Shown here in pieces: positions 1-64,000 of a stretch of 64,000 nt of DNA (the stretch's first letter is position 1; every line of letters begins with the position of its first letter). Where the stretch lies: the sequence record PQ309151.1, one strand, 5' to 3'. The notes under the pieces are model-generated. The model was given only the letters and a program-made list of their open reading frames with translations. It had not been told where the DNA came from and ran no database searches. The position numbers were made by a program, and so were the translations under genes.

Positions 1-187
1 CTTTCCAGAGTTCCTCGATGTCCGAATTTGGAGTGATGTCGTTTGCTTCCGACTCCAAAGTGATACGTCGAGTTGCAGCACCTATAAGATCCACCTGAAT
101 GGGTTTGTTGACCTGAGCCTTACGGTACTCGATGGGTGCACCGAGAAAACCGTTCGGATAGAGTTTCAACCCACCGAAGATTTTCAT
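1..187 (-). CDS. 5' part of a probable virion/head protein (runs off the window)
   Basis: Manual translation MKIFGGLKLYPNGFLGAPIEYRKAQVNKPIQVDLIGAATRRITLESEAND...; ATG at 187-185 overlaps the TAA of the upstream ORF (TAATG coupling); open to the window edge. Confidence 0.65.
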   Translation of the reverse strand, partial: MKIFGGLKLYPNGFLGAPIEYRKAQVNKPIQVDLIGAATRRITLESEANDITPNSDIEELWK

Positions 188-1077
188 TACCGCATCTCCT
201 CTTCGGCCTTGTTGATTTTGTAAATCAAACCTTCCGACTTGTCGCGCAGGAGTTTGATCTCCTTCTCGACGCTCGGGTTCGACTTACCGGCCTGAGCTTC
301 TTCCAGGAGCAGGATACGCGACTGGATGCGACGGAGGTCTTCCTGTGCTTCCTTGTAGCGCCATGCCTGGAATTCGACGATCCACTTGCCGATGTGGAAG
401 AACGGGTTCAGGCTGACCGGGATGAAACCCATCTTGAACGGGTCCATCTTCAGTTTGCCAAACAGCGCGTTGTTATCGTCGCTGTCCACGTCCACCTTCA
501 CGTTGGGGATGTCGTCGAACTTCGCCTTAAACTTGTCATCCGACAGCGATGCGAGGACTTCCAGGAAGAACGGGAAACGCGAATCGACCCAGGCAGCTTC
601 GCCTTTGGTCATGTTGTCCTTCTGATAGTCCTCGTACATGCCGATAGCATCGGTCTCGTACACCGTGACTGCTTCGATGAACTTGCGGCTGAAGCGATTC
701 AGGAACGAAGCGCTGTCCACCAGTTGCATCATCACAGCCGAGCGGTGATCGATCGTTGCTTGCGACACGGTGTCAGGCATCGACTTGCGGATTTCCTGAG
801 CCAGGATATCCAGGTTCTTGGCGACGTGGTGGAGACGTTCCTTCAGGTCTTCGATGACAGCCGCGTTGCGTCCCAGACGGAATGCTTCGCGATACTTTTC
901 TTCGTAACCGAGGACCATCTCCGACTTCGGCTTGTGGGTTTTGAACGCCGCAGCAGCAGTAGTGACGATCGGCAAGGTCTTGGTGCTCAGATCCTGCTGG
1001 ACCACATCCAGCGCGGTAAGCACTTCGTCCTTGCTCGTCACACCTTTGAGCGACTTGACGTAAGCGTTGATGTTCAT
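187..1077 (-). CDS. Virion inner-head/inner-body protein (phiKZ gp90-like by size and synteny)
   Basis: 296 aa, helical, C-terminal coiled coil; lies in the head-protein operon. Confidence 0.6.
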   Translation of the reverse strand: MNINAYVKSLKGVTSKDEVLTALDVVQQDLSTKTLPIVTTAAAAFKTHKPKSEMVLGYEEKYREAFRLGRNAAVIEDLKERLHHVAKNLDILAQEIRKSMPDTVSQATIDHRSAVMMQLVDSASFLNRFSRKFIEAVTVYETDAIGMYEDYQKDNMTKGEAAWVDSRFPFFLEVLASLSDDKFKAKFDDIPNVKVDVDSDDNNALFGKLKMDPFKMGFIPVSLNPFFHIGKWIVEFQAWRYKEAQEDLRRIQSRILLLEEAQAGKSNPSVEKEIKLLRDKSEGLIYKINKAEEEMR

Positions 1078-1090
1078 GGTGGCGTGCCTT

Positions 1091-2191
1091 TTAGAAACTC
1101 GGTGCGTTGCCGAGCTGGTAAGCTTTCAGAATATCGGTGATCGACGTGCTTTCCTTCTGGTTGGCTGCCTTGCACTCACGGATCGACAGATCCGACACCG
1201 ACGGGATACCGGTCGTGTAAAACTGCACACGGTCGTATTCCGTATCCATCACCGCCACGATGAACAGACCCGTTGCGTCGAACAGCCGCTGGCGCGCCTT
1301 GAAGTTGCTGAACTTGTCGTTCATCGCCAGTTCAACCTTCTTGATGGTTTCCGTCGTGGTCACCACCAGGTTCGTCGAATTGGCCACCGACGGGTTGAGC
1401 GACAGCATGCCGGCAAACTTGTTGTTGCGGCGCTGATTCGCCAATGCCGTGTAGACGCCCGTCTTGTCCTGCATCAGGGTCTTCTTGTGTTCCTTCACGA
1501 GGTCACGTGCCGTGAGCAGATCGACCAGATTGATCTGACCGCTACGGTACTTGATCCAGCGCGAGGACACATCGTTGTCGACGTGACCGGTCGAGAGCAG
1601 CTTCGACAGCAGGTCCGGGACCATCGTCGAGGCTTGCAGGCGGATCATGATCGGCAGTGTGCCCTTGTTGCCACCGGCCGAGATCTGCACTTCCAGGAGC
1701 TTGCCCACCGACAGGTTGGACGCTTCCTTGATCACCTCCGTCGAACGTGCTGCCAGGCCACCCGGTTCCGAGATTTCATTCTCGCCACCGAGCATCTGCG
1801 TAGCTTCGTTCGAAATCGACTTGAACGACGGCAACTTGTGCTTGAAGCTTTCGTTGGACATCGTCCAGATTGCGCCAGCAGTATCGATGGCACTGTCTTT
1901 GGGCGAACGGTTCGGATTGAGCTTGTCCAGGTGACGCGCGACCGCGATGTTGTCGATGCTAGCCTGGAGCATGTTCCAGGACAGCAGATAGTATGCCGAA
2001 AAAGCCGAATGCAGTGACTGGGTCACTGTGGGCGTATTTTCGTTGAAGAGCACACTGGAGTCGACGATCATCAGAGGTTCGACGCGCGCAGGACGGGTGT
2101 AGTCGACGTACGAATCGGCAGTGCCGGAACGCATTGCGTCGATTACTTTGCCAGCGGTAACGAGGCCGGCTTCTCCAAGCTTTTCAAGCAT
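1091..2191 (-). CDS. Major inner-head structural protein (phiKZ gp89-like)
   Basis: 366 aa; YTRPARVEPLMIVD motif recalled from phiKZ-like head proteins; S-N-E motifs resembling prohead protease sites; synteny. Confidence 0.65.
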   Translation of the reverse strand: MLEKLGEAGLVTAGKVIDAMRSGTADSYVDYTRPARVEPLMIVDSSVLFNENTPTVTQSLHSAFSAYYLLSWNMLQASIDNIAVARHLDKLNPNRSPKDSAIDTAGAIWTMSNESFKHKLPSFKSISNEATQMLGGENEISEPGGLAARSTEVIKEASNLSVGKLLEVQISAGGNKGTLPIMIRLQASTMVPDLLSKLLSTGHVDNDVSSRWIKYRSGQINLVDLLTARDLVKEHKKTLMQDKTGVYTALANQRRNNKFAGMLSLNPSVANSTNLVVTTTETIKKVELAMNDKFSNFKARQRLFDATGLFIVAVMDTEYDRVQFYTTGIPSVSDLSIRECKAANQKESTSITDILKAYQLGNAPSF

Positions 2192-2224
2192 GATTTCATT
2201 CCTCGGGATAACAGGACTTTTAAA

Positions 2225-3493
2225 GTGGATAACAGATTAGATCTAACGATCGACCAGATCTATTCACTCGGCAAAAACGGGTCAGAGACCCTCCAGGCTG
2301 GGCTGGATCGAATCTATAATTCGACCCCGCTTGGTCCGCTGCCGAGTAATATGGTCAACACGATTTACGGTATCAACCACCGACAGACTCAGTTGGCTTT
2401 GCCTTTCAACCGCGACAATTATGGTTTAACATTTTTTACGCGGCCGAGGATGAACCTGACCACCAACAACATTCGTTTTGTTCGGCAAATGTATCCGTTG
2501 TTGAACACGGAGCCACGGTCTATTCAGCGGATCATTCGCTGTTTGCTGGACCCCTCACTGGCATTTCCAGACACGCAGTATACACAGATCCAACCCGTCA
2601 AGTCGCCCTATGTGGACGACATGAATATGTTTATTCCACTGCTGTCAAACCTCTGTCTGACAATTTCCGGCTGGCCTGATTTCGTCGTAGATACTCATAC
2701 GACGCCCGAGGGACATTACCGGGAATCGCACAGCATGGTAGACAGCAGTATTGAAGTAAGAAACACATACGAATTGTCGGCTTCCTTTCGGAACATACCG
2801 AATAATCCGGTCACATTATTGTTTTATTTCTGGATCTTCTACGCATCGAAGGTCTTCGAAGGTGAAATGATTCCGTATGGCTCCTCGCTGTACGAAAATG
2901 AGATCGATTACAACACACGAATCTACCGTCTGATCCTGGATCCGACCAAGCGATATGTTCAACATATCTTGTCGACGGGAGCTTCTTTCCCCCTCAATGC
3001 ACCCGTTGGTGCCCTGGGTAACTTCGACCACGACCAGCCCTTCAATGAATCAGGGGACAACGTTAACATCCGCTTCCAGTGTATCGGGATGGATTACAAC
3101 GATCCGATCCAGATTCAGGAGTTCAACGCCGCTGTGTCGCTCTTGAATCCTGGCATGGGTGATGGTTACCGTGACCAGTATTACATCAAGATCCCTTATC
3201 AGATCCTCTCGTTCTTTAACATGCGTGGTTATCCTCGTATCGAGAAGAGCACGATGGAACTGGAGTGGTACGTGTCCTATGCGATGTTCAATTCGTACGC
3301 TCAGCAGTTGGCTGACTTCGCGAATATCCAGGGTATGCGCAACCAGACTTTCTTGCAATATATTTCCGCAGGCGACTCTACTAATTATAAGAAAGCCTTG
3401 GATGACCTGGATACCGAAAACCTGAACCAAGTCTTTAATGGCGGTGTCGTAAGACAACCGGTCAATGGAGACTCGGGTTCTTCTCAGACTTAA
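2225..3493 (+). CDS. Virion structural protein, tail/baseplate-associated (phiKZ gp88-like)
   Basis: 422 aa, GTG start; GINHRQ...NYGLTFFTRPRMNL motif recalled from phiKZ-like structural proteins; divergent from the head operon. Confidence 0.6.
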   Translation: MDNRLDLTIDQIYSLGKNGSETLQAGLDRIYNSTPLGPLPSNMVNTIYGINHRQTQLALPFNRDNYGLTFFTRPRMNLTTNNIRFVRQMYPLLNTEPRSIQRIIRCLLDPSLAFPDTQYTQIQPVKSPYVDDMNMFIPLLSNLCLTISGWPDFVVDTHTTPEGHYRESHSMVDSSIEVRNTYELSASFRNIPNNPVTLLFYFWIFYASKVFEGEMIPYGSSLYENEIDYNTRIYRLILDPTKRYVQHILSTGASFPLNAPVGALGNFDHDQPFNESGDNVNIRFQCIGMDYNDPIQIQEFNAAVSLLNPGMGDGYRDQYYIKIPYQILSFFNMRGYPRIEKSTMELEWYVSYAMFNSYAQQLADFANIQGMRNQTFLQYISAGDSTNYKKALDDLDTENLNQVFNGGVVRQPVNGDSGSSQT

Positions 3494-3507
3494 CTGGAGC
3501 CATTTGA

Positions 3508-6426
3508 ATGGGCACTATTCGTGACATCATGAACGACGCACTGGCTGCGTCGTATGACCCTAGTGGTCAGTTCAGAGCGTCAATGCGTACACTAGTTGCG
3601 ATTATGGGGGGAGAGATCGATAATGTTTCTCCAGCCAACCCGGTAGTAGCCACTATTGAAAGCACTGGAGCACTGATTGCAGCTTTCACTGAGAGCATGC
3701 AGACTCAGACACAACGTCTCCTGCAAGTGAATGCCCTGACGCCTGAGGATCTCTATCCGCATATGGCGGACATTCATTTCACCAACATCTTCAACCTGCC
3801 TGCGAAGACGACTTTCACTCTGATTCTGGATAAGAAGGAAATCCTGAATTCGATGAAGCCGATTGCCGGTACGATGTCGAGTAAGGTGACGATCCCGAGG
3901 GATACGTACTTCACCATCTCGGATTATGTCTTCGGTATTCACTATCCGATTGACATCGTCCAGCAGGTGCACGGTGGCATTCGTGTTCAGTACGACACGA
4001 GTGAGACGACGGCACTGCAGGCACTCTCCACCAACATCCTGAATACCCGTGAAGTCCAACGCGATGGCGTGACGTATCTCGCAATCGACATTGATGTCTT
4101 TAACTTCACGATCACGAGCAAAACGCCGACGGTCACGCAAGGTACGACCTTTAGCTTCAACGTGGCGATCACGGATCTGTATTACGCAACCCGTGTCTAC
4201 ATGACGAATGCTGATGGTTCGTCCACCGAGATCCCGGTGACCTACAGCGAGAAGATCTATGATCCTCTCAAACCGTGTGCTGTGGTGAAGTTGAGTGATG
4301 GGAATGTAAACATTTCCGTTCCGCAAATCTACATCAACCAGGGTGTCATTCTGGGTGTGTTGCGTTGCGACGTTTACACCACGAAGGGTCCTTTGCAGAC
4401 TGATTTCTCCAGCTTTGCCATTGGCTCGGTTGGGTATCGCTTCAGAGACCTCGATAAGAACGCTGTAACGACGTATACGGCCCCGATGCAGCAATTGGAT
4501 ACCTGCACCCTACTCGCAGAGAAGCCAGTCTCTGGGGGCGCTCTGGCGATGACCTTCGACGAGTTGCGCACAGCCGTGATTGCAGATGCGATTGGGGACC
4601 CCAACATCCCGATCACGCCTGCTCAGATCCAGAACTTCATCACCCGTCTGGGTTATGACGTCATCAAGAACACCGACATCGTCACCGACCGTGTGTTCCT
4701 GGGTACGAAGAACATGCCGGACCCGACGGATCCGTCTTTACTCACTGCTGCGAACGCTTCTATCGAAACGATGAATGCGGCGTTCTCCGATCTGATCGGC
4801 AACTCGGCAGTGTTGGACAACACGTCGGATTCCAACTCCATTACCTTGACGCCTAAGGCCATTTATCAGCTGGTCGACGGTATGCTCAAGCTGGTGGATG
4901 ATTCCACGCTCGCTTCGATCAATGCAATGCGCAGCGATCTGAAGGCAACGTACATCACCAATGGTGGTTTCCTCTATTCGCCGTATTACTACGTGCTGGA
5001 TAAGAGCAACAACCAGTTCCGTCTGGCTCCGTACTACCTGGATAATCCCCAGGTTCTGTCGCAGACATTCGTGGCCGACAACGAAGGCACGCTCCTGCAA
5101 GTCAACACCAACGGTTACACGCTGGAGAAGACCGATACGGGCTACAAACTTCGACTCACGGTCAAGTCCAATGACGACTACAAGGCTTTGCTGGATACGG
5201 ACGTACAGTGTATCCTCGGCTTCAAGTCGCCGACAGAAGAAGACCGCTGCTGGATGGTTGGTACGCTTTATGGCACCGACCCTCAAAGCAAGGAACGGAT
5301 CTATGAATTCGATCTGAACTCCAACTTCGCGATGGATGTGACGGATCGTATCGATTTCCGTAACTTCAAGATGTACGACACGACCAACAAGACGATCTTT
5401 GCGGATCTCACGCAAGACTTCACGGTTATCTATGCGTCCCAATCGCAAATGGGTAACCTCTTCGTGCCTGGTTTGATTGACGCACTGCTTCCGCGTTATC
5501 TTGTCGGCATGAACAGCAAGGCAATCTGTCAGGAAAAGCTTTCGCTGCAATTCGGTCAGGCTTTGTCCAACCTCTGGGCACGTGCTCGTTCGGTTGCTTC
5601 CACGATCGAATACGAAACGTATCCGACTGACGTTATCCTGCGTTACCCGGATGATGTCTGGAAGGTGGATCCTGCCACCAACAGCCAGATCTTCATGGTC
5701 AATGGTCAGCCCACTCGCATCAAGCTGCACGCGAAGGATGATCCGATGCTGGACGTGAACGGTCATCAGCAAGTCCAGTATCCGGCAGGTTCGATCAAGT
5801 ATGACTACACACAGAACCCGCCTGTACCGATCGTGAAGAACGTTCGTTATCTGAAACATCGCTTCGAGTTGTTCCTGATCGAAGGTGTCTATGCGTTCAG
5901 TAACGACGACATCGCGGTTGCCTATCGTAACACTGTTGCTCAAACGGTGGCTTCGTGGGTGACGACCGACATGGTGAACGTTCAGAAGGCTTCGATGGAT
6001 AAGACGCGAGTCTACTTCTATCCGAAGACTATCTTCGGCACCATCGAGGTTGTGGTGGCCGATGGCATCATCCAGCAAATCTCGGCAGGTCAGCGTTTCG
6101 ACGTTGCACTGACTGTGACGAAGGAAGTTTACCAGGATGATGTCAAACGTCAGCTGTTGACTGATCAGACGACGACGGTAATCGCCGCCTATCTGAAAGG
6201 TCGGACGCTCTCCAATAGCGATATCGTGGAGAAGCTGCGTGACAGCTACGGTGACGACGTGCTGGATGCTCAGGTGTCGCTCTTTGGCGATGCTGCGAAC
6301 ATTCCGGTCATGCAGCTGGTCAATGAAGTTCACTGCTGTGGTATTCGGAAACGACTGGTGTCGCGTGACGACAACAAGCTGGTCGTGGAAGAAGACATCA
6401 ACGTGACCTTCACGATGATTCAGTAA
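3508..6426 (+). CDS. Large baseplate (wedge-like) structural protein (phiKZ gp87-like)
   Basis: 972 aa, beta-rich; ITPAQIQNF segment reminiscent of baseplate-wedge motifs; size and synteny. Confidence 0.6.
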   Translation: MGTIRDIMNDALAASYDPSGQFRASMRTLVAIMGGEIDNVSPANPVVATIESTGALIAAFTESMQTQTQRLLQVNALTPEDLYPHMADIHFTNIFNLPAKTTFTLILDKKEILNSMKPIAGTMSSKVTIPRDTYFTISDYVFGIHYPIDIVQQVHGGIRVQYDTSETTALQALSTNILNTREVQRDGVTYLAIDIDVFNFTITSKTPTVTQGTTFSFNVAITDLYYATRVYMTNADGSSTEIPVTYSEKIYDPLKPCAVVKLSDGNVNISVPQIYINQGVILGVLRCDVYTTKGPLQTDFSSFAIGSVGYRFRDLDKNAVTTYTAPMQQLDTCTLLAEKPVSGGALAMTFDELRTAVIADAIGDPNIPITPAQIQNFITRLGYDVIKNTDIVTDRVFLGTKNMPDPTDPSLLTAANASIETMNAAFSDLIGNSAVLDNTSDSNSITLTPKAIYQLVDGMLKLVDDSTLASINAMRSDLKATYITNGGFLYSPYYYVLDKSNNQFRLAPYYLDNPQVLSQTFVADNEGTLLQVNTNGYTLEKTDTGYKLRLTVKSNDDYKALLDTDVQCILGFKSPTEEDRCWMVGTLYGTDPQSKERIYEFDLNSNFAMDVTDRIDFRNFKMYDTTNKTIFADLTQDFTVIYASQSQMGNLFVPGLIDALLPRYLVGMNSKAICQEKLSLQFGQALSNLWARARSVASTIEYETYPTDVILRYPDDVWKVDPATNSQIFMVNGQPTRIKLHAKDDPMLDVNGHQQVQYPAGSIKYDYTQNPPVPIVKNVRYLKHRFELFLIEGVYAFSNDDIAVAYRNTVAQTVASWVTTDMVNVQKASMDKTRVYFYPKTIFGTIEVVVADGIIQQISAGQRFDVALTVTKEVYQDDVKRQLLTDQTTTVIAAYLKGRTLSNSDIVEKLRDSYGDDVLDAQVSLFGDAANIPVMQLVNEVHCCGIRKRLVSRDDNKLVVEEDINVTFTMIQ

Positions 6427-6437
6427 CATAGATGAAC

Positions 6438-6471
6438 CATACACACCTGGGCTTACGCCCAGGTGTGTATG
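6438..6471. terminator. Hairpin between convergent genes (CATA-stem-GTAA loop-stem-TATG)
   Basis: CATACACACCTGGGC-TTAC-GCCCAGGTGTGTATG, perfect 15-bp inverted repeat, no U-tract. Confidence 0.7.
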
Positions 6472-6482
6472 TGCTCTTTCGT

Positions 6483-8267
6483 TTATTCGTCAGTCTTTTG
6501 ACCCGTGACGATCTTCAAGGCTTTACCAGCCTCTTCGGTCGACATGGTGATCGAAGGACGATCATCATCTTCATCATCCGAGCCGCCAAACGACACCTTC
6601 AGGTGCTTGACGGAGACGAACGGAAGCATGTGTTGGTTGACCACCGCTTCTTTCGTTTCTTTACTCAGATGCGACAGATCGTCGACCAGTTCTTCCAGTG
6701 ACGGAGGAACCATCTCGCCTTCGTTGTTGTAGAGTGCCACGAGACCTGCGGCATTCTTGCGCAACGTATTGACGACTTCAGCAGCGTTCTTGGTGACTTC
6801 CGTGTAAACACGGGAGATCTCCGCATACACTCGCATCAGACCAGCGTAGTTCTCGGTCAGAATGCGTTGCAGACGAATGATCGACTCAGCCTGAGCTTTG
6901 CGTTCAGGACGTGACGGATCACGTGCCGACGTTTTCTGAAGACCCTTGGCGGCTTCTTCAAGTTTCTGCAAAGCCGGTTGGGACTTCTTCAGAAGCTCGA
7001 TAAAGACGATCATGCCACGCCAGTTGACTTCCTTCAGACGACGCACACCGATCTGGTAACCAGAGAGCAGTTCTTCCAGGTCGTTGAAGTTCGGCTCTTG
7101 CGAACCTTCTTCATGGATCTTGTTCTTCAGATCCATCGCCCATTCGTTGGCAGTCATGTAGGTATGGGTGCCGATCTTGAACGCAGCAGGACGCTCGTCC
7201 GAAATACTAGCCAGAGTCAGAAGGCTGGAACGCTCCTTCTCATAGGCTTGACTCGGGACCGGATTGGAGTTCGTGAAGGCGGACATCATTTCCTTGCCAG
7301 CCGCGAACGCTTCTTCCAGTGCATCCAGTTCCGACGCCATGATCTTGCTGTAGCTGTTGAAGCCTTCGAACGAAGCCGTAACCAGGTTCATTGCTTCACC
7401 GCGCGTTGTCGCGAACACGATACGAGCGTATCGGCTCGGTTTGCGCATGAACTCCAGCACCTGCTGACCGCCTTCGAGACCCAGCAAAGCTTCAGACAGG
7501 TTGATCTTCAGGAAGTGGGCGCGCTTCGATCCCGGATCGATCTTGGTGTTATCCAACAGATCCGGGATCTCCTTGATGATCTGGTCTTGAACCGACTGGG
7601 GCAGAGACGAGTTGCGAATCTTCTCGTGACTGATAGCCGACGGAAGACCGATGCTGACTTCTTTGCCTCGGACCGCACGCACTTTCGAAACAGTCCGCTC
7701 CAGCGCCTTTTCTTGTTGATCGACCTTCTTCTCGGTTTCCTTGATGCCCTGTTCCGCTTTGTCGAGCGAACCGCCACCCGAACCGCCACTGGAGCCATTG
7801 CCATCGCCGAACAGCCAGCTGATGAACTTGTAGATGATCGCAACCAGGAATGCTGCTGCTGCTGCAATCACTACCCACATCTGGGTCGAGATCGATTCCA
7901 GACTGGCTTCATAGCCGACGCCCGAAACATCTTCCGTGAAGTAGTTGGGTTTGACGTGGGATTCGAGAGACGGAATCAATTCCACCAACTCGTAAGCCAT
8001 CCCACGGCTCATACCCTTCGCCTTCTTCATCCGCTTTTCAAAATCGATCAGACGGTTGATGTACGACTCGGTCGAGATGATCAGATCGATGTCATCCTTC
8101 ATCTCCGGAAACTGGTTGGCCAATTCCGGTTGTTTGAAGAAGTCCGTATCCGGCAACTCGAAACCGCTGTTGGGTCCGCCCTCAGCCGCTGATTGCATGG
8201 CTTGAGCACGGATCTCCTCGTTATCGTTGAACTTGTCCCACGTGAAGATGGAATCACCCCGCATCAT
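6483..8267 (-). CDS. Inner-head/ejection-type virion protein with one hydrophobic segment
   Basis: 594 aa; acidic propeptide-like N-terminus with STE/GYE/SLE motifs, then MWVVIAAAAAFLVAIIYKFISWLF and a Gly/Ser linker. Confidence 0.6.
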   Translation of the reverse strand: MMRGDSIFTWDKFNDNEEIRAQAMQSAAEGGPNSGFELPDTDFFKQPELANQFPEMKDDIDLIISTESYINRLIDFEKRMKKAKGMSRGMAYELVELIPSLESHVKPNYFTEDVSGVGYEASLESISTQMWVVIAAAAAFLVAIIYKFISWLFGDGNGSSGGSGGGSLDKAEQGIKETEKKVDQQEKALERTVSKVRAVRGKEVSIGLPSAISHEKIRNSSLPQSVQDQIIKEIPDLLDNTKIDPGSKRAHFLKINLSEALLGLEGGQQVLEFMRKPSRYARIVFATTRGEAMNLVTASFEGFNSYSKIMASELDALEEAFAAGKEMMSAFTNSNPVPSQAYEKERSSLLTLASISDERPAAFKIGTHTYMTANEWAMDLKNKIHEEGSQEPNFNDLEELLSGYQIGVRRLKEVNWRGMIVFIELLKKSQPALQKLEEAAKGLQKTSARDPSRPERKAQAESIIRLQRILTENYAGLMRVYAEISRVYTEVTKNAAEVVNTLRKNAAGLVALYNNEGEMVPPSLEELVDDLSHLSKETKEAVVNQHMLPFVSVKHLKVSFGGSDDEDDDRPSITMSTEEAGKALKIVTGQKTDE

Positions 8268-8278
8268 GGCGATTCACC

Positions 8279-8755
8279 TTACGACAGGCTGATCTTGTTG
8301 TTCTGCCGCAGCTTGCTGATCAGCAGGTTGGCCAGTTGGAGCACGCTGGAAGCCTGCATACCGACTTCCTTGATCGCATTCCACACTTCGACCGGCATGA
8401 CCGGTGCAATACCCAACGCCGTGGCCAGGAAATCGAATTCCGGGTTGACGTTGTAGTCGCACGCATCGCCATTCAGGATACGGCTGCGCAGCAGGAACAT
8501 CATCTTCGCGGCTTCGCAGGTCGTCATCACGTCGATGAGGATTTCCTCGTTGAGGAACGACACCGTACGTGCCACGTTTGCCGTGTGGGCATCTGCGAAC
8601 ACCGTCATGGGGTTCAGTTCGTTGCCGATCTTCGGAACGAGGTGATTGCCGATTGCCATACCGATGATGTACGGCAGAATCAGGCGACGCTTGGCGGAAT
8701 CGGGCAGCATGAGGCTGACCTTGCCAGCGAATTCTTGGACTTCGAAATTCTGCAT
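8279..8755 (-). CDS. Small virion protein (phiKZ gp85-like by synteny)
   Basis: 158 aa, closely spaced in the head operon, strong codon bias. Confidence 0.5.
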   Translation of the reverse strand: MQNFEVQEFAGKVSLMLPDSAKRRLILPYIIGMAIGNHLVPKIGNELNPMTVFADAHTANVARTVSFLNEEILIDVMTTCEAAKMMFLLRSRILNGDACDYNVNPEFDFLATALGIAPVMPVEVWNAIKEVGMQASSVLQLANLLISKLRQNNKISLS

Positions 8756-8770
8756 GATGGTGACCTGTTG

Positions 8771-10081
8771 TTAAGCGTGACGGAACTTGTTTGCGTAGTA
8801 GAACAGCTTGTTGGACGCCATGTCCTCCAGCTGTTGCTGGAATTCAATCTGTTTGCGTTTGTTGACGCCCGACGGAATCAGGTAGTCATAGACCAGGCCC
8901 ACGAGTTGGGTATGGTCCTTGAAGGCTTCGTTGGTCTTGTCGATGACCTCGATGTCTTCACGGATGCGGGCCGAGTCTTCTTTCGTCAGACCCGGTTCCT
9001 TCAGTTCGTTCACGAGATCGTTGCGGATACGCGTGAAACGACGACCAGCCTTGTCGTACCAGTCGTGGTGGCTGTCAGCCAGCAGGAGACCAGCGAGCAG
9101 CACGAACGTCGTGTACGCACCGTAGACCTGTCCGATTGCGATTTCGAAGATGCCGAGCGCCAGAACACAGACCTTCACGAATTCCATGAAGAAGTAGCCG
9201 AGCCAGCCACGACGATAAATCGTGCCCTTGTACATCTTGTCCAGAGCCGTCACGAGATCTCGTCCTGCGCCATGGCGCGTTGCGAACTGATCCGAGAGCG
9301 CTTCGAAGCTGTTGATGTCGTAGCCTTCCATGCCCGATTGGCTCTTGTTGTTGCGTGCCAGGTTCGAGATGATGACCGTGTAGATCGTCGTGTTGTTCTT
9401 GTTCGACAGATCCTGAGCGTCCACGTTCTTCAGGCCCAGCAGATCGCCGGCTTCCTTGATAACGAGTTCACGTTTGCCATGATCGGTCGTGCCATCGAGC
9501 TCACGCACCATGCCGATGAGGATCTGGTTCGTCGTACGGAAACGCACGAGGAATTCGAAGAACGCCCAGACGTGGCCGATTTCATGCAGAATGATTGCCG
9601 AGAGTTCCGGGCTCGTGTATTCACGGCCATCGAACAGCTTGTACAGAAGACCCTTGTTGCCGTAGATCATCGCGGCATTCAGGTACATCTTGATCGGGGG
9701 CAGTTCTGCGAAGTAGCCATCCACCCAGCCAGCGTTCAGATCCAGGAAGCCGCGGACTTCCTTATCCTTGTTCTTGCGGATGTCTGCGAGGCTGTGCTTG
9801 GAGAGCGTCGTGTCTTTCCAGCCATAGCCTTCGAGCAGCGGGCTGTTCTTATCGATATGCGGGGGCTGCGTCATCATCGGCATGTCGCCGACCGAGATGT
9901 CGAAGTTGATGTTCGTGTTGTCTTTGATGCACTTGGCAACAGCGATCTCGAACTCGGTACGAGCATTACCGCCACTGTTGGTGCGGTACTTATCGATGAT
10001 CGCCGTCAACTCGCGATGGAAGCGATCGTTCTGGAACGAAATGCTCTCCGGCGAGTAGATGGGATTGATGGTTGTAAACAT
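8771..10081 (-). CDS. Virion head protein with HExGH zincin-like motif (phiKZ gp84-like)
   Basis: 436 aa; IILHEIGH motif, EALSDQFA segment, hydrophobic stretch near aa 290-330. Confidence 0.6.
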   Translation of the reverse strand: MFTTINPIYSPESISFQNDRFHRELTAIIDKYRTNSGGNARTEFEIAVAKCIKDNTNINFDISVGDMPMMTQPPHIDKNSPLLEGYGWKDTTLSKHSLADIRKNKDKEVRGFLDLNAGWVDGYFAELPPIKMYLNAAMIYGNKGLLYKLFDGREYTSPELSAIILHEIGHVWAFFEFLVRFRTTNQILIGMVRELDGTTDHGKRELVIKEAGDLLGLKNVDAQDLSNKNNTTIYTVIISNLARNNKSQSGMEGYDINSFEALSDQFATRHGAGRDLVTALDKMYKGTIYRRGWLGYFFMEFVKVCVLALGIFEIAIGQVYGAYTTFVLLAGLLLADSHHDWYDKAGRRFTRIRNDLVNELKEPGLTKEDSARIREDIEVIDKTNEAFKDHTQLVGLVYDYLIPSGVNKRKQIEFQQQLEDMASNKLFYYANKFRHA

Positions 10082-10132
10082 GTTTGGCCGACCTTTTGGT
10101 AACGGTAATTAAAAATCAGACGACACAATGTT

Positions 10133-12274
10133 GTGCCTGAAATTGTCCTACGCCTCATAAAAAAGGTGCGAAATAGAATGGATAATATTCTGTTGCTCAA
10201 CAAGCGACATAAAACCGCAGTTTACCCCAGTGATCTACTGGTAGTTGACATCGATAGAACCTGTCCTATCCTTGGAAATCCTTTTCCATTGAAAGACCAC
10301 AATGACGATGAAGAACGCGATTCTGTAATCCGCGAATACCGTCGTCATTTCGAAAAAGAATACGCTGCTAACGGTGTACTCACGAAACGAATTCATGAAT
10401 TAACGGACCTGGTTCTCTCTGGTAAGCGGATCGGTCTTAGATGCTGGTGTAGCCCTAAACGGTGTCACGGCAATGTAATCATTTCAAAAATCCGAGAACT
10501 ACTGGAAGGAAACATGTCTGAATCGCCGCAAAATCCCAGTAAAGAGTTTCTGAACTATCCTTTCGCAAAGGAAGACATCGACTATACGGAATGCCGGTTT
10601 GCGATCCACATTCCGAAAAACAAACATGACGAGAAGGGTATCGACCTTCACATGGTGAAGGAAGTCATCCACTTCAAGGATGGCACGGTCAAACCGTGGG
10701 TTCGATACATTCCGAACTACCAGTGCAAATTCTGGACGACGAAGCCTCATGTTCGTAACGGCAAGTTTGCACACAAGCAGAAGAAAGAGTGGGAATCACT
10801 CGACAATCTGGTTGAAGGTCAAGCTACGGCTTCCGGAATGGGCTTTGCAGTTGCTCGTGCATTGGACCAGATGCGTCTTGCTGATCGTATCTTCGATCTG
10901 AAAGATTCGCCTTACGTCTACGGTCTGGATATTCCGTCGACAGTGCAGTTGAAGCACGACTACACTGTGCGGATGCAAGGTAAGGCAGATACGCCGTTTA
11001 CCATTGCCTATTCGGATACGGAAACGAACATGCTGGGCATCGAAGAAGGTGCAAGCAAACACATCATCATGCAGTCCCTCTTCCATGAAGATGGTCGACT
11101 GTTCACGGTGATCCTCGAAGACTTCGTGAAGACCCTGCCTAACCCGCAGAAAGATCTTCGTGCCCTCTACGACGAACACATGCCTGCTCAGGGCAAGGAT
11201 CTCGTTAAAGAGTGGGAAATCGCAATCGTCAAAGAACCGATCGACATCGTCAAGGCAATTTTGCAACGTTGCCATACGTGGCAGCCTGACTTCCTGTCGT
11301 TCTGGAACATGATCTTCGACTTGGACAAGATGATCGAATGCGTGGAGAACGCTGGTTATCGTGTCGAAGACATCTTCTGCGATCCTCGTCTGCCGCGTGA
11401 GTTACGCTATGCTTTCTTAAAGCGTGCTAATCCGTCCAAGACGTCGGCTTCAGGCCGTTTGATGACCAAGAAGCCTGCTGACCAATGGCATAGCTTCCTG
11501 TGTCCTGCCTCGTTTTACATCATTGACCAGATGGCTACCTACCGCTTCGTTCGTAAGTCGAAGCAGTTGGAAAAGTCTTACGGTCTGGATGACATTCTGG
11601 GCAAGGAACTCGAAGGTCTGGGTAAGCTCAAGCACAAGCCTGCTGAAGGTTTGACTAAAGCTGAATTCCACATCTTCATGCAACAGAAGTATCCTGGCGA
11701 GTATGTGATCTATCACATCTGGGATGCGGTCTGTATGCACCTGTTGACGTTGAAGACGAAGGATCTGTCATTCTCGTTGCCAGGTACGACGGAGTTCTCG
11801 GACTTCGTGAGCTTTGAATCGGAACCGAAGCGCTATATCCACAAGTTCCATTTCTACGCATTGGAAAACCATCGATGCGTGACTGGTGTATCCAGTAAAG
11901 CTCTGGTGCAAGCGTACGACGAGATGACTATCTCCACCAAAGGTCACATCGTCACACTTGAACCACACTTGACTGTAGATTCTGGGATGAAGATCTTCAA
12001 CGATTATCCCGAGTTACAGACAAACTTCTACGGCCACAATGCTGACCTGGATGTGAAGTCCAGTTATCCGTACGGCCAGTGGGTTTTCAACATGTCGCGT
12101 CAAACGACTGTTCGTGAACTCATCGAGATCGAAGGTGTGCGAGATCATACTCGTCGCATCCAAGGTCTTAACATCTCCGGTGGACGCAGTAACGCAGTTG
12201 AATTCTGTACTGAGGTGTTCGGTCTTCCGACTCTTGCTGAACTCGACAAAATCTACGATCAGGCAAATGCATAA
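10133..12274 (+). CDS. polB: Split family-B DNA polymerase, 3'-5' exonuclease subunit (phiKZ gp82-like), with an in-frame N-terminal DUF4326-like domain
   Basis: ExoI SDTET, ExoII NMIFD, ExoIII YHIWD and pol motif A DVKSSYP; N-terminal GNPF...LRCWCSPKRCHG; likely starts at ATG 10178 and an internal ATG at 10514 with a GGAAGGA RBS. Confidence 0.85.
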   Translation: MPEIVLRLIKKVRNRMDNILLLNKRHKTAVYPSDLLVVDIDRTCPILGNPFPLKDHNDDEERDSVIREYRRHFEKEYAANGVLTKRIHELTDLVLSGKRIGLRCWCSPKRCHGNVIISKIRELLEGNMSESPQNPSKEFLNYPFAKEDIDYTECRFAIHIPKNKHDEKGIDLHMVKEVIHFKDGTVKPWVRYIPNYQCKFWTTKPHVRNGKFAHKQKKEWESLDNLVEGQATASGMGFAVARALDQMRLADRIFDLKDSPYVYGLDIPSTVQLKHDYTVRMQGKADTPFTIAYSDTETNMLGIEEGASKHIIMQSLFHEDGRLFTVILEDFVKTLPNPQKDLRALYDEHMPAQGKDLVKEWEIAIVKEPIDIVKAILQRCHTWQPDFLSFWNMIFDLDKMIECVENAGYRVEDIFCDPRLPRELRYAFLKRANPSKTSASGRLMTKKPADQWHSFLCPASFYIIDQMATYRFVRKSKQLEKSYGLDDILGKELEGLGKLKHKPAEGLTKAEFHIFMQQKYPGEYVIYHIWDAVCMHLLTLKTKDLSFSLPGTTEFSDFVSFESEPKRYIHKFHFYALENHRCVTGVSSKALVQAYDEMTISTKGHIVTLEPHLTVDSGMKIFNDYPELQTNFYGHNADLDVKSSYPYGQWVFNMSRQTTVRELIEIEGVRDHTRRIQGLNISGGRSNAVEFCTEVFGLPTLAELDKIYDQANA

Positions 12275-12276
12275 AG

Positions 12277-12320
12277 CATAGGCTCCTACTCCTAGCCGCA
12301 AGGCTAGGAGTAGGTCTATG
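12277..12320. terminator. Hairpin between convergent genes (GCAA loop, CATA/TATG flanks)
   Basis: CATA-ggct-CCTACTCCTAGCC-GCAA-GGCTAGGAGTAGG-tc-TATG. Confidence 0.7.
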
Positions 12321-12324
12321 TCTG

Positions 12325-13029
12325 TCAGCTAACGAATTCAAGACAAGGACGCCAGCCGTAAGCTGCAGTGCCTCCACCGCTGGTATATGTCTGTTGAGCA
12401 CAATTCGCGATGGTGGATGTATTACCTCGTATTCCTGCCGTTGTGGTGTATCCAGAACCTGAAAGAACGTTTGCGACCCATTCATTGTACCCAGTCAAAC
12501 TTGCATCGAAGCCCAAATCAATCAATGCATAGGGACTTGCTATTTTAGAGCCACTATAAGTGGTTATGTGAGAATCAGTAACGATCGGATAAAACAGGTT
12601 ATTCCATTCACTACCGACCGTCGCCGCGGTGTCTGTTCCATTTACTGGTCCAGGTACCGGATTAGCCAGAAACCCTTGGAGGAGTCGAACTTTGTAAATA
12701 TGGGACGCAATCGTAACCTGAGCGGTCTGAGCGACAGCCGATTGACCGGATGGTATCGGATCGCCTGTGCCACCGGAACCATAAACCGCTTTGGCATTAT
12801 AGATACTTGTCCAGGAAACTCCTTGACGCACTGGCAGTTTCGGGACGTACAGCGTTTTTCCATTGTAAGAAAACTTCAACCAATTTGTTGCTGTATTGAT
12901 CGCAGTTCCGATAGACAATCCAATGGCTGAGGCTAGACTCACCCCGTCGATAAAATTAGCGGATGTAACTTCACCTAAAAAAGGGATTGTACTGGTGATT
13001 TTCTTTTTGAGTAATAGAGCCGATAACAT
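12325..13029 (-). CDS. phiKZ gp131-like paralog family virion (tail/baseplate fibre) protein with LLLKKK N-terminal tag
   Basis: FLGEV...IDGVSLASAIGL...WLKF...LYVPK.P.R..VSW..IY....VYG and C-terminal GWRPCLE match my recollection of this family. Confidence 0.7.
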   Translation of the reverse strand: MLSALLLKKKITSTIPFLGEVTSANFIDGVSLASAIGLSIGTAINTATNWLKFSYNGKTLYVPKLPVRQGVSWTSIYNAKAVYGSGGTGDPIPSGQSAVAQTAQVTIASHIYKVRLLQGFLANPVPGPVNGTDTAATVGSEWNNLFYPIVTDSHITTYSGSKIASPYALIDLGFDASLTGYNEWVANVLSGSGYTTTAGIRGNTSTIANCAQQTYTSGGGTAAYGWRPCLEFVS

Positions 13030-13032
13030 AAC

Positions 13033-13614
13033 TCACCATGAACTAAAACCAGACGGCGGCGGGTACTGAAACGTCGTAGTCAGGTCCACAATCGATGAAC
13101 CTGCAGACCCGTATGGGCTACAGCACATGGGATAGAACGTCGTTCCGGCACTATAAGCCGACAGAGTAAGCAAGCCTTGTGCGACTCCATTCCTATAAAA
13201 CTGCAGCTGATTATTAGTAAAGTTAAGGGCGACGCCGATATAATCACCGGTGGTGAAGGTCGTCAGGCCATAAGGCGCACGGGTATTTGCCCCGTAAATG
13301 ACCTGTCCTCCAGAACCGTACCAGAGAACTTCCTGGATCCCGTTCTGGAAAGGAATCGCCAAGCTTGTAGATGTAGTACAGATCCCCACCAGCGGAGTGT
13401 ACGGACCTTCGCTTTGTATGATCTTGGCTTCAAAATACCACTTGCCTGTCGACGCATGGCTTATGGTTCCTCTTGCTCCTGCACCATAAGGCGTAAACGT
13501 CGCTCTTAGATTACCATTTGATAGAGTACCACCAGATCCCACTGCTGCCGGATCCCAAGTAACAGCACTCGATGTAGCAACGACTTTCTTTTTTAACAAT
13601 AGAGATTCATGCAT
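13033..13614 (-). CDS. SPRY/B30.2 domain protein, LLLKKK-tagged
   Basis: TWDP...LSNGNL...GKWYFE...VGI...GDYIGVAL...FYRNG...YP; ends PSGFSSW. Confidence 0.8.
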   Translation of the reverse strand: MHESLLLKKKVVATSSAVTWDPAAVGSGGTLSNGNLRATFTPYGAGARGTISHASTGKWYFEAKIIQSEGPYTPLVGICTTSTSLAIPFQNGIQEVLWYGSGGQVIYGANTRAPYGLTTFTTGDYIGVALNFTNNQLQFYRNGVAQGLLTLSAYSAGTTFYPMCCSPYGSAGSSIVDLTTTFQYPPPSGFSSW

Positions 13615-13617
13615 GAT

Positions 13618-14196
13618 TCACCAGAGCCCATAACCTGAAGGCATTGAACCGAAGTACTTCGGTGTATCTGGAATCGTGACGATCGATGTACCTTGAGTGG
13701 ACTGAGGACTCGCTGCACCAAACCAGAACGTCGTGACGGTCGGCAAGTACGTATTAAGATTCAACTGCGTCATCGCCACATTGTTTCTGAAAAACTGAAG
13801 CAGTCTGGCATCCAGATCGACTGCAAATGCAACCGTATCACCCGTCGTAAACGATCCATAACCAAAACGAATATTGGCGCCGTAGATGATCTGTGGTCCT
13901 GAACCATACCACATCAATTCACCAGCACTGATCCATGGAGTATTGAATGTCGTGTTTTGAGAAACCAGACCAATCAATGGCGTGAAGCTGCCTTCTGACT
14001 GAGTGATGACGCATTCGAAATACCATTTCCCAGAACTACGGGAAGTAGTACCAAAAGCACAACCTCCTGAGTTACCAAGATTGGCTGTCCTGTTGTTGTT
14101 TGATAGAGTAGCCGCGTTGCTCTTCATTGCAGGATTAAATGTACTTCCTGTCGCTGCAATTACTTTCTTTTTCAAAAGCAATGAGGATTCGAACAT
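13618..14196 (-). CDS. SPRY/B30.2 domain protein, LLLKKK-tagged
   Basis: TFNP...LSNNN...SGKWYFE...GDTVAFAVDLD...FFRNN; ends PSGYGLW. Confidence 0.8.
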   Translation of the reverse strand: MFESSLLLKKKVIAATGSTFNPAMKSNAATLSNNNRTANLGNSGGCAFGTTSRSSGKWYFECVITQSEGSFTPLIGLVSQNTTFNTPWISAGELMWYGSGPQIIYGANIRFGYGSFTTGDTVAFAVDLDARLLQFFRNNVAMTQLNLNTYLPTVTTFWFGAASPQSTQGTSIVTIPDTPKYFGSMPSGYGLW

Positions 14197-14199
14197 AGT

Positions 14200-14793
14200 T
14201 CACCAGAGACTATATCCAGATGGACAGTACTGAGGTGCCGCGATCCAGTCGACGATTGTGGTACCAGTTGCCGAGTTTGGACTCGATGTACAGGGGAAAA
14301 ACGTAGTTGCCAATGAGTAGTTATTGGGTGACCCATAGGTAATGGTCGGTTGTGCTACGCCATTTCTGATGTAGAAGATCGTTTTGGCAGTAAAATCAAT
14401 CGCGCATCCGATCACATCGAGCATCGCAGGCGTTGTGCCGTAATTGATTCGCTGATTGGCCTGATAGATAAGCTGAGCGCTACCCGAACCACCGTAGTAC
14501 CAGAACAACTCATTCGAGTTGGTATTCCATGGAGACTGGTAATTATAAGCACCCATTACGCCGACCATTGGCATAAACGAAAAGCTATTACCTTCAAACT
14601 GGGTAAGTTTTACTTCGAAATACCACTTACCTGAGTTATGCGATACGTTGGCAAAAACCGCGCCACCAGAATTACCACAGTTGGCTCTAAGATTCCCGTT
14701 CGAAAGCGTAACGCTAGCCGCTTTGTTTGAAGGACTCCACGTGGTAGTCGTGCCTGCCAACTTCTTCTTGGAAAGGAGAAATGATTCCTGCAT
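14200..14793 (-). CDS. SPRY/B30.2 domain protein, LLLKKK-tagged
   Basis: TWSP...LSNGNL...SGKWYFE...DVIGCAIDF...YIRNG; ends PSGYSLW. Confidence 0.8.
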   Translation of the reverse strand: MQESFLLSKKKLAGTTTTWSPSNKAASVTLSNGNLRANCGNSGGAVFANVSHNSGKWYFEVKLTQFEGNSFSFMPMVGVMGAYNYQSPWNTNSNELFWYYGGSGSAQLIYQANQRINYGTTPAMLDVIGCAIDFTAKTIFYIRNGVAQPTITYGSPNNYSLATTFFPCTSSPNSATGTTIVDWIAAPQYCPSGYSLW

Positions 14794-14833
14794 AGGAAAC
14801 CCGTATTAGAAGTTCAGTGTCATAGGATCCGAA

Positions 14834-14872
14834 CATAGACCTCCTACTGGGCTTTCGCCCAGTAGGAGTGTC
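14834..14872 (-). terminator. GAAA-loop hairpin followed by TATG on the minus strand
   Basis: CATA-gac-CTCCTACTGGGC-TTTC-GCCCAGTAGGAG. Confidence 0.65.
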
Positions 14873-14873
14873 A

Positions 14874-15611
14874 TTACACCAACATGTCGATCACTCGGCC
14901 AACAGAAGCCTTTACGTCGTCCAGAGAGCGTGTTGCGTCGATGGAGAAGAGCGGTCCCATTTCCAGGAACGAGCGGTTCTTCCATTGAAGCGAAAAGTTC
15001 TGGATGAGATTCTGGAAGAATTCATCCGGCTTCGTTTCGAATGCGTCTTTGGCGACCGACGTAATGTCCGTACGCGCATTCACGCGTGCCCGCGAAGTTG
15101 CGACATCGATGTCCAGATAGATCGCGACGTATTCCTGGATCTGCTTGTACAGCCAGGCACGTTTGTCTTGCGGAAACTGGGCGAGGATGTTGGGGATGTT
15201 CAGATGGTAATCGAACATCGCATCCATCATCTTCTTCGGGATGCCTTGGGTGTAATGCTGATACACCCAGGTCGTATCGTTCCAGCGGTCGCTGATGACG
15301 ACCTTGCCTGCCAGCAAGGCCGGAATGATTTCTTCAATCAGAACACGGCGACGCAGATACAGAATACAGGATAGAACAGCCGGCATCGGAATACGCTGAT
15401 TGATCCATGCATCACGCATGAACTTCGCTTCATCCCCCGACGGATAAGCTGCCACAACCACATGGTCGATCCCCTTAGTCGCCAGCACATCGCTGATGTG
15501 CATGACCATCGTCCCTTTACCGCTTCCGTCAATACCTTCGACGGCCCAGAAGCGCGATACGTTGTTGTACTTGATGTTAGCCAGCCCTACCGTCTGCACA
15601 TCCATGATCAT
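14874..15611 (-). CDS. tmk: Thymidylate (dTMP) kinase
   Basis: P-loop VEGIDGSGKGT, VISDRW motif, IYLDID...R lid region. Confidence 0.9.
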   Translation of the reverse strand: MIMDVQTVGLANIKYNNVSRFWAVEGIDGSGKGTMVMHISDVLATKGIDHVVVAAYPSGDEAKFMRDAWINQRIPMPAVLSCILYLRRRVLIEEIIPALLAGKVVISDRWNDTTWVYQHYTQGIPKKMMDAMFDYHLNIPNILAQFPQDKRAWLYKQIQEYVAIYLDIDVATSRARVNARTDITSVAKDAFETKPDEFFQNLIQNFSLQWKNRSFLEMGPLFSIDATRSLDDVKASVGRVIDMLV

Positions 15612-15712
15612 CCCCCATAGTTAAGATCAAGTTATTTCGACATCTAATAAAAAATAAGGCAAAAAAAAATCCCCGGAATTACCCGGGGAAAAATCACGCA
15701 CCGCAGAGGGCA

Positions 15713-16483
15713 CTACATGCGGCGCATGTAGAGGCTCAACGGCACGTAGGACGGATTCACAAAACGGTACATTGCAGCAGATGCTTGTTCTTTTTCGCGA
15801 AGATTATTCGCGTAGCGAACGAAGTGCTCAAGCTCGCCCTTGGTCTTGGCTGTGCCGACGTATACCGAATTACGTTCCGAGATGGAACTGTAGTACACTT
15901 CGACGCCGCCTTCCTTGGAGCGAGCATATGCCTGAACGCCATCAGGGATGACGATGTCGTGAACGGTCTTGATGTAGTTCCGGTTGTACTTCACCGGATA
16001 CCACAGGGACTTGTTCACTTCGCTGGTGAACTGCTTCAGGTTCTCGAAGTAGTAGTTCGCCGCTTCCAGGACCATATGCTTGTAGTCCGGGCTGTGGAAT
16101 TCCTGCGCAAGTTCACTGCCCGAAAAGACTCGGACGACGACCTTACGAGGACCCCGCATTGAGGCGACCATCTTCGAAGGCAGAATGAAAACGCCATGGC
16201 CAGGAATGACCTTGACGCCTTCTTCCTTCTTGTCGAACAGCTGACGCAGCTTCCCACGCGAATGGAAAGCCTTCGACTGACCGAGCGCGACGTTATACTC
16301 GCGGAATGCTTCAGCCGACACTTCATCGTTCACGATGGGCGTGAACACATGGCTTTGGCGAACACTGTTCACCCGCCATGCTTTATTGCCATCGAATGCG
16401 CTGGTGATGGTCAGGTCCGAATCGATTGGGAATTCACGATTCATGATGCGCACTACGTTTTTGCCGACGGAGATCTGTTGCAT
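15713..16483 (-). CDS. Hypothetical protein
   Basis: 256 aa, AAGGA RBS upstream, phage-like codon bias; no recognised motif. Confidence 0.6.
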   Translation of the reverse strand: MQQISVGKNVVRIMNREFPIDSDLTITSAFDGNKAWRVNSVRQSHVFTPIVNDEVSAEAFREYNVALGQSKAFHSRGKLRQLFDKKEEGVKVIPGHGVFILPSKMVASMRGPRKVVVRVFSGSELAQEFHSPDYKHMVLEAANYYFENLKQFTSEVNKSLWYPVKYNRNYIKTVHDIVIPDGVQAYARSKEGGVEVYYSSISERNSVYVGTAKTKGELEHFVRYANNLREKEQASAAMYRFVNPSYVPLSLYMRRM

Positions 16484-16517
16484 GTCGATTTTATCCTTAC
16501 GTTTTGAAAGTTGAAGC

Positions 16518-17273
16518 TTAAGCGGCGGTGTTGCCGATTTCCTCAGAGTTTGCTGCTTCCGGACTTTCGCCCGATGCTGCCTTTTGACGAGCCTTGATGA
16601 TGCAGATCGCCATGTCCACGGCCACCAGGAAGTGAGCGTGGGAAGTCATATACGGATTCTTGGGAACAGAAACCGTACTTGCCAGCCGCCGCGGATCACC
16701 GGCTTCTTCATAGTTCTCCAGCGGCGCAGTCGTCTGATACGCATCGATCATTTCCTTGGTAGCGGCAATGACTGTGTCGACCCAGACATACTTCTTTTTC
16801 CATGCAGCCTTGTAATAGCGCTTGGCGTCCTCGACACTATAGCCGGCCAGAGCGAGCGTCGCCAGGCAGCCTTGTTCGAAGATCGCACGGGTGCGAACAG
16901 ACAGTGGAAGCGCGACGATCGTTCGCCCAACTTCCTTCTCGTCTTGCTTGCGGATATTTACCCGCAGATCCCATTCGCCGATGCGATGCGGAACGCGGCT
17001 CCAGCCGTGGAAGAATTGCACCAGGTCCTTCTGGCGTCCTTCCCCGACGATCTTTTCGATCTCTGCTACGGCCGCTTCGTCAGCGGGGCTTGCGAGAGTT
17101 ACAGGTGCCGGACGGTGAGCCGGGCGATGCACAGCTTGATGGTTGGTTCCACGACTGAACGTCGAAACATGCGGCCGATGCCGCTGGCCTTCTTGAGACT
17201 GGGGCGTATTCTTTTTGTTGCCACCGAATCGATGTGCCATATTGAGATAAGTCATAACAGACTCCCAAGACAT
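16518..17273 (-). CDS. Hypothetical protein with basic, disordered N-terminus
   Basis: 251 aa; first gene downstream of an early-type promoter. Confidence 0.6.
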   Translation of the reverse strand: MSWESVMTYLNMAHRFGGNKKNTPQSQEGQRHRPHVSTFSRGTNHQAVHRPAHRPAPVTLASPADEAAVAEIEKIVGEGRQKDLVQFFHGWSRVPHRIGEWDLRVNIRKQDEKEVGRTIVALPLSVRTRAIFEQGCLATLALAGYSVEDAKRYYKAAWKKKYVWVDTVIAATKEMIDAYQTTAPLENYEEAGDPRRLASTVSVPKNPYMTSHAHFLVAVDMAICIIKARQKAASGESPEAANSEEIGNTAA

Positions 17274-17353
17274 AATTTTGGTAAGCGAGGAATTCGCTTG
17301 TTTTCACCAACAGAACAGAACTCGGCAAAAGGTTTTAGCCGGAAATTCATTTT

Positions 17354-17379
17354 GATTATATATTGTTGATTTTTTCTGC
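17354..17379 (-). promoter_or_regulatory. Early-type phage promoter motif
   Basis: Minus strand GCAGAAAAAATCAACAATATATAATC; resembles the copies at 44569 and 54325. Confidence 0.5.
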
Positions 17380-17411
17380 ATTATATCTGCATGTCAGACA
17401 AATAAAAACAG

Positions 17412-17449
17412 ACATAGACCAATACCGGAGGCCTCTCGGCCTCCGGTAT
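17412..17449 (-). terminator. GAGA-loop hairpin followed by TATG and a T-rich run
   Basis: ATACCGGAGGCC-TCTC-GGCCTCCGGTAT with CATA at 17413-17416. Confidence 0.7.
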
Positions 17450-17451
17450 CG

Positions 17452-18003
17452 TCATTTCTTTGGCGGTTGATTACCCGACTGTTGAGCCAACATCTTCTCC
17501 AATTGCTTGATGGCGCTGCTTCCACCACCCAGCAATTTGGCACTATGCTTCTTGGCCGAGTTAATCACCTTCAAGAAATCGCGTCGAGGATAACGAATTA
17601 ACTCATCGAACGAAAACCCGAAGATTTCATGCACGCGGTTCTCAGCGAACTGGTCGAGACGGAAGTCCAACGGATCCACACGAGCCAGATCCTCAAGCGG
17701 CGAGCAGAAGAGCAGAGGCCACGGAACGTTCTTGTCGTCCGGGGCATCGTGATTGTAAATGCCAAAAGCGGTTTCGTACTTCATCCGCATGAACAATTCC
17801 GCATCCACCACGTTGGGTAGCTTGGCGTTGGTCATGGCATCCAGAATCACGTTTACCGGAGACCGGTTTCTGTCTTCTACTCTCGCCAACTCGGGTTCTA
17901 GTCCGATGTGTCCTCCAGACTCCTCGATGAGAGTCCAAGCAACTTCTGCTCGACCAGCTGAAAAAAAACCGATACCGCATCGACCGCGATGAGGCGAGGC
18001 CAC
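17452..18003 (-). CDS. Probable conserved phiKZ-like protein; true start probably downstream, near 17830-17890
   Basis: The first ~35 codons overlap the upstream gene; the core AELFMRMKYETAFGIY...FGFSFDELIRYP looks coding. Confidence 0.5.
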   Translation of the reverse strand: MASPHRGRCGIGFFSAGRAEVAWTLIEESGGHIGLEPELARVEDRNRSPVNVILDAMTNAKLPNVVDAELFMRMKYETAFGIYNHDAPDDKNVPWPLLFCSPLEDLARVDPLDFRLDQFAENRVHEIFGFSFDELIRYPRRDFLKVINSAKKHSAKLLGGGSSAIKQLEKMLAQQSGNQPPKK

Positions 18004-19424
18004 TTGTCGCCGGACACCGTGTCCTCGTACTCGTTGACCGAGGTCGTCGCAATAATTGCGACTTGTGTGTTGTTGATGTAATCGCTGATCGCCTTGAAGA
18101 ACTTCTTGGAGATCGAGTCGGAAGCCGACAAGGACACGAGAACCTTGTCCACGTTTTCACGCGTGGTGTACAGTTCGCCGTCTTCCTCGATCGACTTGAC
18201 GTAGTGCGAATACTGGCGCAGACGGGAAGCCTTAGCCAACTGGCTAATGTACTGCATGCGCTTCTGGTCGGTTGCTTCTGCGCCGAGAGCTTCGTGAACC
18301 GCAGCGTTGATCTCGTTGATCCACTTCTCGCCGGAGTCGAAGTACTCTCGCAGGCTGGGCGTGTACAGATGCAACTTCACGCCATCGCCGATGTCGACAA
18401 CCGTGTTCTGGTTGAAGACGAACTGGTCCTTGTAGTCCTTGATCGTCTTGAGCGTCATCGGCTGTTCGATACGCTTGACCATGTGTGCCAGTTGCTCATC
18501 CTTGAACATCTTGCCGTTCATGAAGAGCGCCTTGCGCAGGTCGATGATCTGCGAGATTTCTTCCTTCGGCAGCTTCGTGTCTTCTGTGAAGACCGCCCGG
18601 GACATCGGGAAGCCATTCGGGTAGACCGAGTTTGCGACCGACAGAGCGATCAGAGGCAAGTCGTTGATCGTGATATGGTCGACCAGGTTTTCCTTGGGCA
18701 GGTCGTTGACAGTCGTTTCGACGAGCGATGCGAGCCATGCTTCGGTAACAGCTTTGGCCGTGAAGACCGCGTTGTTCGCGAACATGAGACCATGCGTTGC
18801 GCGGCCGAGTTTGATCGGCTCAGCAATGATCGTGCGCCACAGACCGATGATGTCGTATTCTTCCAGCGGCTTGACAGTCGCGTAGAAGCCCGAACCCACC
18901 AGCGGAACCTGAACGGGCGAACCCAGTCCCAGTCGAGCACGCACCGACAACGTCAGGCGTTCCGAACTCATCTTCGAGCCACGACCCTTGTTCGAGAACT
19001 TGGGACGACCCACGTTGATGTTCTGGCCGGCGTACGTCAGAGCATTGCGCCATTCAGCATTCGGATCTGCCAGTGCGTCTTCGAATACGCCATGAGCAGG
19101 AACCGAACGGAAGCCGTTGAGCAGCGTCTGATACCAGTTCACCGCGTCTTCGTTGACATCGACGTCACCCATCTTGGATGCAGCCATGTCGTCGTTGACG
19201 CGACTTGCCGTGTCAGGCAGAAGAGGAATCAGGATACCCTGAAACTCCTTCAGTTCTTCTTCACCCGGAGCAGGCGACATGAGAGGCGTCTTGCTCTCCC
19301 AGTTCTTTGCCTGCTTGGGCGTCACGACGTTCTGCGGGTCGATGCTGACCGGCGTTTCGTCGGGCATGCGCAGTTCGGCATCATCTGCCGGACTTTGATT
19401 TTCGTCTTCAGGAGCGATTGCCAT
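17898..19424 (-). CDS. Conserved virion/baseplate-hub-like protein (phiKZ gp77-like)
   Basis: 508 aa; GLGSPVQVPLVGSGF motif recalled from phiKZ-like phages; synteny next to the vRNAP subunit. Confidence 0.5.
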   Translation of the reverse strand: MAIAPEDENQSPADDAELRMPDETPVSIDPQNVVTPKQAKNWESKTPLMSPAPGEEELKEFQGILIPLLPDTASRVNDDMAASKMGDVDVNEDAVNWYQTLLNGFRSVPAHGVFEDALADPNAEWRNALTYAGQNINVGRPKFSNKGRGSKMSSERLTLSVRARLGLGSPVQVPLVGSGFYATVKPLEEYDIIGLWRTIIAEPIKLGRATHGLMFANNAVFTAKAVTEAWLASLVETTVNDLPKENLVDHITINDLPLIALSVANSVYPNGFPMSRAVFTEDTKLPKEEISQIIDLRKALFMNGKMFKDEQLAHMVKRIEQPMTLKTIKDYKDQFVFNQNTVVDIGDGVKLHLYTPSLREYFDSGEKWINEINAAVHEALGAEATDQKRMQYISQLAKASRLRQYSHYVKSIEEDGELYTTRENVDKVLVSLSASDSISKKFFKAISDYINNTQVAIIATTSVNEYEDTVSGDKWPRLIAVDAVSVFFQLVEQKLLGLSSRSLEDTSD

Positions 19425-19439
19425 GTAACTGGTTCCTTG

Positions 19440-20201
19440 TTAGCCGAGTTTCGCGGTGGCTTCTTCGACCGCCGGCAGCGTGAACGAAGCATCCTTGACG
19501 CCCGGTTCCAGACTCACAGGCGCTGCGTCGAGGAACTTCGCACCTTCAGCCGGAGCATTGATGATTTCCTGCACCGACAGCGCGTCGCCTGCGATACCTT
19601 CCATGCCTTCGGCCGGCGCTTCGACTTCCTTGGCCATTGCCGGAACATCGCCTTCCTTGAACACGACGTCCGTCACGCCAGATGCACGCGCGGCTTCGAT
19701 CTGCTCGATCGTCAGTGCGTCTTGCGCTTCGAGCAACTGCTTGAGCGCGGCGTTGTAGATCAGGTTCAGTTCGCCGATGAGCGGCTGGAACTTGTTGAAG
19801 AGGTCGATGTCGAATGCCTGGTAGGCTTCGAAGATGCGGTAGGCTTTCGAGAGCTCTTCGTAGCTCAGGCACAGCTTGCGGATGTTGCCGTGGCTGTCCC
19901 AGAGATCCTGGAAGTCCTTGGCCATTTCGGCGGCCAGCGGCGGGATCTTCGCCTGGATTTCGTTGAACTGGGTTTCCTGGCCGTTCTTGGCGATCTTGGC
20001 CAAGACGATCGGGTGGTTGTACTGTGCGAACAGTTCAGCCAGCTTGACGATGTTCTTCTGGCTGCGTGCGTGTATTTCTTTCAGCTGGTACCAGCAGCGG
20101 GAGGTCTTCTCGCGGTCAAACGTTTTCTTGCCGCCCGTGATGCCGGCTGCGGCACGACGTTCTGCGTCTTTCTGACGGCGGCTTGCGGATTTCTGCGTCA
20201 T
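19440..20201 (-). CDS. Helical protein with basic N-terminus and acidic A/E/P-rich C-terminus
   Basis: 253 aa, strong codon bias, RBS upstream. Confidence 0.55.
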   Translation of the reverse strand: MTQKSASRRQKDAERRAAAGITGGKKTFDREKTSRCWYQLKEIHARSQKNIVKLAELFAQYNHPIVLAKIAKNGQETQFNEIQAKIPPLAAEMAKDFQDLWDSHGNIRKLCLSYEELSKAYRIFEAYQAFDIDLFNKFQPLIGELNLIYNAALKQLLEAQDALTIEQIEAARASGVTDVVFKEGDVPAMAKEVEAPAEGMEGIAGDALSVQEIINAPAEGAKFLDAAPVSLEPGVKDASFTLPAVEEATAKLG

Positions 20202-20316
20202 TTGTCATATCCCCAGTAGGAATTTTAGATGGTTCACCAGACGATAACTCAGGGCAAATAAAAAAGTATTTATTTACTCTGTTGTGTAGATCCTCTGATG
20301 AATAAGGAGAACCACT

Positions 20317-21213
20317 ATGCTCGATCAGAGCTTGGACAACTTTTTGGAACAGGCATTGCCACCGGAGAAGTACCGCCTCTACGTGGACATTATCTCCTAC
20401 TTGGAGAGCATAGAATACGACACCATCGAGAGTGAGCTTTTGAATCTCATTTACATGTCGATTGGCGACGAGAACGAAAAGGTTCCGAAGCCTGAATCGA
20501 CCTGTGTGGACGAGATCTACGGCCACCTGCGTGAATGCATGATCTCCCAGCTTTCGCAAAGCGGCATTGTCGCGAACGAAGAGGTCAAGCTAAAGGATGT
20601 GTACGATTTGGCCATTGGCCTTTTCCACATCTCGACCCACGAAGACATTGCAGGCATTGTTGCTTGCTGCAGTCTCGATGAGGCACCGATCCATCAGCTG
20701 TGCGAAGTACTCCAGTTGGTGACGACGGTTAGCGCGGATCACTGGATGACTGTGATCGACGAAATTCAACCCGAAGTCATTTCGCGTATTGTCGAAATGA
20801 GTAAACAGACGATCGACTCCGAGTATCAAGTTATGGAGGAGACGGCTGAATATTTACAGAAGCTGCGGATCTATTCCGAGTACTGCGTCAAGAAGGGCTT
20901 TACTGACCTGAAAGTATTCAAGCTGGTTGGCGAAGTTGTTCTCGGCCAGGACTTCACGACGTATCTGGATTCGGGCGTCCTGCATGAACTCTTCGAAGGT
21001 GATCAGATGGAACGTCTGGCGCTGGAGATGTATGGCATGGCGCTGATGTCCAACGATGCATCGAAGGATCCGATCGGTTCTATCCGCACTGTCGTCGAGT
21101 CGTATATCGAAGATACGCGGCGTATCGTTGCCTTGAACTCGCAAGTTGGGTTGGTCAATGCTGAGTTCGTCAAGTTCTTCCAAATTACCAGCCAGGGCCT
21201 GAACAATGGATAA
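20317..21213 (+). CDS. Conserved virion-associated protein (phiKZ gp79-like)
   Basis: 298 aa, acidic; AAGGAG RBS; overlaps the start of the vRNAP subunit gene. Confidence 0.55.
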   Translation: MLDQSLDNFLEQALPPEKYRLYVDIISYLESIEYDTIESELLNLIYMSIGDENEKVPKPESTCVDEIYGHLRECMISQLSQSGIVANEEVKLKDVYDLAIGLFHISTHEDIAGIVACCSLDEAPIHQLCEVLQLVTTVSADHWMTVIDEIQPEVISRIVEMSKQTIDSEYQVMEETAEYLQKLRIYSEYCVKKGFTDLKVFKLVGEVVLGQDFTTYLDSGVLHELFEGDQMERLALEMYGMALMSNDASKDPIGSIRTVVESYIEDTRRIVALNSQVGLVNAEFVKFFQITSQGLNNG

Positions 21214-22504
21214 ACGTGACTTTTTCATGCTCTGCATGAAAGAACACAAGTATCGGAATAAGCGCTGGGTGTTGCGTGCTTTCGCTTTGGTGCGAGAGAA
21301 CAAGACACCTGAGACTTCCGCTGCTCTTGACATCATTCAAACGCCTGCCGGACACTTTTACAAGCACCCGGAAACGGGTGAGCTTGAACAGATTCGTGGT
21401 GATGTGAAACCTGGAAAGCCGATGTATGGCATCAAGGAAAAACTCACTGTGAAGAAGGGAGAGCTTCCCGGCATTCTCAAGGACGAGGAAACTGACTACG
21501 GTCGTATCCTCTACTACTGCATCGTCTTCCTCCATTCATTTGACGGGCACGTGCCCTTTAAAAATCAGCAAATGGACATGGGGAAATTTGAAGATGAGCT
21601 CGCTGCTAAACTACAGGACGATGTCGAAGAGGGTCAGCAAGAGAACCCTGCTCTTTTCTATCCTCGTCAACTCGTACGTTATTACGAGGCCATGGCTTAC
21701 ACACGGGGTCTTGCCATGCTCTGCGTACCTGCCGCTTCTCCGAAATCGATGACCATCGATCCGAAGGTATTGAAGCGTCGGGATGAGATCTTCAATGATC
21801 CGAGCATTGACCTGAACAATCAGGCAGTGGCGGCATCAGTGGAGAAGGAACTGGTGGACATGGACCGCGATTCGTTCAAGGACGATTCGGCCTCCGGCTT
21901 CCTTATCAACAAAAAAGACTTCGCGGTTATTCGCAAGAAGCGTTTCATTTCATTCGGCTCGGGGGCTGGCCTCACACCTGACTCCAAGACAGCATACGTT
22001 AAGAGTAGCTTGAACGAAGGTGTGGATGTAAAACAGTTCAAGGACTACAACGATGAAATGCGTACTGGTTCGTATAAGCGCGGCGTTGAAACGATGTTCG
22101 GTGGTGAACTGGACAAGTGGCTCGTGCGCGAATCTTCGAACATCCGCGTTCTACCGGATGACTGTGGTAGCGTTGTCGGTATTCCAACCCTCATCACGGA
22201 ACTCAACAAAACCCAGTGGCTTGGCTTCAACATCGTCGAAGGACGTGGTGTCGGCAAGCTGACTGAAGATAACATCGGCACTTATATGGGCAAGGTTGTT
22301 CTGCGTCGCTCACCAGCTGCATGCTGGGCTGCGAAGCCGGACTATTGCACGGTGTGCCTGGGCGAAAAGCTCTCGATGAACCCGGACGCAATTTCCATCG
22401 CGTTCTCGCAATATGGTCACGATTTCATGGGTGAATCCATGTCCGCAATGCACGGCAAGTCATTGTCGATTGCTCGGATGGATCTCGTGGCTGAAGCTTC
22501 TTAA
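21206..22504 (+). CDS. rpoC: Virion RNA polymerase beta'-like subunit (phiKZ gp80-like)
   Basis: 432 aa; bridge-helix-like RTGSYKRGVET...GELDK, DDCGS and the Zn site RSPAAC...DYCTVCLG. Confidence 0.8.
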   Translation: MDKRDFFMLCMKEHKYRNKRWVLRAFALVRENKTPETSAALDIIQTPAGHFYKHPETGELEQIRGDVKPGKPMYGIKEKLTVKKGELPGILKDEETDYGRILYYCIVFLHSFDGHVPFKNQQMDMGKFEDELAAKLQDDVEEGQQENPALFYPRQLVRYYEAMAYTRGLAMLCVPAASPKSMTIDPKVLKRRDEIFNDPSIDLNNQAVAASVEKELVDMDRDSFKDDSASGFLINKKDFAVIRKKRFISFGSGAGLTPDSKTAYVKSSLNEGVDVKQFKDYNDEMRTGSYKRGVETMFGGELDKWLVRESSNIRVLPDDCGSVVGIPTLITELNKTQWLGFNIVEGRGVGKLTEDNIGTYMGKVVLRRSPAACWAAKPDYCTVCLGEKLSMNPDAISIAFSQYGHDFMGESMSAMHGKSLSIARMDLVAEAS

Positions 22505-22530
22505 ATCTTTTCTTTCTGGAGAATATTCTC

Positions 22531-23550
22531 ATGGCAACGGAACAACAAGCTGGTACGCAAGACGGCGCAACGCAAGATCAGGAAGCAGCGAAGGCAGCTG
22601 CCGCCGATCAAGCCGCTCAGCAACAAGAGCAACAGGACAACGCTGGCGATGCAGCCAAGGAAGGCACGACTGTGTCTGGCGATTCGAAGGGCGAAACGCA
22701 GACGGTTGCCAAGGAAGACGTCGGCAGCGTGACGGACGCTCTCGGTCTGGGTCTCGCCGGTGATGCTGCGACCGCAGCAATCGCAAGCGCTACCGACGCA
22801 GCTGCGGCACAAGCTGCTGCCGACAAACAAGCTCAAGCCGACGCAGCCGCAAAGCAGGCACAAGCAGATGCAGATGCACAAGCTGCTGCCAAGGCTGCCG
22901 CTGCCGCTGCTCCTGCTACGGCAACGGTTCGCAAGACCATCCCCGCTCCGGCAAACGTCGCAACGGGCGCAAAAGCACCGGCTCCGACCACGGCAACGAC
23001 TCCTGCTGCTGCTGTTGTCACGCAACAAGTCGCGGCCGCTGCAACGGTCACCAACACGGCTGCCGCTGCTCCCGCGAACGATCGCGATCTGCCCGAAGTC
23101 GTCGCTGCAATGAAGGTTGCGAAGCCGCAAACGCAATCGGCGTTGTATCAGGTCATTCAGTACGCTGCTGATCTGAACCCGCTCAAGCGGGTGGAACTGT
23201 CGACGATCGAACAAGCCCAGATCAATCTGCGCTCGAATCTGTTCACGATCCTGTCGGCGGAAGACACGAACTTCAAGGTCGTGTACCAGGCACTGCTCGC
23301 AATCGTCCGTGCACACAAGAACAACTGCTTCGCGATCACGGCTCGCAACCGCGGCCTGAACACGGTCAGCGTAGCAGCGCTCGACAACAAGGGCATGCGT
23401 TTCCTGACGAAGATCGTCGATCTGCTCGTTCTCACCGCCGGCACCAACAATCTCGAACAAGTCAAGGCTCACTACGACTTCTCGAAGATGGCTGAATGGT
23501 GCCCGAACGTGCGCATCCAGCAGAACCTGACGTCGTACTACTCGGCTTAA
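22531..23550 (+). CDS. Protein with ~190-aa A/Q/D/T-rich disordered N-terminus and a folded C-terminal domain
   Basis: 339 aa; GGAGA RBS; sharp compositional break at about DRDLPEVV. Confidence 0.7.
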   Translation: MATEQQAGTQDGATQDQEAAKAAAADQAAQQQEQQDNAGDAAKEGTTVSGDSKGETQTVAKEDVGSVTDALGLGLAGDAATAAIASATDAAAAQAAADKQAQADAAAKQAQADADAQAAAKAAAAAAPATATVRKTIPAPANVATGAKAPAPTTATTPAAAVVTQQVAAAATVTNTAAAAPANDRDLPEVVAAMKVAKPQTQSALYQVIQYAADLNPLKRVELSTIEQAQINLRSNLFTILSAEDTNFKVVYQALLAIVRAHKNNCFAITARNRGLNTVSVAALDNKGMRFLTKIVDLLVLTAGTNNLEQVKAHYDFSKMAEWCPNVRIQQNLTSYYSA

Positions 23551-23565
23551 TCGCAGCAATGCGGT

Positions 23566-23609
23566 CATAGACATCCTCCTGGCGCAAGCCAGGAGGATGT
23601 CTAGTTATG
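23566..23609. terminator. Hairpin between convergent genes (GCAA loop, CATA/TATG flanks)
   Basis: AGACATCCTCCTGGC-GCAA-GCCAGGAGGATGTCT, 15 bp. Confidence 0.7.
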
Positions 23610-23613
23610 CCGT

Positions 23614-24474
23614 TTAGGCGTAATGCATCTTGCGTGCTTTGCGATTCTGCTTCTTGATGCGAGCAGAACGCTGACGACGGTTCTTCTGATGCTCCTGGTT
23701 ATCCAGGCGTGCTTGCGTTTGATAATTCTCACGCTCGACATGTTTCACAGCACCAGCGAAGTAATCGTCAATGCCGCGACGGAAGAACTCAGTCTGCACA
23801 CTTTCCCACGTCGAGAGGTCTTCATCTTCCTTGCAACGATCGAACGGAACCGTGCAGGACATGATGACGCCTTGGGAGATGGGGCGGCCGAAGAATTCCA
23901 GAATCGCAACAGCCATGCATTCGCAACGATCAGCGTAGTGCAAATGCTGACGGTGACGATACAGAACGCCATTGAGATTCCTGATACGGAAGTGATGCTC
24001 GACGAACTGCATGAGATCCATACCGATGGCTTGTAAGCCTTTACGACCGGAATACTCGATGATCGCCTGCATGCCATGCATCATGATGACTGCGTAGTAA
24101 TTCGGCATGTACTGCTCGATCAAATGCGTTTTCGTGCAGGCGCCTTCATACGCGATCAGTTCATCTTCGATCAGATCGAGTACTTGCTTGGTGAAACGTA
24201 CCAGCGAGTATTGGTGAAGCTTGCCGGTTTCGTTCAGCTTCTTGAGAGCGTCTTTGAACGCGTCGTAACGTTGGAACTGACACGCTCGTTCGACACTTCT
24301 CTGCATTGCGTCGACATGAAGCAGACGTTTGAGTTCTCGTCTGTCTTTACGCGACAACTTCTTTTCTTTCTTCGGTCTCTTCCAGGACATGAAAGCTTTG
24401 ATCGCGATGACAACGATCAGACACAACAGCCCTGCTACCCCAACACCCACAGCGTTCAAGTTATACATTTTCAA
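23614..24474 (-). CDS. N-terminally membrane-anchored protein with basic termini
   Basis: Hydrophobic VGVGVAGLLCLIVVIAIKAFM followed by KRPKKEKK; K/R-rich C-terminus. Confidence 0.65.
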   Translation of the reverse strand: MKMYNLNAVGVGVAGLLCLIVVIAIKAFMSWKRPKKEKKLSRKDRRELKRLLHVDAMQRSVERACQFQRYDAFKDALKKLNETGKLHQYSLVRFTKQVLDLIEDELIAYEGACTKTHLIEQYMPNYYAVIMMHGMQAIIEYSGRKGLQAIGMDLMQFVEHHFRIRNLNGVLYRHRQHLHYADRCECMAVAILEFFGRPISQGVIMSCTVPFDRCKEDEDLSTWESVQTEFFRRGIDDYFAGAVKHVERENYQTQARLDNQEHQKNRRQRSARIKKQNRKARKMHYA

Positions 24475-24491
24475 ACTCTTCTTAGTTTATG

Positions 24492-24896
24492 TCATTCAGG
24501 AATGTAGGAAAGAACTACGTACGCAATACCAGGTTCGAGACCGATCTTGTCACCTAAGATCGGAATCAAGCTAATGCCGGCCAGAGTCGACAGATACAGC
24601 GCTGTCAATCCAGCCTTGTCGTCTTCGAAAGTACATTCACAAGTGAACGCACCATCGTCCTCGACTATTTTACCAGCTACAATGCACTGGCTAAAATCCG
24701 TTTTGCCGGGATTCTTCTCCCGGATGTACTGCTGGAGTGCGTAGGCCAAACGAGCCGGTCTGGAGCCCTCGTTGTAAGCCGCAAAGTGCTTCCTCCACTC
24801 ATCCAGCGTGGTCTCGTACTCAGGCGGCAGAAAAATGTCCACGACCTGATTAGTACGAGACCGGATAGTCTTTTGAACTAACCGGTCAAGACTCAT
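24492..24896 (-). CDS. Hypothetical protein
   Basis: 134 aa; GAGGAG RBS; stop-start spacing of 1 nt from the upstream gene. Confidence 0.6.
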   Translation of the reverse strand: MSLDRLVQKTIRSRTNQVVDIFLPPEYETTLDEWRKHFAAYNEGSRPARLAYALQQYIREKNPGKTDFSQCIVAGKIVEDDGAFTCECTFEDDKAGLTALYLSTLAGISLIPILGDKIGLEPGIAYVVLSYIPE

Positions 24897-24897
24897 A

Positions 24898-25173
24898 TTA
24901 CTCCTCGTTCAGATGCTTAATTACCTTGTCAAAGACGTCTTGCCAGGTAGAGAACGGACCATCGAGAAAACCGATATCCAATTCATCTTCCAGTTCAGAC
25001 ATGATGTCCATGTGATCCAGCGAATCCAGATCCCCGCTCTGGAAAGGCAACGCCAGGAACTCACGGAACTCCGTACTGTTCTCGACCGCGGTCTTGCGAA
25101 CCGTTTTCGTGTCGTACGACGATACTACTTGAACGAGCACTCGACGTGCCTTCTGTGCTTTGGCCTCAGCCAT
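24898..25173 (-). CDS. Acyl carrier protein-like
   Basis: DLDSLDHMDIMSELEDELDI aligns with the ACP signature GADSLDTVELVMALEEEFD (Ser retained); VENSTEF ~ VTNNASF; STWQDVFD ~ TTVQAAID; 91 aa, acidic. Confidence 0.75.
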   Translation of the reverse strand: MAEAKAQKARRVLVQVVSSYDTKTVRKTAVENSTEFREFLALPFQSGDLDSLDHMDIMSELEDELDIGFLDGPFSTWQDVFDKVIKHLNEE

Positions 25174-25228
25174 TTTAAAAACCCCTGCTTGTTATTACTG
25201 TTACTGGTTTCGGTCGAAAACCAAATAA

Positions 25229-25426
25229 TCAGTCTCGGGTTATGTTGTATAAATCTTTCAGTTCGGGATGGAATACACGAAGCTGAAGCATGTCTCGGCA
25301 ATTGGGGATTTCGTTGAATTCGAAGAACATGTTGAAGGCTTGTCCTTTCTCATCAACCAGTTGACAGAGGAAGTGTCTGTCTTGAGGTAGCTTCTTCATC
25401 AATTCGATTACGTCTGCCGGTGTCAT
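25229..25426 (-). CDS. Small hypothetical protein
   Basis: 65 aa; GAGG RBS; begins just after the terminator at 25455-25498. Confidence 0.55.
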   Translation of the reverse strand: MTPADVIELMKKLPQDRHFLCQLVDEKGQAFNMFFEFNEIPNCRDMLQLRVFHPELKDLYNITRD

Positions 25427-25454
25427 AAAACCTCAAAAAAATAAGTAGACAGCA

Positions 25455-25498
25455 AAAAGGGCGGTACAGAGAGGCCGAAGCCTCCCCATACCGTGCCT
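25455..25498 (-). terminator. Rho-independent terminator (UUCG loop plus U-tract)
   Basis: Minus strand GGCACGGTATGGGGAGGC-TTCG-GCCTCTCTGTACCGCCC-TTTTT. Confidence 0.8.
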
Positions 25499-25499
25499 A

Positions 25500-25990
25500 A
25501 GATGAAACTGAACTTACAATCCAAGGTCGTCGCATCACCACAAGGAAATGACGAGTGACGACTATGGGCTGTAAGCTTGGCAGCGAGCGTCTCCCGACGT
25601 TTCGCATAGCTTACAACTGTCCCGGAAAGACCCCTTACAGACGATACGGGCTTAACACACACGAAGGCCCGAGTGCTCAATACGCAGCCGCGAACGCGCG
25701 CGGCAGCGATACGGCAAGACATCACTGAACTCTTAAAGAGATCTCATATCGGCGGCACTAAGAGGCGGCCATGAGACGTGACTGCGCTGCGGGTAGAGGA
25801 CACGATATCTCTTGATCGAACCTCAGCCGCAATACGACGTGTGTGTTTCGCGGGCCTTTCACCCGAGTGAAGAGTAGCGGCGTAACGCCGGCCCTAACAC
25901 CTCTGCCTCGAACAGATCTTCAGAAGCCCTCTTGTTAAAGAACGAACAGGCGGAACGATCCCTCACGAGATTGGTCCCGCCAGCAGACTA
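25500..25990 (-). ncRNA. Candidate large structured non-coding RNA
   Basis: ~490 nt with no credible ORF; multiple helices, GGGA/GAAA/GTGA tetraloops on the minus strand, 10-nt and 8-nt long-range complementarities, downstream terminator. Confidence 0.55.
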
Positions 25991-25993
25991 CGC

Positions 25994-27346
25994 TTACGGT
26001 TGCAGCGTGTCGGTTTCGTCAGCAGCAGCTGCGCCGTCTGCATCTGCCTTCACTTCGGTTTGAGCCGGAGCTTGTGCATCTGCTTGCGGTGCGACTTCTG
26101 CCGTACCTTCAGCAGCCGGGGCTGCGTCGACAGCGGGAGCAGCGACTTGTTCAGCCGTTGTGTCCACTGCCGGCGTTTCCACGGCCGGAACTTCTGCTTG
26201 CGCTTGTGCAGCGTCGGTTTCCACCGGCGCAGCCGTTTGCGCTGCGTCAGCAGCTTGTTCCACCGGAGCAGCGTCGACCGGAGCGCCTGCGAGTGCAGCT
26301 GCCGTTGCCGGATCTGCATTCACTTCAGGCGTTTGGGCCAGAGCTTCGGGCGAGTGATCGACTTCAGCCGGAGCATCGGCGGTTTGTTCCACCGCAGGAG
26401 CTTCGGTTTGAGCCACATCACCAGCCGGTGCGGTTGCTTGTTCTGCAGCGGGGACTTCAGCTTGAGCAGCGTCTGCTGCCGGGGCATCCACCTGTGCTGC
26501 AACTTCCGGTGCTGCTTGCTCGCCGGCGGCGGGGTCGACTTCCGGGGCAGCTTCTTGAGCCACGCCTTCGTCGGCTGCGCCAGCCGGTTGAGCTTGTTCA
26601 GCAGCAGTGTCGGTCGTTTCAGCTGCAGCTTGGGCCGGTACTTCGGCTTGAGCATCTGCTGCTTGATCGACGACTTGCGGAGCTGCGTCAACCGGGGTTT
26701 CAGCTTGCGCTTCGCCAGCGGCCGGATCCGTTTCTGCTACTGCGGGAGCTTCCGGCGTTTCCACCGGTGCTACGTCTGCGGGCTGTTCCACTGCGGGTGC
26801 AGCTTGTTCAGCCGTACCTGCATCCGTGCCCGCTGCCGGATCTTGAGCAGCGTCGCCAGCAACTGCGGGAGCCGCATCTGCCGGTTGTTCTGCTTGTGCG
26901 TCGCCTGCCGGCGCTGCATCGGTCGTGCCAGCGTCAGCCGGTGCGTCGACTTGTGCCGGGGCATCGCCCGTCGGTTGTGGTGCATCGGCGCCAGTGTTGT
27001 CTGCCGGAGTAGCAGCCTGGTCACCCGTCGATGCGTCCGCTTGCGAAGCGTCCGTACCTGCGTCTTGTTGTGCTGCGCCGTCAGCGATCTGGTTGTCCAG
27101 TTCAGCTGCGGCTGCGCCAGCGGCTGCGGCGGCTGCCGTACCATTGTCGCCCAGACCGAGTGCTTCGTTCGTGGTGTCGCCGAGAGGTGCGTCTTCGGCT
27201 GCCGGCGGAACGATCGGATGGTCTTCTTTCTTCTTGTGGAAGAGGCTGATAACGCGGTCGAGCACGTGCTCGGGCAGTGCGGCGAGGGCTTCGATCGCCA
27301 GGATTTCGGTCTTCAGTTCGTCGAGAACTTTGTGGATGAGGCTCAC
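25994..27346 (-). CDS. Acidic Ala/Pro/Glu/Asp/Gln-rich intrinsically disordered protein with degenerate repeats
   Basis: 450 aa; AAGGA RBS; ~40-aa helical N-terminus, then ~400 aa almost devoid of K/R and aromatic residues. Confidence 0.8.
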   Translation of the reverse strand: MSLIHKVLDELKTEILAIEALAALPEHVLDRVISLFHKKKEDHPIVPPAAEDAPLGDTTNEALGLGDNGTAAAAAAGAAAAELDNQIADGAAQQDAGTDASQADASTGDQAATPADNTGADAPQPTGDAPAQVDAPADAGTTDAAPAGDAQAEQPADAAPAVAGDAAQDPAAGTDAGTAEQAAPAVEQPADVAPVETPEAPAVAETDPAAGEAQAETPVDAAPQVVDQAADAQAEVPAQAAAETTDTAAEQAQPAGAADEGVAQEAAPEVDPAAGEQAAPEVAAQVDAPAADAAQAEVPAAEQATAPAGDVAQTEAPAVEQTADAPAEVDHSPEALAQTPEVNADPATAAALAGAPVDAAPVEQAADAAQTAAPVETDAAQAQAEVPAVETPAVDTTAEQVAAPAVDAAPAAEGTAEVAPQADAQAPAQTEVKADADGAAAADETDTLQP

Positions 27347-27419
27347 GATTTTTCCTTAGAAAGGAGTGTTTTAAAAAGACTGCTGGACCAGCAAAAACGT
27401 TGTTACTGGCTCATACAAT

Positions 27420-27785
27420 TTACGGGTGCCAGACGACGGTAAAAGCGGGTAATGCAAGGCTCAGAGCGAAGAGGAGTTTGCATGCAATATGCAGCCCCTG
27501 ATCGGTCATTGCGCCGATGAAATTCTTGACCCGGAACATGTCGATGACCCAGTGCCAGATGAATTCACAGAAGCCGATTACGAATGCGGCTTTCGGAACA
27601 AACAACCACGCAACAGATCCCGTAGCCACGCCTTGAATCAAAGCGTGAACCGTCAAGCCGTACCACCAGGGGAAGATTTCCACACGACCACTCTTCATGG
27701 CGGACAGGAATTCTCCTTGGCCAGGAAAGTCGAAGAATGCGTGAACTGCCAGCAGAACAGCGAGGACTACGAGAAAGTGCTGCAT
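27420..27785 (-). CDS. DUF3307-like membrane protein
   Basis: HAFFDFPGQ, HALIQ, HWVID and DQGLH motifs within hydrophobic helices. Confidence 0.7.
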   Translation of the reverse strand: MQHFLVVLAVLLAVHAFFDFPGQGEFLSAMKSGRVEIFPWWYGLTVHALIQGVATGSVAWLFVPKAAFVIGFCEFIWHWVIDMFRVKNFIGAMTDQGLHIACKLLFALSLALPAFTVVWHP

Positions 27786-27822
27786 GTTGTTATCCTTATC
27801 GGGGTGAAGGCGCAGCCTGAGG

Positions 27823-28170
27823 TTAGTTATCTAGGAACGAAAGCAAGAGTTTGCGAGCCTCGGTAGGACGCCAGTCATCCCGGCCATACACCAGCAGCAT
27901 TTCCTCAAAGCTTTCATAGTACTCCGGCTCCCACTGATCTTCGAGACCGAAACATGAGCAGTGTGATCCGTACACTTCGAAGAATTGCTTCTTCTCATGG
28001 TCGTAACCAAACACAACTGATGATCCGGAGTAATCCTCATACGTGTATCCTGCGTACAGGAGTTGGTACTTTGGATCGTCCTCGATTCCGAATTGTTCAA
28101 AGACATCTTGACGCTTTTCGAATTCATCGTGGAAAACGGGTTCTTTTGACAACAGTGTGATAACAGACAT
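27823..28170 (-). CDS. Phage protein with SHCSCxGLE motif
   Basis: YEDYSGSS...FFEVYGSHCSCFGLEDQWEPE, a pattern I recall from many phage hypothetical proteins. Confidence 0.7.
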   Translation of the reverse strand: MSVITLLSKEPVFHDEFEKRQDVFEQFGIEDDPKYQLLYAGYTYEDYSGSSVVFGYDHEKKQFFEVYGSHCSCFGLEDQWEPEYYESFEEMLLVYGRDDWRPTEARKLLLSFLDN

Positions 28171-28171
28171 G

Positions 28172-28490
28172 ATAATTCCAGTATTGAGTTAGAAAGCATT
28201 TCTCTCTTTACTGGACTTCTCGATACCTAACCACACCCAAGCTGCGCCTTCGGAGAAGGGTGGTCCGAGATCTATATCGCTACACGTAGCGCTTTGTTGA
28301 GCCGCACACCGTGGGAGGTTGGAGTATGCGCTCGAACTCGATCTCAAGACCGAAAAAAAAATGCAGGAAGGCATCTTCCTGCAAAAGGGGGGTTGCCCAG
28401 AACGCATGCCTTGTTTAAGGGCGCATCCCGATGGGTCTGAGGCTGCCGCTGGTGCGAGCTGCAATCGAGACGATCGTTCTGGGCAAATCA
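28172..28490 (-). ncRNA. Candidate structured RNA island: two multibranch units separated by a terminator
   Basis: 12-bp stem 28393-28404/28475-28486 enclosing hairpins; terminator at 28352-28383; further stems GAGATC/GATCTC, CGCTAC/GTAGCG and TCCAGTA/TACTGGA. Confidence 0.4.
28352..28383 (-). terminator. Rho-independent terminator
   Basis: TGCAGGAAG-(ATGC)-CTTCCTGCA followed by about 9 T on the minus strand. Confidence 0.8.
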
Positions 28491-28518
28491 TAGCTAAAGC
28501 ATTTATTTTTTTATAGTC

Positions 28519-29034
28519 TTACAGTTCGACAAAGTCGACTTTAGGACCATACCTCAGACCGCCAGACCATTCGCTGCTATCACGCAGCTTACCATGAATG
28601 GTTGAACGAATAATACTCTCGCGATCTGATTTGCGGTAATACAACCGAGGGATGTACATATCGCATTCTACTGCGATATTGTCGACGGACACCAGCACTT
28701 TAACTGGCAGCATGTGATCGTGACGACCCATGTTCTCCTTGTCATTCAGCGCTTCCGCAATCTTCAGGAAGAGATTACGCTGTTCTGCAAGGAACTTCCA
28801 GGCCGGATCATGCACGCCGCAGTCTTGTGCTAGCTGGTCGTTTTCATTAACGAGTTTGATACACTCGTCGTAGGAAATTTGGCCAATGGTTTTCATGTAA
28901 AACGGAAGCATCAGATTGGCGCGTTGCTTCAGTCTTTCACTACCTGGACCACGATCCTCCATCAGGTCCTTGAGATGTTTTTCACGACGAAGACGCATCT
29001 GGTCTTCGAGTTCAGTACGGGAAAGCATATTCAA
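28519..29034 (-). CDS. Hypothetical protein
   Basis: 171 aa; overlaps the stop of the upstream gene. Confidence 0.6.
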   Translation of the reverse strand: MNMLSRTELEDQMRLRREKHLKDLMEDRGPGSERLKQRANLMLPFYMKTIGQISYDECIKLVNENDQLAQDCGVHDPAWKFLAEQRNLFLKIAEALNDKENMGRHDHMLPVKVLVSVDNIAVECDMYIPRLYYRKSDRESIIRSTIHGKLRDSSEWSGGLRYGPKVDFVEL

Positions 29035-29720
29035 CCCTTGTAAAGTCGGAACAGCTCAACAATCAATTCCCGTTGGTCGATGTCGTTCATCTCGAAGTCG
29101 TTATAGAGCGAAGTCGCATCCATGTAAAGATCATGGATGTTGCCTTCCACATGCATGCGTTTACCTTTCATGGTAAGTGCGCAGACTTCGGGAACTTCTT
29201 CACCCTGCATCGCCATCAAGAGACGGCCATTGGTCGGGTGTTCGTAAATCGACAACGGTTCCAGATGCGTTAGCACGTCAATGCCAACGACAATTTGCTG
29301 CTCACTGCCTGAAGAACGAGCGCGTTGAACAGCCATCACGCTCAGACCCAACTGTTTGAAAAGGACGAGATTATGCAGCTGACGCAGATAATCGAAACAG
29401 CCCTTCATCAGGACACTTGATGCGGGATTAGACGCAACGAATGCCAATGCTTCGAAACCATCCGACGACGGATGAACGAAGAGATGCTGAAGCGGCACGC
29501 CGTAGAACATCTGGTTCCACTTGTTTTGATGTTCCTTGACAAAGTGAGAACCGAATGGACCGACGTGGATGAACTCTTCAAGCAAGAAGCCGACGAGATG
29601 GTTAAGCTCTTCGTCTTGCGGAGCTTCGGGAGAACGCATGAACCAGAAATCGGTGGAACGGAAATTGATATCCCCTTCCATCTCATCGAAGCGTTCCTTG
29701 TGTTCAGAACCTAAAAGCAT
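29031..29720 (-). CDS. Hypothetical protein
   Basis: 229 aa; GGAGG RBS. Confidence 0.6.
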   Translation of the reverse strand: MLLGSEHKERFDEMEGDINFRSTDFWFMRSPEAPQDEELNHLVGFLLEEFIHVGPFGSHFVKEHQNKWNQMFYGVPLQHLFVHPSSDGFEALAFVASNPASSVLMKGCFDYLRQLHNLVLFKQLGLSVMAVQRARSSGSEQQIVVGIDVLTHLEPLSIYEHPTNGRLLMAMQGEEVPEVCALTMKGKRMHVEGNIHDLYMDATSLYNDFEMNDIDQRELIVELFRLYKG

Positions 29721-29801
29721 AGGCCCTCCATTTGAAATAGCCAGCTTATTAGTGCTGACATTAGAAAAAAAGATCCCGTCGTACTGACCGGGACCACATG
29801 C

Positions 29802-30476
29802 TTAATGACCGCCCGTCATCGCATGGATGAGCTTGAGCGTCGCCAGACCACTGGCCCTGCCGAGCATGAAGCTTGACGTCGGACGACCCGGCGGAATGAT
29901 GACTTCGTTCGTCGACTTGTCATACGGGAAGCCGAACATCCCAGCCATCACAACCAGGTCATGCGTATTGCCATTGCGCCAATCGGGTTCCATGCGGTTG
30001 GCGAGCTTGGACCCTTCGACGCACGAGAGCAGATCGACTGCGTAGCCGATCTTGTCGATACTCGTGTTCTTCTCGAAGTACACCACGTTCAGGCCCGGAT
30101 AGGCGACAGCGATGTACAGAAGACGATCGTTCTTTGCGTCGAACAGATTAATCGTCGAGCACGGCGGAACCGGAGTACCATCCAGCTGGACGAACATCGC
30201 GTTAACGAGACGTCCATAATACTCTTCCAAATTCGTCACCTTCTCAGTGAAGATGATTTCATTGGTCGTGAGTGTCGACTCCGGGAAATGCACCGAGCCC
30301 GAGAAGTCCGCGCACGAACAACCTGCCTGGAAGACAGCCCGCAGATCTTCAGTGCGCTCGCTGTATTCCGAGATCAAATACTCGGCACTCCTGATTACCA
30401 TTTCCGCCGTAACCGGAACGACACGGAAAATATTCACTTGCGAAAGATTAACCGACATTTTAAATCCCCTGATCAT
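29802..30476 (-). CDS. Hypothetical protein
   Basis: 224 aa (start probably MSVNL); phage-like codon bias. Confidence 0.6.
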   Translation of the reverse strand: MIRGFKMSVNLSQVNIFRVVPVTAEMVIRSAEYLISEYSERTEDLRAVFQAGCSCADFSGSVHFPESTLTTNEIIFTEKVTNLEEYYGRLVNAMFVQLDGTPVPPCSTINLFDAKNDRLLYIAVAYPGLNVVYFEKNTSIDKIGYAVDLLSCVEGSKLANRMEPDWRNGNTHDLVVMAGMFGFPYDKSTNEVIIPPGRPTSSFMLGRASGLATLKLIHAMTGGH

Positions 30477-30526
30477 TTATAAAAAGAAAAAGGCCCCGAA
30501 GGGCCTCTTGTACTACGTGATACGGA

Positions 30527-31453
30527 TTACTTGCTCAGACGGCGTTGCAGCGACGCCATGCGAACGAAGAGGTTTTCCGGACGGTTGTACGGAGCGTAGA
30601 CTTGGCCCGGCACAGAACGGTCGAGTTCCAGACCGAAGAAGTTCGCAGCCGAAACAACATCGGTTGCGTTCTGACACCAGGCGGGCGACATGCCGATGAT
30701 GTTGCGAACGCTCAGCGACCCGTCCGTCAGCACCAGGACCATCTGGCTGTCATCACCTGTACGCTTGTAGCGGTCGTGAATGATGACATTCTTTCCCTTG
30801 CTCATCACGACGATGTAGCAGCACCGCTGAGACTTGTTGTCCAGATAGCGAATCGACGTACCCATCTGAGTAACTGCTTCGCCGTTGAAGTAGAAAACTG
30901 CGTCGCACAGGCCATCGTAGTAGCCCGTACCATTGCCGACTTCTTCACCTTCCAGAGCGTCGTCTTCGAAATAGAAGTCAGCGCCCGTCATTGCTGCAGT
31001 CATGACGTCAGCCAACAGCTGCGACTTCGGCATGACCGAGCGCATTTCTGCGAAGGTTGCGTTAACATCATCGTCGCTGTTTTGCTTCAGCGTGATTGCG
31101 ATTGCGTTATCCATGTTCTTCTCCCTGTGAATGCGGCGTTCAGTCGATGCATCGTCAATGATGATTTCAGCGGGCGGTGCTGCGAGTTCTTGTGCCGGTT
31201 CCAGAAAAATCGACAGGTTCTTGCGAGCGGTCGTCGAGAGTTCCCATGCGTCCCAGTCATTGCTGTTCTTCGTCTTGACGAGAGCGCCGTTAGCAACCAA
31301 CGCTTCCAGCTGATTCTCCACATCTGCGTGCGTGGCATCGATTTCAGCCTTCAAGACATGCAGCTTGATTGCTGAGAACGTGCTGCGCGTTTCCTGGCCG
31401 TTGTTGAAGAGGGCGTTAAGGATGACGGTCTTGATGGCGGTTGCGTTATTCAT
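30527..31453 (-). CDS. Hypothetical protein with a possible N-terminal winged-helix domain
   Basis: TFSAIK...DVENQLEALVANGALVKT...WEL pattern; AAGGAG RBS. Confidence 0.55.
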   Translation of the reverse strand: MNNATAIKTVILNALFNNGQETRSTFSAIKLHVLKAEIDATHADVENQLEALVANGALVKTKNSNDWDAWELSTTARKNLSIFLEPAQELAAPPAEIIIDDASTERRIHREKNMDNAIAITLKQNSDDDVNATFAEMRSVMPKSQLLADVMTAAMTGADFYFEDDALEGEEVGNGTGYYDGLCDAVFYFNGEAVTQMGTSIRYLDNKSQRCCYIVVMSKGKNVIIHDRYKRTGDDSQMVLVLTDGSLSVRNIIGMSPAWCQNATDVVSAANFFGLELDRSVPGQVYAPYNRPENLFVRMASLQRRLSK

Positions 31454-31520
31454 GTTCTTCTCCTTGAAGAATTGTGGCGGGGATTATTCCCCATTAGGGT
31501 TTTACTGCTACTGCTACTAC

Positions 31521-31757
31521 TTATTCGGTCAGGGCTTGCCAGAAGGTCTGACCTTCCTGTTGTTCGCCATTGACCCAACGATAGCAGGAATCACGACGCA
31601 TGTCGATCTTCCCACCATTCATGCAGTACTTCTCAATCATGGCATTGGTGTGAGCGTTCAGATGCTCATGAGTACGTTTGCCGAAAACCGTGAAGGACAG
31701 ACCCCATGCGAGAATCACTGCGAGAACCAGATACGTAGCAACGTTCGAGGCTTTCAT
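31521..31757 (-). CDS. Small membrane-anchored/exported protein
   Basis: 78 aa; N-terminal hydrophobic helix; two Cys; AAGGAG RBS. Confidence 0.55.
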   Translation of the reverse strand: MKASNVATYLVLAVILAWGLSFTVFGKRTHEHLNAHTNAMIEKYCMNGGKIDMRRDSCYRWVNGEQQEGQTFWQALTE

Positions 31758-31769
31758 CTTGTTATCTCC

Positions 31770-32003
31770 TTAGGCCAGAGCCGTTTCAAACTTCAGGGTT
31801 TCCAGCTTACCTGCACGGAACAGAGCGCTTTCGACGCGGCGAAGCTGACGACCAAACTTCTTGCGCATCGTTTCAGCTTCGCCCAGCGTGATGTTCATTC
31901 CGCGGGTTGCTTCCATCTTGGCAAGCAGCTCTTCACGAGCTTTGACCAGCTTCTTGACGCGGATCGAAAAGAGGACGGTATTCTTGAGGATGTTCTTAAA
32001 CAT
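31770..32003 (-). CDS. Small basic protein
   Basis: 77 aa; AGGAG RBS; K/R-rich. Confidence 0.55.
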   Translation of the reverse strand: MFKNILKNTVLFSIRVKKLVKAREELLAKMEATRGMNITLGEAETMRKKFGRQLRRVESALFRAGKLETLKFETALA

Positions 32004-32085
32004 GTTGTTCTCCTGGGTACTAAATTTTGGCCATGCATTTTAGATTAGGATTGGCAAAAGCCAATCCCAGAATACTGCGAACCGC

Positions 32086-32298
32086 TCACCAATCTTCCAG
32101 TGTCCACTTCTCGAAGACACTGTTGTGACCGGGAGTACGACCCGTCTTCAGCTTGGTGTCCGGACCAACATACACCTCCGTATACGGGGGCAGATCGACT
32201 CCATCCATCTGGAGCCGAGCCTTATGCAGATCATCGCCCGACAGGGTGTTCAAAGCGACCAGCGAAACGTCAACGATCTTCGACATAATGCTCTCCAA
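32086..32298 (-). CDS. Small hypothetical early protein
   Basis: 70 aa; GGAGAG RBS before MSKIV; directly downstream of the early promoter. Confidence 0.5.
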   Translation of the reverse strand: MESIMSKIVDVSLVALNTLSGDDLHKARLQMDGVDLPPYTEVYVGPDTKLKTGRTPGHNSVFEKWTLEDW

Positions 32299-32337
32299 TA
32301 AAAGGTTATTCAGTCATCATTGCTGAATGTCACCCGA

Positions 32338-32364
32338 GTTATATATAGCTGAATTCTTCTGGAA
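32338..32364 (-). promoter_or_regulatory. Early-type phage promoter motif
   Basis: Minus strand TTCCAGAAGAATTCAGCTATATATAAC. Confidence 0.5.
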
Positions 32365-32390
32365 TGCGATTTTAGAGACAAAAAAATAAA

Positions 32391-32426
32391 GCACACTACC
32401 AGGGCTTTCGCCCTGGTAGTGTATGC
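32391..32426 (-). terminator. GAAA-loop terminator after the helicase gene
   Basis: ACACTACCAGGGC-TTTC-GCCCTGGTAGTGT; T-tract on the minus side and TATG on the plus side. Confidence 0.75.
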
Positions 32427-34067
32427 TTAAAGACCAAGTGTTGCAGTGTGATGCATTGTCGTAGAGATCAATGCCCGCTCTTTCATCAGTTCTTTCTTTG
32501 ACTTATGATAAGCCATGTGTTTCGTTATGTTCATGCACGCAAGGTACACAAACGTCGGAACACGATCGGAACCGTAAAGCTTCTTCAGATCGCGTAAGCG
32601 GCCCAAAGCTTGCAGGTTAGACTGAATCGAATCAATAGCCACTGTCATGATAACTGTGGTCAGATTCGGGATGTCGATAGCAGTGCCAGCCTTTTGCAAG
32701 GTAGCAATGATCACATCCGCACCTAGAGCATCAACCAATGAATCACCCTGGTTGTACTTCGCGAACTTCAGGTCAGGCATCATCTGCTTGTAGTAATACA
32801 TAGCGTCTTCGCACATCTTTCGAGTTGCGAAGTAGATGAGACACTTCTCGCCTTCCTTTCTTTCGAAGAAATACGTCTTGCGCATGATGTCATACACCAT
32901 CAGCAGATACTGTTTCATCAGCTTGGTGCTACGCTGCACAGACTTTTCGAACTCCACATGGGAATAAGACGTCCTTCCCCGAGCCGTTGTTTTAAGACGG
33001 CGTGGTTCATGAATATCAAACATCCACGCGATAGAGCGAATGTATTTCCTGTACTCTGGAACCTTCATCCGATTTTCCATCGGATAGGCCATCCTGTACA
33101 TGTCCATGATGAACTGGTTACGGTTCACCAATGTTGCGGACAACGAAAGAGACTGCTCGATATGGCAATACAGATCGAACAGGTAGTTCGCATGAAAGTC
33201 CTGGTGCGTTTCGTCAATGATCCGGAAACCAAAGCCGCACGCCTGCATGAACTCCCAGGGATAGATTCTGAATCCAGGAACGTATTCGCCCGGAGGCAAC
33301 TTCTCTTGTTCCGAGATCCAGTTACGCATAGTGGCGTTTGAGATCAACACGATGGTAGGCTCAAGCCATCCATCCATGAGACCATTAATCAGCCAGGCCA
33401 GTCGATCAGATCCGCCTTTGTTATTCTCACCACCGATGGTGATGATCTGTGTTGGTGCGATATCGCACTGTTTGTTGATATCGTCGACCCATTTATCCAG
33501 GTAACCTGGCTTCATGAATGCGACGGTTCTCAATCCCCAATGAGCAGCAGCGAACAGCGAGAGCGCCGATTTACCGCCACCAGTCTGGAGACCCAGGAGC
33601 TTCGATACGATTTCCGGATTCTTCAGCTGTTCCAGAATGTCTACCTGTTCCGGGAAAGGCTTAAAGAAGTCCTTGATCTTGATCTCTACTCGCGCCGACT
33701 CATAGAGTGGCTCAGTTGTATAAGTTACATCCTCAGGTCTAGCGCCTGCTCGCTCCAGGATTTTCTTGAAGTCGGGCAAGCTGTTTATGTGAAAACGATA
33801 CTCCAGATCAGGGTGATTCCAATCTGTTTCGAGTGGAGGGTCGTTTAGACTTGTTCTTGTCGGCGGGGAAGAGTAGGAATCCTGGAAGTCGAGATACTTT
33901 TCGCCACCAGCTTCTTCCCAGTCCCAATACTCGAACCAGGAAGCAAATTTTCCCACGATCTTTCTCGCCGCCGGTGAATCTTCTCCAAACTTCACTGAAT
34001 AGTGATGGCTGAAGATCCGGACGTTTAGCTTACTCATCGTGCAAAAAACCCCATAGGCATAGCTCAA
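32427..34067 (-). CDS. Superfamily 2 helicase (phiKZ gp75-like)
   Basis: Walker A LQTGGGKS, Walker B IIDETH, motif III SLSAT, motif VI QALGRLR. Confidence 0.9.
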   Translation of the reverse strand: MSYAYGVFCTMSKLNVRIFSHHYSVKFGEDSPAARKIVGKFASWFEYWDWEEAGGEKYLDFQDSYSSPPTRTSLNDPPLETDWNHPDLEYRFHINSLPDFKKILERAGARPEDVTYTTEPLYESARVEIKIKDFFKPFPEQVDILEQLKNPEIVSKLLGLQTGGGKSALSLFAAAHWGLRTVAFMKPGYLDKWVDDINKQCDIAPTQIITIGGENNKGGSDRLAWLINGLMDGWLEPTIVLISNATMRNWISEQEKLPPGEYVPGFRIYPWEFMQACGFGFRIIDETHQDFHANYLFDLYCHIEQSLSLSATLVNRNQFIMDMYRMAYPMENRMKVPEYRKYIRSIAWMFDIHEPRRLKTTARGRTSYSHVEFEKSVQRSTKLMKQYLLMVYDIMRKTYFFERKEGEKCLIYFATRKMCEDAMYYYKQMMPDLKFAKYNQGDSLVDALGADVIIATLQKAGTAIDIPNLTTVIMTVAIDSIQSNLQALGRLRDLKKLYGSDRVPTFVYLACMNITKHMAYHKSKKELMKERALISTTMHHTATLGL

Positions 34068-34104
34068 AGGATTGAGAATGCTGTATGTTTTATCGAGGTC
34101 CGAT

Positions 34105-34140
34105 TAGAAAAAATAATGGGAGGACCGAAGCCCTCCCATC
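34105..34140 (-). terminator. UUCG-loop rho-independent terminator
   Basis: Minus strand ATGGGAGGGC-TTCG-GTCCTCCCAT-TATTTTTT. Confidence 0.7.
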
Positions 34141-34143
34141 TCC

Positions 34144-34968
34144 TTATACTACTTCAGTAGGCGTGCGTGTACCAGACACGCCGTAGCCGTTTGCGTAAAA
34201 CTGCTTGATGAACGCATGCAGCTTCGGATCTTCCTGCATCTCAAATCGCAACGATTGCCAACCACGATCCTGGTAGACTCGCTGAATTTGAAAACGATAC
34301 GGCTGCGACTTGATGTGAACTTGAGATTCGCCTGATGGGTCGTTGTGACGGACCACATCCTTCGGCGTACCGCCAATCGTCCACGCTACCCGGATGGTGC
34401 GAATATCCGGATAGTAGTTCAAAGTCCGAGGAGTGTTGTAGATGGTGTTTTCCGCATCATCATGAAACCGAGTATAAACGGCAGGCCGATCATACTGGTA
34501 ATCGTTTTCACGCAACACTTCATGGATGTCGCATCCAGAAAGATGCTTGTACGCACTTGACATCAGAACGAGTTCCGGGTGCGCGAACACAACCTGCGGC
34601 TCGAAACTCTTTTCTTCACGCCCCATCGAACGATATAGCGGCATGTTATACAGGCATGCCAGATACGCTCTGCGCATTCCTTCAGCGATGCGCATCAGGG
34701 GACCCGGACCGATGCCCACCAATTGCTCAGGCACTTTGATCTTGGATGACCCGCTGTCGCCGCTTACAAAAAACGGAATCTGGATGAAACGAGCGTCACT
34801 GCCGACACCATAGTTCTCCAGATCACTCTTGTAAGACAGATACATCGAGTTCAACCCAGCAGGGCCGCCCGATAGAATTACTCCTTCCTTACCACTATTC
34901 AAACCGTCAAGAATAGGAAAGGTATCAACGATCAGGCACTGCATAACAACTTTTTCAACGTGATTCAT
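34144..34968 (-). CDS. Hypothetical protein
   Basis: 274 aa between the RNAP and helicase genes; no recognised motif. Confidence 0.6.
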   Translation of the reverse strand: MNHVEKVVMQCLIVDTFPILDGLNSGKEGVILSGGPAGLNSMYLSYKSDLENYGVGSDARFIQIPFFVSGDSGSSKIKVPEQLVGIGPGPLMRIAEGMRRAYLACLYNMPLYRSMGREEKSFEPQVVFAHPELVLMSSAYKHLSGCDIHEVLRENDYQYDRPAVYTRFHDDAENTIYNTPRTLNYYPDIRTIRVAWTIGGTPKDVVRHNDPSGESQVHIKSQPYRFQIQRVYQDRGWQSLRFEMQEDPKLHAFIKQFYANGYGVSGTRTPTEVV

Positions 34969-35053
34969 TCTAAAACTCCATTACGGATTTACGCACCCTA
35001 ATTAGGGAGCAAAGGGAACGCCGCTTTAACCCGCGGCTAAGGGTTTACTGCAC

Positions 35054-37060
35054 TTACACCTTCGGAAGCAATTCCGGATGAAGGATTGCGTCCATCGGAT
35101 GATCAGGTCTGTTCTTGTTAATGAACGACTCGACCGAACTGAAGATGATGGTGTGCTTTTCGAAAGCCATCGTAGCCGCGAGCGACCGCATAGCCATTGC
35201 ACGAGACATCACACCAATACCACGCTTACTCCACGGCTTGCTGAGTGCGTAGTTACCTTCCTTCGCAGAACGTACCGAGATGCCGTAAACTGCAACAGAG
35301 ACTTGTGCCATGTTGATGGTCAGTTCACTATTGAGAAGTTCGTAGGTATCCAGCAGGAATTGATCCACGTCGGTAAACTGATCGCGGATCTCTTCACGTT
35401 TCACTTCAGACTCAATGTGGGATTTGAAGCCCAGCGAGAAGTCAATCAGCGAATCGTTCTTCATCGGTACATATGCAAACGGTTTCGTGTAATCCCATTT
35501 GCTCATGTCGATCACGAAGTTGTTCTTATCGTCGATCTCCCAATACTGCTCCTTCACATACTTCAGCATGTCGTGACTGAACGACGCCATGCGTTTGCCG
35601 GTGCCGAGGATGAACGGGCGACGGTCCACATACTCGACCTTGCCTTTGTGTTCCACTTCCAGAGCCATCGAGCCGATTTCCGTAATACGACCGATAGAAA
35701 CACGATCGATATCGGTGAGATACATCACGTCGGTCAACGATTTTCCTTCGTCGTGACTGATGATCATCTTGTAATTCAAGCCCTTCATGTTCTCTGTGAA
35801 GTAATACGAAATACCATCGCGACCTACTTCGAGATATTGCGCATCTTCCTCAGCAATACGCAGCTTCTGCACAACGCTATTAGCCAGGTAATGCTTCTTC
35901 GACAACTGACGCTGAATAATGAACGCGTACAGGTCGGTGGTCATCAGCTGACCGAGATTGGTACGTTTGGGGATCGTGAGACTGATCGCGCCGAGACAGC
36001 ACTCACACACGCCATTCGGATCAGGGTGCGCGCAGTGGTTGATGTTGCGAGCATGAATGATTTTCCCGATCAGATGCTCATCGGTACTCTTCAATTCATA
36101 CAGCGTCTCGGTCGGATCTTCGGGCAGATAGTAATACACGCCCTCGTTCAGTTCCAGATCGCTTGCGGTGAGATCGTTCTGCTCACGAATCTTGAACGGA
36201 ATGAACCCCTTCGTACCACAGTCGCCAGGATGCACATTCATCAGGATTTCATTCAAAATCTCCTGACGCCGTGACTGATACACCGCATCTTCCAACTCAG
36301 CTTTGGTAGCTTCGATGGCTTGCGATGCCTTGCGCGACTCGACCATGTTGTCATACAGACTCCGATGGCCGTCGGTATAATTCGACATCAGCGGATACTT
36401 GAAGATCTCACCTCCCAGATCCTCAATGTAACCAGTCGGCGCAATTGCCTGAACCAACTGATTCGTCTTGATGACGCCCGCTCGCGCCATGCGAACCGCA
36501 CGGTTATTCATGATCTCAGGAATCTGGGACTTCGAGATCAGATTGGTAATGCCCTTAGTCGTTCCCAACACCGACTCTTCCGTGGGTCGCATCTTCTCCA
36601 ACAGTTCTGCGATCTCAGGGACCCTGAACAACTTGATGACGTCCTTGATGGACACAGTCGAAACCGACGTACCCATCTTGACTGCCAGCAGATTGTACAT
36701 GACATTCCCATGCTCGTAGAACTCTTTCGTGAGTTGTTCGAGCAGGTCATAATCTCCGAAGCGTCCCGTGGTCTTATACGCTTCGTAGATGTCCCAGTGA
36801 ATGATGTTCAACAAGTCCATGTGCATGTTCTTGTGGAACGTCTTCTTTGCCATCGAGTTGGAAATATGATGGCGCTTTTTCAACGGGATCGGACGATTGC
36901 GAATCCAATCCCACATCGGCATCGTGAAGTTGGTTTCACGATCGTTGGTGAGCAACTGGCCGTCCGAGAACTCCAGATAAAACTCACCCGTCAATACTTC
37001 ACTAATCTGCTTATGCGAATACTTCAGCAGATCTTCGGCTGGAAAGATAATGTCCGACAC
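35054..37060 (-). CDS. rpoC: Non-virion RNA polymerase beta' C-terminal subunit (phiKZ gp74-like)
   Basis: 668 aa; HPGDCGT, Zn site CAHPDPNGVCECCLG, trigger-loop-like QRQLSKKHY; directly follows the beta subunit gene. Confidence 0.85.
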   Translation of the reverse strand: MSDIIFPAEDLLKYSHKQISEVLTGEFYLEFSDGQLLTNDRETNFTMPMWDWIRNRPIPLKKRHHISNSMAKKTFHKNMHMDLLNIIHWDIYEAYKTTGRFGDYDLLEQLTKEFYEHGNVMYNLLAVKMGTSVSTVSIKDVIKLFRVPEIAELLEKMRPTEESVLGTTKGITNLISKSQIPEIMNNRAVRMARAGVIKTNQLVQAIAPTGYIEDLGGEIFKYPLMSNYTDGHRSLYDNMVESRKASQAIEATKAELEDAVYQSRRQEILNEILMNVHPGDCGTKGFIPFKIREQNDLTASDLELNEGVYYYLPEDPTETLYELKSTDEHLIGKIIHARNINHCAHPDPNGVCECCLGAISLTIPKRTNLGQLMTTDLYAFIIQRQLSKKHYLANSVVQKLRIAEEDAQYLEVGRDGISYYFTENMKGLNYKMIISHDEGKSLTDVMYLTDIDRVSIGRITEIGSMALEVEHKGKVEYVDRRPFILGTGKRMASFSHDMLKYVKEQYWEIDDKNNFVIDMSKWDYTKPFAYVPMKNDSLIDFSLGFKSHIESEVKREEIRDQFTDVDQFLLDTYELLNSELTINMAQVSVAVYGISVRSAKEGNYALSKPWSKRGIGVMSRAMAMRSLAATMAFEKHTIIFSSVESFINKNRPDHPMDAILHPELLPKV

Positions 37061-37063
37061 GAA

Positions 37064-39343
37064 TTAACCTTCCTTATTTTTAAAGAGATTGCGAACGAAG
37101 CCGCTGGCCTTGCGAGCCATATTCACTGCCGTGCGTGCCATACGTTGGAACGTGCTGGTCGCTTCGAACAGATACTCGCGCTTCTTGTCGATATAGGCAT
37201 CGCGGTGCTGGATGTCCGGGTCCTTGTACTTCTGGAATACGAACTTGTAGCCGTTGCAGTCGAGAATGTGCTTGAAGAGTTTGAGGGCCCGATTGTTGCC
37301 AAGCGGGACGTGATTGCGATCGACACCACGTTCGATGTTGGTCGGCGTTTTCGAATTGAGAATCGAGTACACATACTCGCGGTGAGTTGCGAGAGAATTG
37401 TTTCGATCCAGCAGATCGGCTGCCACCTGCCCACCACAATACGACATGATGATTCGAAGTTCTGCTTCGGAAATTGCCTTGACTGCCTGAGTCTTCGCCG
37501 GGTTCGAATATTTGTCCGAACTCGTAACCTGACCGAGAACACCCAGATGCTGAACCTTCGCCGTATTGGTTGCGATCCAGTCGTCCGAAATCTTCTCCAG
37601 CAACATGAAGTACTTGTGACCCATCTCGATGTCTTCTTCGGTCCATACCCACTGACCAGAATAATCGCGATATTCCACAGGCCCAACACGAGGCGGGAAT
37701 TCCTTTTCACATGCTTCAACCGCCTGACGCCATGCGGTCATGTTGTGCGTCGGACTGAGGATATGGATGCATGGGAACTTCATCAGCCATGACAAGTGCA
37801 GAGCACGTTTCTCATCCGAATCAAATTCCGGACTCGTATAGTGTTCATGCATCGTCGGACTGAGAATCTCATACAGACGTGTGAGATCGCTCCACACATT
37901 GTCGTATGCCGCTTGACGCTTCGGCATATCCTCGATGATCTGCTTTTGCGAAGGCTGATCATCCGGTCCAAGTTCGATCGTGTCACGAACCGTCACCAGG
38001 AACTCACGAGTTACCTGATTGAAATACGGCTCATACAGACCGCCGAAGTTTTGCCGGTTGAACGGCGACTCAGGCGACATGACCACTTCTGCGCGCACAC
38101 CGAATTCATTACGCGGCATTTCATTGTCAGGCAGAACATGGCACACAACGCCCTTATCGCCTGCACAACCAGTTGCCTTGTTACCGATGTTCGGCAGAAC
38201 CTTGTACTGAATCTTGAACTCGACACGCCAATCATCGATCGGTGCTTTGTGATACAATTTCTGCACCACATCGCCGATGTCATAATCGGTCATTGCACAT
38301 GCTTCGAGCACGAGCCGATGGAACTCATCGGTCAGATGCATTTCGCCACGACGCTGACGATACTGCTCGTTATAGACTGCCAGGATTTCCCGATAGAAGC
38401 GATCGGTCAATTCCTTGTAATACTCGACCTGATCATTCATGCCGTTAGGCAGTGAACGATTATCGTGATAGACCATCACGTCGATGATCGTGCCGTCTCC
38501 TGCACGAGTATACAGCTTGTCATCGTACGTCATGTCCAGCATCATGGTATCGGAAATACCCATGCTGCAGACCGCGAGCCGTTCATCGAACTCGCGAGTA
38601 GCCATCAGCAGGCCGTCAGGACGAATGCGCTCGCCAACATCCTTGAAGATTTTATAACGCTTGCGCGGGTCTTCACTCCGCGGGTCGCCGAACATATTCA
38701 GGCCATAACGGTTTTGACCCCAGCTGGCAGTACGAGTCTCAATCATGTTGAAACTCATCTTCTCCAAAGCCGATTCCGAAATCAGAATACCGTCTTCAGA
38801 TACTGCCGGGTGACTCATGTTGGCGAACATGAGATTCAGGCCATAACCATATCCGCCACCGGACTTGATGGACGGTGATGTGAGGAATTCAGTACCTTCC
38901 TCGAAACTTGCTCCTTTTGAAATGAGGCCGAATTCTTTGGTCTTGTTATATTTGAAGCCGAAGTACTGATGCTCCAGCGAATAGTCGCGCAGATCGAGAC
39001 AACCGATCAGGCGTTTCGGATGCTTCAGGTCAACATAGATCGCGATCCTTTGAGGATTCGTGATCGTGCTGCCGGCCGTACGCGATCGCGGAAAGCGATC
39101 GATCACTGCAATAATCTCGATGTCGCTCGGCGCTTTAACCGAGAAACAATACTCCCCGAATCGTGCTTCAGTTCCGGTCTGCCAGTAACGCTCCTCCGAA
39201 CCAGAGATGACCAGTGCTTGCGGCAAGTGCCCAGCGAACATCACCTTCCGAGGACCGCTATTTACATCTACCCATGGATCCATGGAATTGTTTGAGAGAA
39301 ACTCCGCGTGGAGCTCGCTTGGATGACGGGCTAATATTGTCAT
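37064..39343 (-). CDS. rpoB: Non-virion RNA polymerase beta C-terminal subunit (phiKZ gp71-73-like), uninterrupted
   Basis: 759 aa; SGPRKVM...H..Q, EDGILISES, GNKATGCAGDKGVV (cf. GDK...GNKGVV), ISEAELR. Confidence 0.9.
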   Translation of the reverse strand: MTILARHPSELHAEFLSNNSMDPWVDVNSGPRKVMFAGHLPQALVISGSEERYWQTGTEARFGEYCFSVKAPSDIEIIAVIDRFPRSRTAGSTITNPQRIAIYVDLKHPKRLIGCLDLRDYSLEHQYFGFKYNKTKEFGLISKGASFEEGTEFLTSPSIKSGGGYGYGLNLMFANMSHPAVSEDGILISESALEKMSFNMIETRTASWGQNRYGLNMFGDPRSEDPRKRYKIFKDVGERIRPDGLLMATREFDERLAVCSMGISDTMMLDMTYDDKLYTRAGDGTIIDVMVYHDNRSLPNGMNDQVEYYKELTDRFYREILAVYNEQYRQRRGEMHLTDEFHRLVLEACAMTDYDIGDVVQKLYHKAPIDDWRVEFKIQYKVLPNIGNKATGCAGDKGVVCHVLPDNEMPRNEFGVRAEVVMSPESPFNRQNFGGLYEPYFNQVTREFLVTVRDTIELGPDDQPSQKQIIEDMPKRQAAYDNVWSDLTRLYEILSPTMHEHYTSPEFDSDEKRALHLSWLMKFPCIHILSPTHNMTAWRQAVEACEKEFPPRVGPVEYRDYSGQWVWTEEDIEMGHKYFMLLEKISDDWIATNTAKVQHLGVLGQVTSSDKYSNPAKTQAVKAISEAELRIIMSYCGGQVAADLLDRNNSLATHREYVYSILNSKTPTNIERGVDRNHVPLGNNRALKLFKHILDCNGYKFVFQKYKDPDIQHRDAYIDKKREYLFEATSTFQRMARTAVNMARKASGFVRNLFKNKEG

Positions 39344-39402
39344 TTAACCATCCATTTCTGTTTTGAAAGTTGAACTGTCGAAGACTTCTAGACAGTATCT
39401 GT

Positions 39403-39429
39403 ATGATAATATATGAGTCTAAAATTTTA
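39403..39429 (-). promoter_or_regulatory. Early-type promoter-like motif upstream of the nvRNAP beta gene
   Basis: Minus strand TAAAATTTTAGACTCATATATTATCAT. Confidence 0.4.
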
Positions 39430-39440
39430 TAGGAAAGCTT

Positions 39441-39779
39441 ATGCCCGCCATCCTTGATAACATCGATGACCAGGGTCCGGCGATTTATTACACGGATGCC
39501 TTTAGGCAGATGGTCGAAGATCACCTGACTATTCTCAAGACAACGAATATCCAGACTCGCATCATCACCGATGATGATTGGGCTACATTGTACAAATATG
39601 AAGGAGACTTCTACGGCCTCCTGAACGCATTGCAGATCGGTCGACAGTATCACTGGACCGTAATGCGAATGAACGGTTATCGTAGCCGCTTCGAAGCTAC
39701 GGCCGATATCGCACAGTTGATCACTCCTGACTGGGCGTATGTGAACAAGCTGGCACAACTGGCTAAAGAGAAGAAGTAA
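39441..39779 (+). CDS. Small conserved protein, LysM-like/baseplate-wedge-like
   Basis: YKYEGDFYGLL...YHWTVMRMNG pattern resembles LysM-fold baseplate proteins; AGGAAAG RBS. Confidence 0.45.
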   Translation: MPAILDNIDDQGPAIYYTDAFRQMVEDHLTILKTTNIQTRIITDDDWATLYKYEGDFYGLLNALQIGRQYHWTVMRMNGYRSRFEATADIAQLITPDWAYVNKLAQLAKEKK

Positions 39780-39794
39780 AAGAACAAAAGAAAA

Positions 39795-39833
39795 TACTAC
39801 TGGATCCCGTGAGGGATCCAGTAGTACCTTATG
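39795..39833. terminator. Hairpin between convergent genes (GTGA loop, TATG)
   Basis: TACTACTGGATCCC-GTGA-GGGATCCAGTAGTA-cct-TATG. Confidence 0.7.
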
Positions 39834-39838
39834 CCGTC

Positions 39839-41476
39839 TTAACGACGGTAGTAGCGGTCGCGACGATCGTAGCGATCATCATCATCGTAATCGCGATCTC
39901 GACGAGCGCGGTCACGGATGTCGCGAATACCACGACGGCGACCACTACGATCGTAGTCGCGGTCATCCCGATCGTAATCACGGCCACGACGTGAACCGCG
40001 ATATTCACGATCTTCTTCGTCACGCAATGCCGAACGCAATGCCGGATTGTCTTCGAAGATGTCACCAGTACGACGGTCACGATCATCTCGGTCATCCCGG
40101 TCACGACGATCCCGCCGGTCGCGATCACGGTCTCGATCATCACGATCGTAATCACGATCGCGTGAACGACGATCATCATAGTCGCGTTCGCGACGACGTT
40201 CACGCAGCTCGCGCTCTTCTTCTTCACGCTCTTCGCGGCGCAGACGTTCTTCACGTTCACGCAACTCACGCTCACGCCGTTCAATTTCACGACGTTCGCG
40301 ATCTGCTGCACTGCGTGCTTCACGTTCACTCGTTACTGCCCGATCAGTACCGGAAGCGGGGGTTCTGTCGGGCTGTGCTTTTCCCAGGCTTTCACCAGTC
40401 GTCGGAGCCGCTGCCGGAGCACCGAGAACCATCCGACCACGCGGAGCCGAGGATGCTGCACTGGACGATGTAGCTGCGCCGAGACGGCCATGCCCACGGA
40501 CTTCTTCAGCGTGTCCCATGTCGCGTTCTTCACGACGGGTTTCACGACGCGCTTCGACTTCCTTTTCACGATCCATCTCTTCTCCGACTTCATTGGAGTT
40601 GAGAGCGGGAATCGTGCGGGCGAGCTTTTCGACCATGTCCTTGCTGTCGAAGATTTCCTTCCAGATCCCGAGTTCTTCCGGGAAAGTCAGGATTTCCGGC
40701 AGATCGACGATGCCCATGTAAGGCTGCGCCGTTTCCACCAGAGCGTCAACGACGTTCAGGACTGCACGCACGAGCGACTCGATGAACGGAGCCGAACGCG
40801 AGTTGATGCCGACGTTGAAGAATTCCGGATCTGCCAGCAGAGTCGGGAACACGAACTCGTAGAGCTTGATCAGCATCTCGCGGTTCTTGTTCGTCAACTT
40901 CACGCCGTTGATCGGTTCCTTCTCCGGCTTCTTCAGCGATTCGTAGATCGGGAATGTGACGATGCCAGCACGGCCATACGTCACACCCTTCACTACACCG
41001 CCGCGCTTGATGAAGATGTTGATGAACATGTCCGCATTGTTGCGGGACTTCGTCGACTTCTGGATCGATTCGAAATCCTTCACAAGCGACGCATCACACT
41101 TCGACAGCGCGTTCAGAACTTGCGACTGTTCGGTCGACAGGTTCTTCTGGTTGTCCTGGTCATACGCGATCGCAATGAGCTCCTTCATCAGGTAAGCGAT
41201 CGACGCGTTCAGACGTTGAACGAACTGGTCACGCAACGTGGCCACCATGTCACTGATGCCCAGGTTGAATGCTTCGCGCAGCGGATGGAAGCCCACGCGA
41301 GTTTTCCAGTCTTGATTCTTCATCTGCGCCCGGGTAGGCAGAACCACACGCATGCCATTGATCGTGGCAGGCATGAGTTGATCGCCGAGCTTTACCGACA
41401 CGTTCCCATCTTCGTCGGCAACCATCCACCCCAGGTCCAGCAGAATCTTGTAATAATCGATGATCTTATCACGCAT
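39839..41476 (-). CDS. Conserved nucleus-block protein (phiKZ gp70-like) with a long R/E/D mixed-charge C-terminal tail
   Basis: 545 aa; folded N-terminal ~330 aa, then ~160 aa of RE/RD repeats with DYD units. Confidence 0.7.
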   Translation of the reverse strand: MRDKIIDYYKILLDLGWMVADEDGNVSVKLGDQLMPATINGMRVVLPTRAQMKNQDWKTRVGFHPLREAFNLGISDMVATLRDQFVQRLNASIAYLMKELIAIAYDQDNQKNLSTEQSQVLNALSKCDASLVKDFESIQKSTKSRNNADMFINIFIKRGGVVKGVTYGRAGIVTFPIYESLKKPEKEPINGVKLTNKNREMLIKLYEFVFPTLLADPEFFNVGINSRSAPFIESLVRAVLNVVDALVETAQPYMGIVDLPEILTFPEELGIWKEIFDSKDMVEKLARTIPALNSNEVGEEMDREKEVEARRETRREERDMGHAEEVRGHGRLGAATSSSAASSAPRGRMVLGAPAAAPTTGESLGKAQPDRTPASGTDRAVTSEREARSAADRERREIERRERELREREERLRREEREEEERELRERRRERDYDDRRSRDRDYDRDDRDRDRDRRDRRDRDDRDDRDRRTGDIFEDNPALRSALRDEEDREYRGSRRGRDYDRDDRDYDRSGRRRGIRDIRDRARRDRDYDDDDRYDRRDRYYRR

Positions 41477-41489
41477 TTTTTAATTTACC

Positions 41490-42947
41490 TTAATAGCTGA
41501 AGTTACGGCCCGAACCGCCTGCGTTCATTCCAGTTGTCGAAAGGATTTCTTCGAACAGGCTGTTATAGTCACGGGCCGCATCGCGGATGTCTTGCCGACT
41601 GTTGGTCAGAATCGGCGACGTAAGAGAATTGCAGAAGCACGGGAATACATAGCGGCCATGGTTCTCGCCATCATAGAACAGCTTGAAGTCGATTTCCCCG
41701 AACACACGGCACTTGACTTGCAGGCCGATAGTTACGCGGTCTTCCGCGGTGATCGGATACATCAGTTCATCGATGATGCGATCTTCGAACTGGTCAACGA
41801 ACCAGGCCAGATCCACGTCCTTTACGAACGACTTCGCGGTTGTCGGAACGAACTCGAACGGCTGTTCGTGCGAGGCTGTCTGATTATGAATCTGGAAGTC
41901 CAGTCGATGAAGACCGGTTTCCATCATCAGAGCAGGAACAGCAACCTGAATCAGGGATGCAATCTTGTCCCATTCTTCACCGCCGTTCACATCGTTGGAA
42001 TCGAGGTGATACTCGGTCATCGCCTTCGACTCATTGTCGAACAACTTCGTTTCCGTACGACGTTCTGCTTCCGGATCGATATACAGCAGATCCTTGAACG
42101 TGAAGTTGTCGGTGGTGGTCGACAGATTGCGCGCGTTCGAGATTGCACGCAGGAATACGTCATCGGACGTATACGACTCCTGCACATAACCTTGAGCCGT
42201 CGCATTGACGTCGAGTACCGAACCGCCGAACTCGGTGTTGTCGATTGCCTTGCGGCGCGATTCGAGAACACGCGACATATACCGCGAACCGATACGATTC
42301 GAAGTCGAGCTCTTCACAGAGTTCTTCGACAGAGTCGTACGCAGATCCGTGAGATCGTCCACCAGCTGACCAGTCTCTTCAGCATCCAGCGACGAATAGA
42401 TATCTTCCGGACGCATCGTGTACAGCGTTTCGCCACGACGACGCAGGCCGGCGTTTTCACGATCCGACAGAACGTCTGCTGCGCGAGCCGGCATGTACAT
42501 GCGACGGAAACCGCCACGAGAATCCGGGATCATCCGTTCTTCGAGCATGAACGTATTGTTGACATAGAACTCCATGTCATGATCCACGTTACGCGTGGTA
42601 AAGCCGACCGAGTTGGTATAACCCATCACGACCTGCTTGAGCCTGTCGCCGGTTCCGATCTGGATATCCAGCGTCAGAATGAAACGACCACGCCGTGCAT
42701 CCCAACCATTCGGCACGTCAATGATGCCGCGCGTATTGAACGACGGAACCATGAACTGGTTGGCGATCTGTGCCAGCATCGACGGCGTGAAACGCCTGGT
42801 CTTTTTGTAACGTTCTTCGACACTGTCGAGGAGCCCACCGGAGAAGTGGGTTTCATACGGACGGAGAAACTGATCCTGAAACGTAGCCGACTCCGCAATG
42901 ATCAGCTCTTCAACGTAAATCTTGATGTCTTGACGACCTTGGCGCAT
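41490..42947 (-). CDS. picA: Phage-nucleus protein import factor PicA/Imp1-like (phiKZ gp69-like)
   Basis: 485 aa; FLRPYET and MRPEDI motifs; position between gp68-like and gp70-like genes (recalled synteny). Confidence 0.65.
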   Translation of the reverse strand: MRQGRQDIKIYVEELIIAESATFQDQFLRPYETHFSGGLLDSVEERYKKTRRFTPSMLAQIANQFMVPSFNTRGIIDVPNGWDARRGRFILTLDIQIGTGDRLKQVVMGYTNSVGFTTRNVDHDMEFYVNNTFMLEERMIPDSRGGFRRMYMPARAADVLSDRENAGLRRRGETLYTMRPEDIYSSLDAEETGQLVDDLTDLRTTLSKNSVKSSTSNRIGSRYMSRVLESRRKAIDNTEFGGSVLDVNATAQGYVQESYTSDDVFLRAISNARNLSTTTDNFTFKDLLYIDPEAERRTETKLFDNESKAMTEYHLDSNDVNGGEEWDKIASLIQVAVPALMMETGLHRLDFQIHNQTASHEQPFEFVPTTAKSFVKDVDLAWFVDQFEDRIIDELMYPITAEDRVTIGLQVKCRVFGEIDFKLFYDGENHGRYVFPCFCNSLTSPILTNSRQDIRDAARDYNSLFEEILSTTGMNAGGSGRNFSY

Positions 42948-42963
42948 CTTTTAGCCCTCTATT

Positions 42964-44535
42964 TTAAAAAGTGTACAACGAAATGTAGTTCGCATTTCGC
43001 CCTTGTACGTAAATGGCATAATCAGCCAATCGGTTCCGAATGTCGTACCCCACTCGGTAAGTTTTGTTTGCAGCGCTCTGACGAAACTCTGCGATTTGCT
43101 CCTCGGGCAGATTCAGAAACCATGTATGGTCAGACAACAGCTGAGCCAGATCCATGATCTCATTCACTGCATCGTTGTTGGGCTTTACCTGTTTCTTCGT
43201 CGGATGGCGACGGTAGTACGGGTAGAGCTCATTGAGTTTATCGATCTTGTCCTTCGTGATGTGGGCACGGGACTCCTGACTATACGAACCATAGCCTTCT
43301 GCGTTCATGCTGCGTGCAGTCGGCAAACCGGCCAGATCCTTGAACTCGGTGTTCCACAGAACGAACTGAGCGATGCCTGCCAAGCGCAAGATGCTGGACT
43401 TGTTGATGTCCCACAGCGCACGCGGACTGACGATCGGATTGACCACCCACTGAATCAGACGGATCTGACATTCTTCCAGTGTGTGGGTCGCCATGTGTTC
43501 TGCTGAGTCCATTGCCTTTTCGAGTTCTGCTGCCTGTTCTTCAGACAGTTCGTTCTGAAGCAACAGACGCGCTGCGATCTCCCGATAATACTCGGTCCAC
43601 TTTTCGATCGCAGTGAACTCACCCGGAGGCACCAGGGGTTTGTTCTTGTACTTCTCCGCACGAGACGAGGAGTCTTCACTCGAATCATCTTCGTTCGGAT
43701 TGATCTTCTCCAGAATCGCGTTCTGATGGCTGTCGTTTTGCGACAACCGATTGCGAAGCGACTTGTGGATGATCTGCACCAGATGCGTATCCGACGGATG
43801 TCGCGTGAAGCTTGCGATCACGAGAGCACGAACGAGAATGTTCGCAACCAGGTTCGTCTGAAACACATCCGAGCCAATGCCGTCGATCGAGGAACGGATG
43901 TTGATGTCGTCCTGCTTCACGTTCTTCGCCACATAGTGACTCAAACGCTGCATTGCAGGAGACTCTTCGATCGAAGACTTCGAGATCGTGAAATACGTAT
44001 TCAGATCTCGGAAGGTCGGGCCCGATTCCTTCTTGGTGATTTCCGAGAACTCACCCCAGATCGGCGCGATTGCTCGAAGCTTGATCACCATGAACACGAG
44101 TTCCCAATAGTCGGCGACCAGATAAGTCTGTTCGCGGCTGCCAGGTTTCTCGTGTGTGAACTTGTACTCCACATCCAGATCTTCAGGAATCCAGATGCCA
44201 CCATGATACCGAGTCCAACGCTCGAAATCTTCAGTATCGTGGATGTTGACGATCTCGTTGATGATCGGCCGCAAAGCCAGAATCAACGGATTCACATTGA
44301 ACGTTTCGTTGAAGACGTTCTTTGCCTGGCGATACAGATCGAAGATTTTGTCCTGAAGTTCGATGTCGATCCGCTGCCAATACTTATTGATTTGCTGAAA
44401 CGGTTCGTACGTTCCTTTCTTGAAAGCTTGTCCATAAACTGCTCCACTGAACTCCAGGGTCTCCCCACGGTGTTCGATGTAGATCATCCCGTTTCCAGCG
44501 ACGCCTGCGTGTTGGAATTTCGCTTGCATCGACAC
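42964..44535 (-). CDS. Non-virion RNAP promoter-specificity (sigma-like) subunit, phiKZ gp68-like
   Basis: 523 aa, matching the recalled size of gp68; helical; syntenic between ChmC-like and PicA-like genes. Confidence 0.7.
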   Translation of the reverse strand: MSMQAKFQHAGVAGNGMIYIEHRGETLEFSGAVYGQAFKKGTYEPFQQINKYWQRIDIELQDKIFDLYRQAKNVFNETFNVNPLILALRPIINEIVNIHDTEDFERWTRYHGGIWIPEDLDVEYKFTHEKPGSREQTYLVADYWELVFMVIKLRAIAPIWGEFSEITKKESGPTFRDLNTYFTISKSSIEESPAMQRLSHYVAKNVKQDDINIRSSIDGIGSDVFQTNLVANILVRALVIASFTRHPSDTHLVQIIHKSLRNRLSQNDSHQNAILEKINPNEDDSSEDSSSRAEKYKNKPLVPPGEFTAIEKWTEYYREIAARLLLQNELSEEQAAELEKAMDSAEHMATHTLEECQIRLIQWVVNPIVSPRALWDINKSSILRLAGIAQFVLWNTEFKDLAGLPTARSMNAEGYGSYSQESRAHITKDKIDKLNELYPYYRRHPTKKQVKPNNDAVNEIMDLAQLLSDHTWFLNLPEEQIAEFRQSAANKTYRVGYDIRNRLADYAIYVQGRNANYISLYTF

Positions 44536-44568
44536 TCCTTTTAAAAATTTCTTAGCTATTACAGACGA

Positions 44569-44595
44569 ATGATATATCGTTGAAATCTGTTTAAA
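44569..44595 (-). promoter_or_regulatory. Early-type phage promoter motif
   Basis: Minus strand TTTAAACAGATTTCAACGATATATCAT, a near copy of 54325-54351. Confidence 0.65.
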
Positions 44596-44606
44596 AGAGG
44601 GTTTTC

Positions 44607-44632
44607 ACATGGAGGGCGAAAGCCCTCCATGT
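44607..44632. terminator. GAAA-loop hairpin
   Basis: ACATGGAGGGC-GAAA-GCCCTCCATGT. Confidence 0.65.
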
Positions 44633-44654
44633 GTTTAGTTTATGTGCTTACTGC

Positions 44655-45422
44655 TTAGAAGCTGATGTCGTCGAAATCGGAACCGCCTCCACCGAAGCCG
44701 CCACCCGATGATTCGCTATCATCGCTACCGCCACCACTGTTCCAGCCACCGCCTCCACCGCCACCGCCGTTACCACCGCGGTTATAGTTGCCGCCACCGC
44801 CTCCACCATTGCCCTTCCAGTTACCACCGCCGCCACCGCCGTTCGGCGTCTTCGGTTCCGGATGCTTGTACGTTGCCACCGAGACCATCGCGACGATACG
44901 CGTGACCAGGTTGTACATCGCACGCGCGGCGACGACCGAGACTGCTGCTTCCGACATCGGACCATCACCGCTGCCCAGGTGATGCCAGTACGTCGGCGCG
45001 AACGGGAAGTAGATCTTCGGACGACCGGACTTCAGCAGGTCTTCGACCATGATGTACACGACGCCGCCGGGGTTCTTGCCGACTTCGACGCGAGCGATGT
45101 CCGACTTCTTCTTGTCTTGACCGACCGGCGCCTGACAGAAGACGCTGAACTTGCACGGGTCCTTGCTTTCGGTCGCGATCTTCAGGTTCTCCATCAGGAT
45201 CTGCAGATCGAAGATACCGAACTTCGCCTGGATGCGGCCGAAGTTGTTGTCCTTGTCGTTGGGGTCACGGGTGTAGACCGTGATGCCCGGGTTGTCGTTG
45301 TTTGCGTAGAAGTGCAGTTCCGAGAAACCCTTTACGCCCTTCACGGGACAAGGGGTCGAAAGCACGATGCGCTTCGAATCCAGAAGGTTCTTGTCGCGTT
45401 GCTTGGGCTTGAAGTCAGCCAT
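44655..45422 (-). CDS. chmC: ChmC-like nucleic-acid-binding protein with G/N-rich tail ending SDFDDISF
   Basis: 255 aa; beta-rich N-domain (NNPGITVY-type motif), then a Gly/Asn/aromatic IDR; syntenic just upstream of the gp68-like gene. Confidence 0.6.
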   Translation of the reverse strand: MADFKPKQRDKNLLDSKRIVLSTPCPVKGVKGFSELHFYANNDNPGITVYTRDPNDKDNNFGRIQAKFGIFDLQILMENLKIATESKDPCKFSVFCQAPVGQDKKKSDIARVEVGKNPGGVVYIMVEDLLKSGRPKIYFPFAPTYWHHLGSGDGPMSEAAVSVVAARAMYNLVTRIVAMVSVATYKHPEPKTPNGGGGGGNWKGNGGGGGGNYNRGGNGGGGGGGGWNSGGGSDDSESSGGGFGGGGSDFDDISF

Positions 45423-45484
45423 GGTTGCCTCTTCGAAAATGGTTGGTTATCGTACTCCAGATCATAGATTGACCTGGTAAAAGA

Positions 45485-46321
45485 TTACATCATGTCCTTC
45501 ACCGTAGCGGTGTAGAACGGGTTTTTCAACTGATCCAGATTCATCCGGATACGAGCATCTGTCGTGAGAGCGCTCCAGCCGTATTTCGTTGCGAGTTCGA
45601 CAATGGCTTTTCTCAGCTTCGAGTCCATCGGCGAGAAGAATTCTTTTTCACCAAATATCCGGGCGAAGTATTGGGTGAAAGGAATCATCGAGAGTTCTTT
45701 CCCGTTGTTGAGTTTGGTGTACCACAACGAACGGTTCTTGATTGCTCCCGTGTGCGATTCGATCAGGTCCAGTTCCTCGAAGGCTTTATAGGACAACAGA
45801 TCCCACGCAATGTGAGTTTGGATCAGAAAGTTTCCATCCTTCTTATCCGGAGAGATGTCGGTATCGAATCCTTTTACGTAATCCTTACCGACGTCATTCA
45901 GGAATTGCTGAATGGAGTCTTCCATTCGCTTACGTTCTTCCACCTGTTTCGGCGTGATGTCCGATTTGAAGATGGAGTGATGCTTGTATCGCGAATAGAT
46001 GGCTTTATAATTGCAGAGATACAAGGTCGGGTCGATCTTGGTATCTGCGAGAACACGTTTCACCGCTTCCCATTCGTCATGCATGAGTTCCGCAATGACA
46101 CCCGGTTTAAGCAGAATATTGATGTCGGCCGAGAAAGAGCCAACGATGTTGCGGTACAGAGTCCTGGCATTCATCCAGTAATGCTGGTATTTCAGGTGAG
46201 GCGACTCATCCCACTTACGTTCAGGATGAATGTTCATCAGGCTTTCGAGAGCCAGTGAAGTCGGCACATTCACCGGATACTGCCCACGCGCCATCTTTTC
46301 AGTGAATGTGAAGACGTTCAT
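45485..46321 (-). CDS. Conserved core protein, possibly PIN/5'-nuclease-like fold (phiKZ gp66-like)
   Basis: 278 aa; TSLALESL...YWMNARTLYRNI motif recalled from phiKZ-like phages; fold assignment tentative. Confidence 0.45.
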   Translation of the reverse strand: MNVFTFTEKMARGQYPVNVPTSLALESLMNIHPERKWDESPHLKYQHYWMNARTLYRNIVGSFSADINILLKPGVIAELMHDEWEAVKRVLADTKIDPTLYLCNYKAIYSRYKHHSIFKSDITPKQVEERKRMEDSIQQFLNDVGKDYVKGFDTDISPDKKDGNFLIQTHIAWDLLSYKAFEELDLIESHTGAIKNRSLWYTKLNNGKELSMIPFTQYFARIFGEKEFFSPMDSKLRKAIVELATKYGWSALTTDARIRMNLDQLKNPFYTATVKDMM

Positions 46322-46518
46322 TGTATTTTATCCGTTAGCAAATGACGGGGGAGTCCGATGGAGTCCCAGAACTGTTGGAAGAAGTTCCACAGATCTTCTT
46401 CAAATTGTCTTTGATGAGCCAGGCTACCATAAGGAGATACCAGGCTAATCTCGAAAGGCGGATCGACATCTTTTTGCGGACCGATCACCACGGGCAAAGA
46501 ACGATCTGGATTGATCAT
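46318..46518 (-). CDS. Small hypothetical protein
   Basis: 66 aa; ATGA overlaps at both ends; GAAGGAG RBS. Confidence 0.55.
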   Translation of the reverse strand: MINPDRSLPVVIGPQKDVDPPFEISLVSPYGSLAHQRQFEEDLWNFFQQFWDSIGLPRHLLTDKIQ

Positions 46519-47018
46519 ACTCGAATGACTCCTTCTCGAATCAGACTATGGAACCACTCATGGTAGAACATAGCCTCTTCCGGCGTGATGTCAGTCGGGA
46601 ATGTCGGAATCGCCCGATGGCGTTTCGACTGATCGCCGTACGGCAAAATGTCGCTCGTGCCCAATGGGATCGACGGTTTGAAACGGAAACGCGAAGGACC
46701 TTTCGGCGGCAACGGATACTTCTGAAGAATCTTGTCGTAAGCCGCCCGCTGAATTTCTGCGACCGTCAGCGACTTGCCTGTAGCTCTCGACTTATAGACG
46801 AAATGCCATACGCCGGTGTCCGGGTTCACTGCCGTACCAACCTGAATTTCTTCAGGGTTGATGTAGAATTGGTTCGAGATCCAGTCCGTGCCTGGTGCTC
46901 GAACTTGTATTTCGTCATCGTGCCAATAACCGCCATACTTCGGTTTTTCTTGCTTTGGCAACGGCTCATGACCGTTACGCTTAAACTGATTGACGTGGGC
47001 GAAATTAATCTTGCTCAT
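46515..47018 (-). CDS. Hypothetical protein
   Basis: 167 aa; AGGAAA RBS; coupled to its neighbours. Confidence 0.55.
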   Translation of the reverse strand: MSKINFAHVNQFKRNGHEPLPKQEKPKYGGYWHDDEIQVRAPGTDWISNQFYINPEEIQVGTAVNPDTGVWHFVYKSRATGKSLTVAEIQRAAYDKILQKYPLPPKGPSRFRFKPSIPLGTSDILPYGDQSKRHRAIPTFPTDITPEEAMFYHEWFHSLIREGVIRV

Positions 47019-47157
47019 TTCGTTTCCTGTATTCTTTCAGGACTTCGTTCTTAATGACATCTGTGATTGTTTCCCCGATACGACGCTGGGCTTCAGGTGT
47101 CACGTCAAGGCATTTCTCAAGGTCAACCTCGACCGATTCGTATTGTTCAGCAGCCAC
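47005..47157 (-). CDS. Small protein below the ORF-track cutoff (50 aa)
   Basis: GTG start with GAGGT RBS right after the sbcD stop; MAAEQYESVEVDLEKCLDVTPEAQRRIGETITDVIKNEVLKEYRKRNEQD; fills the gap and overlaps the next start. Confidence 0.55.
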   Translation of the reverse strand: MAAEQYESVEVDLEKCLDVTPEAQRRIGETITDVIKNEVLKEYRKRNEQD

Positions 47158-47164
47158 AGATACC

Positions 47165-48361
47165 TCACATAACGGATGCCATTAGTTCATCGAAGTACTG
47201 CTGCTCAGCATCATTGTTGAGCGTAATACCAAGACGTTCCATGACGATTGTTTTGATGTTTGACGAATCGATCGTGAAGGGCACGTAATCAGCTTCGTCG
47301 GTAGTTTCTAACACAGTCGTCGTATCGACTTCTTCTTCATCGATAACTTTCTTCGAGAAATGAAGGAAGGGATATATCGACTGATAAGACTCTATTCCAG
47401 CCAGAACCGGATGTCCGCGACGAGCAGCAATCCTAAGGTGATTATGAGGCCGCAGAGAATCGCAGGTGTCCATGACCTGCTTGTGCGCAGCATCAAGATC
47501 CTCATCAACCTCCACTGTCTTAAAGTCCATCGCATTTTCATTCACCTGAAACGTAGCAGTGTAGGAACCATCCCGGTTCACTACTGCATGGACGAAGCCC
47601 TTAGGCGTTTCCATTCCATGTCTCTGACGATCTGGAGAGCCCTGAATGATGATGCGACCTTCTCTACGGAACTCGTGATCGTGTCCAATAAAGATCAGGT
47701 AGCGAACGATATTCAGGTAAGCTTCCGAACTATGAAACCGTGAGTGACGACCCACGGGAACCTGAAATTCGAAAAAGCCATGCATGATTGCGAAGTCCAC
47801 TTTCTCAAGTGCGCGTGCTTCCATCATGTCCATGACTTGTCGGTACGTGATTTCGTCCGACGTATTCTTTTCATCGGGAATACAGAGAAGATGAATGTCA
47901 TACTTCTCGATATACTCGATTGTTACTTCCTTCACATAACGCAGTTCGCACTTGTCTTGAGGATCAGCCGCATCATTGATAGCGACGAACAGATGCGATT
48001 GCAGTCGGTCATGCGAAGGCGTACCTTCCAACACAACGACCGTGGTACCCGTCCTTGCGCAACGGGCAAGTAAACGACGGATCCACGATACGATAAACGG
48101 AACATCCCGATGGTTAACCGGGAGACCTCGATCGAAGACGTCACCGACGATAAAGAGAATGTTAATTCCCTTCAAGAAGTCGTATGTCAACATCGAATCG
48201 AGGCCCTTGACCATGAACTCGGCCGGATTGGACGGGCATCCCAGATGGATATCCGAGATGCTCGCAACCTTAATCTGTGTCCAGTTCGTAGTCGCCGACG
48301 TCTGCAGCGTTTGCACCGCTGCTTCCACCGAGGTCGATAGCTTTGTCTTTGTTGGGGTCAT
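47165..48361 (-). CDS. sbcD: SbcD/Mre11-family metallophosphoesterase nuclease
   Basis: SDIHLG, VGDVFD, EGTPSHD, IMHG and IGHDH motifs. Confidence 0.9.
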   Translation of the reverse strand: MTPTKTKLSTSVEAAVQTLQTSATTNWTQIKVASISDIHLGCPSNPAEFMVKGLDSMLTYDFLKGINILFIVGDVFDRGLPVNHRDVPFIVSWIRRLLARCARTGTTVVVLEGTPSHDRLQSHLFVAINDAADPQDKCELRYVKEVTIEYIEKYDIHLLCIPDEKNTSDEITYRQVMDMMEARALEKVDFAIMHGFFEFQVPVGRHSRFHSSEAYLNIVRYLIFIGHDHEFRREGRIIIQGSPDRQRHGMETPKGFVHAVVNRDGSYTATFQVNENAMDFKTVEVDEDLDAAHKQVMDTCDSLRPHNHLRIAARRGHPVLAGIESYQSIYPFLHFSKKVIDEEEVDTTTVLETTDEADYVPFTIDSSNIKTIVMERLGITLNNDAEQQYFDELMASVM

Positions 48362-48986
48362 TGTCGAGCATATTCCCGAGATTCAGGATCTTGTCGTGCT
48401 TGCCATAGCGCTCGAAGATCGCATTCCAGATACGCATGTTCGCGTAGACTTGCTCAGTCGGCTTGTCCTTGATGTGCAGACCCTGGAGCTTCTTGCTCAG
48501 GAAATGCTGGGAGCCGGCTGCGTCAAATTCCTTCAGACGCGAGTAGTGGCGTTCGATCAACGTCATCGATTCGCCGCCCGGTTTCGACTGTTCGAGAACC
48601 GACGTATCGAAAAGCGGAGGTACCGTGAAGAGAACAGCACCATCTTCAGCGATGATGTCGACCGAAACCTTCTCACCACCTGCAACCTTTTCGAGCCAGG
48701 TGCGATAGTTCACTTCGGCGGTCGGCTGGACTTCACCTGCGAAGAGCGGAAGGAAGTGCTCGATGAAGAGCGTTTCCGGGAACTGCGCGTTCTGCTCGAT
48801 TTGCGTGAGCGAGTTCGCGATGCCACGAATGTCGATGCCGATACCCATGCGACGTTGCTTCTGGAAGGTGGCAAAAACATCCATTGCCGCTTTCTGACGC
48901 GGATGCGGTTGAGCGACGTCCGTGGGCGTTTCGGGTTCGCGGGAGACCGTACGGTCCAGTTTATTGTCGAGTTCGCGTTGGTTCAT
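48270..48986 (-). CDS. Conserved core protein of unknown function
   Basis: 238 aa; PETLFIEHFLPLF and VLFTVPPL motifs recalled from phiKZ-like phages. Confidence 0.6.
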   Translation of the reverse strand: MNQRELDNKLDRTVSREPETPTDVAQPHPRQKAAMDVFATFQKQRRMGIGIDIRGIANSLTQIEQNAQFPETLFIEHFLPLFAGEVQPTAEVNYRTWLEKVAGGEKVSVDIIAEDGAVLFTVPPLFDTSVLEQSKPGGESMTLIERHYSRLKEFDAAGSQHFLSKKLQGLHIKDKPTEQVYANMRIWNAIFERYGKHDKILNLGNMLDNDPNKDKAIDLGGSSGANAADVGDYELDTD

Positions 48987-49399
48987 GTTGGGCTTCCTGT
49001 TGCATCGACGTTATAGATGCGCTGGACTTGAGTGCCCAGCAGGTCAATAGCTCGACCTAGATCATGGCGAATGCCCTGATCATCGGTGAAGCTACAACCT
49101 ATTGTTACCGTCAATGAAGTATTATCGTTCGGGTCAGTTTGACTCACGCTGCAGTCCATTTGCACATTGGAAAACTGCGTGGAGAAGTAATTGCCAAGAT
49201 ACTGATTCAGGTTGGACTGAAGTTCCCCATCCGAACCGGAATCTGCGAGAAGTGACTGATACGACGTCACATTCAGTTTGTCTTTATAGAAATGCGTCTG
49301 GCTCTTCTGCGTAGCGAAGAAGTGTGCCAGCATGTAGTCAGCTTTTTCGAGCGGATTCGAGACGAAACCACTGGGTGAGTAGGTCGGAAGCAAAGCCAT
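48983..49399 (-). CDS. Conserved small protein, possibly gp25-like baseplate fold
   Basis: 138 aa; GFV..PLEKADY.L.HFF motif; helix-then-three-strand C-terminus. Confidence 0.45.
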   Translation of the reverse strand: MALLPTYSPSGFVSNPLEKADYMLAHFFATQKSQTHFYKDKLNVTSYQSLLADSGSDGELQSNLNQYLGNYFSTQFSNVQMDCSVSQTDPNDNTSLTVTIGCSFTDDQGIRHDLGRAIDLLGTQVQRIYNVDATGSPT

Positions 49400-49424
49400 T
49401 TTCAGATCCAGAAAGCAAAAAAAA

Positions 49425-49450
49425 ATATGACCAGGTTTCCCTGGTCATAT
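49425..49450 (-). terminator. GAAA-loop terminator
   Basis: ATATGACCAGG-TTTC-CCTGGTCATAT with a T-tract on the minus strand. Confidence 0.7.
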
Positions 49451-49457
49451 CCGAACA

Positions 49458-50120
49458 TTACATGTTCTCGTTCAACACCGAAGACGGATCTTTCTTCTTC
49501 GCCTGGTACATTGCTTCAAGCACGTCCCAAGTCGAATGAATGTCGCCTTGCTCGATTACGTCCAGATCCCGTTCATCATCCACGGGAGCGTTCATATCCG
49601 AATACAAGACGAATGCGTCCTCGCCTTCACCGAGGCGATTGAAGTCATTCTTGATGCCGTGACGATCTTCCGTCCATACGACACCATCAATGACGCGCAT
49701 AAAGTCCGGGTCGTCGAACCCACGACGCTCAGGATGGGCTGTGCGATAGCTGTCCGACCATCCATCGATTGCCTGTTGTTCATACAGGATTCTCGACATG
49801 ATGTTAGCCATGAGATAACGTTGCATCACAGGCTTTGCATTCTGGATGGACTCGATCGTGTACAACGGTCGGATCACATCCTTACGCATCGGGTCAGCAG
49901 ACTGACGAACACGCGACCGAATGCGTCGCAATGCTCGCTCGCCATTATACCGCTCATACGCATCGCGCGAATCCTCAAAGAACCCATTGAAGAGTTCACT
50001 GATTCTCGGCGCATAGCGCTCCACTCGATCCCTCAGATAACTGAGAGTTCCCTGATGGGGTTCTCCAAACAATTCGGCGTCGATATCCTCTTCACTGATA
50101 TAACCGCCTCTGATTCCCAT
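49458..50120 (-). CDS. Conserved nucleus-block protein (phiKZ gp59-like by synteny)
   Basis: 220 aa; stop/start overlap with the beta' gene; YEQQAIDGWSDSY motif. Confidence 0.55.
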   Translation of the reverse strand: MGIRGGYISEEDIDAELFGEPHQGTLSYLRDRVERYAPRISELFNGFFEDSRDAYERYNGERALRRIRSRVRQSADPMRKDVIRPLYTIESIQNAKPVMQRYLMANIMSRILYEQQAIDGWSDSYRTAHPERRGFDDPDFMRVIDGVVWTEDRHGIKNDFNRLGEGEDAFVLYSDMNAPVDDERDLDVIEQGDIHSTWDVLEAMYQAKKKDPSSVLNENM

Positions 50121-51745
50121 TAGTGCAGTGTCCTTGTATTAAACATTTCGTGCATCCGCGCCAGCTTAGCTGGGTCGGGTCTGCGAGCTTGCTCGCTGTA
50201 GTTGTACAGATGGTTCACCACCGACGACACGATCGGCTTAGGCAACGGCATGTTGTCGCCAATCTTGCGCGGGCCGGACAGTTTCCACGCACCGAAGTGC
50301 GGAGCCAGATAACGGAGTTCGTCCGTCGTCCAGTTGTCCATAGTCAGGAAGCCGAACATCTGATCGCCATCGAAGTCCGCGTTCGGGCCAGCAACCGAGA
50401 TGATCGGATAACTGATCGACATGATCTTCGGATTGGTCTTGATCTTGGTCACGAACATCCGCTGGATCGAGGTACGATACATGGACGGATTGCGACCGAA
50501 GATAACAGGAATGCCGCGTTTCGGTTTCATCGCAGCTGCTGCGATTTCATCGATTGCAACACCTTGCATCTGACCATCAACGATCGACGCTTGAATCGTC
50601 GGAGACAATTCGTACGGCGACTCATCCAGAAGCTCGTCGAAGAGTTCTTCAAGCAGCGGATGATAGACGTGCGTATGCGCATTCAAGAAGTACGCTGCGT
50701 CGTTGTGGCCGAAACCACGTCGGAACAGCTTACCCATCAGGTGCAGACGGAACGTCGTGACTGCCAATGCCCACGGCAGGTGAATCTCATCGTGATGATG
50801 CGGCTCCGTGAGCGAATTGATAACCGCCCGGAAGCTGAACCAGCAGCGAGTTGCATAAACGTGTTTCCGTACCAAACCAGGCTTGCCGGCGATGAAGTTC
50901 TTTTCGTAGTCCCGTCCAAATTCGGACAGTGCTTCGGAAAGCTTGGACGCACGGTTTTCCTTTTGGGCAACCGTAAAGTCCTTGATCTCGCTGTCGATGC
51001 CGGAGATGTTCCGGACCGCATCGATAATCGTCTTCAGCGTGGTGTCCATGTAAGTACCGAACTTGGTGTTCTCGATCACCAGGATGGTCTTGTTGTGGAC
51101 TGGTACGTGTTGTGAGAAGATGCGATCGCGATACATTGCGATGAAGATCTGCATCTCCCTGAGTTTCTCCTTCTTGTCCCTCGTGGAACTGAATTGTGGA
51201 AATTCACAAAGTTGACCGATGATCCAGTCGAAGTTGTGATAGAAGAAGTTCAGCCCGCGTTCGATCCTGCGGTTTTCCAGTTCGTCCATCCATCGACCAT
51301 GATGTACACGATTGGGACGATAGTCCGTATTCGTGAGATACTTGATGATGTTGAACTTCTGGTTGCTGTTGTTCGAGAGACTGAAGAAGTCCGAGAGCAG
51401 TCGCCACGCCTGAGGATTAATCAGTGCATCGACGCCTCGTGGCGCTTCAACCCAGATGATGGGCTCAAGCGGTTTGTCCAGCACAGGCTGAACCATTTGC
51501 TTGCATTTTCGACAGATGGTCCCCTTACCGTTTCTGTCTACATGATGCTGACCGAACGTATGCCCACACGAACATTTCGGGATCGTATCGAGCAGGTCCG
51601 TATCGTTGTACGTCACGAAGAAGTTTTCGTCGAATGTTGACTTCTCCGTTTCAAGCGTGTCCAGTACCTTATTGACGATGATGGGGTCTGTTGTTATCTG
51701 CGAGAATAACTCGTCATAGTTCTGCATTTCCAAATGTGTGCCCAT
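50120..51745 (-). CDS. rpoC: Non-virion RNA polymerase beta' N-terminal/catalytic subunit (phiKZ gp55-like), uninterrupted
   Basis: Catalytic NADFDGD; Zn finger CSCG...CRKC; GKPGLVRKHVYATR; GRNPSM. Confidence 0.95.
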   Translation of the reverse strand: MGTHLEMQNYDELFSQITTDPIIVNKVLDTLETEKSTFDENFFVTYNDTDLLDTIPKCSCGHTFGQHHVDRNGKGTICRKCKQMVQPVLDKPLEPIIWVEAPRGVDALINPQAWRLLSDFFSLSNNSNQKFNIIKYLTNTDYRPNRVHHGRWMDELENRRIERGLNFFYHNFDWIIGQLCEFPQFSSTRDKKEKLREMQIFIAMYRDRIFSQHVPVHNKTILVIENTKFGTYMDTTLKTIIDAVRNISGIDSEIKDFTVAQKENRASKLSEALSEFGRDYEKNFIAGKPGLVRKHVYATRCWFSFRAVINSLTEPHHHDEIHLPWALAVTTFRLHLMGKLFRRGFGHNDAAYFLNAHTHVYHPLLEELFDELLDESPYELSPTIQASIVDGQMQGVAIDEIAAAAMKPKRGIPVIFGRNPSMYRTSIQRMFVTKIKTNPKIMSISYPIISVAGPNADFDGDQMFGFLTMDNWTTDELRYLAPHFGAWKLSGPRKIGDNMPLPKPIVSSVVNHLYNYSEQARRPDPAKLARMHEMFNTRTLH

Positions 51746-51798
51746 CCAACCTCCTTCAAAGCACGATTGTAAAAGTGTTTCTGCAGCAGTTCATACCT

Positions 51799-51822
51799 AT
51801 GATATATTGGCATGATTTTTTA
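51799..51822 (-). promoter_or_regulatory. Early-type promoter-like motif upstream of the nvRNAP beta' gene
   Basis: Minus strand AAAAAATCATGCCAATATATCAT. Confidence 0.45.
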
Positions 51823-51908
51823 CATATAAGGCTATGTATATAAAAAAACATAACAACATACCAAAAGAAAAATCCGCAACTAAAGCAGGATCTTTCTCTT
51901 CCCGTCCA

Positions 51909-52181
51909 TTAGAGGACAGGTGCCAACTGGTGATCATTGCTGCAGTTGACCGTTCTGTAAATTGCTGCTTGTGTTGCATTGAGTTCTCGTAGCTTGCGTT
52001 TTGCATAGTCGTTTTCGACCATGAAGAGCGCTGTTCCAATTTCAACGATCGGTAAATCAGGAAACTGGATGACCGTTGCCACCGTTGCTTCTCGAACTGT
52101 CTTACCTGCATCACGCTCCCTGTAATAAGCATCGCGAATGTTACCGAAAGCAGCGAGAGCGGAACTTCTTATGTTATTCAT
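51909..52181 (-). CDS. Small orphan protein between chmA and beta'
   Basis: ~90 aa from ATG 52181 (MNNIRSS...); AT-richer than its neighbours. Confidence 0.45.
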   Translation of the reverse strand: MNNIRSSALAAFGNIRDAYYRERDAGKTVREATVATVIQFPDLPIVEIGTALFMVENDYAKRKLRELNATQAAIYRTVNCSNDHQLAPVL

Positions 52182-52202
52182 CTCTGTTCTCAAGTTGACG
52201 GC

Positions 52203-52243
52203 AAAAAAGAAAATAGAGAGATCCCCGAAGGGATCTCTCTATT
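52203..52243 (-). terminator. chmA terminator (UUCG loop plus U-tract)
   Basis: AATAGAGAGATCCC-CGAA-GGGATCTCTCTATT followed by TTCTTTTTT on the minus strand. Confidence 0.8.
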
Positions 52244-52273
52244 AGTGGATTACTACTGGCTTACGCCGGCAGC

Positions 52274-54220
52274 TTACCAGCGGTTGTCGTTGCGATCCGC
52301 ACGATCGAAGTAACGATCGTCGTAACGGTCACGCGACTGACGCTGATTGCGATACAGACCACCGCTACCCGGACGGGCCAGGATCGTATCGATGTTGCCA
52401 TACGTGGTGCGATAGCGATCGCTGCCATCGCGGCTCGACGAGGTCGGGTTGAGCGACAGCTTGCAACGGCTGATTGCTTCGATCAGCGCTTCGTCGAAAC
52501 GGGTATCCCAGTTGTAACGCTGGAAGAAGCCCGTGATGACGGCGGTCGGCACGAAGTCACGGATGATTTCGTAGCGTTCCGATTGCGACAGCGTGTTGTC
52601 GTCGTTCGACGCAGCAGCCATGCCCCACTTCTGGATCAGAAGCAGGTCGTCTTCCTTTTCCGGACGCAGCATGTTCAGCAGCGCCAGATAGTCGAAGTCG
52701 CGCAGGTCGAGGCGCATGCCGCGATCGCCTTCCGTGTAGTAACCGCCATGGATCCGCTCGACGTGGCTGTCAAGGATCGGTTCCGTACGGTCGTACAGGT
52801 CTTCGAAGTGACCATCGGTCAGCACGCAGCACGCATCATAGATGCGGTCCATTGCCTTCTGGCTGCCTTGTGCAGCTGCCATCAGGTCAACGTGCTGCCA
52901 CGTGGACGAACCGCATTCCGGCACGTCGATCGAGTGGATCACACCCGGACGCACAGTGGTGCGGATCAGAGCTTGACGCTTCGCAGCGGTGAAGCTCGCG
53001 TTCTTCGTTTCCCAGCGCTCGCCGAAGCCGCGTTCCAGATCCTGGAGGTTGGGTTCGATGGCCAGCGCGCCGATGTTGCGCATGTCGTCTTCACCGACCG
53101 AGAGGTTCGGTTCGAAGGCACGCATGATCTCGGCCGACTCACCAACTGCATGAGCCGTGGCGTGAGCCAGCATCATGGTCGTCGGCGAGAAGTCGACGGT
53201 GTCGGTGAACGTGTTGATGAAGCGCAGTGCATACAGCTGGCACTCTTCGCTACGGCGATCGCCACGACGAGCGTAGAGATCGTTGCGGCTCGATGCGCCG
53301 TCCGCCGGAGCGTAGACGAAATCGAAGTAGCCGCCGACGCGGGAGATGCGGGTGCCCGTCACCAGCTGGTCGATCGGATCACGGCTGTTGCGGCCACGGT
53401 TTTCGCGGGACACCAGGTCGATGATCATGTCGGCACGGACCGGCAGATGGCCACGATCGTAGATGTGGTTCTGACGATGCTGGATGTGCACCGAGTTGTA
53501 GCTGTCGTCGTCGGCCGACAGACGCAGTTGCGGAGCGTCCGGGTCGTTGCGATCGATTGCCGTCTTGATGGCAGCGAACGAGTTCTTCACGCAATCGGCG
53601 ATTGCTTGCGGATCGTCCTTGGCCGTCGGGAAGCCACCATAGATGACTTCGGCATCTGCCGTGAACAGGTTCTCGCCCGGATACGCGTTGGCCAGAACTT
53701 CCTTGACCACGTCGCGAACCTTCGAGTCGTAGCCGTCGCCCGGCACTTGAACGACCGTCACGCGATTGCTGCGATAGCTTTCTTCACGCGGACGCAGCTC
53801 TTCGGCCGAACCGGCGAGCAGGAACGTGTGATAGCCGACGCCCAGCTTTTCCTTGCCACGCTTCTTGCCCGCGACGACGATGCAGGAGAACGGGATGCCG
53901 GCGACCGATGCATCGATCGGGAACAGCTGGCAGTCGAGCATGTTGTTGTCGGTCTTGGCCGGCATGGCTTCCACGAAGTCACGACGGAAGACTTCCAGCG
54001 CTTCGGCCGTACCCGTCATTGCGATGGGGGTCGGGTTCATGCGGCCGATGTTGCTCAGCGATGCGTAGCGTGCGCCGCCGGATTCACGGCTTTCTGCACG
54101 ACGCGACTGGCGTTCTTCTTGTGCTTGCTGATCTTGCTCGCGACGATCGCCACCCTTCTCTTGCGCACGGCGCATTGCGTCACGGACTTGCGATTGCTGA
54201 TCTTTGCCTTCGATGCTCAT
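52274..54220 (-). CDS. chmA: Chimallin, major phage nuclear shell protein
   Basis: 648 aa; immediately upstream of the NADFDGD subunit, as for phiKZ gp54; very strong codon bias; strong early promoter; disordered termini. Confidence 0.85.
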   Translation of the reverse strand: MSIEGKDQQSQVRDAMRRAQEKGGDRREQDQQAQEERQSRRAESRESGGARYASLSNIGRMNPTPIAMTGTAEALEVFRRDFVEAMPAKTDNNMLDCQLFPIDASVAGIPFSCIVVAGKKRGKEKLGVGYHTFLLAGSAEELRPREESYRSNRVTVVQVPGDGYDSKVRDVVKEVLANAYPGENLFTADAEVIYGGFPTAKDDPQAIADCVKNSFAAIKTAIDRNDPDAPQLRLSADDDSYNSVHIQHRQNHIYDRGHLPVRADMIIDLVSRENRGRNSRDPIDQLVTGTRISRVGGYFDFVYAPADGASSRNDLYARRGDRRSEECQLYALRFINTFTDTVDFSPTTMMLAHATAHAVGESAEIMRAFEPNLSVGEDDMRNIGALAIEPNLQDLERGFGERWETKNASFTAAKRQALIRTTVRPGVIHSIDVPECGSSTWQHVDLMAAAQGSQKAMDRIYDACCVLTDGHFEDLYDRTEPILDSHVERIHGGYYTEGDRGMRLDLRDFDYLALLNMLRPEKEDDLLLIQKWGMAAASNDDNTLSQSERYEIIRDFVPTAVITGFFQRYNWDTRFDEALIEAISRCKLSLNPTSSSRDGSDRYRTTYGNIDTILARPGSGGLYRNQRQSRDRYDDRYFDRADRNDNRW

Positions 54221-54324
54221 GATTGCTCTTTTCCTGTTTTGGAATAAATGAAAAGTAGGTACGCGTACCAGAATTAGTCACGTACGATAAAGAATTGATC
54301 GCATTACTAACGCAGATCAACTTT

Positions 54325-54351
54325 GTAATATATCAATGAAATTTGTTTAAA
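54325..54351 (-). promoter_or_regulatory. Early phage promoter for chmA
   Basis: Minus strand TTTAAACAAATTTCATTGATATATTAC; contains TATATTAC, the recalled phiKZ early promoter core. Confidence 0.75.
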
Positions 54352-54522
54352 TCGCACGATATACCACAACACGCGAACATAGGTGCTACAACACGCAGAT
54401 GGTTTCATCTGCACAGTATAGGGGAAAAACAATAAAGTTTTATATACCTGTACTTTCACCGCGACGCATGTTCATGCTATGACCACGATTGCTAGAAAAT
54501 TATCTTCCATGGATGTGATTGC

Positions 54523-55602
54523 ATGCTCAGCATCTTCAACGACCTTCAACCCAGAGTGAAAGGTATCATCAGCTTCCCTGAATGGACATTCATTCGTGAT
54601 GGCTTGATGATGAACCTGGATCACACAAACAAGTACTATCGCAGCAGTGCTTATGCGGTAGGTTCTGATCACGAACTGGTGAAACTGTTGTTCGGTTTGA
54701 CTACCAGTACGGAAGAAGATCTGAACACCTATTACAAACGCGTCGATGCCAAAGCGTTGACGGTTGCTCAACAATTGGGATTCACGACCTCTATCAGTAA
54801 GGGACACATGTTCAACAATGTGTTCTTCTCGGGTAAGAGCCGCGAAGTCATCATCGTTCATAACGAAGACTTCGATCCCCAGGAAGTTACGGAGAACTGG
54901 AGAGATGCTCGTCCGATTCAAATCCTGCGTCATGGCTTTGACTTCATCGATTGTTTTCCTATGCAAGGCCAGCTGGAAAGCAATGGAGTCTCAGTCTTCG
55001 CGATCAATCTGTCCATGCTCGGCGTGCAGTATCGAGCGTATCGCCAGTGGCAGAAAACGTTCGTAACGGAAGAGACGGGTCGAGCTTCGGTCTACTCTTT
55101 TCTGTTCAACTATCCGCTGAACAATCTGATTTACGATGCGATGGATCATGCGGTGTTTAACCGTCTGGTTCGACTGAGTCAGAATCTGCCCACGAGCGAT
55201 AATCAGTATCGTCATCCGTTCCATGTGACGAACTTCGTGGGACGAGTGGATCGAATCCTGGGTAAGGTTCTCGATGTACTGAACAACAACCCACTCGACT
55301 TTTACAACATCTGCGCCACGATCCCTCTCATCAATAGCGGCAGTCTGTTGAATCTGTTGAGACTTCCGGACCTCTATGAATCGCGGCAAATCAACTGGGC
55401 TATTTACATGGCTCGGATCGATATGCTCCTGTTCCTCTTGAGCTTCGAGAACAATCTGAAGATGATGAACCAGAGCGAACTGAGCAAGATTAAGTACGAA
55501 CTGAAGCTGTACCTGAAAGACGGTACGATTCAGTCTGCCGTGCCTCGCGATCTGTACGGTAAGCAAAAGCTCGTCATCGAACGACTCGTTGAAAAGATGT
55601 AA
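54523..55602 (+). CDS. Conserved virion-associated protein (phiKZ gp52-like by synteny)
   Basis: 359 aa, divergent from chmA; YYR...AV...H.LVKLL pattern. Confidence 0.55.
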   Translation: MLSIFNDLQPRVKGIISFPEWTFIRDGLMMNLDHTNKYYRSSAYAVGSDHELVKLLFGLTTSTEEDLNTYYKRVDAKALTVAQQLGFTTSISKGHMFNNVFFSGKSREVIIVHNEDFDPQEVTENWRDARPIQILRHGFDFIDCFPMQGQLESNGVSVFAINLSMLGVQYRAYRQWQKTFVTEETGRASVYSFLFNYPLNNLIYDAMDHAVFNRLVRLSQNLPTSDNQYRHPFHVTNFVGRVDRILGKVLDVLNNNPLDFYNICATIPLINSGSLLNLLRLPDLYESRQINWAIYMARIDMLLFLLSFENNLKMMNQSELSKIKYELKLYLKDGTIQSAVPRDLYGKQKLVIERLVEKM

Positions 55603-55604
55603 TT

Positions 55605-55643
55605 CATACACTACCATCCCTTGCGGGATGGTAGTGTATTTTT
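55605..55643. terminator. Hairpin between convergent genes (GCAA loop on minus strand, TATG)
   Basis: ATACACTACCATCCC-TTGC-GGGATGGTAGTGTAT, 15 bp. Confidence 0.7.
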
Positions 55644-55648
55644 GCTGT

Positions 55649-56302
55649 CTATAGTAACCACAACTGAAAACGCTTTAGCAATCCGACATAAGCATACGTC
55701 GAACTAAGGTCGTCCGAACATCCGAACGCCAGGTATGTGTCGCCCGGCTGAGTCAGATCAGAATACGTCGACGTGACGCCGGTTCGATTATTTTTGACGG
55801 TATACGTTCCGTTCTGTTTGGTGAGTACCATCTGTTCCAGTACAGCACCAGGGTAAGTTACACCACCCAGATAACACCGAGAAAATGTAGTACCTGTCGA
55901 CAGGAAAGCCTGGAAGTATTGACTCGTCTGATTCAGGTTAAGAAGAAGACCAGGCTGATTGCCGTGTGCGTTGTAATCGCCCGAACGGAACAAAACCTTG
56001 GACGAGGCTGCTGATTGAGGAACAAAATCAACCTCAAGCCGATAAGGTTTATTACTGAATTGAAGAAGGTTGGCGCAATCGAAATATGTCAGACCAGTGA
56101 ACTGGTAGCATTTTCCAAATGTCGGATCATTGATTACGCCGTCAGTTGGCGAACCAGAAATCACATGTCGAACAAATGTTCGAGCACCTGTACCATTGTC
56201 GACCAGGTTCTTATCCCCAACATTGGCGGAATCGAACTGGATACTGAGAACAGCTGTCGTTGCTGTCGCTGATTTCTTTTTTAACAATAAAGCTTCTTGC
56301 AT
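55649..56302 (-). CDS. ConA/LamG-like beta-sandwich protein, LLLKKK-tagged
   Basis: MQEALLLKKK; FGKCYQFTG...YRLEVDF...GLLKRFQLW pattern. Confidence 0.6.
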   Translation of the reverse strand: MQEALLLKKKSATATTAVLSIQFDSANVGDKNLVDNGTGARTFVRHVISGSPTDGVINDPTFGKCYQFTGLTYFDCANLLQFSNKPYRLEVDFVPQSAASSKVLFRSGDYNAHGNQPGLLLNLNQTSQYFQAFLSTGTTFSRCYLGGVTYPGAVLEQMVLTKQNGTYTVKNNRTGVTSTYSDLTQPGDTYLAFGCSDDLSSTYAYVGLLKRFQLWLL

Positions 56303-56306
56303 ATCG

Positions 56307-56909
56307 TCACCAGGCGCTATATCCGGCCGGAAGATTGTTAATCATATCCAATCCGGCTAAGAGTTGAGCTGAACTGTTCGTACCGCCCGCTGCTGCACCC
56401 GAGAGCATCGGATAAAATGTCGTGGCATTGCTGTATGCCGTCGTCGAGAAAGATGCCTGAGCAACACCATTCCGATAAAAGCGCACGGTCTTGGTTCCCA
56501 TGTCGAGTGCGACACCAATGACGTCGCCTACCCAAAAATAGGTACCATAAACAAAACGAGATCCGTTTGCATACAGCATGTACGAGTTAGTTGTGTTGTA
56601 GGAATACCAAAGAAGCTCGTCAGAACTTTGCCAGGCACGATACAGCGAAGTGGTTGAAGGTGCGATACCGATGCCGGGTGTATAGCCAGTGCTTCCACTT
56701 TCAGCGCCAAGTATTTTGACTTCGAAGTACCACTTGCCAGAAGAACGACCAATCGTTCCTCGAACTGCACCACCGACTGAAGAATCGAAGGTAACAGTTT
56801 TATTGTCGGTTGACAAAGTCACTCCACTGGAGTACTTGTCGTTCGTATTCAGAAGAAGACTCGACGGCTGTTTGACGGTCTTCTTATAAAGAAGGTTAGC
56901 AGCAAGCAT
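56307..56909 (-). CDS. SPRY/B30.2 domain protein with a variant tag (MLAANLLYKK)
   Basis: SGKWYFE...GDVIGVALDM...FYRNG...FYP; ends PAGYSAW. Confidence 0.8.
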   Translation of the reverse strand: MLAANLLYKKTVKQPSSLLLNTNDKYSSGVTLSTDNKTVTFDSSVGGAVRGTIGRSSGKWYFEVKILGAESGSTGYTPGIGIAPSTTSLYRAWQSSDELLWYSYNTTNSYMLYANGSRFVYGTYFWVGDVIGVALDMGTKTVRFYRNGVAQASFSTTAYSNATTFYPMLSGAAAGGTNSSAQLLAGLDMINNLPAGYSAW

Positions 56910-57580
56910 TAGATCAGTCCCCCTGCAGGAGGCGTGAAGTTAGCCGTAATGATGGCAGAATTCCAGAAGCCCCATTCGGCGGTATACAGGTTCGTACCGG
57001 ATTGACCGATAGTCATACTGTTGTAATTGATCACCGACGTGTTGTCGGAAAAGCTAGGATTGTTATATGTGCTACCAGTGCCGTTTGCTAGCTGGACCAG
57101 AGTACCATTAATGTAAACAGTATTTACTCCAGCTTTACGCTGCATTGCGACATGATACCATGCCGATGCCAGGTTGGTCGTAGTGATGCTGGTATCCCAA
57201 CAAGTGGCGATGGTACTCATGGCATAACCCATCTGAAGGCGCCAGCCAAATCCGCTATCTCCGGTACGGATCGTCATACCGCTACTCAAAAACGTCACAT
57301 AGTTACTGGCGCTAGTGAGTAATACGCGCATCATCACGGTGTAGTCAGCAGTACTAGATCTACTACCGGTCGCATAGTTGATTGTGTCTACCCCTTTCAT
57401 CGCCTGCGTATAACCAGCAAGCGAAATGGGAAGAGATACTGGTGTCCCAGCAGTATGACTCGTAGGCGTGATGGTTCCGGTCGATACGTTCGAGCTATAG
57501 TTCCAGCCCCAATAAGGCTGTATCGAGTTGAGCCCACCGCCGCTACTCACTTTCTTTTTCAAAAGTAGAGGTTCAAACAT
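56909..57580 (-). CDS. ConA/LamG-like protein, LLLKKK-tagged
   Basis: MFEPLLLKKK; YTVMMRV...WYHVAMQR...TVYING...ANFTPP. Confidence 0.7.
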   Translation of the reverse strand: MFEPLLLKKKVSSGGGLNSIQPYWGWNYSSNVSTGTITPTSHTAGTPVSLPISLAGYTQAMKGVDTINYATGSRSSTADYTVMMRVLLTSASNYVTFLSSGMTIRTGDSGFGWRLQMGYAMSTIATCWDTSITTTNLASAWYHVAMQRKAGVNTVYINGTLVQLANGTGSTYNNPSFSDNTSVINYNSMTIGQSGTNLYTAEWGFWNSAIITANFTPPAGGLI

Positions 57581-57581
57581 A

Positions 57582-58175
57582 TCAAATCCTGATCACCGTC
57601 AGTTCAAGAAGTTGCCAGGTACAAGGGAATGCATACGTTCCCTGGATAACCTGTTCGGCTCCATTCAGGTAGCTTCCTAACACCCAATCCCAGGTATTCG
57701 AGAATGTCCCAGGATAGTTCAGGGAATAAATCTGGGTGCCGTTGAGCGTAATGGTGTAAACACCATTGACTCTTTTAAAAACAAGAACCTGCTCAATTCC
57801 AAAACCTGAGATCGAGCCACTGGTTGTAGCCAGAAGGTTGTCATAAACATACTCGACTGCTTTATTTGCATTGACTGAGATCATCCACGAAGGAGCATCA
57901 TTGCCCTGTTTGTATCGTGAAAGAAGATCCAGTCGTGTTCCACCAATTGTAGTCACTTTAAAACGAATTGTGATCTGACAATTTTCAGCAACTGGTGAAG
58001 GTGTTCCAGAATAAGGAATTCGGATGTAGTCTACTACCGAGCCGCCTGCAAACGAATACGTGTTACCTGTTTTGGTCACTCCAGCTGAATTGGAAAGACC
58101 TCCGCCCCAGCTTGCGATAGTGATGCCTGAGCCGCCTACTACAGCAGACTTTTTCAGAAGGAAAGCTTCATGCAT
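57582..58175 (-). CDS. ConA/LamG-like protein, FLLKK-tagged (true start 58175)
   Basis: MHEAFLLKK; ITIRFK...LVFKRVNG.YTITLNG...WVLG. Confidence 0.65.
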   Translation of the reverse strand: MHEAFLLKKSAVVGGSGITIASWGGGLSNSAGVTKTGNTYSFAGGSVVDYIRIPYSGTPSPVAENCQITIRFKVTTIGGTRLDLLSRYKQGNDAPSWMISVNANKAVEYVYDNLLATTSGSISGFGIEQVLVFKRVNGVYTITLNGTQIYSLNYPGTFSNTWDWVLGSYLNGAEQVIQGTYAFPCTWQLLELTVIRI

Positions 58176-58213
58176 AAATGTCCCGCAATTGTATTCAATC
58201 ACAGTATCGACCA

Positions 58214-58239
58214 CCTACCTAGCCTTTCGGCTAGGTAGG
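58214..58239 (-). terminator. GAAA-loop hairpin after the DNA polymerase gene
   Basis: CCTACCTAGCC-TTTC-GGCTAGGTAGG. Confidence 0.6.
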
Positions 58240-58249
58240 ATGGATTCGA

Positions 58250-60400
58250 TCAATACGTATCGTAGATCATTCGCGTGTTCTTCTTGTTGCTCATGAAGAT
58301 GCCAAAAGTTTCAAGAATGTGGTAGTAAGCACCACAGCAATCCCGCACAATCTTCCGTGCGTTGGAACCAACCAGGATCTCATCCGGGATGCCAGACATC
58401 TGGATGATACTGACCGGAACGTAAATCGTCGTCATGTACTTGCGACCAATCTTGGCGCATTCGGCTTCGATATCTTTCACGAGATCTTTGTTCTTGATCT
58501 GTTCGAGATATATTTGCCAATCCGACACGTTTCCGATTTCCAGAGAAACCTTCATCGACGTGTATGGAGGTTCATCGACCATGCCGTAGATCTTACCGAA
58601 CGTATTGTTCCAGAAAATGTGATTCCAGTACGGCGTTCGATTCGGATCTTTGATTTTGTACGCATCAGCCTTCTTCAGATGAGCGGCACGGAAGTATTCC
58701 GTATTACCTGACTTAACGTCTTCATAGATCGTCCATTCTTCTTCGGCGACCATGTCGATGATTTCATTCAGGTTCAGTCCCTTACCGGCAACCACATCAA
58801 CCATGCATTGCAGCAGGAAGTCTTTCACTTCCTTCACAATCGCCCCAGGTGTAGCCGAGGAGATCATGTTCGCACCCTTCAGTTCCAGGTCAGGCTTACG
58901 GAATACGTTGCCTTCCTGAGCGGTCTTCATGGCGTAGTAATGCTTAGCCATCGAAGTCGGGCAGAAGATCTTGAACTTGTACTCGTTCTTCATCTGCACG
59001 TCGAACAGACGATCCGGATGGACGCCATAGTTCGCAGACATCATTGCATGCAGGTGAGATGACGTTTGTGCAGCAAGATACACCACGACGTCAGAAGTCG
59101 ATTCCATTTCGTCCGTGAAACCGATTGTGCCGTAAACACGACCAACCCATTCCTGAACCGTAAACAGAGTCGAGTCGGTATCGCCACCGAGAACCGAACG
59201 GCGAAGACTGGTTGGGAAGTTACCCGTGGATGCAGGCATGTTACCCGAGAGCCAGAATGCATCAATGATCGGCTGTACAGCACACAGCGTATTGTTGATG
59301 TTCTTGGCATTGGTTGCAAGTACGCCGTAGTTATGCGGCGATTCCTTCAGGATTTCCTTCGGCTTCTTACCGACGGAGAAGGAACGGCAAATCTGACGCG
59401 ACAGGTTAACGGTGTCTTCCGAAACCGTCTTAAGGACAAACTGCGCCTCATCGAGCGGCATCGTTTCATCGATAAACCGGGACAGCTGGTTCAGCAACGA
59501 GACAACGAAATCCTTGTTGTGTTTATAGAGGTGATAGAAGTCACCAACATAAACGAATGCTGCACGCTCAAGCGGTTTCATCGCATCGACGAAATCCCAC
59601 ACAGGCTGCATGTGCTGATTCGACTGGAAGTACAACTGACGACTACGTTCGATACACTCGTTGACGTCTTCTACAGTCGGCCAATGCAGACCGAACTTCG
59701 TCATTGCTTCTTCGACCTTATCCAGATCGCTGATAGCGCAGATCGACACGAGGTTGTTCAGGATCGTGTCGCGATCCATGTAGTGGCGGTTGCCTTCGAT
59801 GAACTTTTCGTTGTTCGCGTTTCCGTACGCAGTGGTGTTCCGGCAGTTTGTCGTAAGCGACGAATGCGAAGTCGGATTAAATAGAGCCGTCGACGGAGTG
59901 AGGGACGCTCCGGAGAGGGAGTTGTTTGTCGTCTTTGCATTGTTCTGTCCGAGATCCTTAAACACATAGAGAACCATGTCCCCAGCATTCTTGGCATCGA
60001 ACATCTGATCTTTGAGCACTGAACGCTTAACGATGTTATCCATCGTGTAAAGTGACAGCAGCGATTGCCGGACATCCGGCGAGCAGTACGACGTAAACGT
60101 CGGAGACATCGATTCGTTATTGTCGAACACGTCGGCAAGATAACGCGACATCGTGGTTTCTTTGAGCTCACGATCTTCGAAGTTTTCGCGATGGAGATAT
60201 TTCACCATCGGATCCCGGAACTCAAACAGACCGCCGGGTTTCATGTTCTTGATCACAAACTCACGTGCAGCTTGCATCGTGATTCCCTTTCTCTTGGAGA
60301 GAAAGAGCGATGCCTGGTCTACATAACCGTTGAGCACTTTCGTGTCACGGCGGTAGTCCTCTCGTTCTTTACGGAAAGTAACAGGTCGCAACTGATGCAT
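58250..60400 (-). CDS. polB: Split family-B DNA polymerase, catalytic (palm) subunit (phiKZ gp50-like)
   Basis: Motif B AKTTNNSLSG, motif C GGDTDSTLF, KHYY...ELKG; start at MHQLR (60400) has an AGGA RBS. Confidence 0.9.
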   Translation of the reverse strand: MHQLRPVTFRKEREDYRRDTKVLNGYVDQASLFLSKRKGITMQAAREFVIKNMKPGGLFEFRDPMVKYLHRENFEDRELKETTMSRYLADVFDNNESMSPTFTSYCSPDVRQSLLSLYTMDNIVKRSVLKDQMFDAKNAGDMVLYVFKDLGQNNAKTTNNSLSGASLTPSTALFNPTSHSSLTTNCRNTTAYGNANNEKFIEGNRHYMDRDTILNNLVSICAISDLDKVEEAMTKFGLHWPTVEDVNECIERSRQLYFQSNQHMQPVWDFVDAMKPLERAAFVYVGDFYHLYKHNKDFVVSLLNQLSRFIDETMPLDEAQFVLKTVSEDTVNLSRQICRSFSVGKKPKEILKESPHNYGVLATNAKNINNTLCAVQPIIDAFWLSGNMPASTGNFPTSLRRSVLGGDTDSTLFTVQEWVGRVYGTIGFTDEMESTSDVVVYLAAQTSSHLHAMMSANYGVHPDRLFDVQMKNEYKFKIFCPTSMAKHYYAMKTAQEGNVFRKPDLELKGANMISSATPGAIVKEVKDFLLQCMVDVVAGKGLNLNEIIDMVAEEEWTIYEDVKSGNTEYFRAAHLKKADAYKIKDPNRTPYWNHIFWNNTFGKIYGMVDEPPYTSMKVSLEIGNVSDWQIYLEQIKNKDLVKDIEAECAKIGRKYMTTIYVPVSIIQMSGIPDEILVGSNARKIVRDCCGAYYHILETFGIFMSNKKNTRMIYDTY

Positions 60401-60510
60401 TTGTTCCCTTTTCCTAAGGTTGACAGCAAAAAAAGATGAAATCCCGTAAAGCATCCGAAGATCACTTTACGGGACGGATTCAAACTATGCAGTGACCTAA
60501 CAAAAAAATA

Positions 60511-60936
60511 TCAGGTCGTGGTCGTCGTGTTACCGAACGTGATCTGGAAGTCGATGAAGCCAGCTTGCTTCAGCATGGTCGTGATGCGTGCCAGATCCGA
60601 AGTCGAAACATTCGGAACCAGAATTGCTGCAGCACTGACCTGAACTTCCACGATGGAAGTCGGATCGATCCACGGCTCACCAATGAGCGTGATCGAACCA
60701 TCGATTTTCTTGACCCGGTAGTAGTTATACTGACGCGGATCGTTGGGGAAACCCGCCGGCAAATTCCCGGACGAGACCACAGCTGCATGCACGGGCTGGA
60801 TATCGCCTTGGAGCATGACTGCAGTTTCGAACGGAAAGTAGCCGAGGATTTCGACGCGTTTGAAAGAAGTACCCAGGACACTCGGAGCATACGTCTCGAA
60901 GTCATAGATCTTCTTATTGTCCATCGCTTGTGACAT
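60511..60936 (-). CDS. Conserved small protein (phiKZ gp49-like by synteny)
   Basis: 141 aa; YDFETYAPSVLG and IGEPWID motifs recalled from phiKZ-like phages. Confidence 0.55.
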   Translation of the reverse strand: MSQAMDNKKIYDFETYAPSVLGTSFKRVEILGYFPFETAVMLQGDIQPVHAAVVSSGNLPAGFPNDPRQYNYYRVKKIDGSITLIGEPWIDPTSIVEVQVSAAAILVPNVSTSDLARITTMLKQAGFIDFQITFGNTTTTT

Positions 60937-60948
60937 TAGAGTTCACCC

Positions 60949-61326
60949 TTAATCGTCGAACGGAGTTTCGAATCTTTTCACCACAATAGAGCGGTTATTC
61001 CGGTTCAACTCAGGCGCGTACTCGAATCCATCACCAGCATACAGGCCGTGGGCACGCAATTGGCCTGCAATGTTTTTTACGAGAAGAAAAAAAGATTCAA
61101 GGAACCGCTGCATGAATCTTGGGTTCGGCTCCAGATGGTCACGATAGAAATTCCCAAGCTTTGAAAGCTCAGGTTCCTCGTGCACATCTTCGAGCTCGAA
61201 AATGATGACATCGAACACCATCAGTACGATGTCACTCAGGACGTAATCAGGTAGTTTTTGTTCTCCGACATCGTGACAGAAGTCACGAAGCGCGTGTCGG
61301 AGGTCGACAATTATCCGCTCAGACAT
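60949..61326 (-). CDS. Small protein, member 6 of a putative divergent paralog array
   Basis: 125 aa; IIVDL N-terminal strand, helical core, terminal strand. Confidence 0.6.
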   Translation of the reverse strand: MSERIIVDLRHALRDFCHDVGEQKLPDYVLSDIVLMVFDVIIFELEDVHEEPELSKLGNFYRDHLEPNPRFMQRFLESFFLLVKNIAGQLRAHGLYAGDGFEYAPELNRNNRSIVVKRFETPFDD

Positions 61327-61739
61327 TCCCCTTCACCATGTTGGTCAATCTCGTTTTCAGAAAAGATCTTGATGATCATGTCCATACCTACGAAGCCCTC
61401 GAATTTCAAAATGCTTGGAACCTCGGAACTCAGTAGGTCAAGCTCTTTCAGATAACTAAAAAGAGAGGTACAGAACTCGTAGGCCATTTGAGCCACGTCG
61501 TCCGTATACAACTCGTCCAGAATCCCCGTGTCCGTGAGTTCCACGGCCATTTTCATCGCAGCCTCAAGAAGCTCGATGTGTTGGTTGGTCTTCGCGTTCT
61601 TCTCATGATGCAACCACATGGTCATTGTGATCAGCATCTGCATCAGAACGAATTGATGCTCGTCCTCTCGGAAATATTCCTCGAAGACGCTTTTCCATTT
61701 CTGGATCCGATCTTTCGTCGGAACTATGAATTTTCGCAT
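61311..61739 (-). CDS. Small protein, array member 5
   Basis: 142 aa; overlaps the next gene. Confidence 0.6.
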   Translation of the reverse strand: MRKFIVPTKDRIQKWKSVFEEYFREDEHQFVLMQMLITMTMWLHHEKNAKTNQHIELLEAAMKMAVELTDTGILDELYTDDVAQMAYEFCTSLFSYLKELDLLSSEVPSILKFEGFVGMDMIIKIFSENEIDQHGEGECLSG

Positions 61740-61794
61740 GTTAACGATTCGCCGATAGGTGTCTCATAACCATTGCCGAACGATCGATGTATTT

Positions 61795-62151
61795 TTATTC
61801 GATCACCTCAAACTTCAACGACATAAAGCTGTCGCTGGGGATGAAGCTAACGTGCTGATGAATGAAACCTGCACGTTGCAATTCGCGGAGAATGTGCGCA
61901 CGGATCCTCATAAAGAAATCCATGATTCGCATCTGCTGCCCAACAGTAAATGGCTTGACTTCCTGATGACCCTGAAACCAGTAGTCACCATAAACCATTC
62001 TCCTGATGTACGCGCGATCTTCTTTATCTCCACGTATGCCTTCACACAGGTTGTCTAGGGTCTGAGGATAATCGATCAGTCCAAACTCCAGTGTGAAGAA
62101 CTCCCGGAACATTTTCAGAATTTGGATCTTATCGATCAAGACCACTTTCAT
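61795..62151 (-). CDS. Small protein, array member 4
   Basis: 118 aa; VVLID N-terminal strand; TGATG coupling. Confidence 0.6.
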   Translation of the reverse strand: MKVVLIDKIQILKMFREFFTLEFGLIDYPQTLDNLCEGIRGDKEDRAYIRRMVYGDYWFQGHQEVKPFTVGQQMRIMDFFMRIRAHILRELQRAGFIHQHVSFIPSDSFMSLKFEVIE

Positions 62152-62576
62152 CAGAACCTCAATCGCATTTTCAAAGCGTGAGCACTAGACCATTGGAGGC
62201 TGCGCTCATCGATGGCATAATCACCATGAACCTCGCGAATCAACGACATCGTATTGCGAACCATATCGTCTATGATTGCACCGATCTTCGTCGCTTCTCG
62301 AATCTCGTATTCTTCAACCGAGTAATTCCGATTGAAGGTGACATTGGAGTAGTACGACGATTCTTCTTCTTTAATCGTCCACTCGGCCATCGCATCGTTC
62401 ATCTCTCGGAAGATCTGTACGTCGCGTGCAGTTATATCTACTTCTCGCTGAGTCGCCATCACGCACGACTCGATAAAACCCTCCAGTTCATGCGGATAGA
62501 AATAAAGAAGATCCTCAGCGGGACCTACTCGCTCGAATACGTTTCGGAAGTCCACCAGGTAGGTTCGCTCGCCCAT
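62151..62576 (-). CDS. Small protein, array member 3 (probable start 62576; the ORF track begins at 62738)
   Basis: AAGGAGG RBS 8 nt before MGERTYLVDF. Confidence 0.55.
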   Translation of the reverse strand: MGERTYLVDFRNVFERVGPAEDLLYFYPHELEGFIESCVMATQREVDITARDVQIFREMNDAMAEWTIKEEESSYYSNVTFNRNYSVEEYEIREATKIGAIIDDMVRNTMSLIREVHGDYAIDERSLQWSSAHALKMRLRF

Positions 62577-62694
62577 ACGTCGATCCTCCTTTAGCACTTC
62601 GATTTCCTTCGGGTAACGCGTTGTGAAAAGTTTCCAACTACGGGATGACTCTTCCCTCATTGCCAGTCCCGGTCTCGTTTCCACCTGGACCAGC

Positions 62695-63120
62695 CTAGAA
62701 GAAGTAGCCTCGTTGTTCTTCATAACGTTCTGGAACATTGATAATCAACTCCAGTCTTTCGGTCAACCAGTACATGTCTTCAGGCAATTCGGCTGCAATG
62801 TTTGGAAACCATGCGAGCACTTCACCCAGTACCAGATGTTCGAGTTCTTGTTTTACATAGTCGGCTTCACCATTGATCATGCAATCGAGGTTAAGCGCGA
62901 GATCGAGTTCTTCCATCATCTCGGTATGATCCGACGTCAGATCAAATACCTTTTCCACGATTAGAGGAAGGATCTCCTTGATGTGGCAGGTCGAAAACGA
63001 TTTACCTTTTTCAGTAGCCCGTCTGACGTACCAGTTAATGGGACGATGCAGATCGACTAAATACTTACCACCACGATAAGGTGGTTTCGGATAGACGGGA
63101 TCATCGTCAAATGGTCTCAT
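62695..63120 (-). CDS. Small protein, array member 2 (probable start 63120)
   Basis: MRPFDDD...GKYLVDL; start overlaps the end of the upstream gene. Confidence 0.55.
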   Translation of the reverse strand: MRPFDDDPVYPKPPYRGGKYLVDLHRPINWYVRRATEKGKSFSTCHIKEILPLIVEKVFDLTSDHTEMMEELDLALNLDCMINGEADYVKQELEHLVLGEVLAWFPNIAAELPEDMYWLTERLELIINVPERYEEQRGYFF

Positions 63121-63682
63121 GCCGGTTAGCGATCTTTTCTTGTTCCGCTTTCGTCCACTGGATGACACGCCAGTCTGCATACTCCTCAATCATCAGAGTG
63201 CGCAGATCACGACCTTGCGTGAGGCGATGCAAGACGAAACGGTTCGGATTCATGTGCTTGGTCGTCAGTTCCAGCAACTGCTTGAGGACATCATCCAGCA
63301 TGTCCGCAGCTTTCTTGTTAGCCGGATCATTCAGATCCCAACGCAAATCTTCACGCAAGTCCGCTTCGATATCAAAGCCGATCAACTCACGAAGATTCAT
63401 GAGGTGGACTTGAAAGTCACAGTCTTCGCCATAAATCCATGCGCGACGACGATTGACAATCGCTTCCATGATCGTGATGACAACCTTACGGACGAGATGC
63501 GTGAGTGCCGGTTTTGTAAAATCTGCATCCTGAATGCTCGGCAGCATATCGAAGATGTTCATAACTGCAGCGATATGTTGCTGCGGATCGATGATGGTCA
63601 TCTTGAACGGATGATCGGAAATGACCGAGGTATCCATCCACATCTGTCCATTCGATGCTTTTGTGAATTCAGGTTCTTTCAC
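63107..63682 (-). CDS. Small protein, array member 1
   Basis: 191 aa; AGAGGAAG RBS; MTIID strand. Confidence 0.6.
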   Translation of the reverse strand: MKEPEFTKASNGQMWMDTSVISDHPFKMTIIDPQQHIAAVMNIFDMLPSIQDADFTKPALTHLVRKVVITIMEAIVNRRRAWIYGEDCDFQVHLMNLRELIGFDIEADLREDLRWDLNDPANKKAADMLDDVLKQLLELTTKHMNPNRFVLHRLTQGRDLRTLMIEEYADWRVIQWTKAEQEKIANRHETI

Positions 63683-63824
63683 CTAAGCTTCCTCTTTGTA
63701 AAATGCCTCTAAAAGCTGCAGAATGACCCCGTAGTGCATTTGATTAGTGTCGGATATAAGAATATACTTATAACCATTCCGAAGCCTTCAAAGCGCCTAA
63801 AATTTAAATAGAAAAATCTGGCAG

Positions 63825-63868
63825 CATAAGTGAACTACTCCAGAACCCCGTGAGGAGTTCTGGAGTAT
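63825..63868 (-). terminator. Hairpin followed by TATG after the PhuZ-like gene
   Basis: TACTCCAGAAC...GTGA...GTTCTGGAGTA with CATA at 63825. Confidence 0.55.
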
Positions 63869-63875
63869 CCCAGCT

Positions 63876-64000
63876 TTAGAACACCAGGCCGTTCGAAGTC
63901 TTCTTCGTGGTGCCGTTGGACAGCTTGTTCTTCACGACACGCGCACCTTCACGCGTTTCGTAATCCGCCAACTGCTTGCGCAGGTTCTTCATGACGGTGT
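63876..64000 (-). CDS. phuZ: C-terminus of probable PhuZ tubulin (partial)
   Basis: Manual translation ...TVMKNLRKQLADYETREGARVVKNKLSNGTTKKTSNGLVF*; long helix plus a GLVF end like PhuZ tails; expected synteny upstream of the polymerase. Confidence 0.55.
   Translation of the reverse strand, partial: TVMKNLRKQLADYETREGARVVKNKLSNGTTKKTSNGLVF

What the first reader, a model, noticed from the sequence alone, without database searches (positions are those of the whole stretch)
39839..40330. Nuclear-speckle-like Arg/Asp mixed-charge domain in a phage-nucleus gene
About 160 C-terminal aa progress from RE repeats (RERREIERRERELREREERLRREEREEEERELRERRRE) to RD/DYD repeats (RDYDDRRSRDRDYDRDDRDRDRDRRDRRDRDDRDDRDRR...RDYDDDDRYDRRDRYYRR). 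R/D-R/E mixed-charge domains are established drivers of condensation and nuclear-speckle targeting in eukaryotic splicing factors such as U1-70K. Here the gene sits directly after PicA-like and before the RNAP subunits. Inference: convergent evolution of a condensate or RNA-handling module at or inside the phage nucleus, or a selective filter linked to protein import or mRNA export.
Basis: partly seen in the sequence, partly recalled or inferred. Interest (0 to 1): 0.7.

Follow-up and report, generated by a model that had tools for sequence, protein, structure and literature searches.

The report
Charged tail on phage-nucleus shell protein
A jumbo phage of Ralstonia encodes a phage-nucleus shell-associated protein whose floppy tail is built almost entirely of balanced arginine and acidic residues, and the ends of the shell protein chimallin have the same make-up in the same phages, which suggests the tail sticks to the shell by like-with-like contacts.

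Summary
Window 39839-40330 (- strand) encodes the last 163 residues of a 545-aa protein: R 38%, D 24%, E 14%, Y 6%, no K, net charge zero. It is the only such stretch in six frames of the window.

The window is Ralstonia phage RsoM3USA, which encodes the nuclear-shell protein chimallin. The gene is the ortholog of phiKZ gp70 / PhiPA3 gp64. That protein is reported at the nuclear shell but is otherwise uncharacterised. It lies between the PicA/Imp1 ortholog and the nvRNAP subunits.

Three points go beyond the finding:
- **The tail is a family feature.** Over 1,500 cluster representatives match the N-domain; the 180 inspected carry a low-complexity tail. Most tails are uncharged (Q/P/M/G, aromatic). 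Only the RSL2-like clade has the R/D/E version.
- **The tail is under selection.** It has low dN/dS, tight charge neutrality and an embedded motif kept family-wide.
- **Chimallin changed with it.** In this clade the disordered chimallin ends are also R/D/E/Y-rich. Tail and chimallin-end composition match within phages.

There is no homology to U1-70K. The best reading is a multivalent adhesive tail that partners chimallin's tails. A role in RNA handling or as a transport filter is untested.

The parts
39839..41476 (-). Whole gene, 545 aa. It is the ortholog of phiKZ gp70 / PhiPA3 gp64 / 201phi2-1 gp126, a protein associated with the phage-nucleus shell.
   Evidence: ORF and annotated CDS. It matches phrog_29928 (E 0) and phrog_3520 (E 2e-52). 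tblastn hits PHIKZ070 and PhiPA3 064. Synteny is shown.
40592..41476 (-). Folded N-terminal domain, residues 1-295. This is the part conserved across the whole family.
   Evidence: The AF2 model of this domain has pLDDT 94.9 and pTM 0.92. 1,525 cluster representatives match it at E<=1e-3. Foldseek finds no PDB match (best E 0.4).
40325..40591 (-). Linker, residues 296-384. It holds a charged helix (297-318) and then an A/S/G/P/T-rich disordered stretch. That stretch contains a motif conserved within the clade around residues 345-354.
   Evidence: Column shares are: G352 is kept in 97% and G347 in 88% of clade members.
40151..40324 (-). R/E segment, residues 385-442, predicted as one long, almost fully charged alpha-helix of the single-alpha-helix type.
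   Evidence: AF2 predicts helix 385-442, with pLDDT about 89-95 over residues 390-430. Most columns of 392-430 are charged in 80-100% of clade members, and the hydrophobic positions are kept in at most 34% of them.
40070..40150 (-). First R/D(Y) disordered tract, residues 443-469.
   Evidence: Residues 426-470 are R 47% and D 40%. pLDDT is below 50 over residues 450-467.
40013..40069 (-). Island of non-repetitive sequence, residues 470-488. It holds the motif kept across the whole family (window residues 472-481) and a short predicted helix (478-488).
   Evidence: P478 is kept in 100% of clade members and 88% of the other family members. N477 is kept in 97% / 44% and L480 in 97% / 45%, and the column is hydrophobic at 473/474 in 83% / 74% of the others. 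Invariant and near-invariant columns are listed.
39842..40012 (-). Second R/D/Y disordered tract, residues 489-545. It contains a clade-conserved stretch (residues 512-523) and an aromatic-arginine C-terminus.
   Evidence: Composition is and pLDDT is below 50. C-terminal ends of the relatives are listed.
39791..39830 (-). Terminator-like hairpin with an 18-pair stem and a T-rich tail. It starts 9 bases after the stop codon, between this gene and the convergent gene 39441..39779 (+).
   Evidence: Found by the consensus scan. This is a pattern match only.
52274..54220 (-). Chimallin (ChmA), the major nuclear-shell protein. Its N-terminal about 55 residues (54056..54220) are R/E/D/Q-rich. Its last 30 residues (52277..52366) are R/D/Y-rich with no K.
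   Evidence: It matches Pfam PF25677 at E 1.4e-20 and the phrog 'nuclear shell protein' at E 1.5e-189. The ends are compared with relatives.
41490..42947 (-). PicA/Imp1 ortholog (phiKZ gp69-like). It lies directly upstream, separated by a 13-base gap.
   Evidence: BLASTP against phiKZ gp69 gives E 9e-31. It matches phrog_3141.
42964..44535 (-). Ortholog of phiKZ gp68, a subunit of the non-virion RNA polymerase.
   Evidence: BLASTP gives E 7e-36. The role of gp68 is stated in the paper read.
44655..45422 (-). ChmC/Imp6 ortholog (phiKZ gp67-like). It keeps a Gly/Asn-rich tail, so it did not take part in the R/D switch.
   Evidence: BLASTP gives E 5e-6. Tails are shown.
35054..39343 (-). Two nvRNAP subunit genes downstream: 37064..39343 (RNAP beta) and 35054..37060 (PHROGs 'RNA polymerase beta subunit', annotated beta prime in the record).
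   Evidence: Pfam RNA_pol_Rpb2_6. phrog_3295 and phrog_3015. Annotation.

Best explanation
The tail is the clade-specific form of a low-complexity C-terminal extension found in every member I inspected of the phiKZ gp70 / PhiPA3 gp64 family of phage-nucleus shell-associated proteins.

Anatomy. The protein has these parts in order:
- a conserved folded N-domain (residues 1-295) with no solved structural relative;
- a flexible linker;
- a stiff, about 58-residue, all-charged R/E helix;
- an R/D(Y) disordered tract;
- a short motif kept across the whole family (residues 472-481);
- a second R/D/Y tract that ends in an aromatic-arginine C-terminus.

Proposed mechanism. The tail acts as a multivalent, weakly adhesive 'like-with-like' arm. 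Its many arginine-carboxylate and arginine-tyrosine contacts would engage the equally R/D/E/Y-rich disordered N- and C-terminal ends of chimallin on the shell, and other copies of itself. This would hold the protein, and whatever partner reads the conserved motif, in a layer on the nuclear shell. The exact charge balance would keep it from sticking indiscriminately to nucleic acids.

In other lineages the same job would be done with uncharged Q/P/M/G tails carrying evenly spaced aromatic residues, matched to Gly- and aromatic-rich chimallin ends.

Shown:
- composition, conservation, purifying selection and charge neutrality of the tail;
- the family-wide motif;
- co-variation of tail composition with chimallin-end composition;
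- shell localisation of one homolog, from the literature.

Inferred:
- physical contact between the tail and chimallin's ends;
- self-association of the tail;
- any role in transport.
For: 1. Orthology and place. The gene matches phrog_3520 (E 2e-52) and PHIKZ070 / PhiPA3 064 by tblastn. Synteny gp67-gp68-gp69-gp70-nvRNAP holds in phiKZ, PhiPA3, RP12, Goslar, FLC9, RAY and two metagenome contigs. PhiPA3 gp64 localised to the nuclear shell, came down with ChmB, and was reported as early-expressed (PMC10643120).

2. The tail is a family trait. Of 180 fetched relatives, 36 have mixed-charge tails (charged fraction about 0.6). All of these have N-domains at least 45% identical to the query. The other 144 have tails with a charged fraction that is mostly 0.03-0.13 (up to 0.24) and are rich in Q/P/N/M/G/A. 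The uncharged tails hold about 9% aromatic residues, and these are spaced more evenly than in shuffles in 93% of sequences.

3. Selection on the tail:
- dN/dS is 0.13-0.19 in the tail against 0.09-0.15 in the N-domain.
- Net charge per residue of the last 165 residues lies between -0.01 and +0.04 in all 36 clade members. By my estimate, unconstrained drift of about 124 charged residues would give a spread near 0.07.
- R makes up a median 93% of the basic residues.

4. Embedded motif. P478 is kept in 100% of clade members and 88% of the other family members, with N477, L480 and the hydrophobic positions 473/474 also kept.

5. Chimallin co-variation:
- All 26 chimallin homologs of the clade (54-98% identity) have R/D/E-rich N-tails. 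Their last 30 residues have a charged fraction of 0.37-0.77 with no K.
- Chimallins of RP12, PhiPA3, Goslar, RAY and FLC9 have Gly-rich ends with a charged fraction of 0.00-0.13.
- Over six lineages, tail composition matches the chimallin-end composition of the same phage better than in all but 4 of 720 permutations. Without the mixed-charge phage the figure is 5 of 120.

6. The switch is not proteome-wide:
- The tail of the ChmC ortholog stays Gly/Asn-rich.
- RP12, which infects the same host species, has an uncharged tail.
- In the whole RsoM3USA record only three annotated proteins carry long R/D-rich segments.

7. In 201phi2-1, chimallin residues 1-47 are an N-terminal tail whose deletion did not change incorporation into the shell. 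They could therefore be free to bind partners (bioRxiv 10.1101/2022.02.14.480162).
Against: - No physical interaction has been tested. Everything about contact rests on composition.
- The R/D switch is one evolutionary event, so its co-occurrence with R/D chimallin ends counts once. The permutation test uses only six lineages, and two of them (RP12, PhiPA3) show no match.
- Order-specific similarity between the tail and chimallin's C-end is no better than in composition-matched shuffles (z from -0.7 to 2.1). There is therefore no evidence for mimicry of a specific chimallin segment.
- Well-mixed, neutral polyampholytes (kappa-like value 0.07) are expected to be expanded and soluble. Alternating R/D peptides did not phase-separate in one study (PMC9324279).
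- Chimallin's C-terminal segments are used for lattice contacts. In the assembled shell they may not be free.
- It is unknown which part of gp64 brings it to the shell.
Confidence: 0.42

Rival explanations
1. The tail is an entropic tether. It is only a soluble, flexible, neutral spacer, with a stiff R/E helix as a ruler, that presents the conserved motif (residues 472-481) and the C-terminal aromatic end to a partner. On this view its amino-acid flavour is free to drift and has no cohesive role.
For: - Tail composition varies enormously across the family, while the motif and an aromatic residue near the C-terminus persist.
- The charges are well mixed and balanced, which predicts an expanded coil.
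- Alternating R/D peptides did not phase-separate in one study.
- The R/E segment has no conserved hydrophobic seam, as expected for a spacer helix.
Against: - dN/dS is as low as in the folded domain.
- R is strictly preferred over K, Y content is kept at 4-7%, and neutrality holds within 0.04 in 36 diverged sequences.
- Uncharged relatives have evenly spaced aromatic residues.
- Composition tracks chimallin's ends. A pure spacer would have no reason to do that.
Confidence: 0.27
2. The tail is a speckle-like condensate or RNA-handling module. It drives condensation with RNA at or inside the phage nucleus and helps with mRNA processing or export.
For: - The tail meets the published mixed-charge-domain criteria and uses R only. 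Synthetic R/D repeats condense in a length-dependent way.
- The gene sits in one block with the RNA-binding ChmC ortholog and the nvRNAP subunits.
- mRNA export through the shell is still poorly understood (PMC12908238).
Against: - Net charge is exactly zero and the charges alternate. This pattern lacked the RNA affinity seen with blocky peptides.
- There is no RNA-binding domain.
- Most family members have uncharged tails, so RNA binding through arginine cannot be the family's shared function.
- The longest pure R/D tracts are 39 and 57 residues. Pure repeats needed about 80 residues (RD40) to condense in vitro.
Confidence: 0.12
3. The tails form a selective barrier. Anchored at the shell, they would form a cohesive mesh that acts as a permeability filter for protein import or mRNA export. 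This would be analogous to FG-nucleoporins or to the R/D-rich fungal septal-pore plug protein SPA-5.
For: - The family has a low-complexity tail on a shell-associated anchor, next to the import factor PicA/Imp1.
- Uncharged relatives have evenly spaced aromatic residues.
- No transport channel has yet been seen in the shell.
Against: - phiKZ gp70 did not bind Imp1 in E. coli, and the import selections described in that preprint yielded mutations in imp1-imp5, none of which is gene 70.
- The tail contains no FG repeats; it has a single F.
- Pores have not been observed, and the stoichiometry of this protein at the shell is unknown.
Confidence: 0.1
4. The feature is an artefact: a non-coding or frame-shifted repeat, or a recent slippage expansion with no function.
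For: - The low-complexity sequence produces long ORFs in several frames on both strands.
- dS in the tail is higher than in the N-domain.
Against: - The same frame is kept in 36 relatives down to 45% N-domain identity, with low dN/dS.
- There are no long DNA tandem repeats, and several codons are used for each of R and D.
- Specific positions are conserved.
Confidence: 0.01

Closest known systems
PhiPA3 gp64 / phiKZ gp70 / 201phi2-1 gp126 family (phrog_3520, phrog_29928): uncharacterised phage-nucleus shell-associated proteins
   Same: The N-domain is orthologous at 25-33% identity. The gene holds the same position between PicA/Imp1 and the nvRNAP genes. The architecture is the same: a folded domain followed by a low-complexity tail with an embedded motif containing the conserved proline and an aromatic residue near the C-terminus.
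   Different: The tail chemistry differs. Here it is R/D/E with a charged fraction of 0.76. In phiKZ and PhiPA3 it is Q/M/P/G/A with a charged fraction of about 0.03. The tail here is about 100 residues longer because of the R/E helix and the first R/D tract.
   Same: The tail meets the numerical definition, uses R rather than K, is near neutral, and is rich in R-D dipeptides, with 43 RD/DR pairs.
   Different: No homology was found: there is no Pfam domain and no PDB sequence hit. U1-70K did not come back as a hit, so that likeness is compositional only. About a third of the tail is predicted to be helical. The host is a bacterium with no speckles, and the domain hangs on a shell-associated anchor.
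Fungal septal-pore protein SPA-5 mixed-charge domain, as described in bioRxiv 10.1101/771592
   Same: It is an R/D-rich domain of a protein that sits at a passage between compartments. It is reported to form a hydrogel associated with plugs that gate channels.
   Different: It is known to me here only through that paper's description. I made no sequence comparison. No pore or plug is known at the phage shell.
ChmC (PhiPA3 gp61 / phiKZ gp67 / Imp6), the phage-nucleus-associated RNA-binding protein
   Same: It lies in the same conserved gene block, is shell- or nucleus-associated, and has a folded domain followed by a low-complexity tail.
   Different: The sequence is unrelated (separate PHROG families). 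Its tail stays Gly/Asn-rich in every phage examined, including this one.
FG-nucleoporins
   Same: They are low-complexity regions anchored at the boundary of a genome-holding compartment. The uncharged relatives of this protein have evenly spaced aromatic residues.
   Different: There are no FG repeats. The profile hit to Nup205 (E 2.6e-5) lies in the low-complexity tail columns, and I take it to be compositional. No pore is known.
Charged single alpha-helix (ER/K-type) domains
   Same: Residues 385-442 are almost wholly E and R and are predicted as one long helix with high confidence. There is no conserved hydrophobic seam.
   Different: It uses R only, not K. Opposite charges at i+3/i+4 are no more frequent than in shuffles (z = 0.6). 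No experimental helix data exist.

Membership tests
phiKZ gp70 / PhiPA3 gp64 family | Homologous N-terminal domain | tested here: met
   phrog_3520 matches at E 2e-52 over residues 4-386. tblastn hits PHIKZ070 at E 8e-20 and PhiPA3 064 at E 5e-24. Foldseek against BFVD returns only orthologs from jumbo phages.
phiKZ gp70 / PhiPA3 gp64 family | Position between the PicA/Imp1 gene and the nvRNAP subunit genes | tested here: met
   Shown. The same order is seen in RP12, Goslar, FLC9, RAY and metagenome contigs.
phiKZ gp70 / PhiPA3 gp64 family | Localisation to the nuclear shell during infection | not testable with these tools
   This is reported for PhiPA3 gp64 only (PMC10643120).
Arginine-enriched mixed-charge domain (Greig et al.) | A 60-residue window with charged fraction >= 0.7 and a positive/negative ratio of 1 +/- 0.3 | tested here: met
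   90 windows spanning residues 370-545 qualify. 36 of 36 clade members qualify and 0 of 144 other relatives do.
Arginine-enriched mixed-charge domain (Greig et al.) | Arginine rather than lysine as the basic residue | tested here: met
   The tail has 62 R and 0 K. The clade median of R/(R+K) is 0.93.
Arginine-enriched mixed-charge domain (Greig et al.) | Intrinsic disorder | tested here: inconclusive
   AF2 gives pLDDT below 50 for residues 450-467 and 488-545. It also predicts a confident helix for 385-442. These are predictions only.
Arginine-enriched mixed-charge domain (Greig et al.) | Condensation or incorporation into a condensate | not testable with these tools
The published length dependence is given.
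U1-70K-type splicing factor (homology) | RNA-recognition motif or U1 snRNP 70K domains, or any sequence relation | tested here: not met
   No Pfam family passes its cut-off; the only match is DUF3682 at E 0.007, below cut-off. The tail finds 0 PDB sequences at E <= 1.
FG-nucleoporin-like barrier | Multiple FG (or similar Phe-based) repeats in a disordered region | tested here: not met
   The tail has one F and no FG dipeptide. The Nup205 profile hit lies in the low-complexity tail columns.
Coiled coil | Conserved heptad a/d hydrophobic positions | tested here: not met
   There is only one hydrophobic position per seven residues (398, 405, 412). Each is kept in at most 34% of clade members.
Charged single alpha-helix | A long helix of E plus basic residues without a hydrophobic seam | tested here: inconclusive
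   The AF2 helix and the charged columns fit. The i+3/i+4 opposite-charge count is not above shuffles. There are no experimental data.

The most novel reading that the evidence does not exclude
The low-complexity tails of the gp70/gp64 family, together with chimallin's own disordered ends, form a cohesive surface phase on the phage nucleus. This phase would contribute to selective passage of proteins or mRNA. Its chemistry would be interchangeable between lineages: aromatic/Gln/Met-based in most, and arginine-carboxylate-based in the RSL2-like clade. If so, a bacterial virus evolved a nucleoporin-like or speckle-like material twice over with different building blocks.
Probability: 0.15. Interest if true: 0.9.

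Novelty: new variant of a known kind. Interest (0 to 1): 0.62.

Why it matters
How proteins and mRNA cross the chimallin shell is an open question, and no channel has been seen. This family is one of the few conserved shell-associated proteins without a function.

Three results give concrete, checkable handles on how accessory proteins engage the shell:
- Every inspected member carries a selected low-complexity tail.
- The tail has one family-wide motif.
- The tail's chemistry tracks the chemistry of chimallin's own disordered ends.

The mixed-charge clade is a natural experiment in which the same module was rebuilt from a completely different set of residues. That is useful for asking which physical property matters. 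I found no paper describing an arginine-rich mixed-charge domain in a phage protein, so it also appears to extend such domains to phages.

Tried and rejected
- **Homology of the tail to known proteins.** phmmer of the tail against PDB sequences gave 0 hits. Pfam gave only a sub-threshold DUF3682 match.
- **Profile search of the family against PDB.** It hit Nup205 and Nup155 of entry 9hcj (E 2.6e-5 and 0.024). The matches lie in the low-complexity tail columns, so I rejected them as compositional.
- **Fold of the N-domain.** Two Foldseek searches of PDB, one with the full model and one with the N-domain alone, found nothing better than E 0.05 and 0.4.
- **Mimicry of chimallin's C-terminal segment by the tail.** Local alignment scores are no better than composition-matched shuffles. 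Rejected.
- **Coiled coil in the R/E segment.** Rejected, because there is no conserved heptad core.
- **Recent repeat expansion.** Rejected.
- **Host as the determinant of tail chemistry.** Rejected, because Ralstonia phage RP12 has an uncharged tail.
- **A proteome-wide R/D bias in disordered regions.** Rejected, because the ChmC tail stays Gly-rich.
- **Literature.** One search for alternative names of the protein returned only unrelated papers. The Tn-seq preprint and the antisense-oligomer paper do not mention the ortholog in their main text. The core-genome preprint gave nothing on it.
Full report
**What the sequence is.** The window is identical to Ralstonia phage RsoM3USA (PQ309151.1); window coordinate + 124000 gives the record coordinate. 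Its close relatives are RSL2, RSF1, the FLC phages and SURPRISE13, of genus Chiangmaivirus. The window encodes chimallin at 52274..54220 (- strand; Pfam PF25677 at E 1.4e-20, phrog 'nuclear shell protein' at E 1.5e-189), so this is a chimallin-encoding, presumably nucleus-forming, phage.

The finding lies in ORF 39839..41476 (- strand, 545 aa), annotated as a hypothetical protein.

**Check of the observation.**
- Residues 383-545 (window 39842..40330) are R 38%, D 24%, E 14%, Y 6% and K 0. The charged fraction is 0.76 and the net charge is zero.
- It is the only 40-residue stretch with at least 60% charged residues in all six frames of the window.
- Opposite charges are adjacent more often than in shuffles (z = 3.7).
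- It is not a recent DNA repeat expansion. R and D are each written with several codons.
- The long ORFs in other frames and on the other strand are not annotated. I take them to be side effects of the composition, because the R/D frame has dN/dS of 0.13-0.19 against four orthologs.

**Identity of the gene.**
- PHROGs places the protein in phrog_29928 and phrog_3520.
- tblastn finds the N-terminal 300 residues in 148 phage records, including PHIKZ070 and PhiPA3 gene 064.
- The neighbours are orthologs of phiKZ gp67 (ChmC/Imp6), gp68 (an nvRNAP subunit) and gp69 (PicA/Imp1). The nvRNAP genes follow downstream.
- The same gene order is seen in phiKZ, PhiPA3, RP12, Goslar, FLC9, RAY and metagenome contigs.
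- A terminator-like hairpin follows the stop codon.

Published work gives three facts about the orthologs. PhiPA3 gp64 localised to the nuclear shell, was recovered with ChmB, and was reported as early-expressed, but has no known function (PMC10643120). It is shown again as nucleus-associated in the ChmC paper. phiKZ gp70 did not co-purify with Imp1 in E. coli (bioRxiv 10.1101/2024.03.27.586873). I found no paper that discusses its tail.

**Anatomy.** With a 145-sequence alignment, AlphaFold2 gives the following picture:
- residues 1-290 form a very confident alpha/beta domain;
- residues 297-318 form a helix;
- residues 319-384 are disordered;
- residues 385-442, the R/E part, form one long helix (pLDDT about 89-95 over 390-430);
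- residues 443-477 are disordered;
- residues 478-488 form a short helix;
- residues 489-545 are disordered.

The N-domain modelled alone has pLDDT 94.9 and pTM 0.92. It has no match among solved structures (best Foldseek E 0.4). Among predicted viral structures it matches only its own orthologs.

Most columns of 392-430 in the R/E helix are charged in 80-100% of clade members. Its few hydrophobic positions are kept in at most a third of them. It therefore looks like a charged single helix, not a coiled coil.

**The tail is a family trait with exchangeable chemistry.** A full scan of 1.84 billion cluster representatives with the N-domain found 1,525 matches. I inspected 180 relatives.
- All have about 295 residues of N-domain followed by 80-265 residues of low-complexity tail.
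- 36 have R/D/E tails. These are exactly the ones whose N-domain is at least 45% identical to the query.
- The other 144 have tails with a charged fraction that is mostly 0.03-0.13 (up to 0.24) and are rich in Q, P, N, M, G and A. phiKZ, PhiPA3, RP12, RAY, Goslar and FLC9 are of this second kind.
- RP12 infects Ralstonia too, so the host does not dictate the chemistry.
- The uncharged tails hold about 9% aromatic residues, and these are spaced more evenly than chance in 93% of sequences.

**Conserved positions inside the tail.** An island of ordinary sequence sits at residues 470-488. Within it:
- P478 is kept in 100% of the clade and 88% of the rest of the family;
- N477 is kept in 97% and 44%;
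- L480 is kept in 97% and 45%;
- positions 473/474 are hydrophobic in 83% and 74% of the rest.

Most family members also end with an aromatic residue within the last six positions (138 of 180). Within the clade, further stretches are kept around residues 345-354 and 512-523 and at the C-terminus.

**Selection.**
- Tail dN/dS (0.13-0.19) is close to that of the folded domain (0.09-0.15).
- Net charge per residue of the last 165 residues stays between -0.01 and +0.04 in all 36 clade members. Tyrosine stays at 2-7%. Arginine is the basic residue.
- The tail meets the published numerical definition of a mixed-charge domain over residues 370-545. All 36 clade members do, and none of the 144 others does.

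**Chimallin changed in step.** Chimallin of this phage begins with about 55 residues rich in R, E, D and Q (charged fraction 0.42). It ends with 30 residues rich in R, D and Y (charged fraction 0.47, no K).
- All 26 chimallin homologs of the clade (54-98% identity) share this.
- Chimallins of RP12, PhiPA3, Goslar, RAY and FLC9 end in Gly-rich segments with a charged fraction of 0.00-0.13.
- Across six lineages, the composition of the gp70-like tail matches that of chimallin's ends in the same phage better than in all but 4 of 720 permutations. Leaving out the mixed-charge phage, the figure is 5 of 120. RP12 and PhiPA3 do not match.
- The tail of the ChmC ortholog stays Gly/Asn-rich in every phage examined. 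The switch is therefore not a general bias of disordered regions in this phage.
- Scanning the whole RsoM3USA record piece by piece, only three annotated proteins have long R/D-rich segments: this one, chimallin, and XHV16044.1.
- In 201phi2-1, chimallin residues 1-47 are an N-terminal tail whose deletion did not change incorporation into the shell. The C-terminal segments make lattice contacts (bioRxiv 10.1101/2022.02.14.480162).

**Interpretation.** I think the tail is most likely a multivalent, weakly adhesive arm. It would partner chimallin's disordered ends, and other copies of itself, through many arginine-carboxylate and arginine-tyrosine contacts. Other lineages would do the same with aromatic/Gln/Met chemistry.

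The composition, conservation, selection and co-variation are shown. The contact itself is inferred. A test for order-specific mimicry of chimallin's C-end by the tail was negative, so the likeness is one of composition.

The main rival is a passive tether that only presents the motif. The balanced, alternating charge pattern argues against strong RNA binding, and most relatives have no arginine-rich tail at all.

**Comparison with known systems.**
- The protein is a member of the gp70/gp64 family by homology and synteny.
- It qualifies compositionally as an arginine-enriched mixed-charge domain.
- It is not related to U1-70K or any splicing factor.
- It is not an FG-type protein.
- The R/D-rich fungal SPA-5 domain, reported to form a hydrogel associated with plugs that gate channels, is an intriguing functional parallel that I could not test.

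Noticed in passing
window 52274..54220 (-), especially 54056..54220 and 52277..52366: Chimallin of this phage, and of all 26 clade homologs, has R/E/D/Q-rich N-terminal and R/D/Y-rich C-terminal ends with no lysine. Five chimallins from other lineages have Gly-rich, nearly uncharged ends.
   Followed up: yes
outside the window: PQ309151.1 71431..73512 (-), locus L023:22432-24513: A third protein, XHV16044.1 (693 aa), sits next to a polymerase gene. It has an internal R/D-rich low-complexity stretch of about 140 residues. It is specific to the same clade, and only its C-terminal domain is found in FLC9 and LucasX.
   Followed up: partly
window 39441..39779 (+): A small convergent gene (112 aa, phrog_3455, function unknown) lies between the gp70-like gene and the nvRNAP beta gene. 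A gene of similar size and opposite orientation sits at the same place in RP12, Goslar, FLC9, RAY and a metagenome contig.
   Followed up: no
window 39839..41476 (-): Synonymous divergence is uneven along the gene. Against RSL2 and FLC6, dS is about 0.18 in the N-domain, 0.53 in the linker and 0.8 in the tail. Possible causes are alignment ambiguity in the repeats, local recombination, or a higher mutation rate. None was resolved.
   Followed up: no
window 44655..45422 (-): The ChmC ortholog ends in a tail that is 51% glycine, with scattered W/Y/F/N and an acidic C-terminus. The same style is seen in phiKZ, PhiPA3, Goslar and FLC9.
   Followed up: partly
alignment A2, tail columns: The family profile matched the nucleoporins Nup205 and Nup155 of PDB entry 9hcj (E 2.6e-5 and 0.024). 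The match lies in the low-complexity tail columns, and I take it to be compositional.
   Followed up: partly
window 1..64000: No tRNA or tmRNA genes are present in the window. The window also holds a divergent family B DNA polymerase (58250..60454), an SbcD-like nuclease (47165..48361), an nvRNAP subunit (50120..51745) and a helicase (32427..34067).
   Followed up: no

Follow-up and report, generated by a model that had tools for sequence, protein, structure and literature searches.

The Ralstonia phage RsoM3USA, a phiKZ-like, nucleus-forming jumbo phage, encodes 13 small proteins that share a short N-terminal tag, and we give about an even chance to the explanation that this tag is a docking peptide which mounts interchangeable lectin-like heads on the periphery of the virion. 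The tagged proteins have a common layout, in which the ten-residue peptide M-x-E-x-h-L-L-K-K-K is followed by a short linker of Ser, Thr, Gly and Ala residues and then by a compact beta-sandwich head; the products are single-domain proteins of ~155-240 aa, and within RsoM3USA the tag is confined to these small sugar-binding-type proteins. A loose form of the pattern occurs in 13 of the 275 open reading frames of at least 150 aa where about one would be expected by chance (mean 1.05 and maximum 5 matches in 500 trials in which residues 2-40 were shuffled). The tagged genes are spread over five loci. Eight of them lie in the window, by which we mean the whole stretch of 64,000 nt analysed here (record PQ309151.1), and form two blocks of four on the minus strand, namely cassette 1 (12325-14793) and cassette 2 (55649-58175), as a first-pass annotation of the sequence had proposed, while the other five are elsewhere in the genome. 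No description of the shared tag was found in the literature searched.

The four genes of cassette 2, here c2a to c2d, are separated by gaps of 4, -1 and 1 nt, and their tagged starts are exactly those quoted in the first-pass annotation. The gene c2a (55649-56302, minus strand) encodes 217 aa, with MQEALLLKKK, a short Ser/Thr/Ala linker and a ConA-like beta-sandwich of the LamG type covering residues ~17-217; it bears no annotation in the GenBank record, matches PHROG 6011 and belongs to a family of 96 metagenomic clusters. Next comes c2b (56307-56909, minus strand; 200 aa), in which MLAANLLYKK precedes a SPRY domain, the assignment being supported by Pfam PF00622 (46.4 bits against a gathering cut-off of 26.3) and by matches to SPRY structures in the PDB with E-values down to 1e-8. 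By blastp this protein is paralogous to the products of three SPRY genes in cassette 1 (33-40% identity). The third gene, c2c (56909-57580, minus strand; 223 aa), joins MFEPLLLKKK to a LamG-type domain that scores 25.4 bits with Laminin_G_3 (PF13385), just under the gathering cut-off of 27.6, and the fourth, c2d (57582-58175, minus strand; 197 aa), joins MHEAFLLKK to a ConA-like beta-sandwich.

For c2a and c2d there was no Pfam match, Laminin_G_3 included, and searches of PDB sequences with a c2a profile and with c2c returned nothing meaningful. The AlphaFold2 models of c2a and c2d (pLDDT 94.5 and 80.1, respectively) adopt the ConA-like lectin-glucanase fold, with Foldseek E-values of 1e-5 to 1e-18 and TM-scores of 0.6-0.85; the matches include CBM40 and CBM66, lectin-like domains of sialidases, PL7 lyases, galectin, phage tailspikes and phage LamG proteins, and at 8-16% sequence identity the likeness is at the level of the fold only. 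In both models the tag stands outside the folded domain as a low-confidence extension ahead of a confident sandwich (pLDDT only 57 for residues 1-10 of c2a, and below 50, at ~40, for residues 1-12 of c2d). The ConA-like superfold is thus common to all four heads of cassette 2, and the domain typified by phiKZ gp083 is in none of them. Genome-wide, the tag is carried by at least four head families, SPRY, Laminin_G_3, F5/8 type C (discoidin) and gp083-like, with discoidin confined to genes beyond the window; the Laminin_G_3 cut-off is passed at 45-51 bits by tagged paralogues at record positions 17898, 42444 and 43240. The first-pass claim that a single tag sits on dissimilar heads is accordingly borne out as a protein-level feature. 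Its count of three fold types in the window was too generous, because SPRY and LamG domains are variants of one ConA-like superfold, leaving two classes, the ConA-like heads and the gp083-like head of 12325-13029.

Several observations indicate that it is the peptide that has been retained. The leucines of the tag are encoded by CTT, TTA, TTG, CTA, CTC and CTG, and the 30 nt upstream of the tagged genes are unrelated from gene to gene; from this synonymous change and the lack of upstream conservation it follows that selection acts on the peptide itself. The same variation of codons and flanks rules out both a DNA-level repeat or recombination site and an RNA hairpin arising from complementarity of the leucine and lysine codons. 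Another possibility is that the tag does no docking and is merely an inherited start kept for expression, an AT- and Lys-codon-rich 5' end with perhaps a slippery A-run, which spread by duplication of one ancestor while the bodies diverged. The first ten codons are indeed very AT-rich in a genome of ~51% GC, the lysines are written AAA-AAG in 7 of the 13 genes, several tagged heads are detectably related to each other by blastp among the paralogues, and the cassette-2 heads are alike in being ConA-like. However, leucine and glutamate are kept through synonymous change, the tag also sits on discoidin and gp083-like heads, which are not ConA-like, and the same head families exist untagged in other phages. 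Moreover, because the core M-x-E-x-L-L of distant phages often has no lysines, the signature is one of peptide and not of base composition, and we consider an expression start very improbable. Ten residues are, on the other side of the account, very short for a stable anchor, an observation which counts against docking.

The tag is not restricted to RsoM3USA. A start of the form M-x-E-x-L-L, with or without basic residues, is found in phiKZ gp083, in PhiPA3 gp080, gp081 and gp083, in PCH45 gp108 and gp109, in RAY gp114, in gp002 and gp003 of the Erwinia phage PhiEaH1 and in gp255 of the Cronobacter phage CR3, as well as in ~69% of the 96 metagenomic cluster representatives, and three tandem tagged genes occur on an unrelated contig. 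The phiKZ and PhiPA3 tags often lack the lysines, so that M-x-E-x-L-L is the conserved core. For two of the tagged proteins the closest homologues are those of the Serratia phage PCH45: by blastp c2c is related over its full length to gp108 (33% identity) and the product of 12325-13029 to gp109. By gene order these two fall in the gp107-gp111 operon, which includes the tail fibre gp111 and has been reported as essential and as detected in virion proteomics, a result that holds for the operon as a whole and not for each gene (preprint doi 10.64898/2025.12.19.695335). In RsoM3USA the homologue of gp111 is a collagen-repeat protein encoded at record positions 108426-112109 and followed by DUF4376 and DUF1353 genes, and the offset alignments of this fibre to gp111 are probably due to its collagen repeats. 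The tagged proteins phiKZ gp083 and PhiPA3 gp080, gp081 and gp083 are annotated as virion structural proteins, the PhiEaH1 and CR3 homologues likewise have virion annotations, and phage CBB has a Foldseek neighbour entered as 'Structural protein', the names in that record being based on virion mass spectrometry. The 'gp114' of Agricanvirus mass spectrometry was set aside, being the Deimos-Minion number for RAY gp110 and not the tagged RAY gp114.

The NCBI note on phiKZ gp083 reads 'structural head protein', which raises the question of whether the tag could instead direct incorporation into the head in the manner of the T4 capsid-targeting peptides, the lectin-like domains being packaged in the capsid or attached to it. 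Tandem small genes with a common short N-terminus do recall the T4 internal-protein loci. The 20 members of the SPN3US 'paralog family B' were found in tailless particles (PMC5694885), again in keeping with a head signal; yet SPN3US-like members of this family share only the C-terminal domain and have no tag, and we rejected them as tagged head proteins. Furthermore, a protease motif of the phiKZ type, small-residue-x-Glu (PMC5694885), bounds the tag in none of the 13 proteins, and the only glutamate is that at position 3, after Met-x, itself missing in 4 of the 13. Lectin-like heads inside a capsid would also make little sense, and the PCH45 homologues belong to a tail-fibre operon. A head-incorporation signal is on these grounds improbable. 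That gp083 is noted as a head and not a tail protein does count against docking, as does its absence from the phiKZ structural atlas (40 proteins modelled); gp83 is likewise unmentioned in the phiKZ interactome and Tn-seq papers, and the mentions of 'gp83' that we found in the literature concern gp83 of other phages.

As the first-pass annotation had noted, each cassette adjoins one half of a split family-B DNA polymerase. The C-terminal half, divDNApol (58250-60454, minus strand; PF20286, E = 6e-280), lies upstream of cassette 2 on the same strand, and the N-half (10514-12274, plus strand) neighbours cassette 1, which comprises the gp083-like gene (12325-13029) and the three SPRY genes (13033-13614, 13618-14196 and 14200-14793), all on the minus strand, and has on its other side the thymidylate kinase gene tmk (14874-15611, minus strand). 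The proposal that this adjacency is a sign of acquisition went too far: the adjacency of cassette 1 to the polymerase is ancestral synteny common to phiKZ gp082/gp083. The phiKZ gene gp083 again runs convergently to the polymerase N-half, and its product opens with the tag core in the form M-F-E-L-L-L. On the other side of cassette 2 is a gene for 359 aa (54523-55602, plus strand) that is conserved across chimalliviruses and for which no predicted function is given; the first-pass label of 'virion gene' overreached here, as a homologue is called 'putative structural head protein' in only one phiKZ-like record.

The hairpins thought to bound the cassettes are real. That distal to cassette 2 (55606-55639) has a perfect 15-bp stem, a 4-nt loop and a T-run on the plus strand, and sits between the convergent genes 54523-55602 (plus strand) and c2a; the proximal one (58214-58239), which separates the stop codon of the polymerase from the first cassette-2 gene, has a perfect 11-bp stem and, on the minus strand, a GAAA loop, and is kept, with compensatory stem changes, in RSL2, RSF1 and one ENA contig. 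Cassette 1 is flanked by hairpins at 12285-12314 and 14841-14868. Their special meaning was nevertheless overstated, such hairpins being general intergenic punctuation in RsoM3USA, with 12 in the window. Similarly, the AT-richness of cassette 2 is present but modest (GC 0.473, where the window averages 0.513 with SD 0.025 over windows of equal size, of which it falls in the lowest 3.7%); the directly adjoining regions fall under the average too, and the special significance suggested was overstated. The 15 nt that follow the 58214 hairpin are invariant and were considered as a recurrent promoter-like motif, an idea dismissed because they occur only once in the window, and a sigma-70 scan gave fewer promoter-like sites than shuffled sequence.

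Both cassettes are set among genes for replication and nucleotide metabolism and read in the same direction as polC and tmk, an observation that counts against the docking view and would equally suit proteins outside the virion. The tagged proteins could then be intracellular accessory factors, variable binding modules directed at macromolecules of host or phage during infection, for example in counter-defence or takeover, and the tag would be a signal for localisation, for stability or for the binding of a partner inside the cell. Tagged homologues likewise come after thymidine kinase in RAY and beside nucleotide-metabolism genes in CR3; quick turnover at the side of conserved genes is what accessory loci typically show; it is for protein binding that SPRY domains are best known, and indeed both SPRY and LamG domains may bind proteins as well as sugars; and the tagged starts have no evident signal peptide. 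Against this, several phages have homologues that are annotated or reported as parts of the virion, carbohydrate-binding modules and tailspikes give the best fold matches, and other tagged genes of RsoM3USA come after virion structural genes and a baseplate gene with a spike domain. In addition, the tag is present in CR3, a member of the Vequintavirinae, and its occurrence outside the nucleus-forming family argues against a signal for import into the phage nucleus. Taken with this evidence, an intracellular role seems unlikely.

Among close relatives the number of cassette-2 genes is 4, 3, 3 or 2, and their make-up varies as well. They have diverged much more rapidly than the core genes at their sides: identity to RSL2 and RSF1 is 94% and 86% for polC, 62% and 80% for the SPRY gene and 69% and 38% for the LamG gene. 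The c2b orthologues in relatives accordingly span 62-80% identity. One cassette-2 gene is phylogenetically incongruent with the core genes, and these discordant identities answer the first-pass question of vertical co-evolution in that the cassette-2 genes do not track the core. At the cassette-2 locus of RSL2 and RSF1 there is no orthologue of c2d; distant homologues (29.5% identity) occur in the FLC phages ~100 kb away from that locus, and an untagged one in a 424-kb metagenomic phage contig.

Docking, a virion location in RsoM3USA and carbohydrate or receptor binding are properties that we infer for the tagged proteins, and on the docking reading they could be combined as follows. Each head would be held non-covalently, through its tag, at one common place on the virion exterior, most likely the tail-fibre or peripheral-baseplate apparatus, and the phage would display a mixed set of lectin-like adhesins. 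Related phages would swap such genes in the polymerase-adjoining cassette, where copies would also arise by duplication, be lost or be replaced, with retention of the tag. A more general version, which we advance tentatively as possible rather than probable, is that M-x-E-x-L-L(-K-K-K) is a docking code of many large tailed phages, within and beyond the chimalliviruses, by which any small beta-sandwich head could be mounted on one conserved acceptor, such that the tagged genes carried by a phage would set its adhesin repertoire and the repertoire would turn over at loci such as cassette 2.

Host recognition in nucleus-forming jumbo phages is poorly understood, and in two recent virion structures most of the peripheral baseplate and fibres are unmodelled (PMC13250141, PMC13742148). 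Lectin domains in jumbo phages were already noted by Iyer et al. (PMC7824862). If the docking reading is true, the tag would supply a simple sequence rule for candidate adhesins that are now 'hypothetical', mis-annotated or missed in jumbo-phage genomes, would indicate an acceptor site on the virion, and would explain how binding repertoires could change fast on a fixed virion scaffold.

Several known systems resemble the one proposed. The phiKZ fibre paralogues gp131-gp135, which form hetero-hexamers (PMC13250141), similarly combine a common N-terminal attachment segment with different C-terminal heads, but they are large proteins in which the common part is a folded N-terminal domain together with a helix that forms a six-helix bundle, whereas the RsoM3USA proteins have a ten-residue peptide and ~200 aa; no sequence relation of the tagged proteins to gp131-gp135 was found. 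The DUF7941 filament proteins, such as Goslar gp22 and gp23, also bear carbohydrate-binding or host-recognition domains on a family-wide docking module; they are proposed to be on the peripheral baseplate, and their predicted docking is by a disordered segment added to a partner's sheet (PMC13742148). DUF7941, however, consists of a globular domain and a linker and is reported from chimalliviruses only, whereas the ten-residue tag extends to a Vequintavirinae phage; there were no DUF7941 matches among the tagged proteins and ten other proteins of the window in a Pfam copy that may not include this model.

The T4 internal proteins are alike in being encoded by tandem hypervariable small genes with a common N-terminal peptide of ~10 residues (PMC5694885), but this peptide guides the proteins into the interior of the head and is cleaved off, having a protease site at its end, whereas the RsoM3USA tag has no cleavage motif and bears lectin-like heads. 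The gp083-type proteins of phiKZ (gp083), PhiPA3 (gp080-083) and SPN3US (family B) share their domain with the cassette-1 gene 12325-13029, and differ in being ~500 aa long or in having other N-terminal modules, the SPN3US-like members being untagged. Klebsiella phages have branched receptor-binding proteins, in which a second depolymerase is held on the first by a short conserved peptide at its N-terminus. There too a short conserved anchor goes with receptor-binding bodies that are interchangeable and whose genes pass between phages. Those bodies, however, belong to small podo- and myoviruses with one or two of them per phage and are large trimeric depolymerases of the beta-helix type, and the partner of the anchor is known, whereas the 13 RsoM3USA proteins are small lectin-like domains and probably monomeric. 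Modular adhesins with a common N-terminal anchor are thus a known principle, to which the RsoM3USA tag would add a new variant.

The four genes of cassette 2 in Ralstonia phage RsoM3USA (c2a, window 55649-56302; c2b, 56307-56909; c2c, 56909-57580; c2d, 57582-58175; all on the minus strand) encode proteins of 217, 200, 223 and 197 aa, respectively, with gaps of 4, -1 and 1 nt in coordinate order, and each ORF starts with exactly the N-terminal peptide quoted in the first-pass annotation. This peptide, a tag of about ten residues of the form M-x-E-x-h-L-L-K-K-K, precedes a folded domain, here called the head. When all six frames of the window were scanned with a pattern, the tag turned up at these four starts, at three starts of cassette 1 (four tagged minus-strand genes, 12325-14793) and at one additional 24-codon chance ORF, while the fourth cassette-1 gene (14200-14793) was picked up by the looser pattern used genome-wide. 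Scanning of the genome outside the window piece by piece, each piece on its own, yielded five further tagged genes (record 17898-18557, 22720-23322, 42444-43172, 43240-43965 and 43968-44438). Genome-wide, the tag is present in 13 of the 275 ORFs with a length of 150 aa or more, against a chance expectation of 1.05 matches on average and 5 at most (500 trials in which residues 2-40 of each ORF were shuffled). Among the 13 members Met1 and Leu6 are invariant (share 1.00 each), followed by Leu7, Lys9 and Lys10 (0.92 each), Glu3 and Lys8 (0.69 each) and Leu2 (0.54).

One question then is whether the tag operates as peptide or as nucleic acid. Since the leucine codons at the tag positions vary (CTT, TTA, TTG, CTA, CTC, CTG) and the 30 nt 5' of each tagged start bear no relation from gene to gene, selection on the tag acts at the peptide level; the same two features rule out a repeated DNA element and a conserved RNA stem. 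That the tag is a start region retained for expression we consider very improbable. Within the first 30 nt of the tagged genes (e.g. window 56273-56302, 57551-57580 and 13585-13614), the lysine codons are AAA-AAG in seven of the 13, five being without it, and in three of these seven it is preceded by TTA, generating an in-frame A-AAA-AAG, which resembles a known slippery heptamer. The SPRY genes terminate with Trp-stop as TGGTGA (window 12966-13032, 13551-13617, 14133-14199 and 56240-56306), so that GGTGA, resembling a Shine-Dalgarno sequence, stands a few bases 5' of the ATG of the next gene; this arrangement suggests that translation is coupled along the tagged arrays.

Among the heads, Pfam identifies c2b as SPRY (46.4 bits) and places c2c slightly below the cut-off for Laminin_G_3 (25.4 versus 27.6 bits); the Pfam search returned no match for c2a or c2d. 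A profile of c2a relatives collected 96 cluster representatives (50% identity), almost all of 210-230 aa, and the AlphaFold2 model of c2a based on this 96-cluster alignment is an all-beta sandwich spanning residues about 17-217 (mean pLDDT 94.5), with residues 1-10 averaging 57. Likewise, the model of c2d, based on six sequences, has a pLDDT of 80.1, with residues 1-12 below 50. Foldseek relates both models to ConA-like domains, namely those of carbohydrate-binding modules, sialidase lectin-like domains, PL7 lyases and galectin, and of LamG proteins and tailspikes of phages. A further match, to the ConA-like subdomain in clostridial neurotoxin binding regions, is of a generic kind, the fold being shared at about 10% identity. 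Given the Pfam results and the Foldseek placement of the c2a and c2d models, the ConA-like superfold is common to all four cassette-2 heads, three being LamG-type domains dissimilar to one another and one SPRY. In cassette 1, gene 12325-13029 has a phiKZ-gp083-like domain annotated in PHROGs as 'virion structural protein', and elsewhere in the genome, outside the window, RsoM3USA encodes tagged proteins with a discoidin (F5/8 type C) head and with further LamG heads. The initial count of eight tagged genes of three fold types is right in that several families of head bear the tag, but for the window three fold types is an overstatement.

Cassette 2 comprises four genes in RsoM3USA, three in RSL2, two in RSF1 and three in a 220-kb ENA contig. 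In RSL2 a different tagged LamG gene spanning the record origin (two pieces, each translated on its own) is followed by the SPRY gene and then the LamG gene; the contig has LamG, SPRY and c2a-like genes, and no c2d counterpart was found at this locus in RSL2, RSF1 or the contig. By core genes RsoM3USA is nearer to RSL2 than to RSF1, with identities of 94% and 86% for the C-half of the split DNA polymerase, 96% and 90% for chimallin and 93% and 81% for the 359-aa neighbour (54523-55602, plus strand). The corresponding values are 62% and 80% for c2b, and 69% and 38% for c2c. Because gene content varies and head identities are discordant with the core, the heads evolve much faster than the scaffold and undergo gain and loss, and at least one of them has been exchanged; vertical co-evolution with the core, which would have counted against the first-pass interpretation, was looked for and not seen.

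The records obscure part of this picture. The GenBank entry lacks the 217-aa c2a and instead has a 258-nt opposite-strand ORF inside it (56015-56272, plus strand, ACEO27_00201); SPRY genes 13033-13614 and 13618-14196 (minus strand) are mislabelled 'thymidylate kinase', the true gene being 14874-15611, and the annotation of 13033-13614 begins at an internal start (13542), whereby the tag is lost. Similarly, the RSL2 and RSF1 records shorten orthologous cassette genes (segments L009 1-1359, L010 4751-5433 and L011 46-1343), and the origin-spanning gene of RSL2 is without annotation.

The window spans bases 124001-188000 of the RsoM3USA record (PQ309151.1, 225,638 bp), identity being 100% over 55000-59000. 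This phage is phiKZ-like and nucleus-forming; in the window it has a chimallin gene (52274-54220, Pfam Chimallin_Phikzvirus), an annotated PhuZ tubulin and a split family-B DNA polymerase, whose C-half lies at 58250-60454 (PF20286, E = 6e-280) and whose N-half, 32.5% identical to phiKZ gp082 over about 600 aa, lies at 10514-12274. Since phiKZ gp082 and gp083 are convergent, in the same arrangement as the N-half and cassette 1, this adjacency is old synteny. Tagged genes recurrently adjoin nucleotide-metabolism genes, namely those for thymidine kinase in RAY (segment L014, 3356-4666), PRPP synthetase and NAMPT in CR3 (L008, 6001-9454) and thymidylate kinase in RsoM3USA (window 14200-15611). The gene 25994-27346 (minus strand), located in the window's GC-richest kilobase (GC 0.65, strong AT skew), encodes an acidic low-complexity protein of 450 aa in which Ala, Pro, Asp, Glu and Gln abound.

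Both hairpins flanking cassette 2 (55606-55639 and 58214-58239) are perfect, as are ten others in the window (6438-6471, 12285-12314, 14841-14868, 17422-17449, 23568-23603, 32393-32422, 39795-39826, 44606-44633, 49425-49450 and 52212-52243). All 12 have stems of 11-16 bp and 4-nt loops; those whose position relative to genes was checked are intergenic, and four of the 12 bracket the two cassettes. That at 58214 is conserved, with compensatory changes, in RSL2, RSF1 and the ENA contig. They are likely the transcription-unit punctuation of this phage group, such that the hairpins do mark the cassettes as units but are no special signature of them. Likewise, the cassettes are AT-richer (GC 0.473 for cassette 2 and 0.472 for cassette 1, versus a window mean of 0.513), but not extremely so, adjacent genes also lying below the mean. 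Immediately past the 58214 hairpin, a stretch of 15 nt (window 58196-58213, minus strand) is invariant in RsoM3USA, RSL2, RSF1 and the contig, the spacer beyond it varying among the four; this stretch does not recur elsewhere within the window.

The tag start is also found in PhiEaH1 gp002 and gp003, Cronobacter phage CR3 gp255, PCH45 gp108 and gp109, Erwinia phage RAY gp114 and three tandem genes of an unrelated metagenomic contig; as CR3 belongs to the Vequintavirinae, the tag extends beyond nucleus-forming phages. The starts of phiKZ gp083 and PhiPA3 gp080, gp081 and gp083 read M-F-E-L-L-L or M-M-E-S-I-L, without lysines. Among the 96 c2a-family representatives, 69% start with M-x-[ED]-x(1,2)-hydrophobic-hydrophobic, and in 44% a basic pair falls within residues 6-14. 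The conserved core is M-x-E-x-L-L, and the KKK run characterizes phages of the Ralstonia/Burkholderia group. Head families can also be untagged, as with a c2d relative on a 424-kb contig and the gp083-like domains of an SPN3US-like phage; tag and head are modules that can be separated.

In PCH45, gene numbers were assigned in order from YP_011108384 as gene 1, and the 33rd gene has the size expected for the capsid protein gp33 of the preprint. The five-gene minus-strand block 115500-121585 is thereby gp107-gp111, an operon reported as essential and as found by virion proteomics, with gp111 equated with PhiPA3 gp164 (Tn-seq/proteomics preprint, doi 10.64898/2025.12.19.695335). By blastp, the RsoM3USA counterpart of gp111 is a collagen-repeat fibre (record 108426-112109), that of gp110 the adjoining DUF4376 gene and that of gp107 the DUF1353 gene (fibre and neighbours assigned by Pfam); gp108 pairs with c2c (33% identity, full length) and gp109 with 12325-13029 (29%). 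On this pairing, the two tagged genes of the PCH45 fibre operon have their closest RsoM3USA relatives in the two polymerase-side cassettes. This fibre, annotated as a tail fibre and lying outside the window on the minus strand (segment L005, 8426-12109), bears repeats of the collagen triple-helix type, and the DUF4376 and DUF1353 genes come after it. Annotation classes phiKZ gp083 and its PhiPA3 paralogues as virion structural proteins, and in phage CBB a close fold neighbour goes by the name 'Structural protein', naming in that record being based on ESI-MS/MS of particles or homology to other proteomes. Through such homologues the tagged proteins of RsoM3USA are indirectly linked to the virion. 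It is unlikely that they are intracellular accessory proteins, and improbable that the tag is a head-incorporation signal. Outside the window, genes 18561-19088 (plus strand) and 41753-42442 (minus strand) of segment L003 each follow a tagged gene, and both products start with repeats of the Y-A-K-x-x-G-x-W-K type (identity 43% across their first 58 aa); they may be partners of the tagged proteins.

The tag is most simply a short interaction motif, being conserved, outside the fold, with a flexible linker behind it and borne on interchangeable binding domains; it could dock the heads on the tail-fibre or peripheral-baseplate apparatus. Because of the virion and fibre-operon links we favour this docking, to which we give roughly an even chance. 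Earlier work noted lectin-type domains in jumbo phages (PMC7824862; also the S13 and FLC6 genome papers); a literature search found no earlier account of the shared tag. Parallels are known within the same phage family, in the N-terminal segments that phiKZ gp131-135 have in common and in the DUF7941 module of Goslar.
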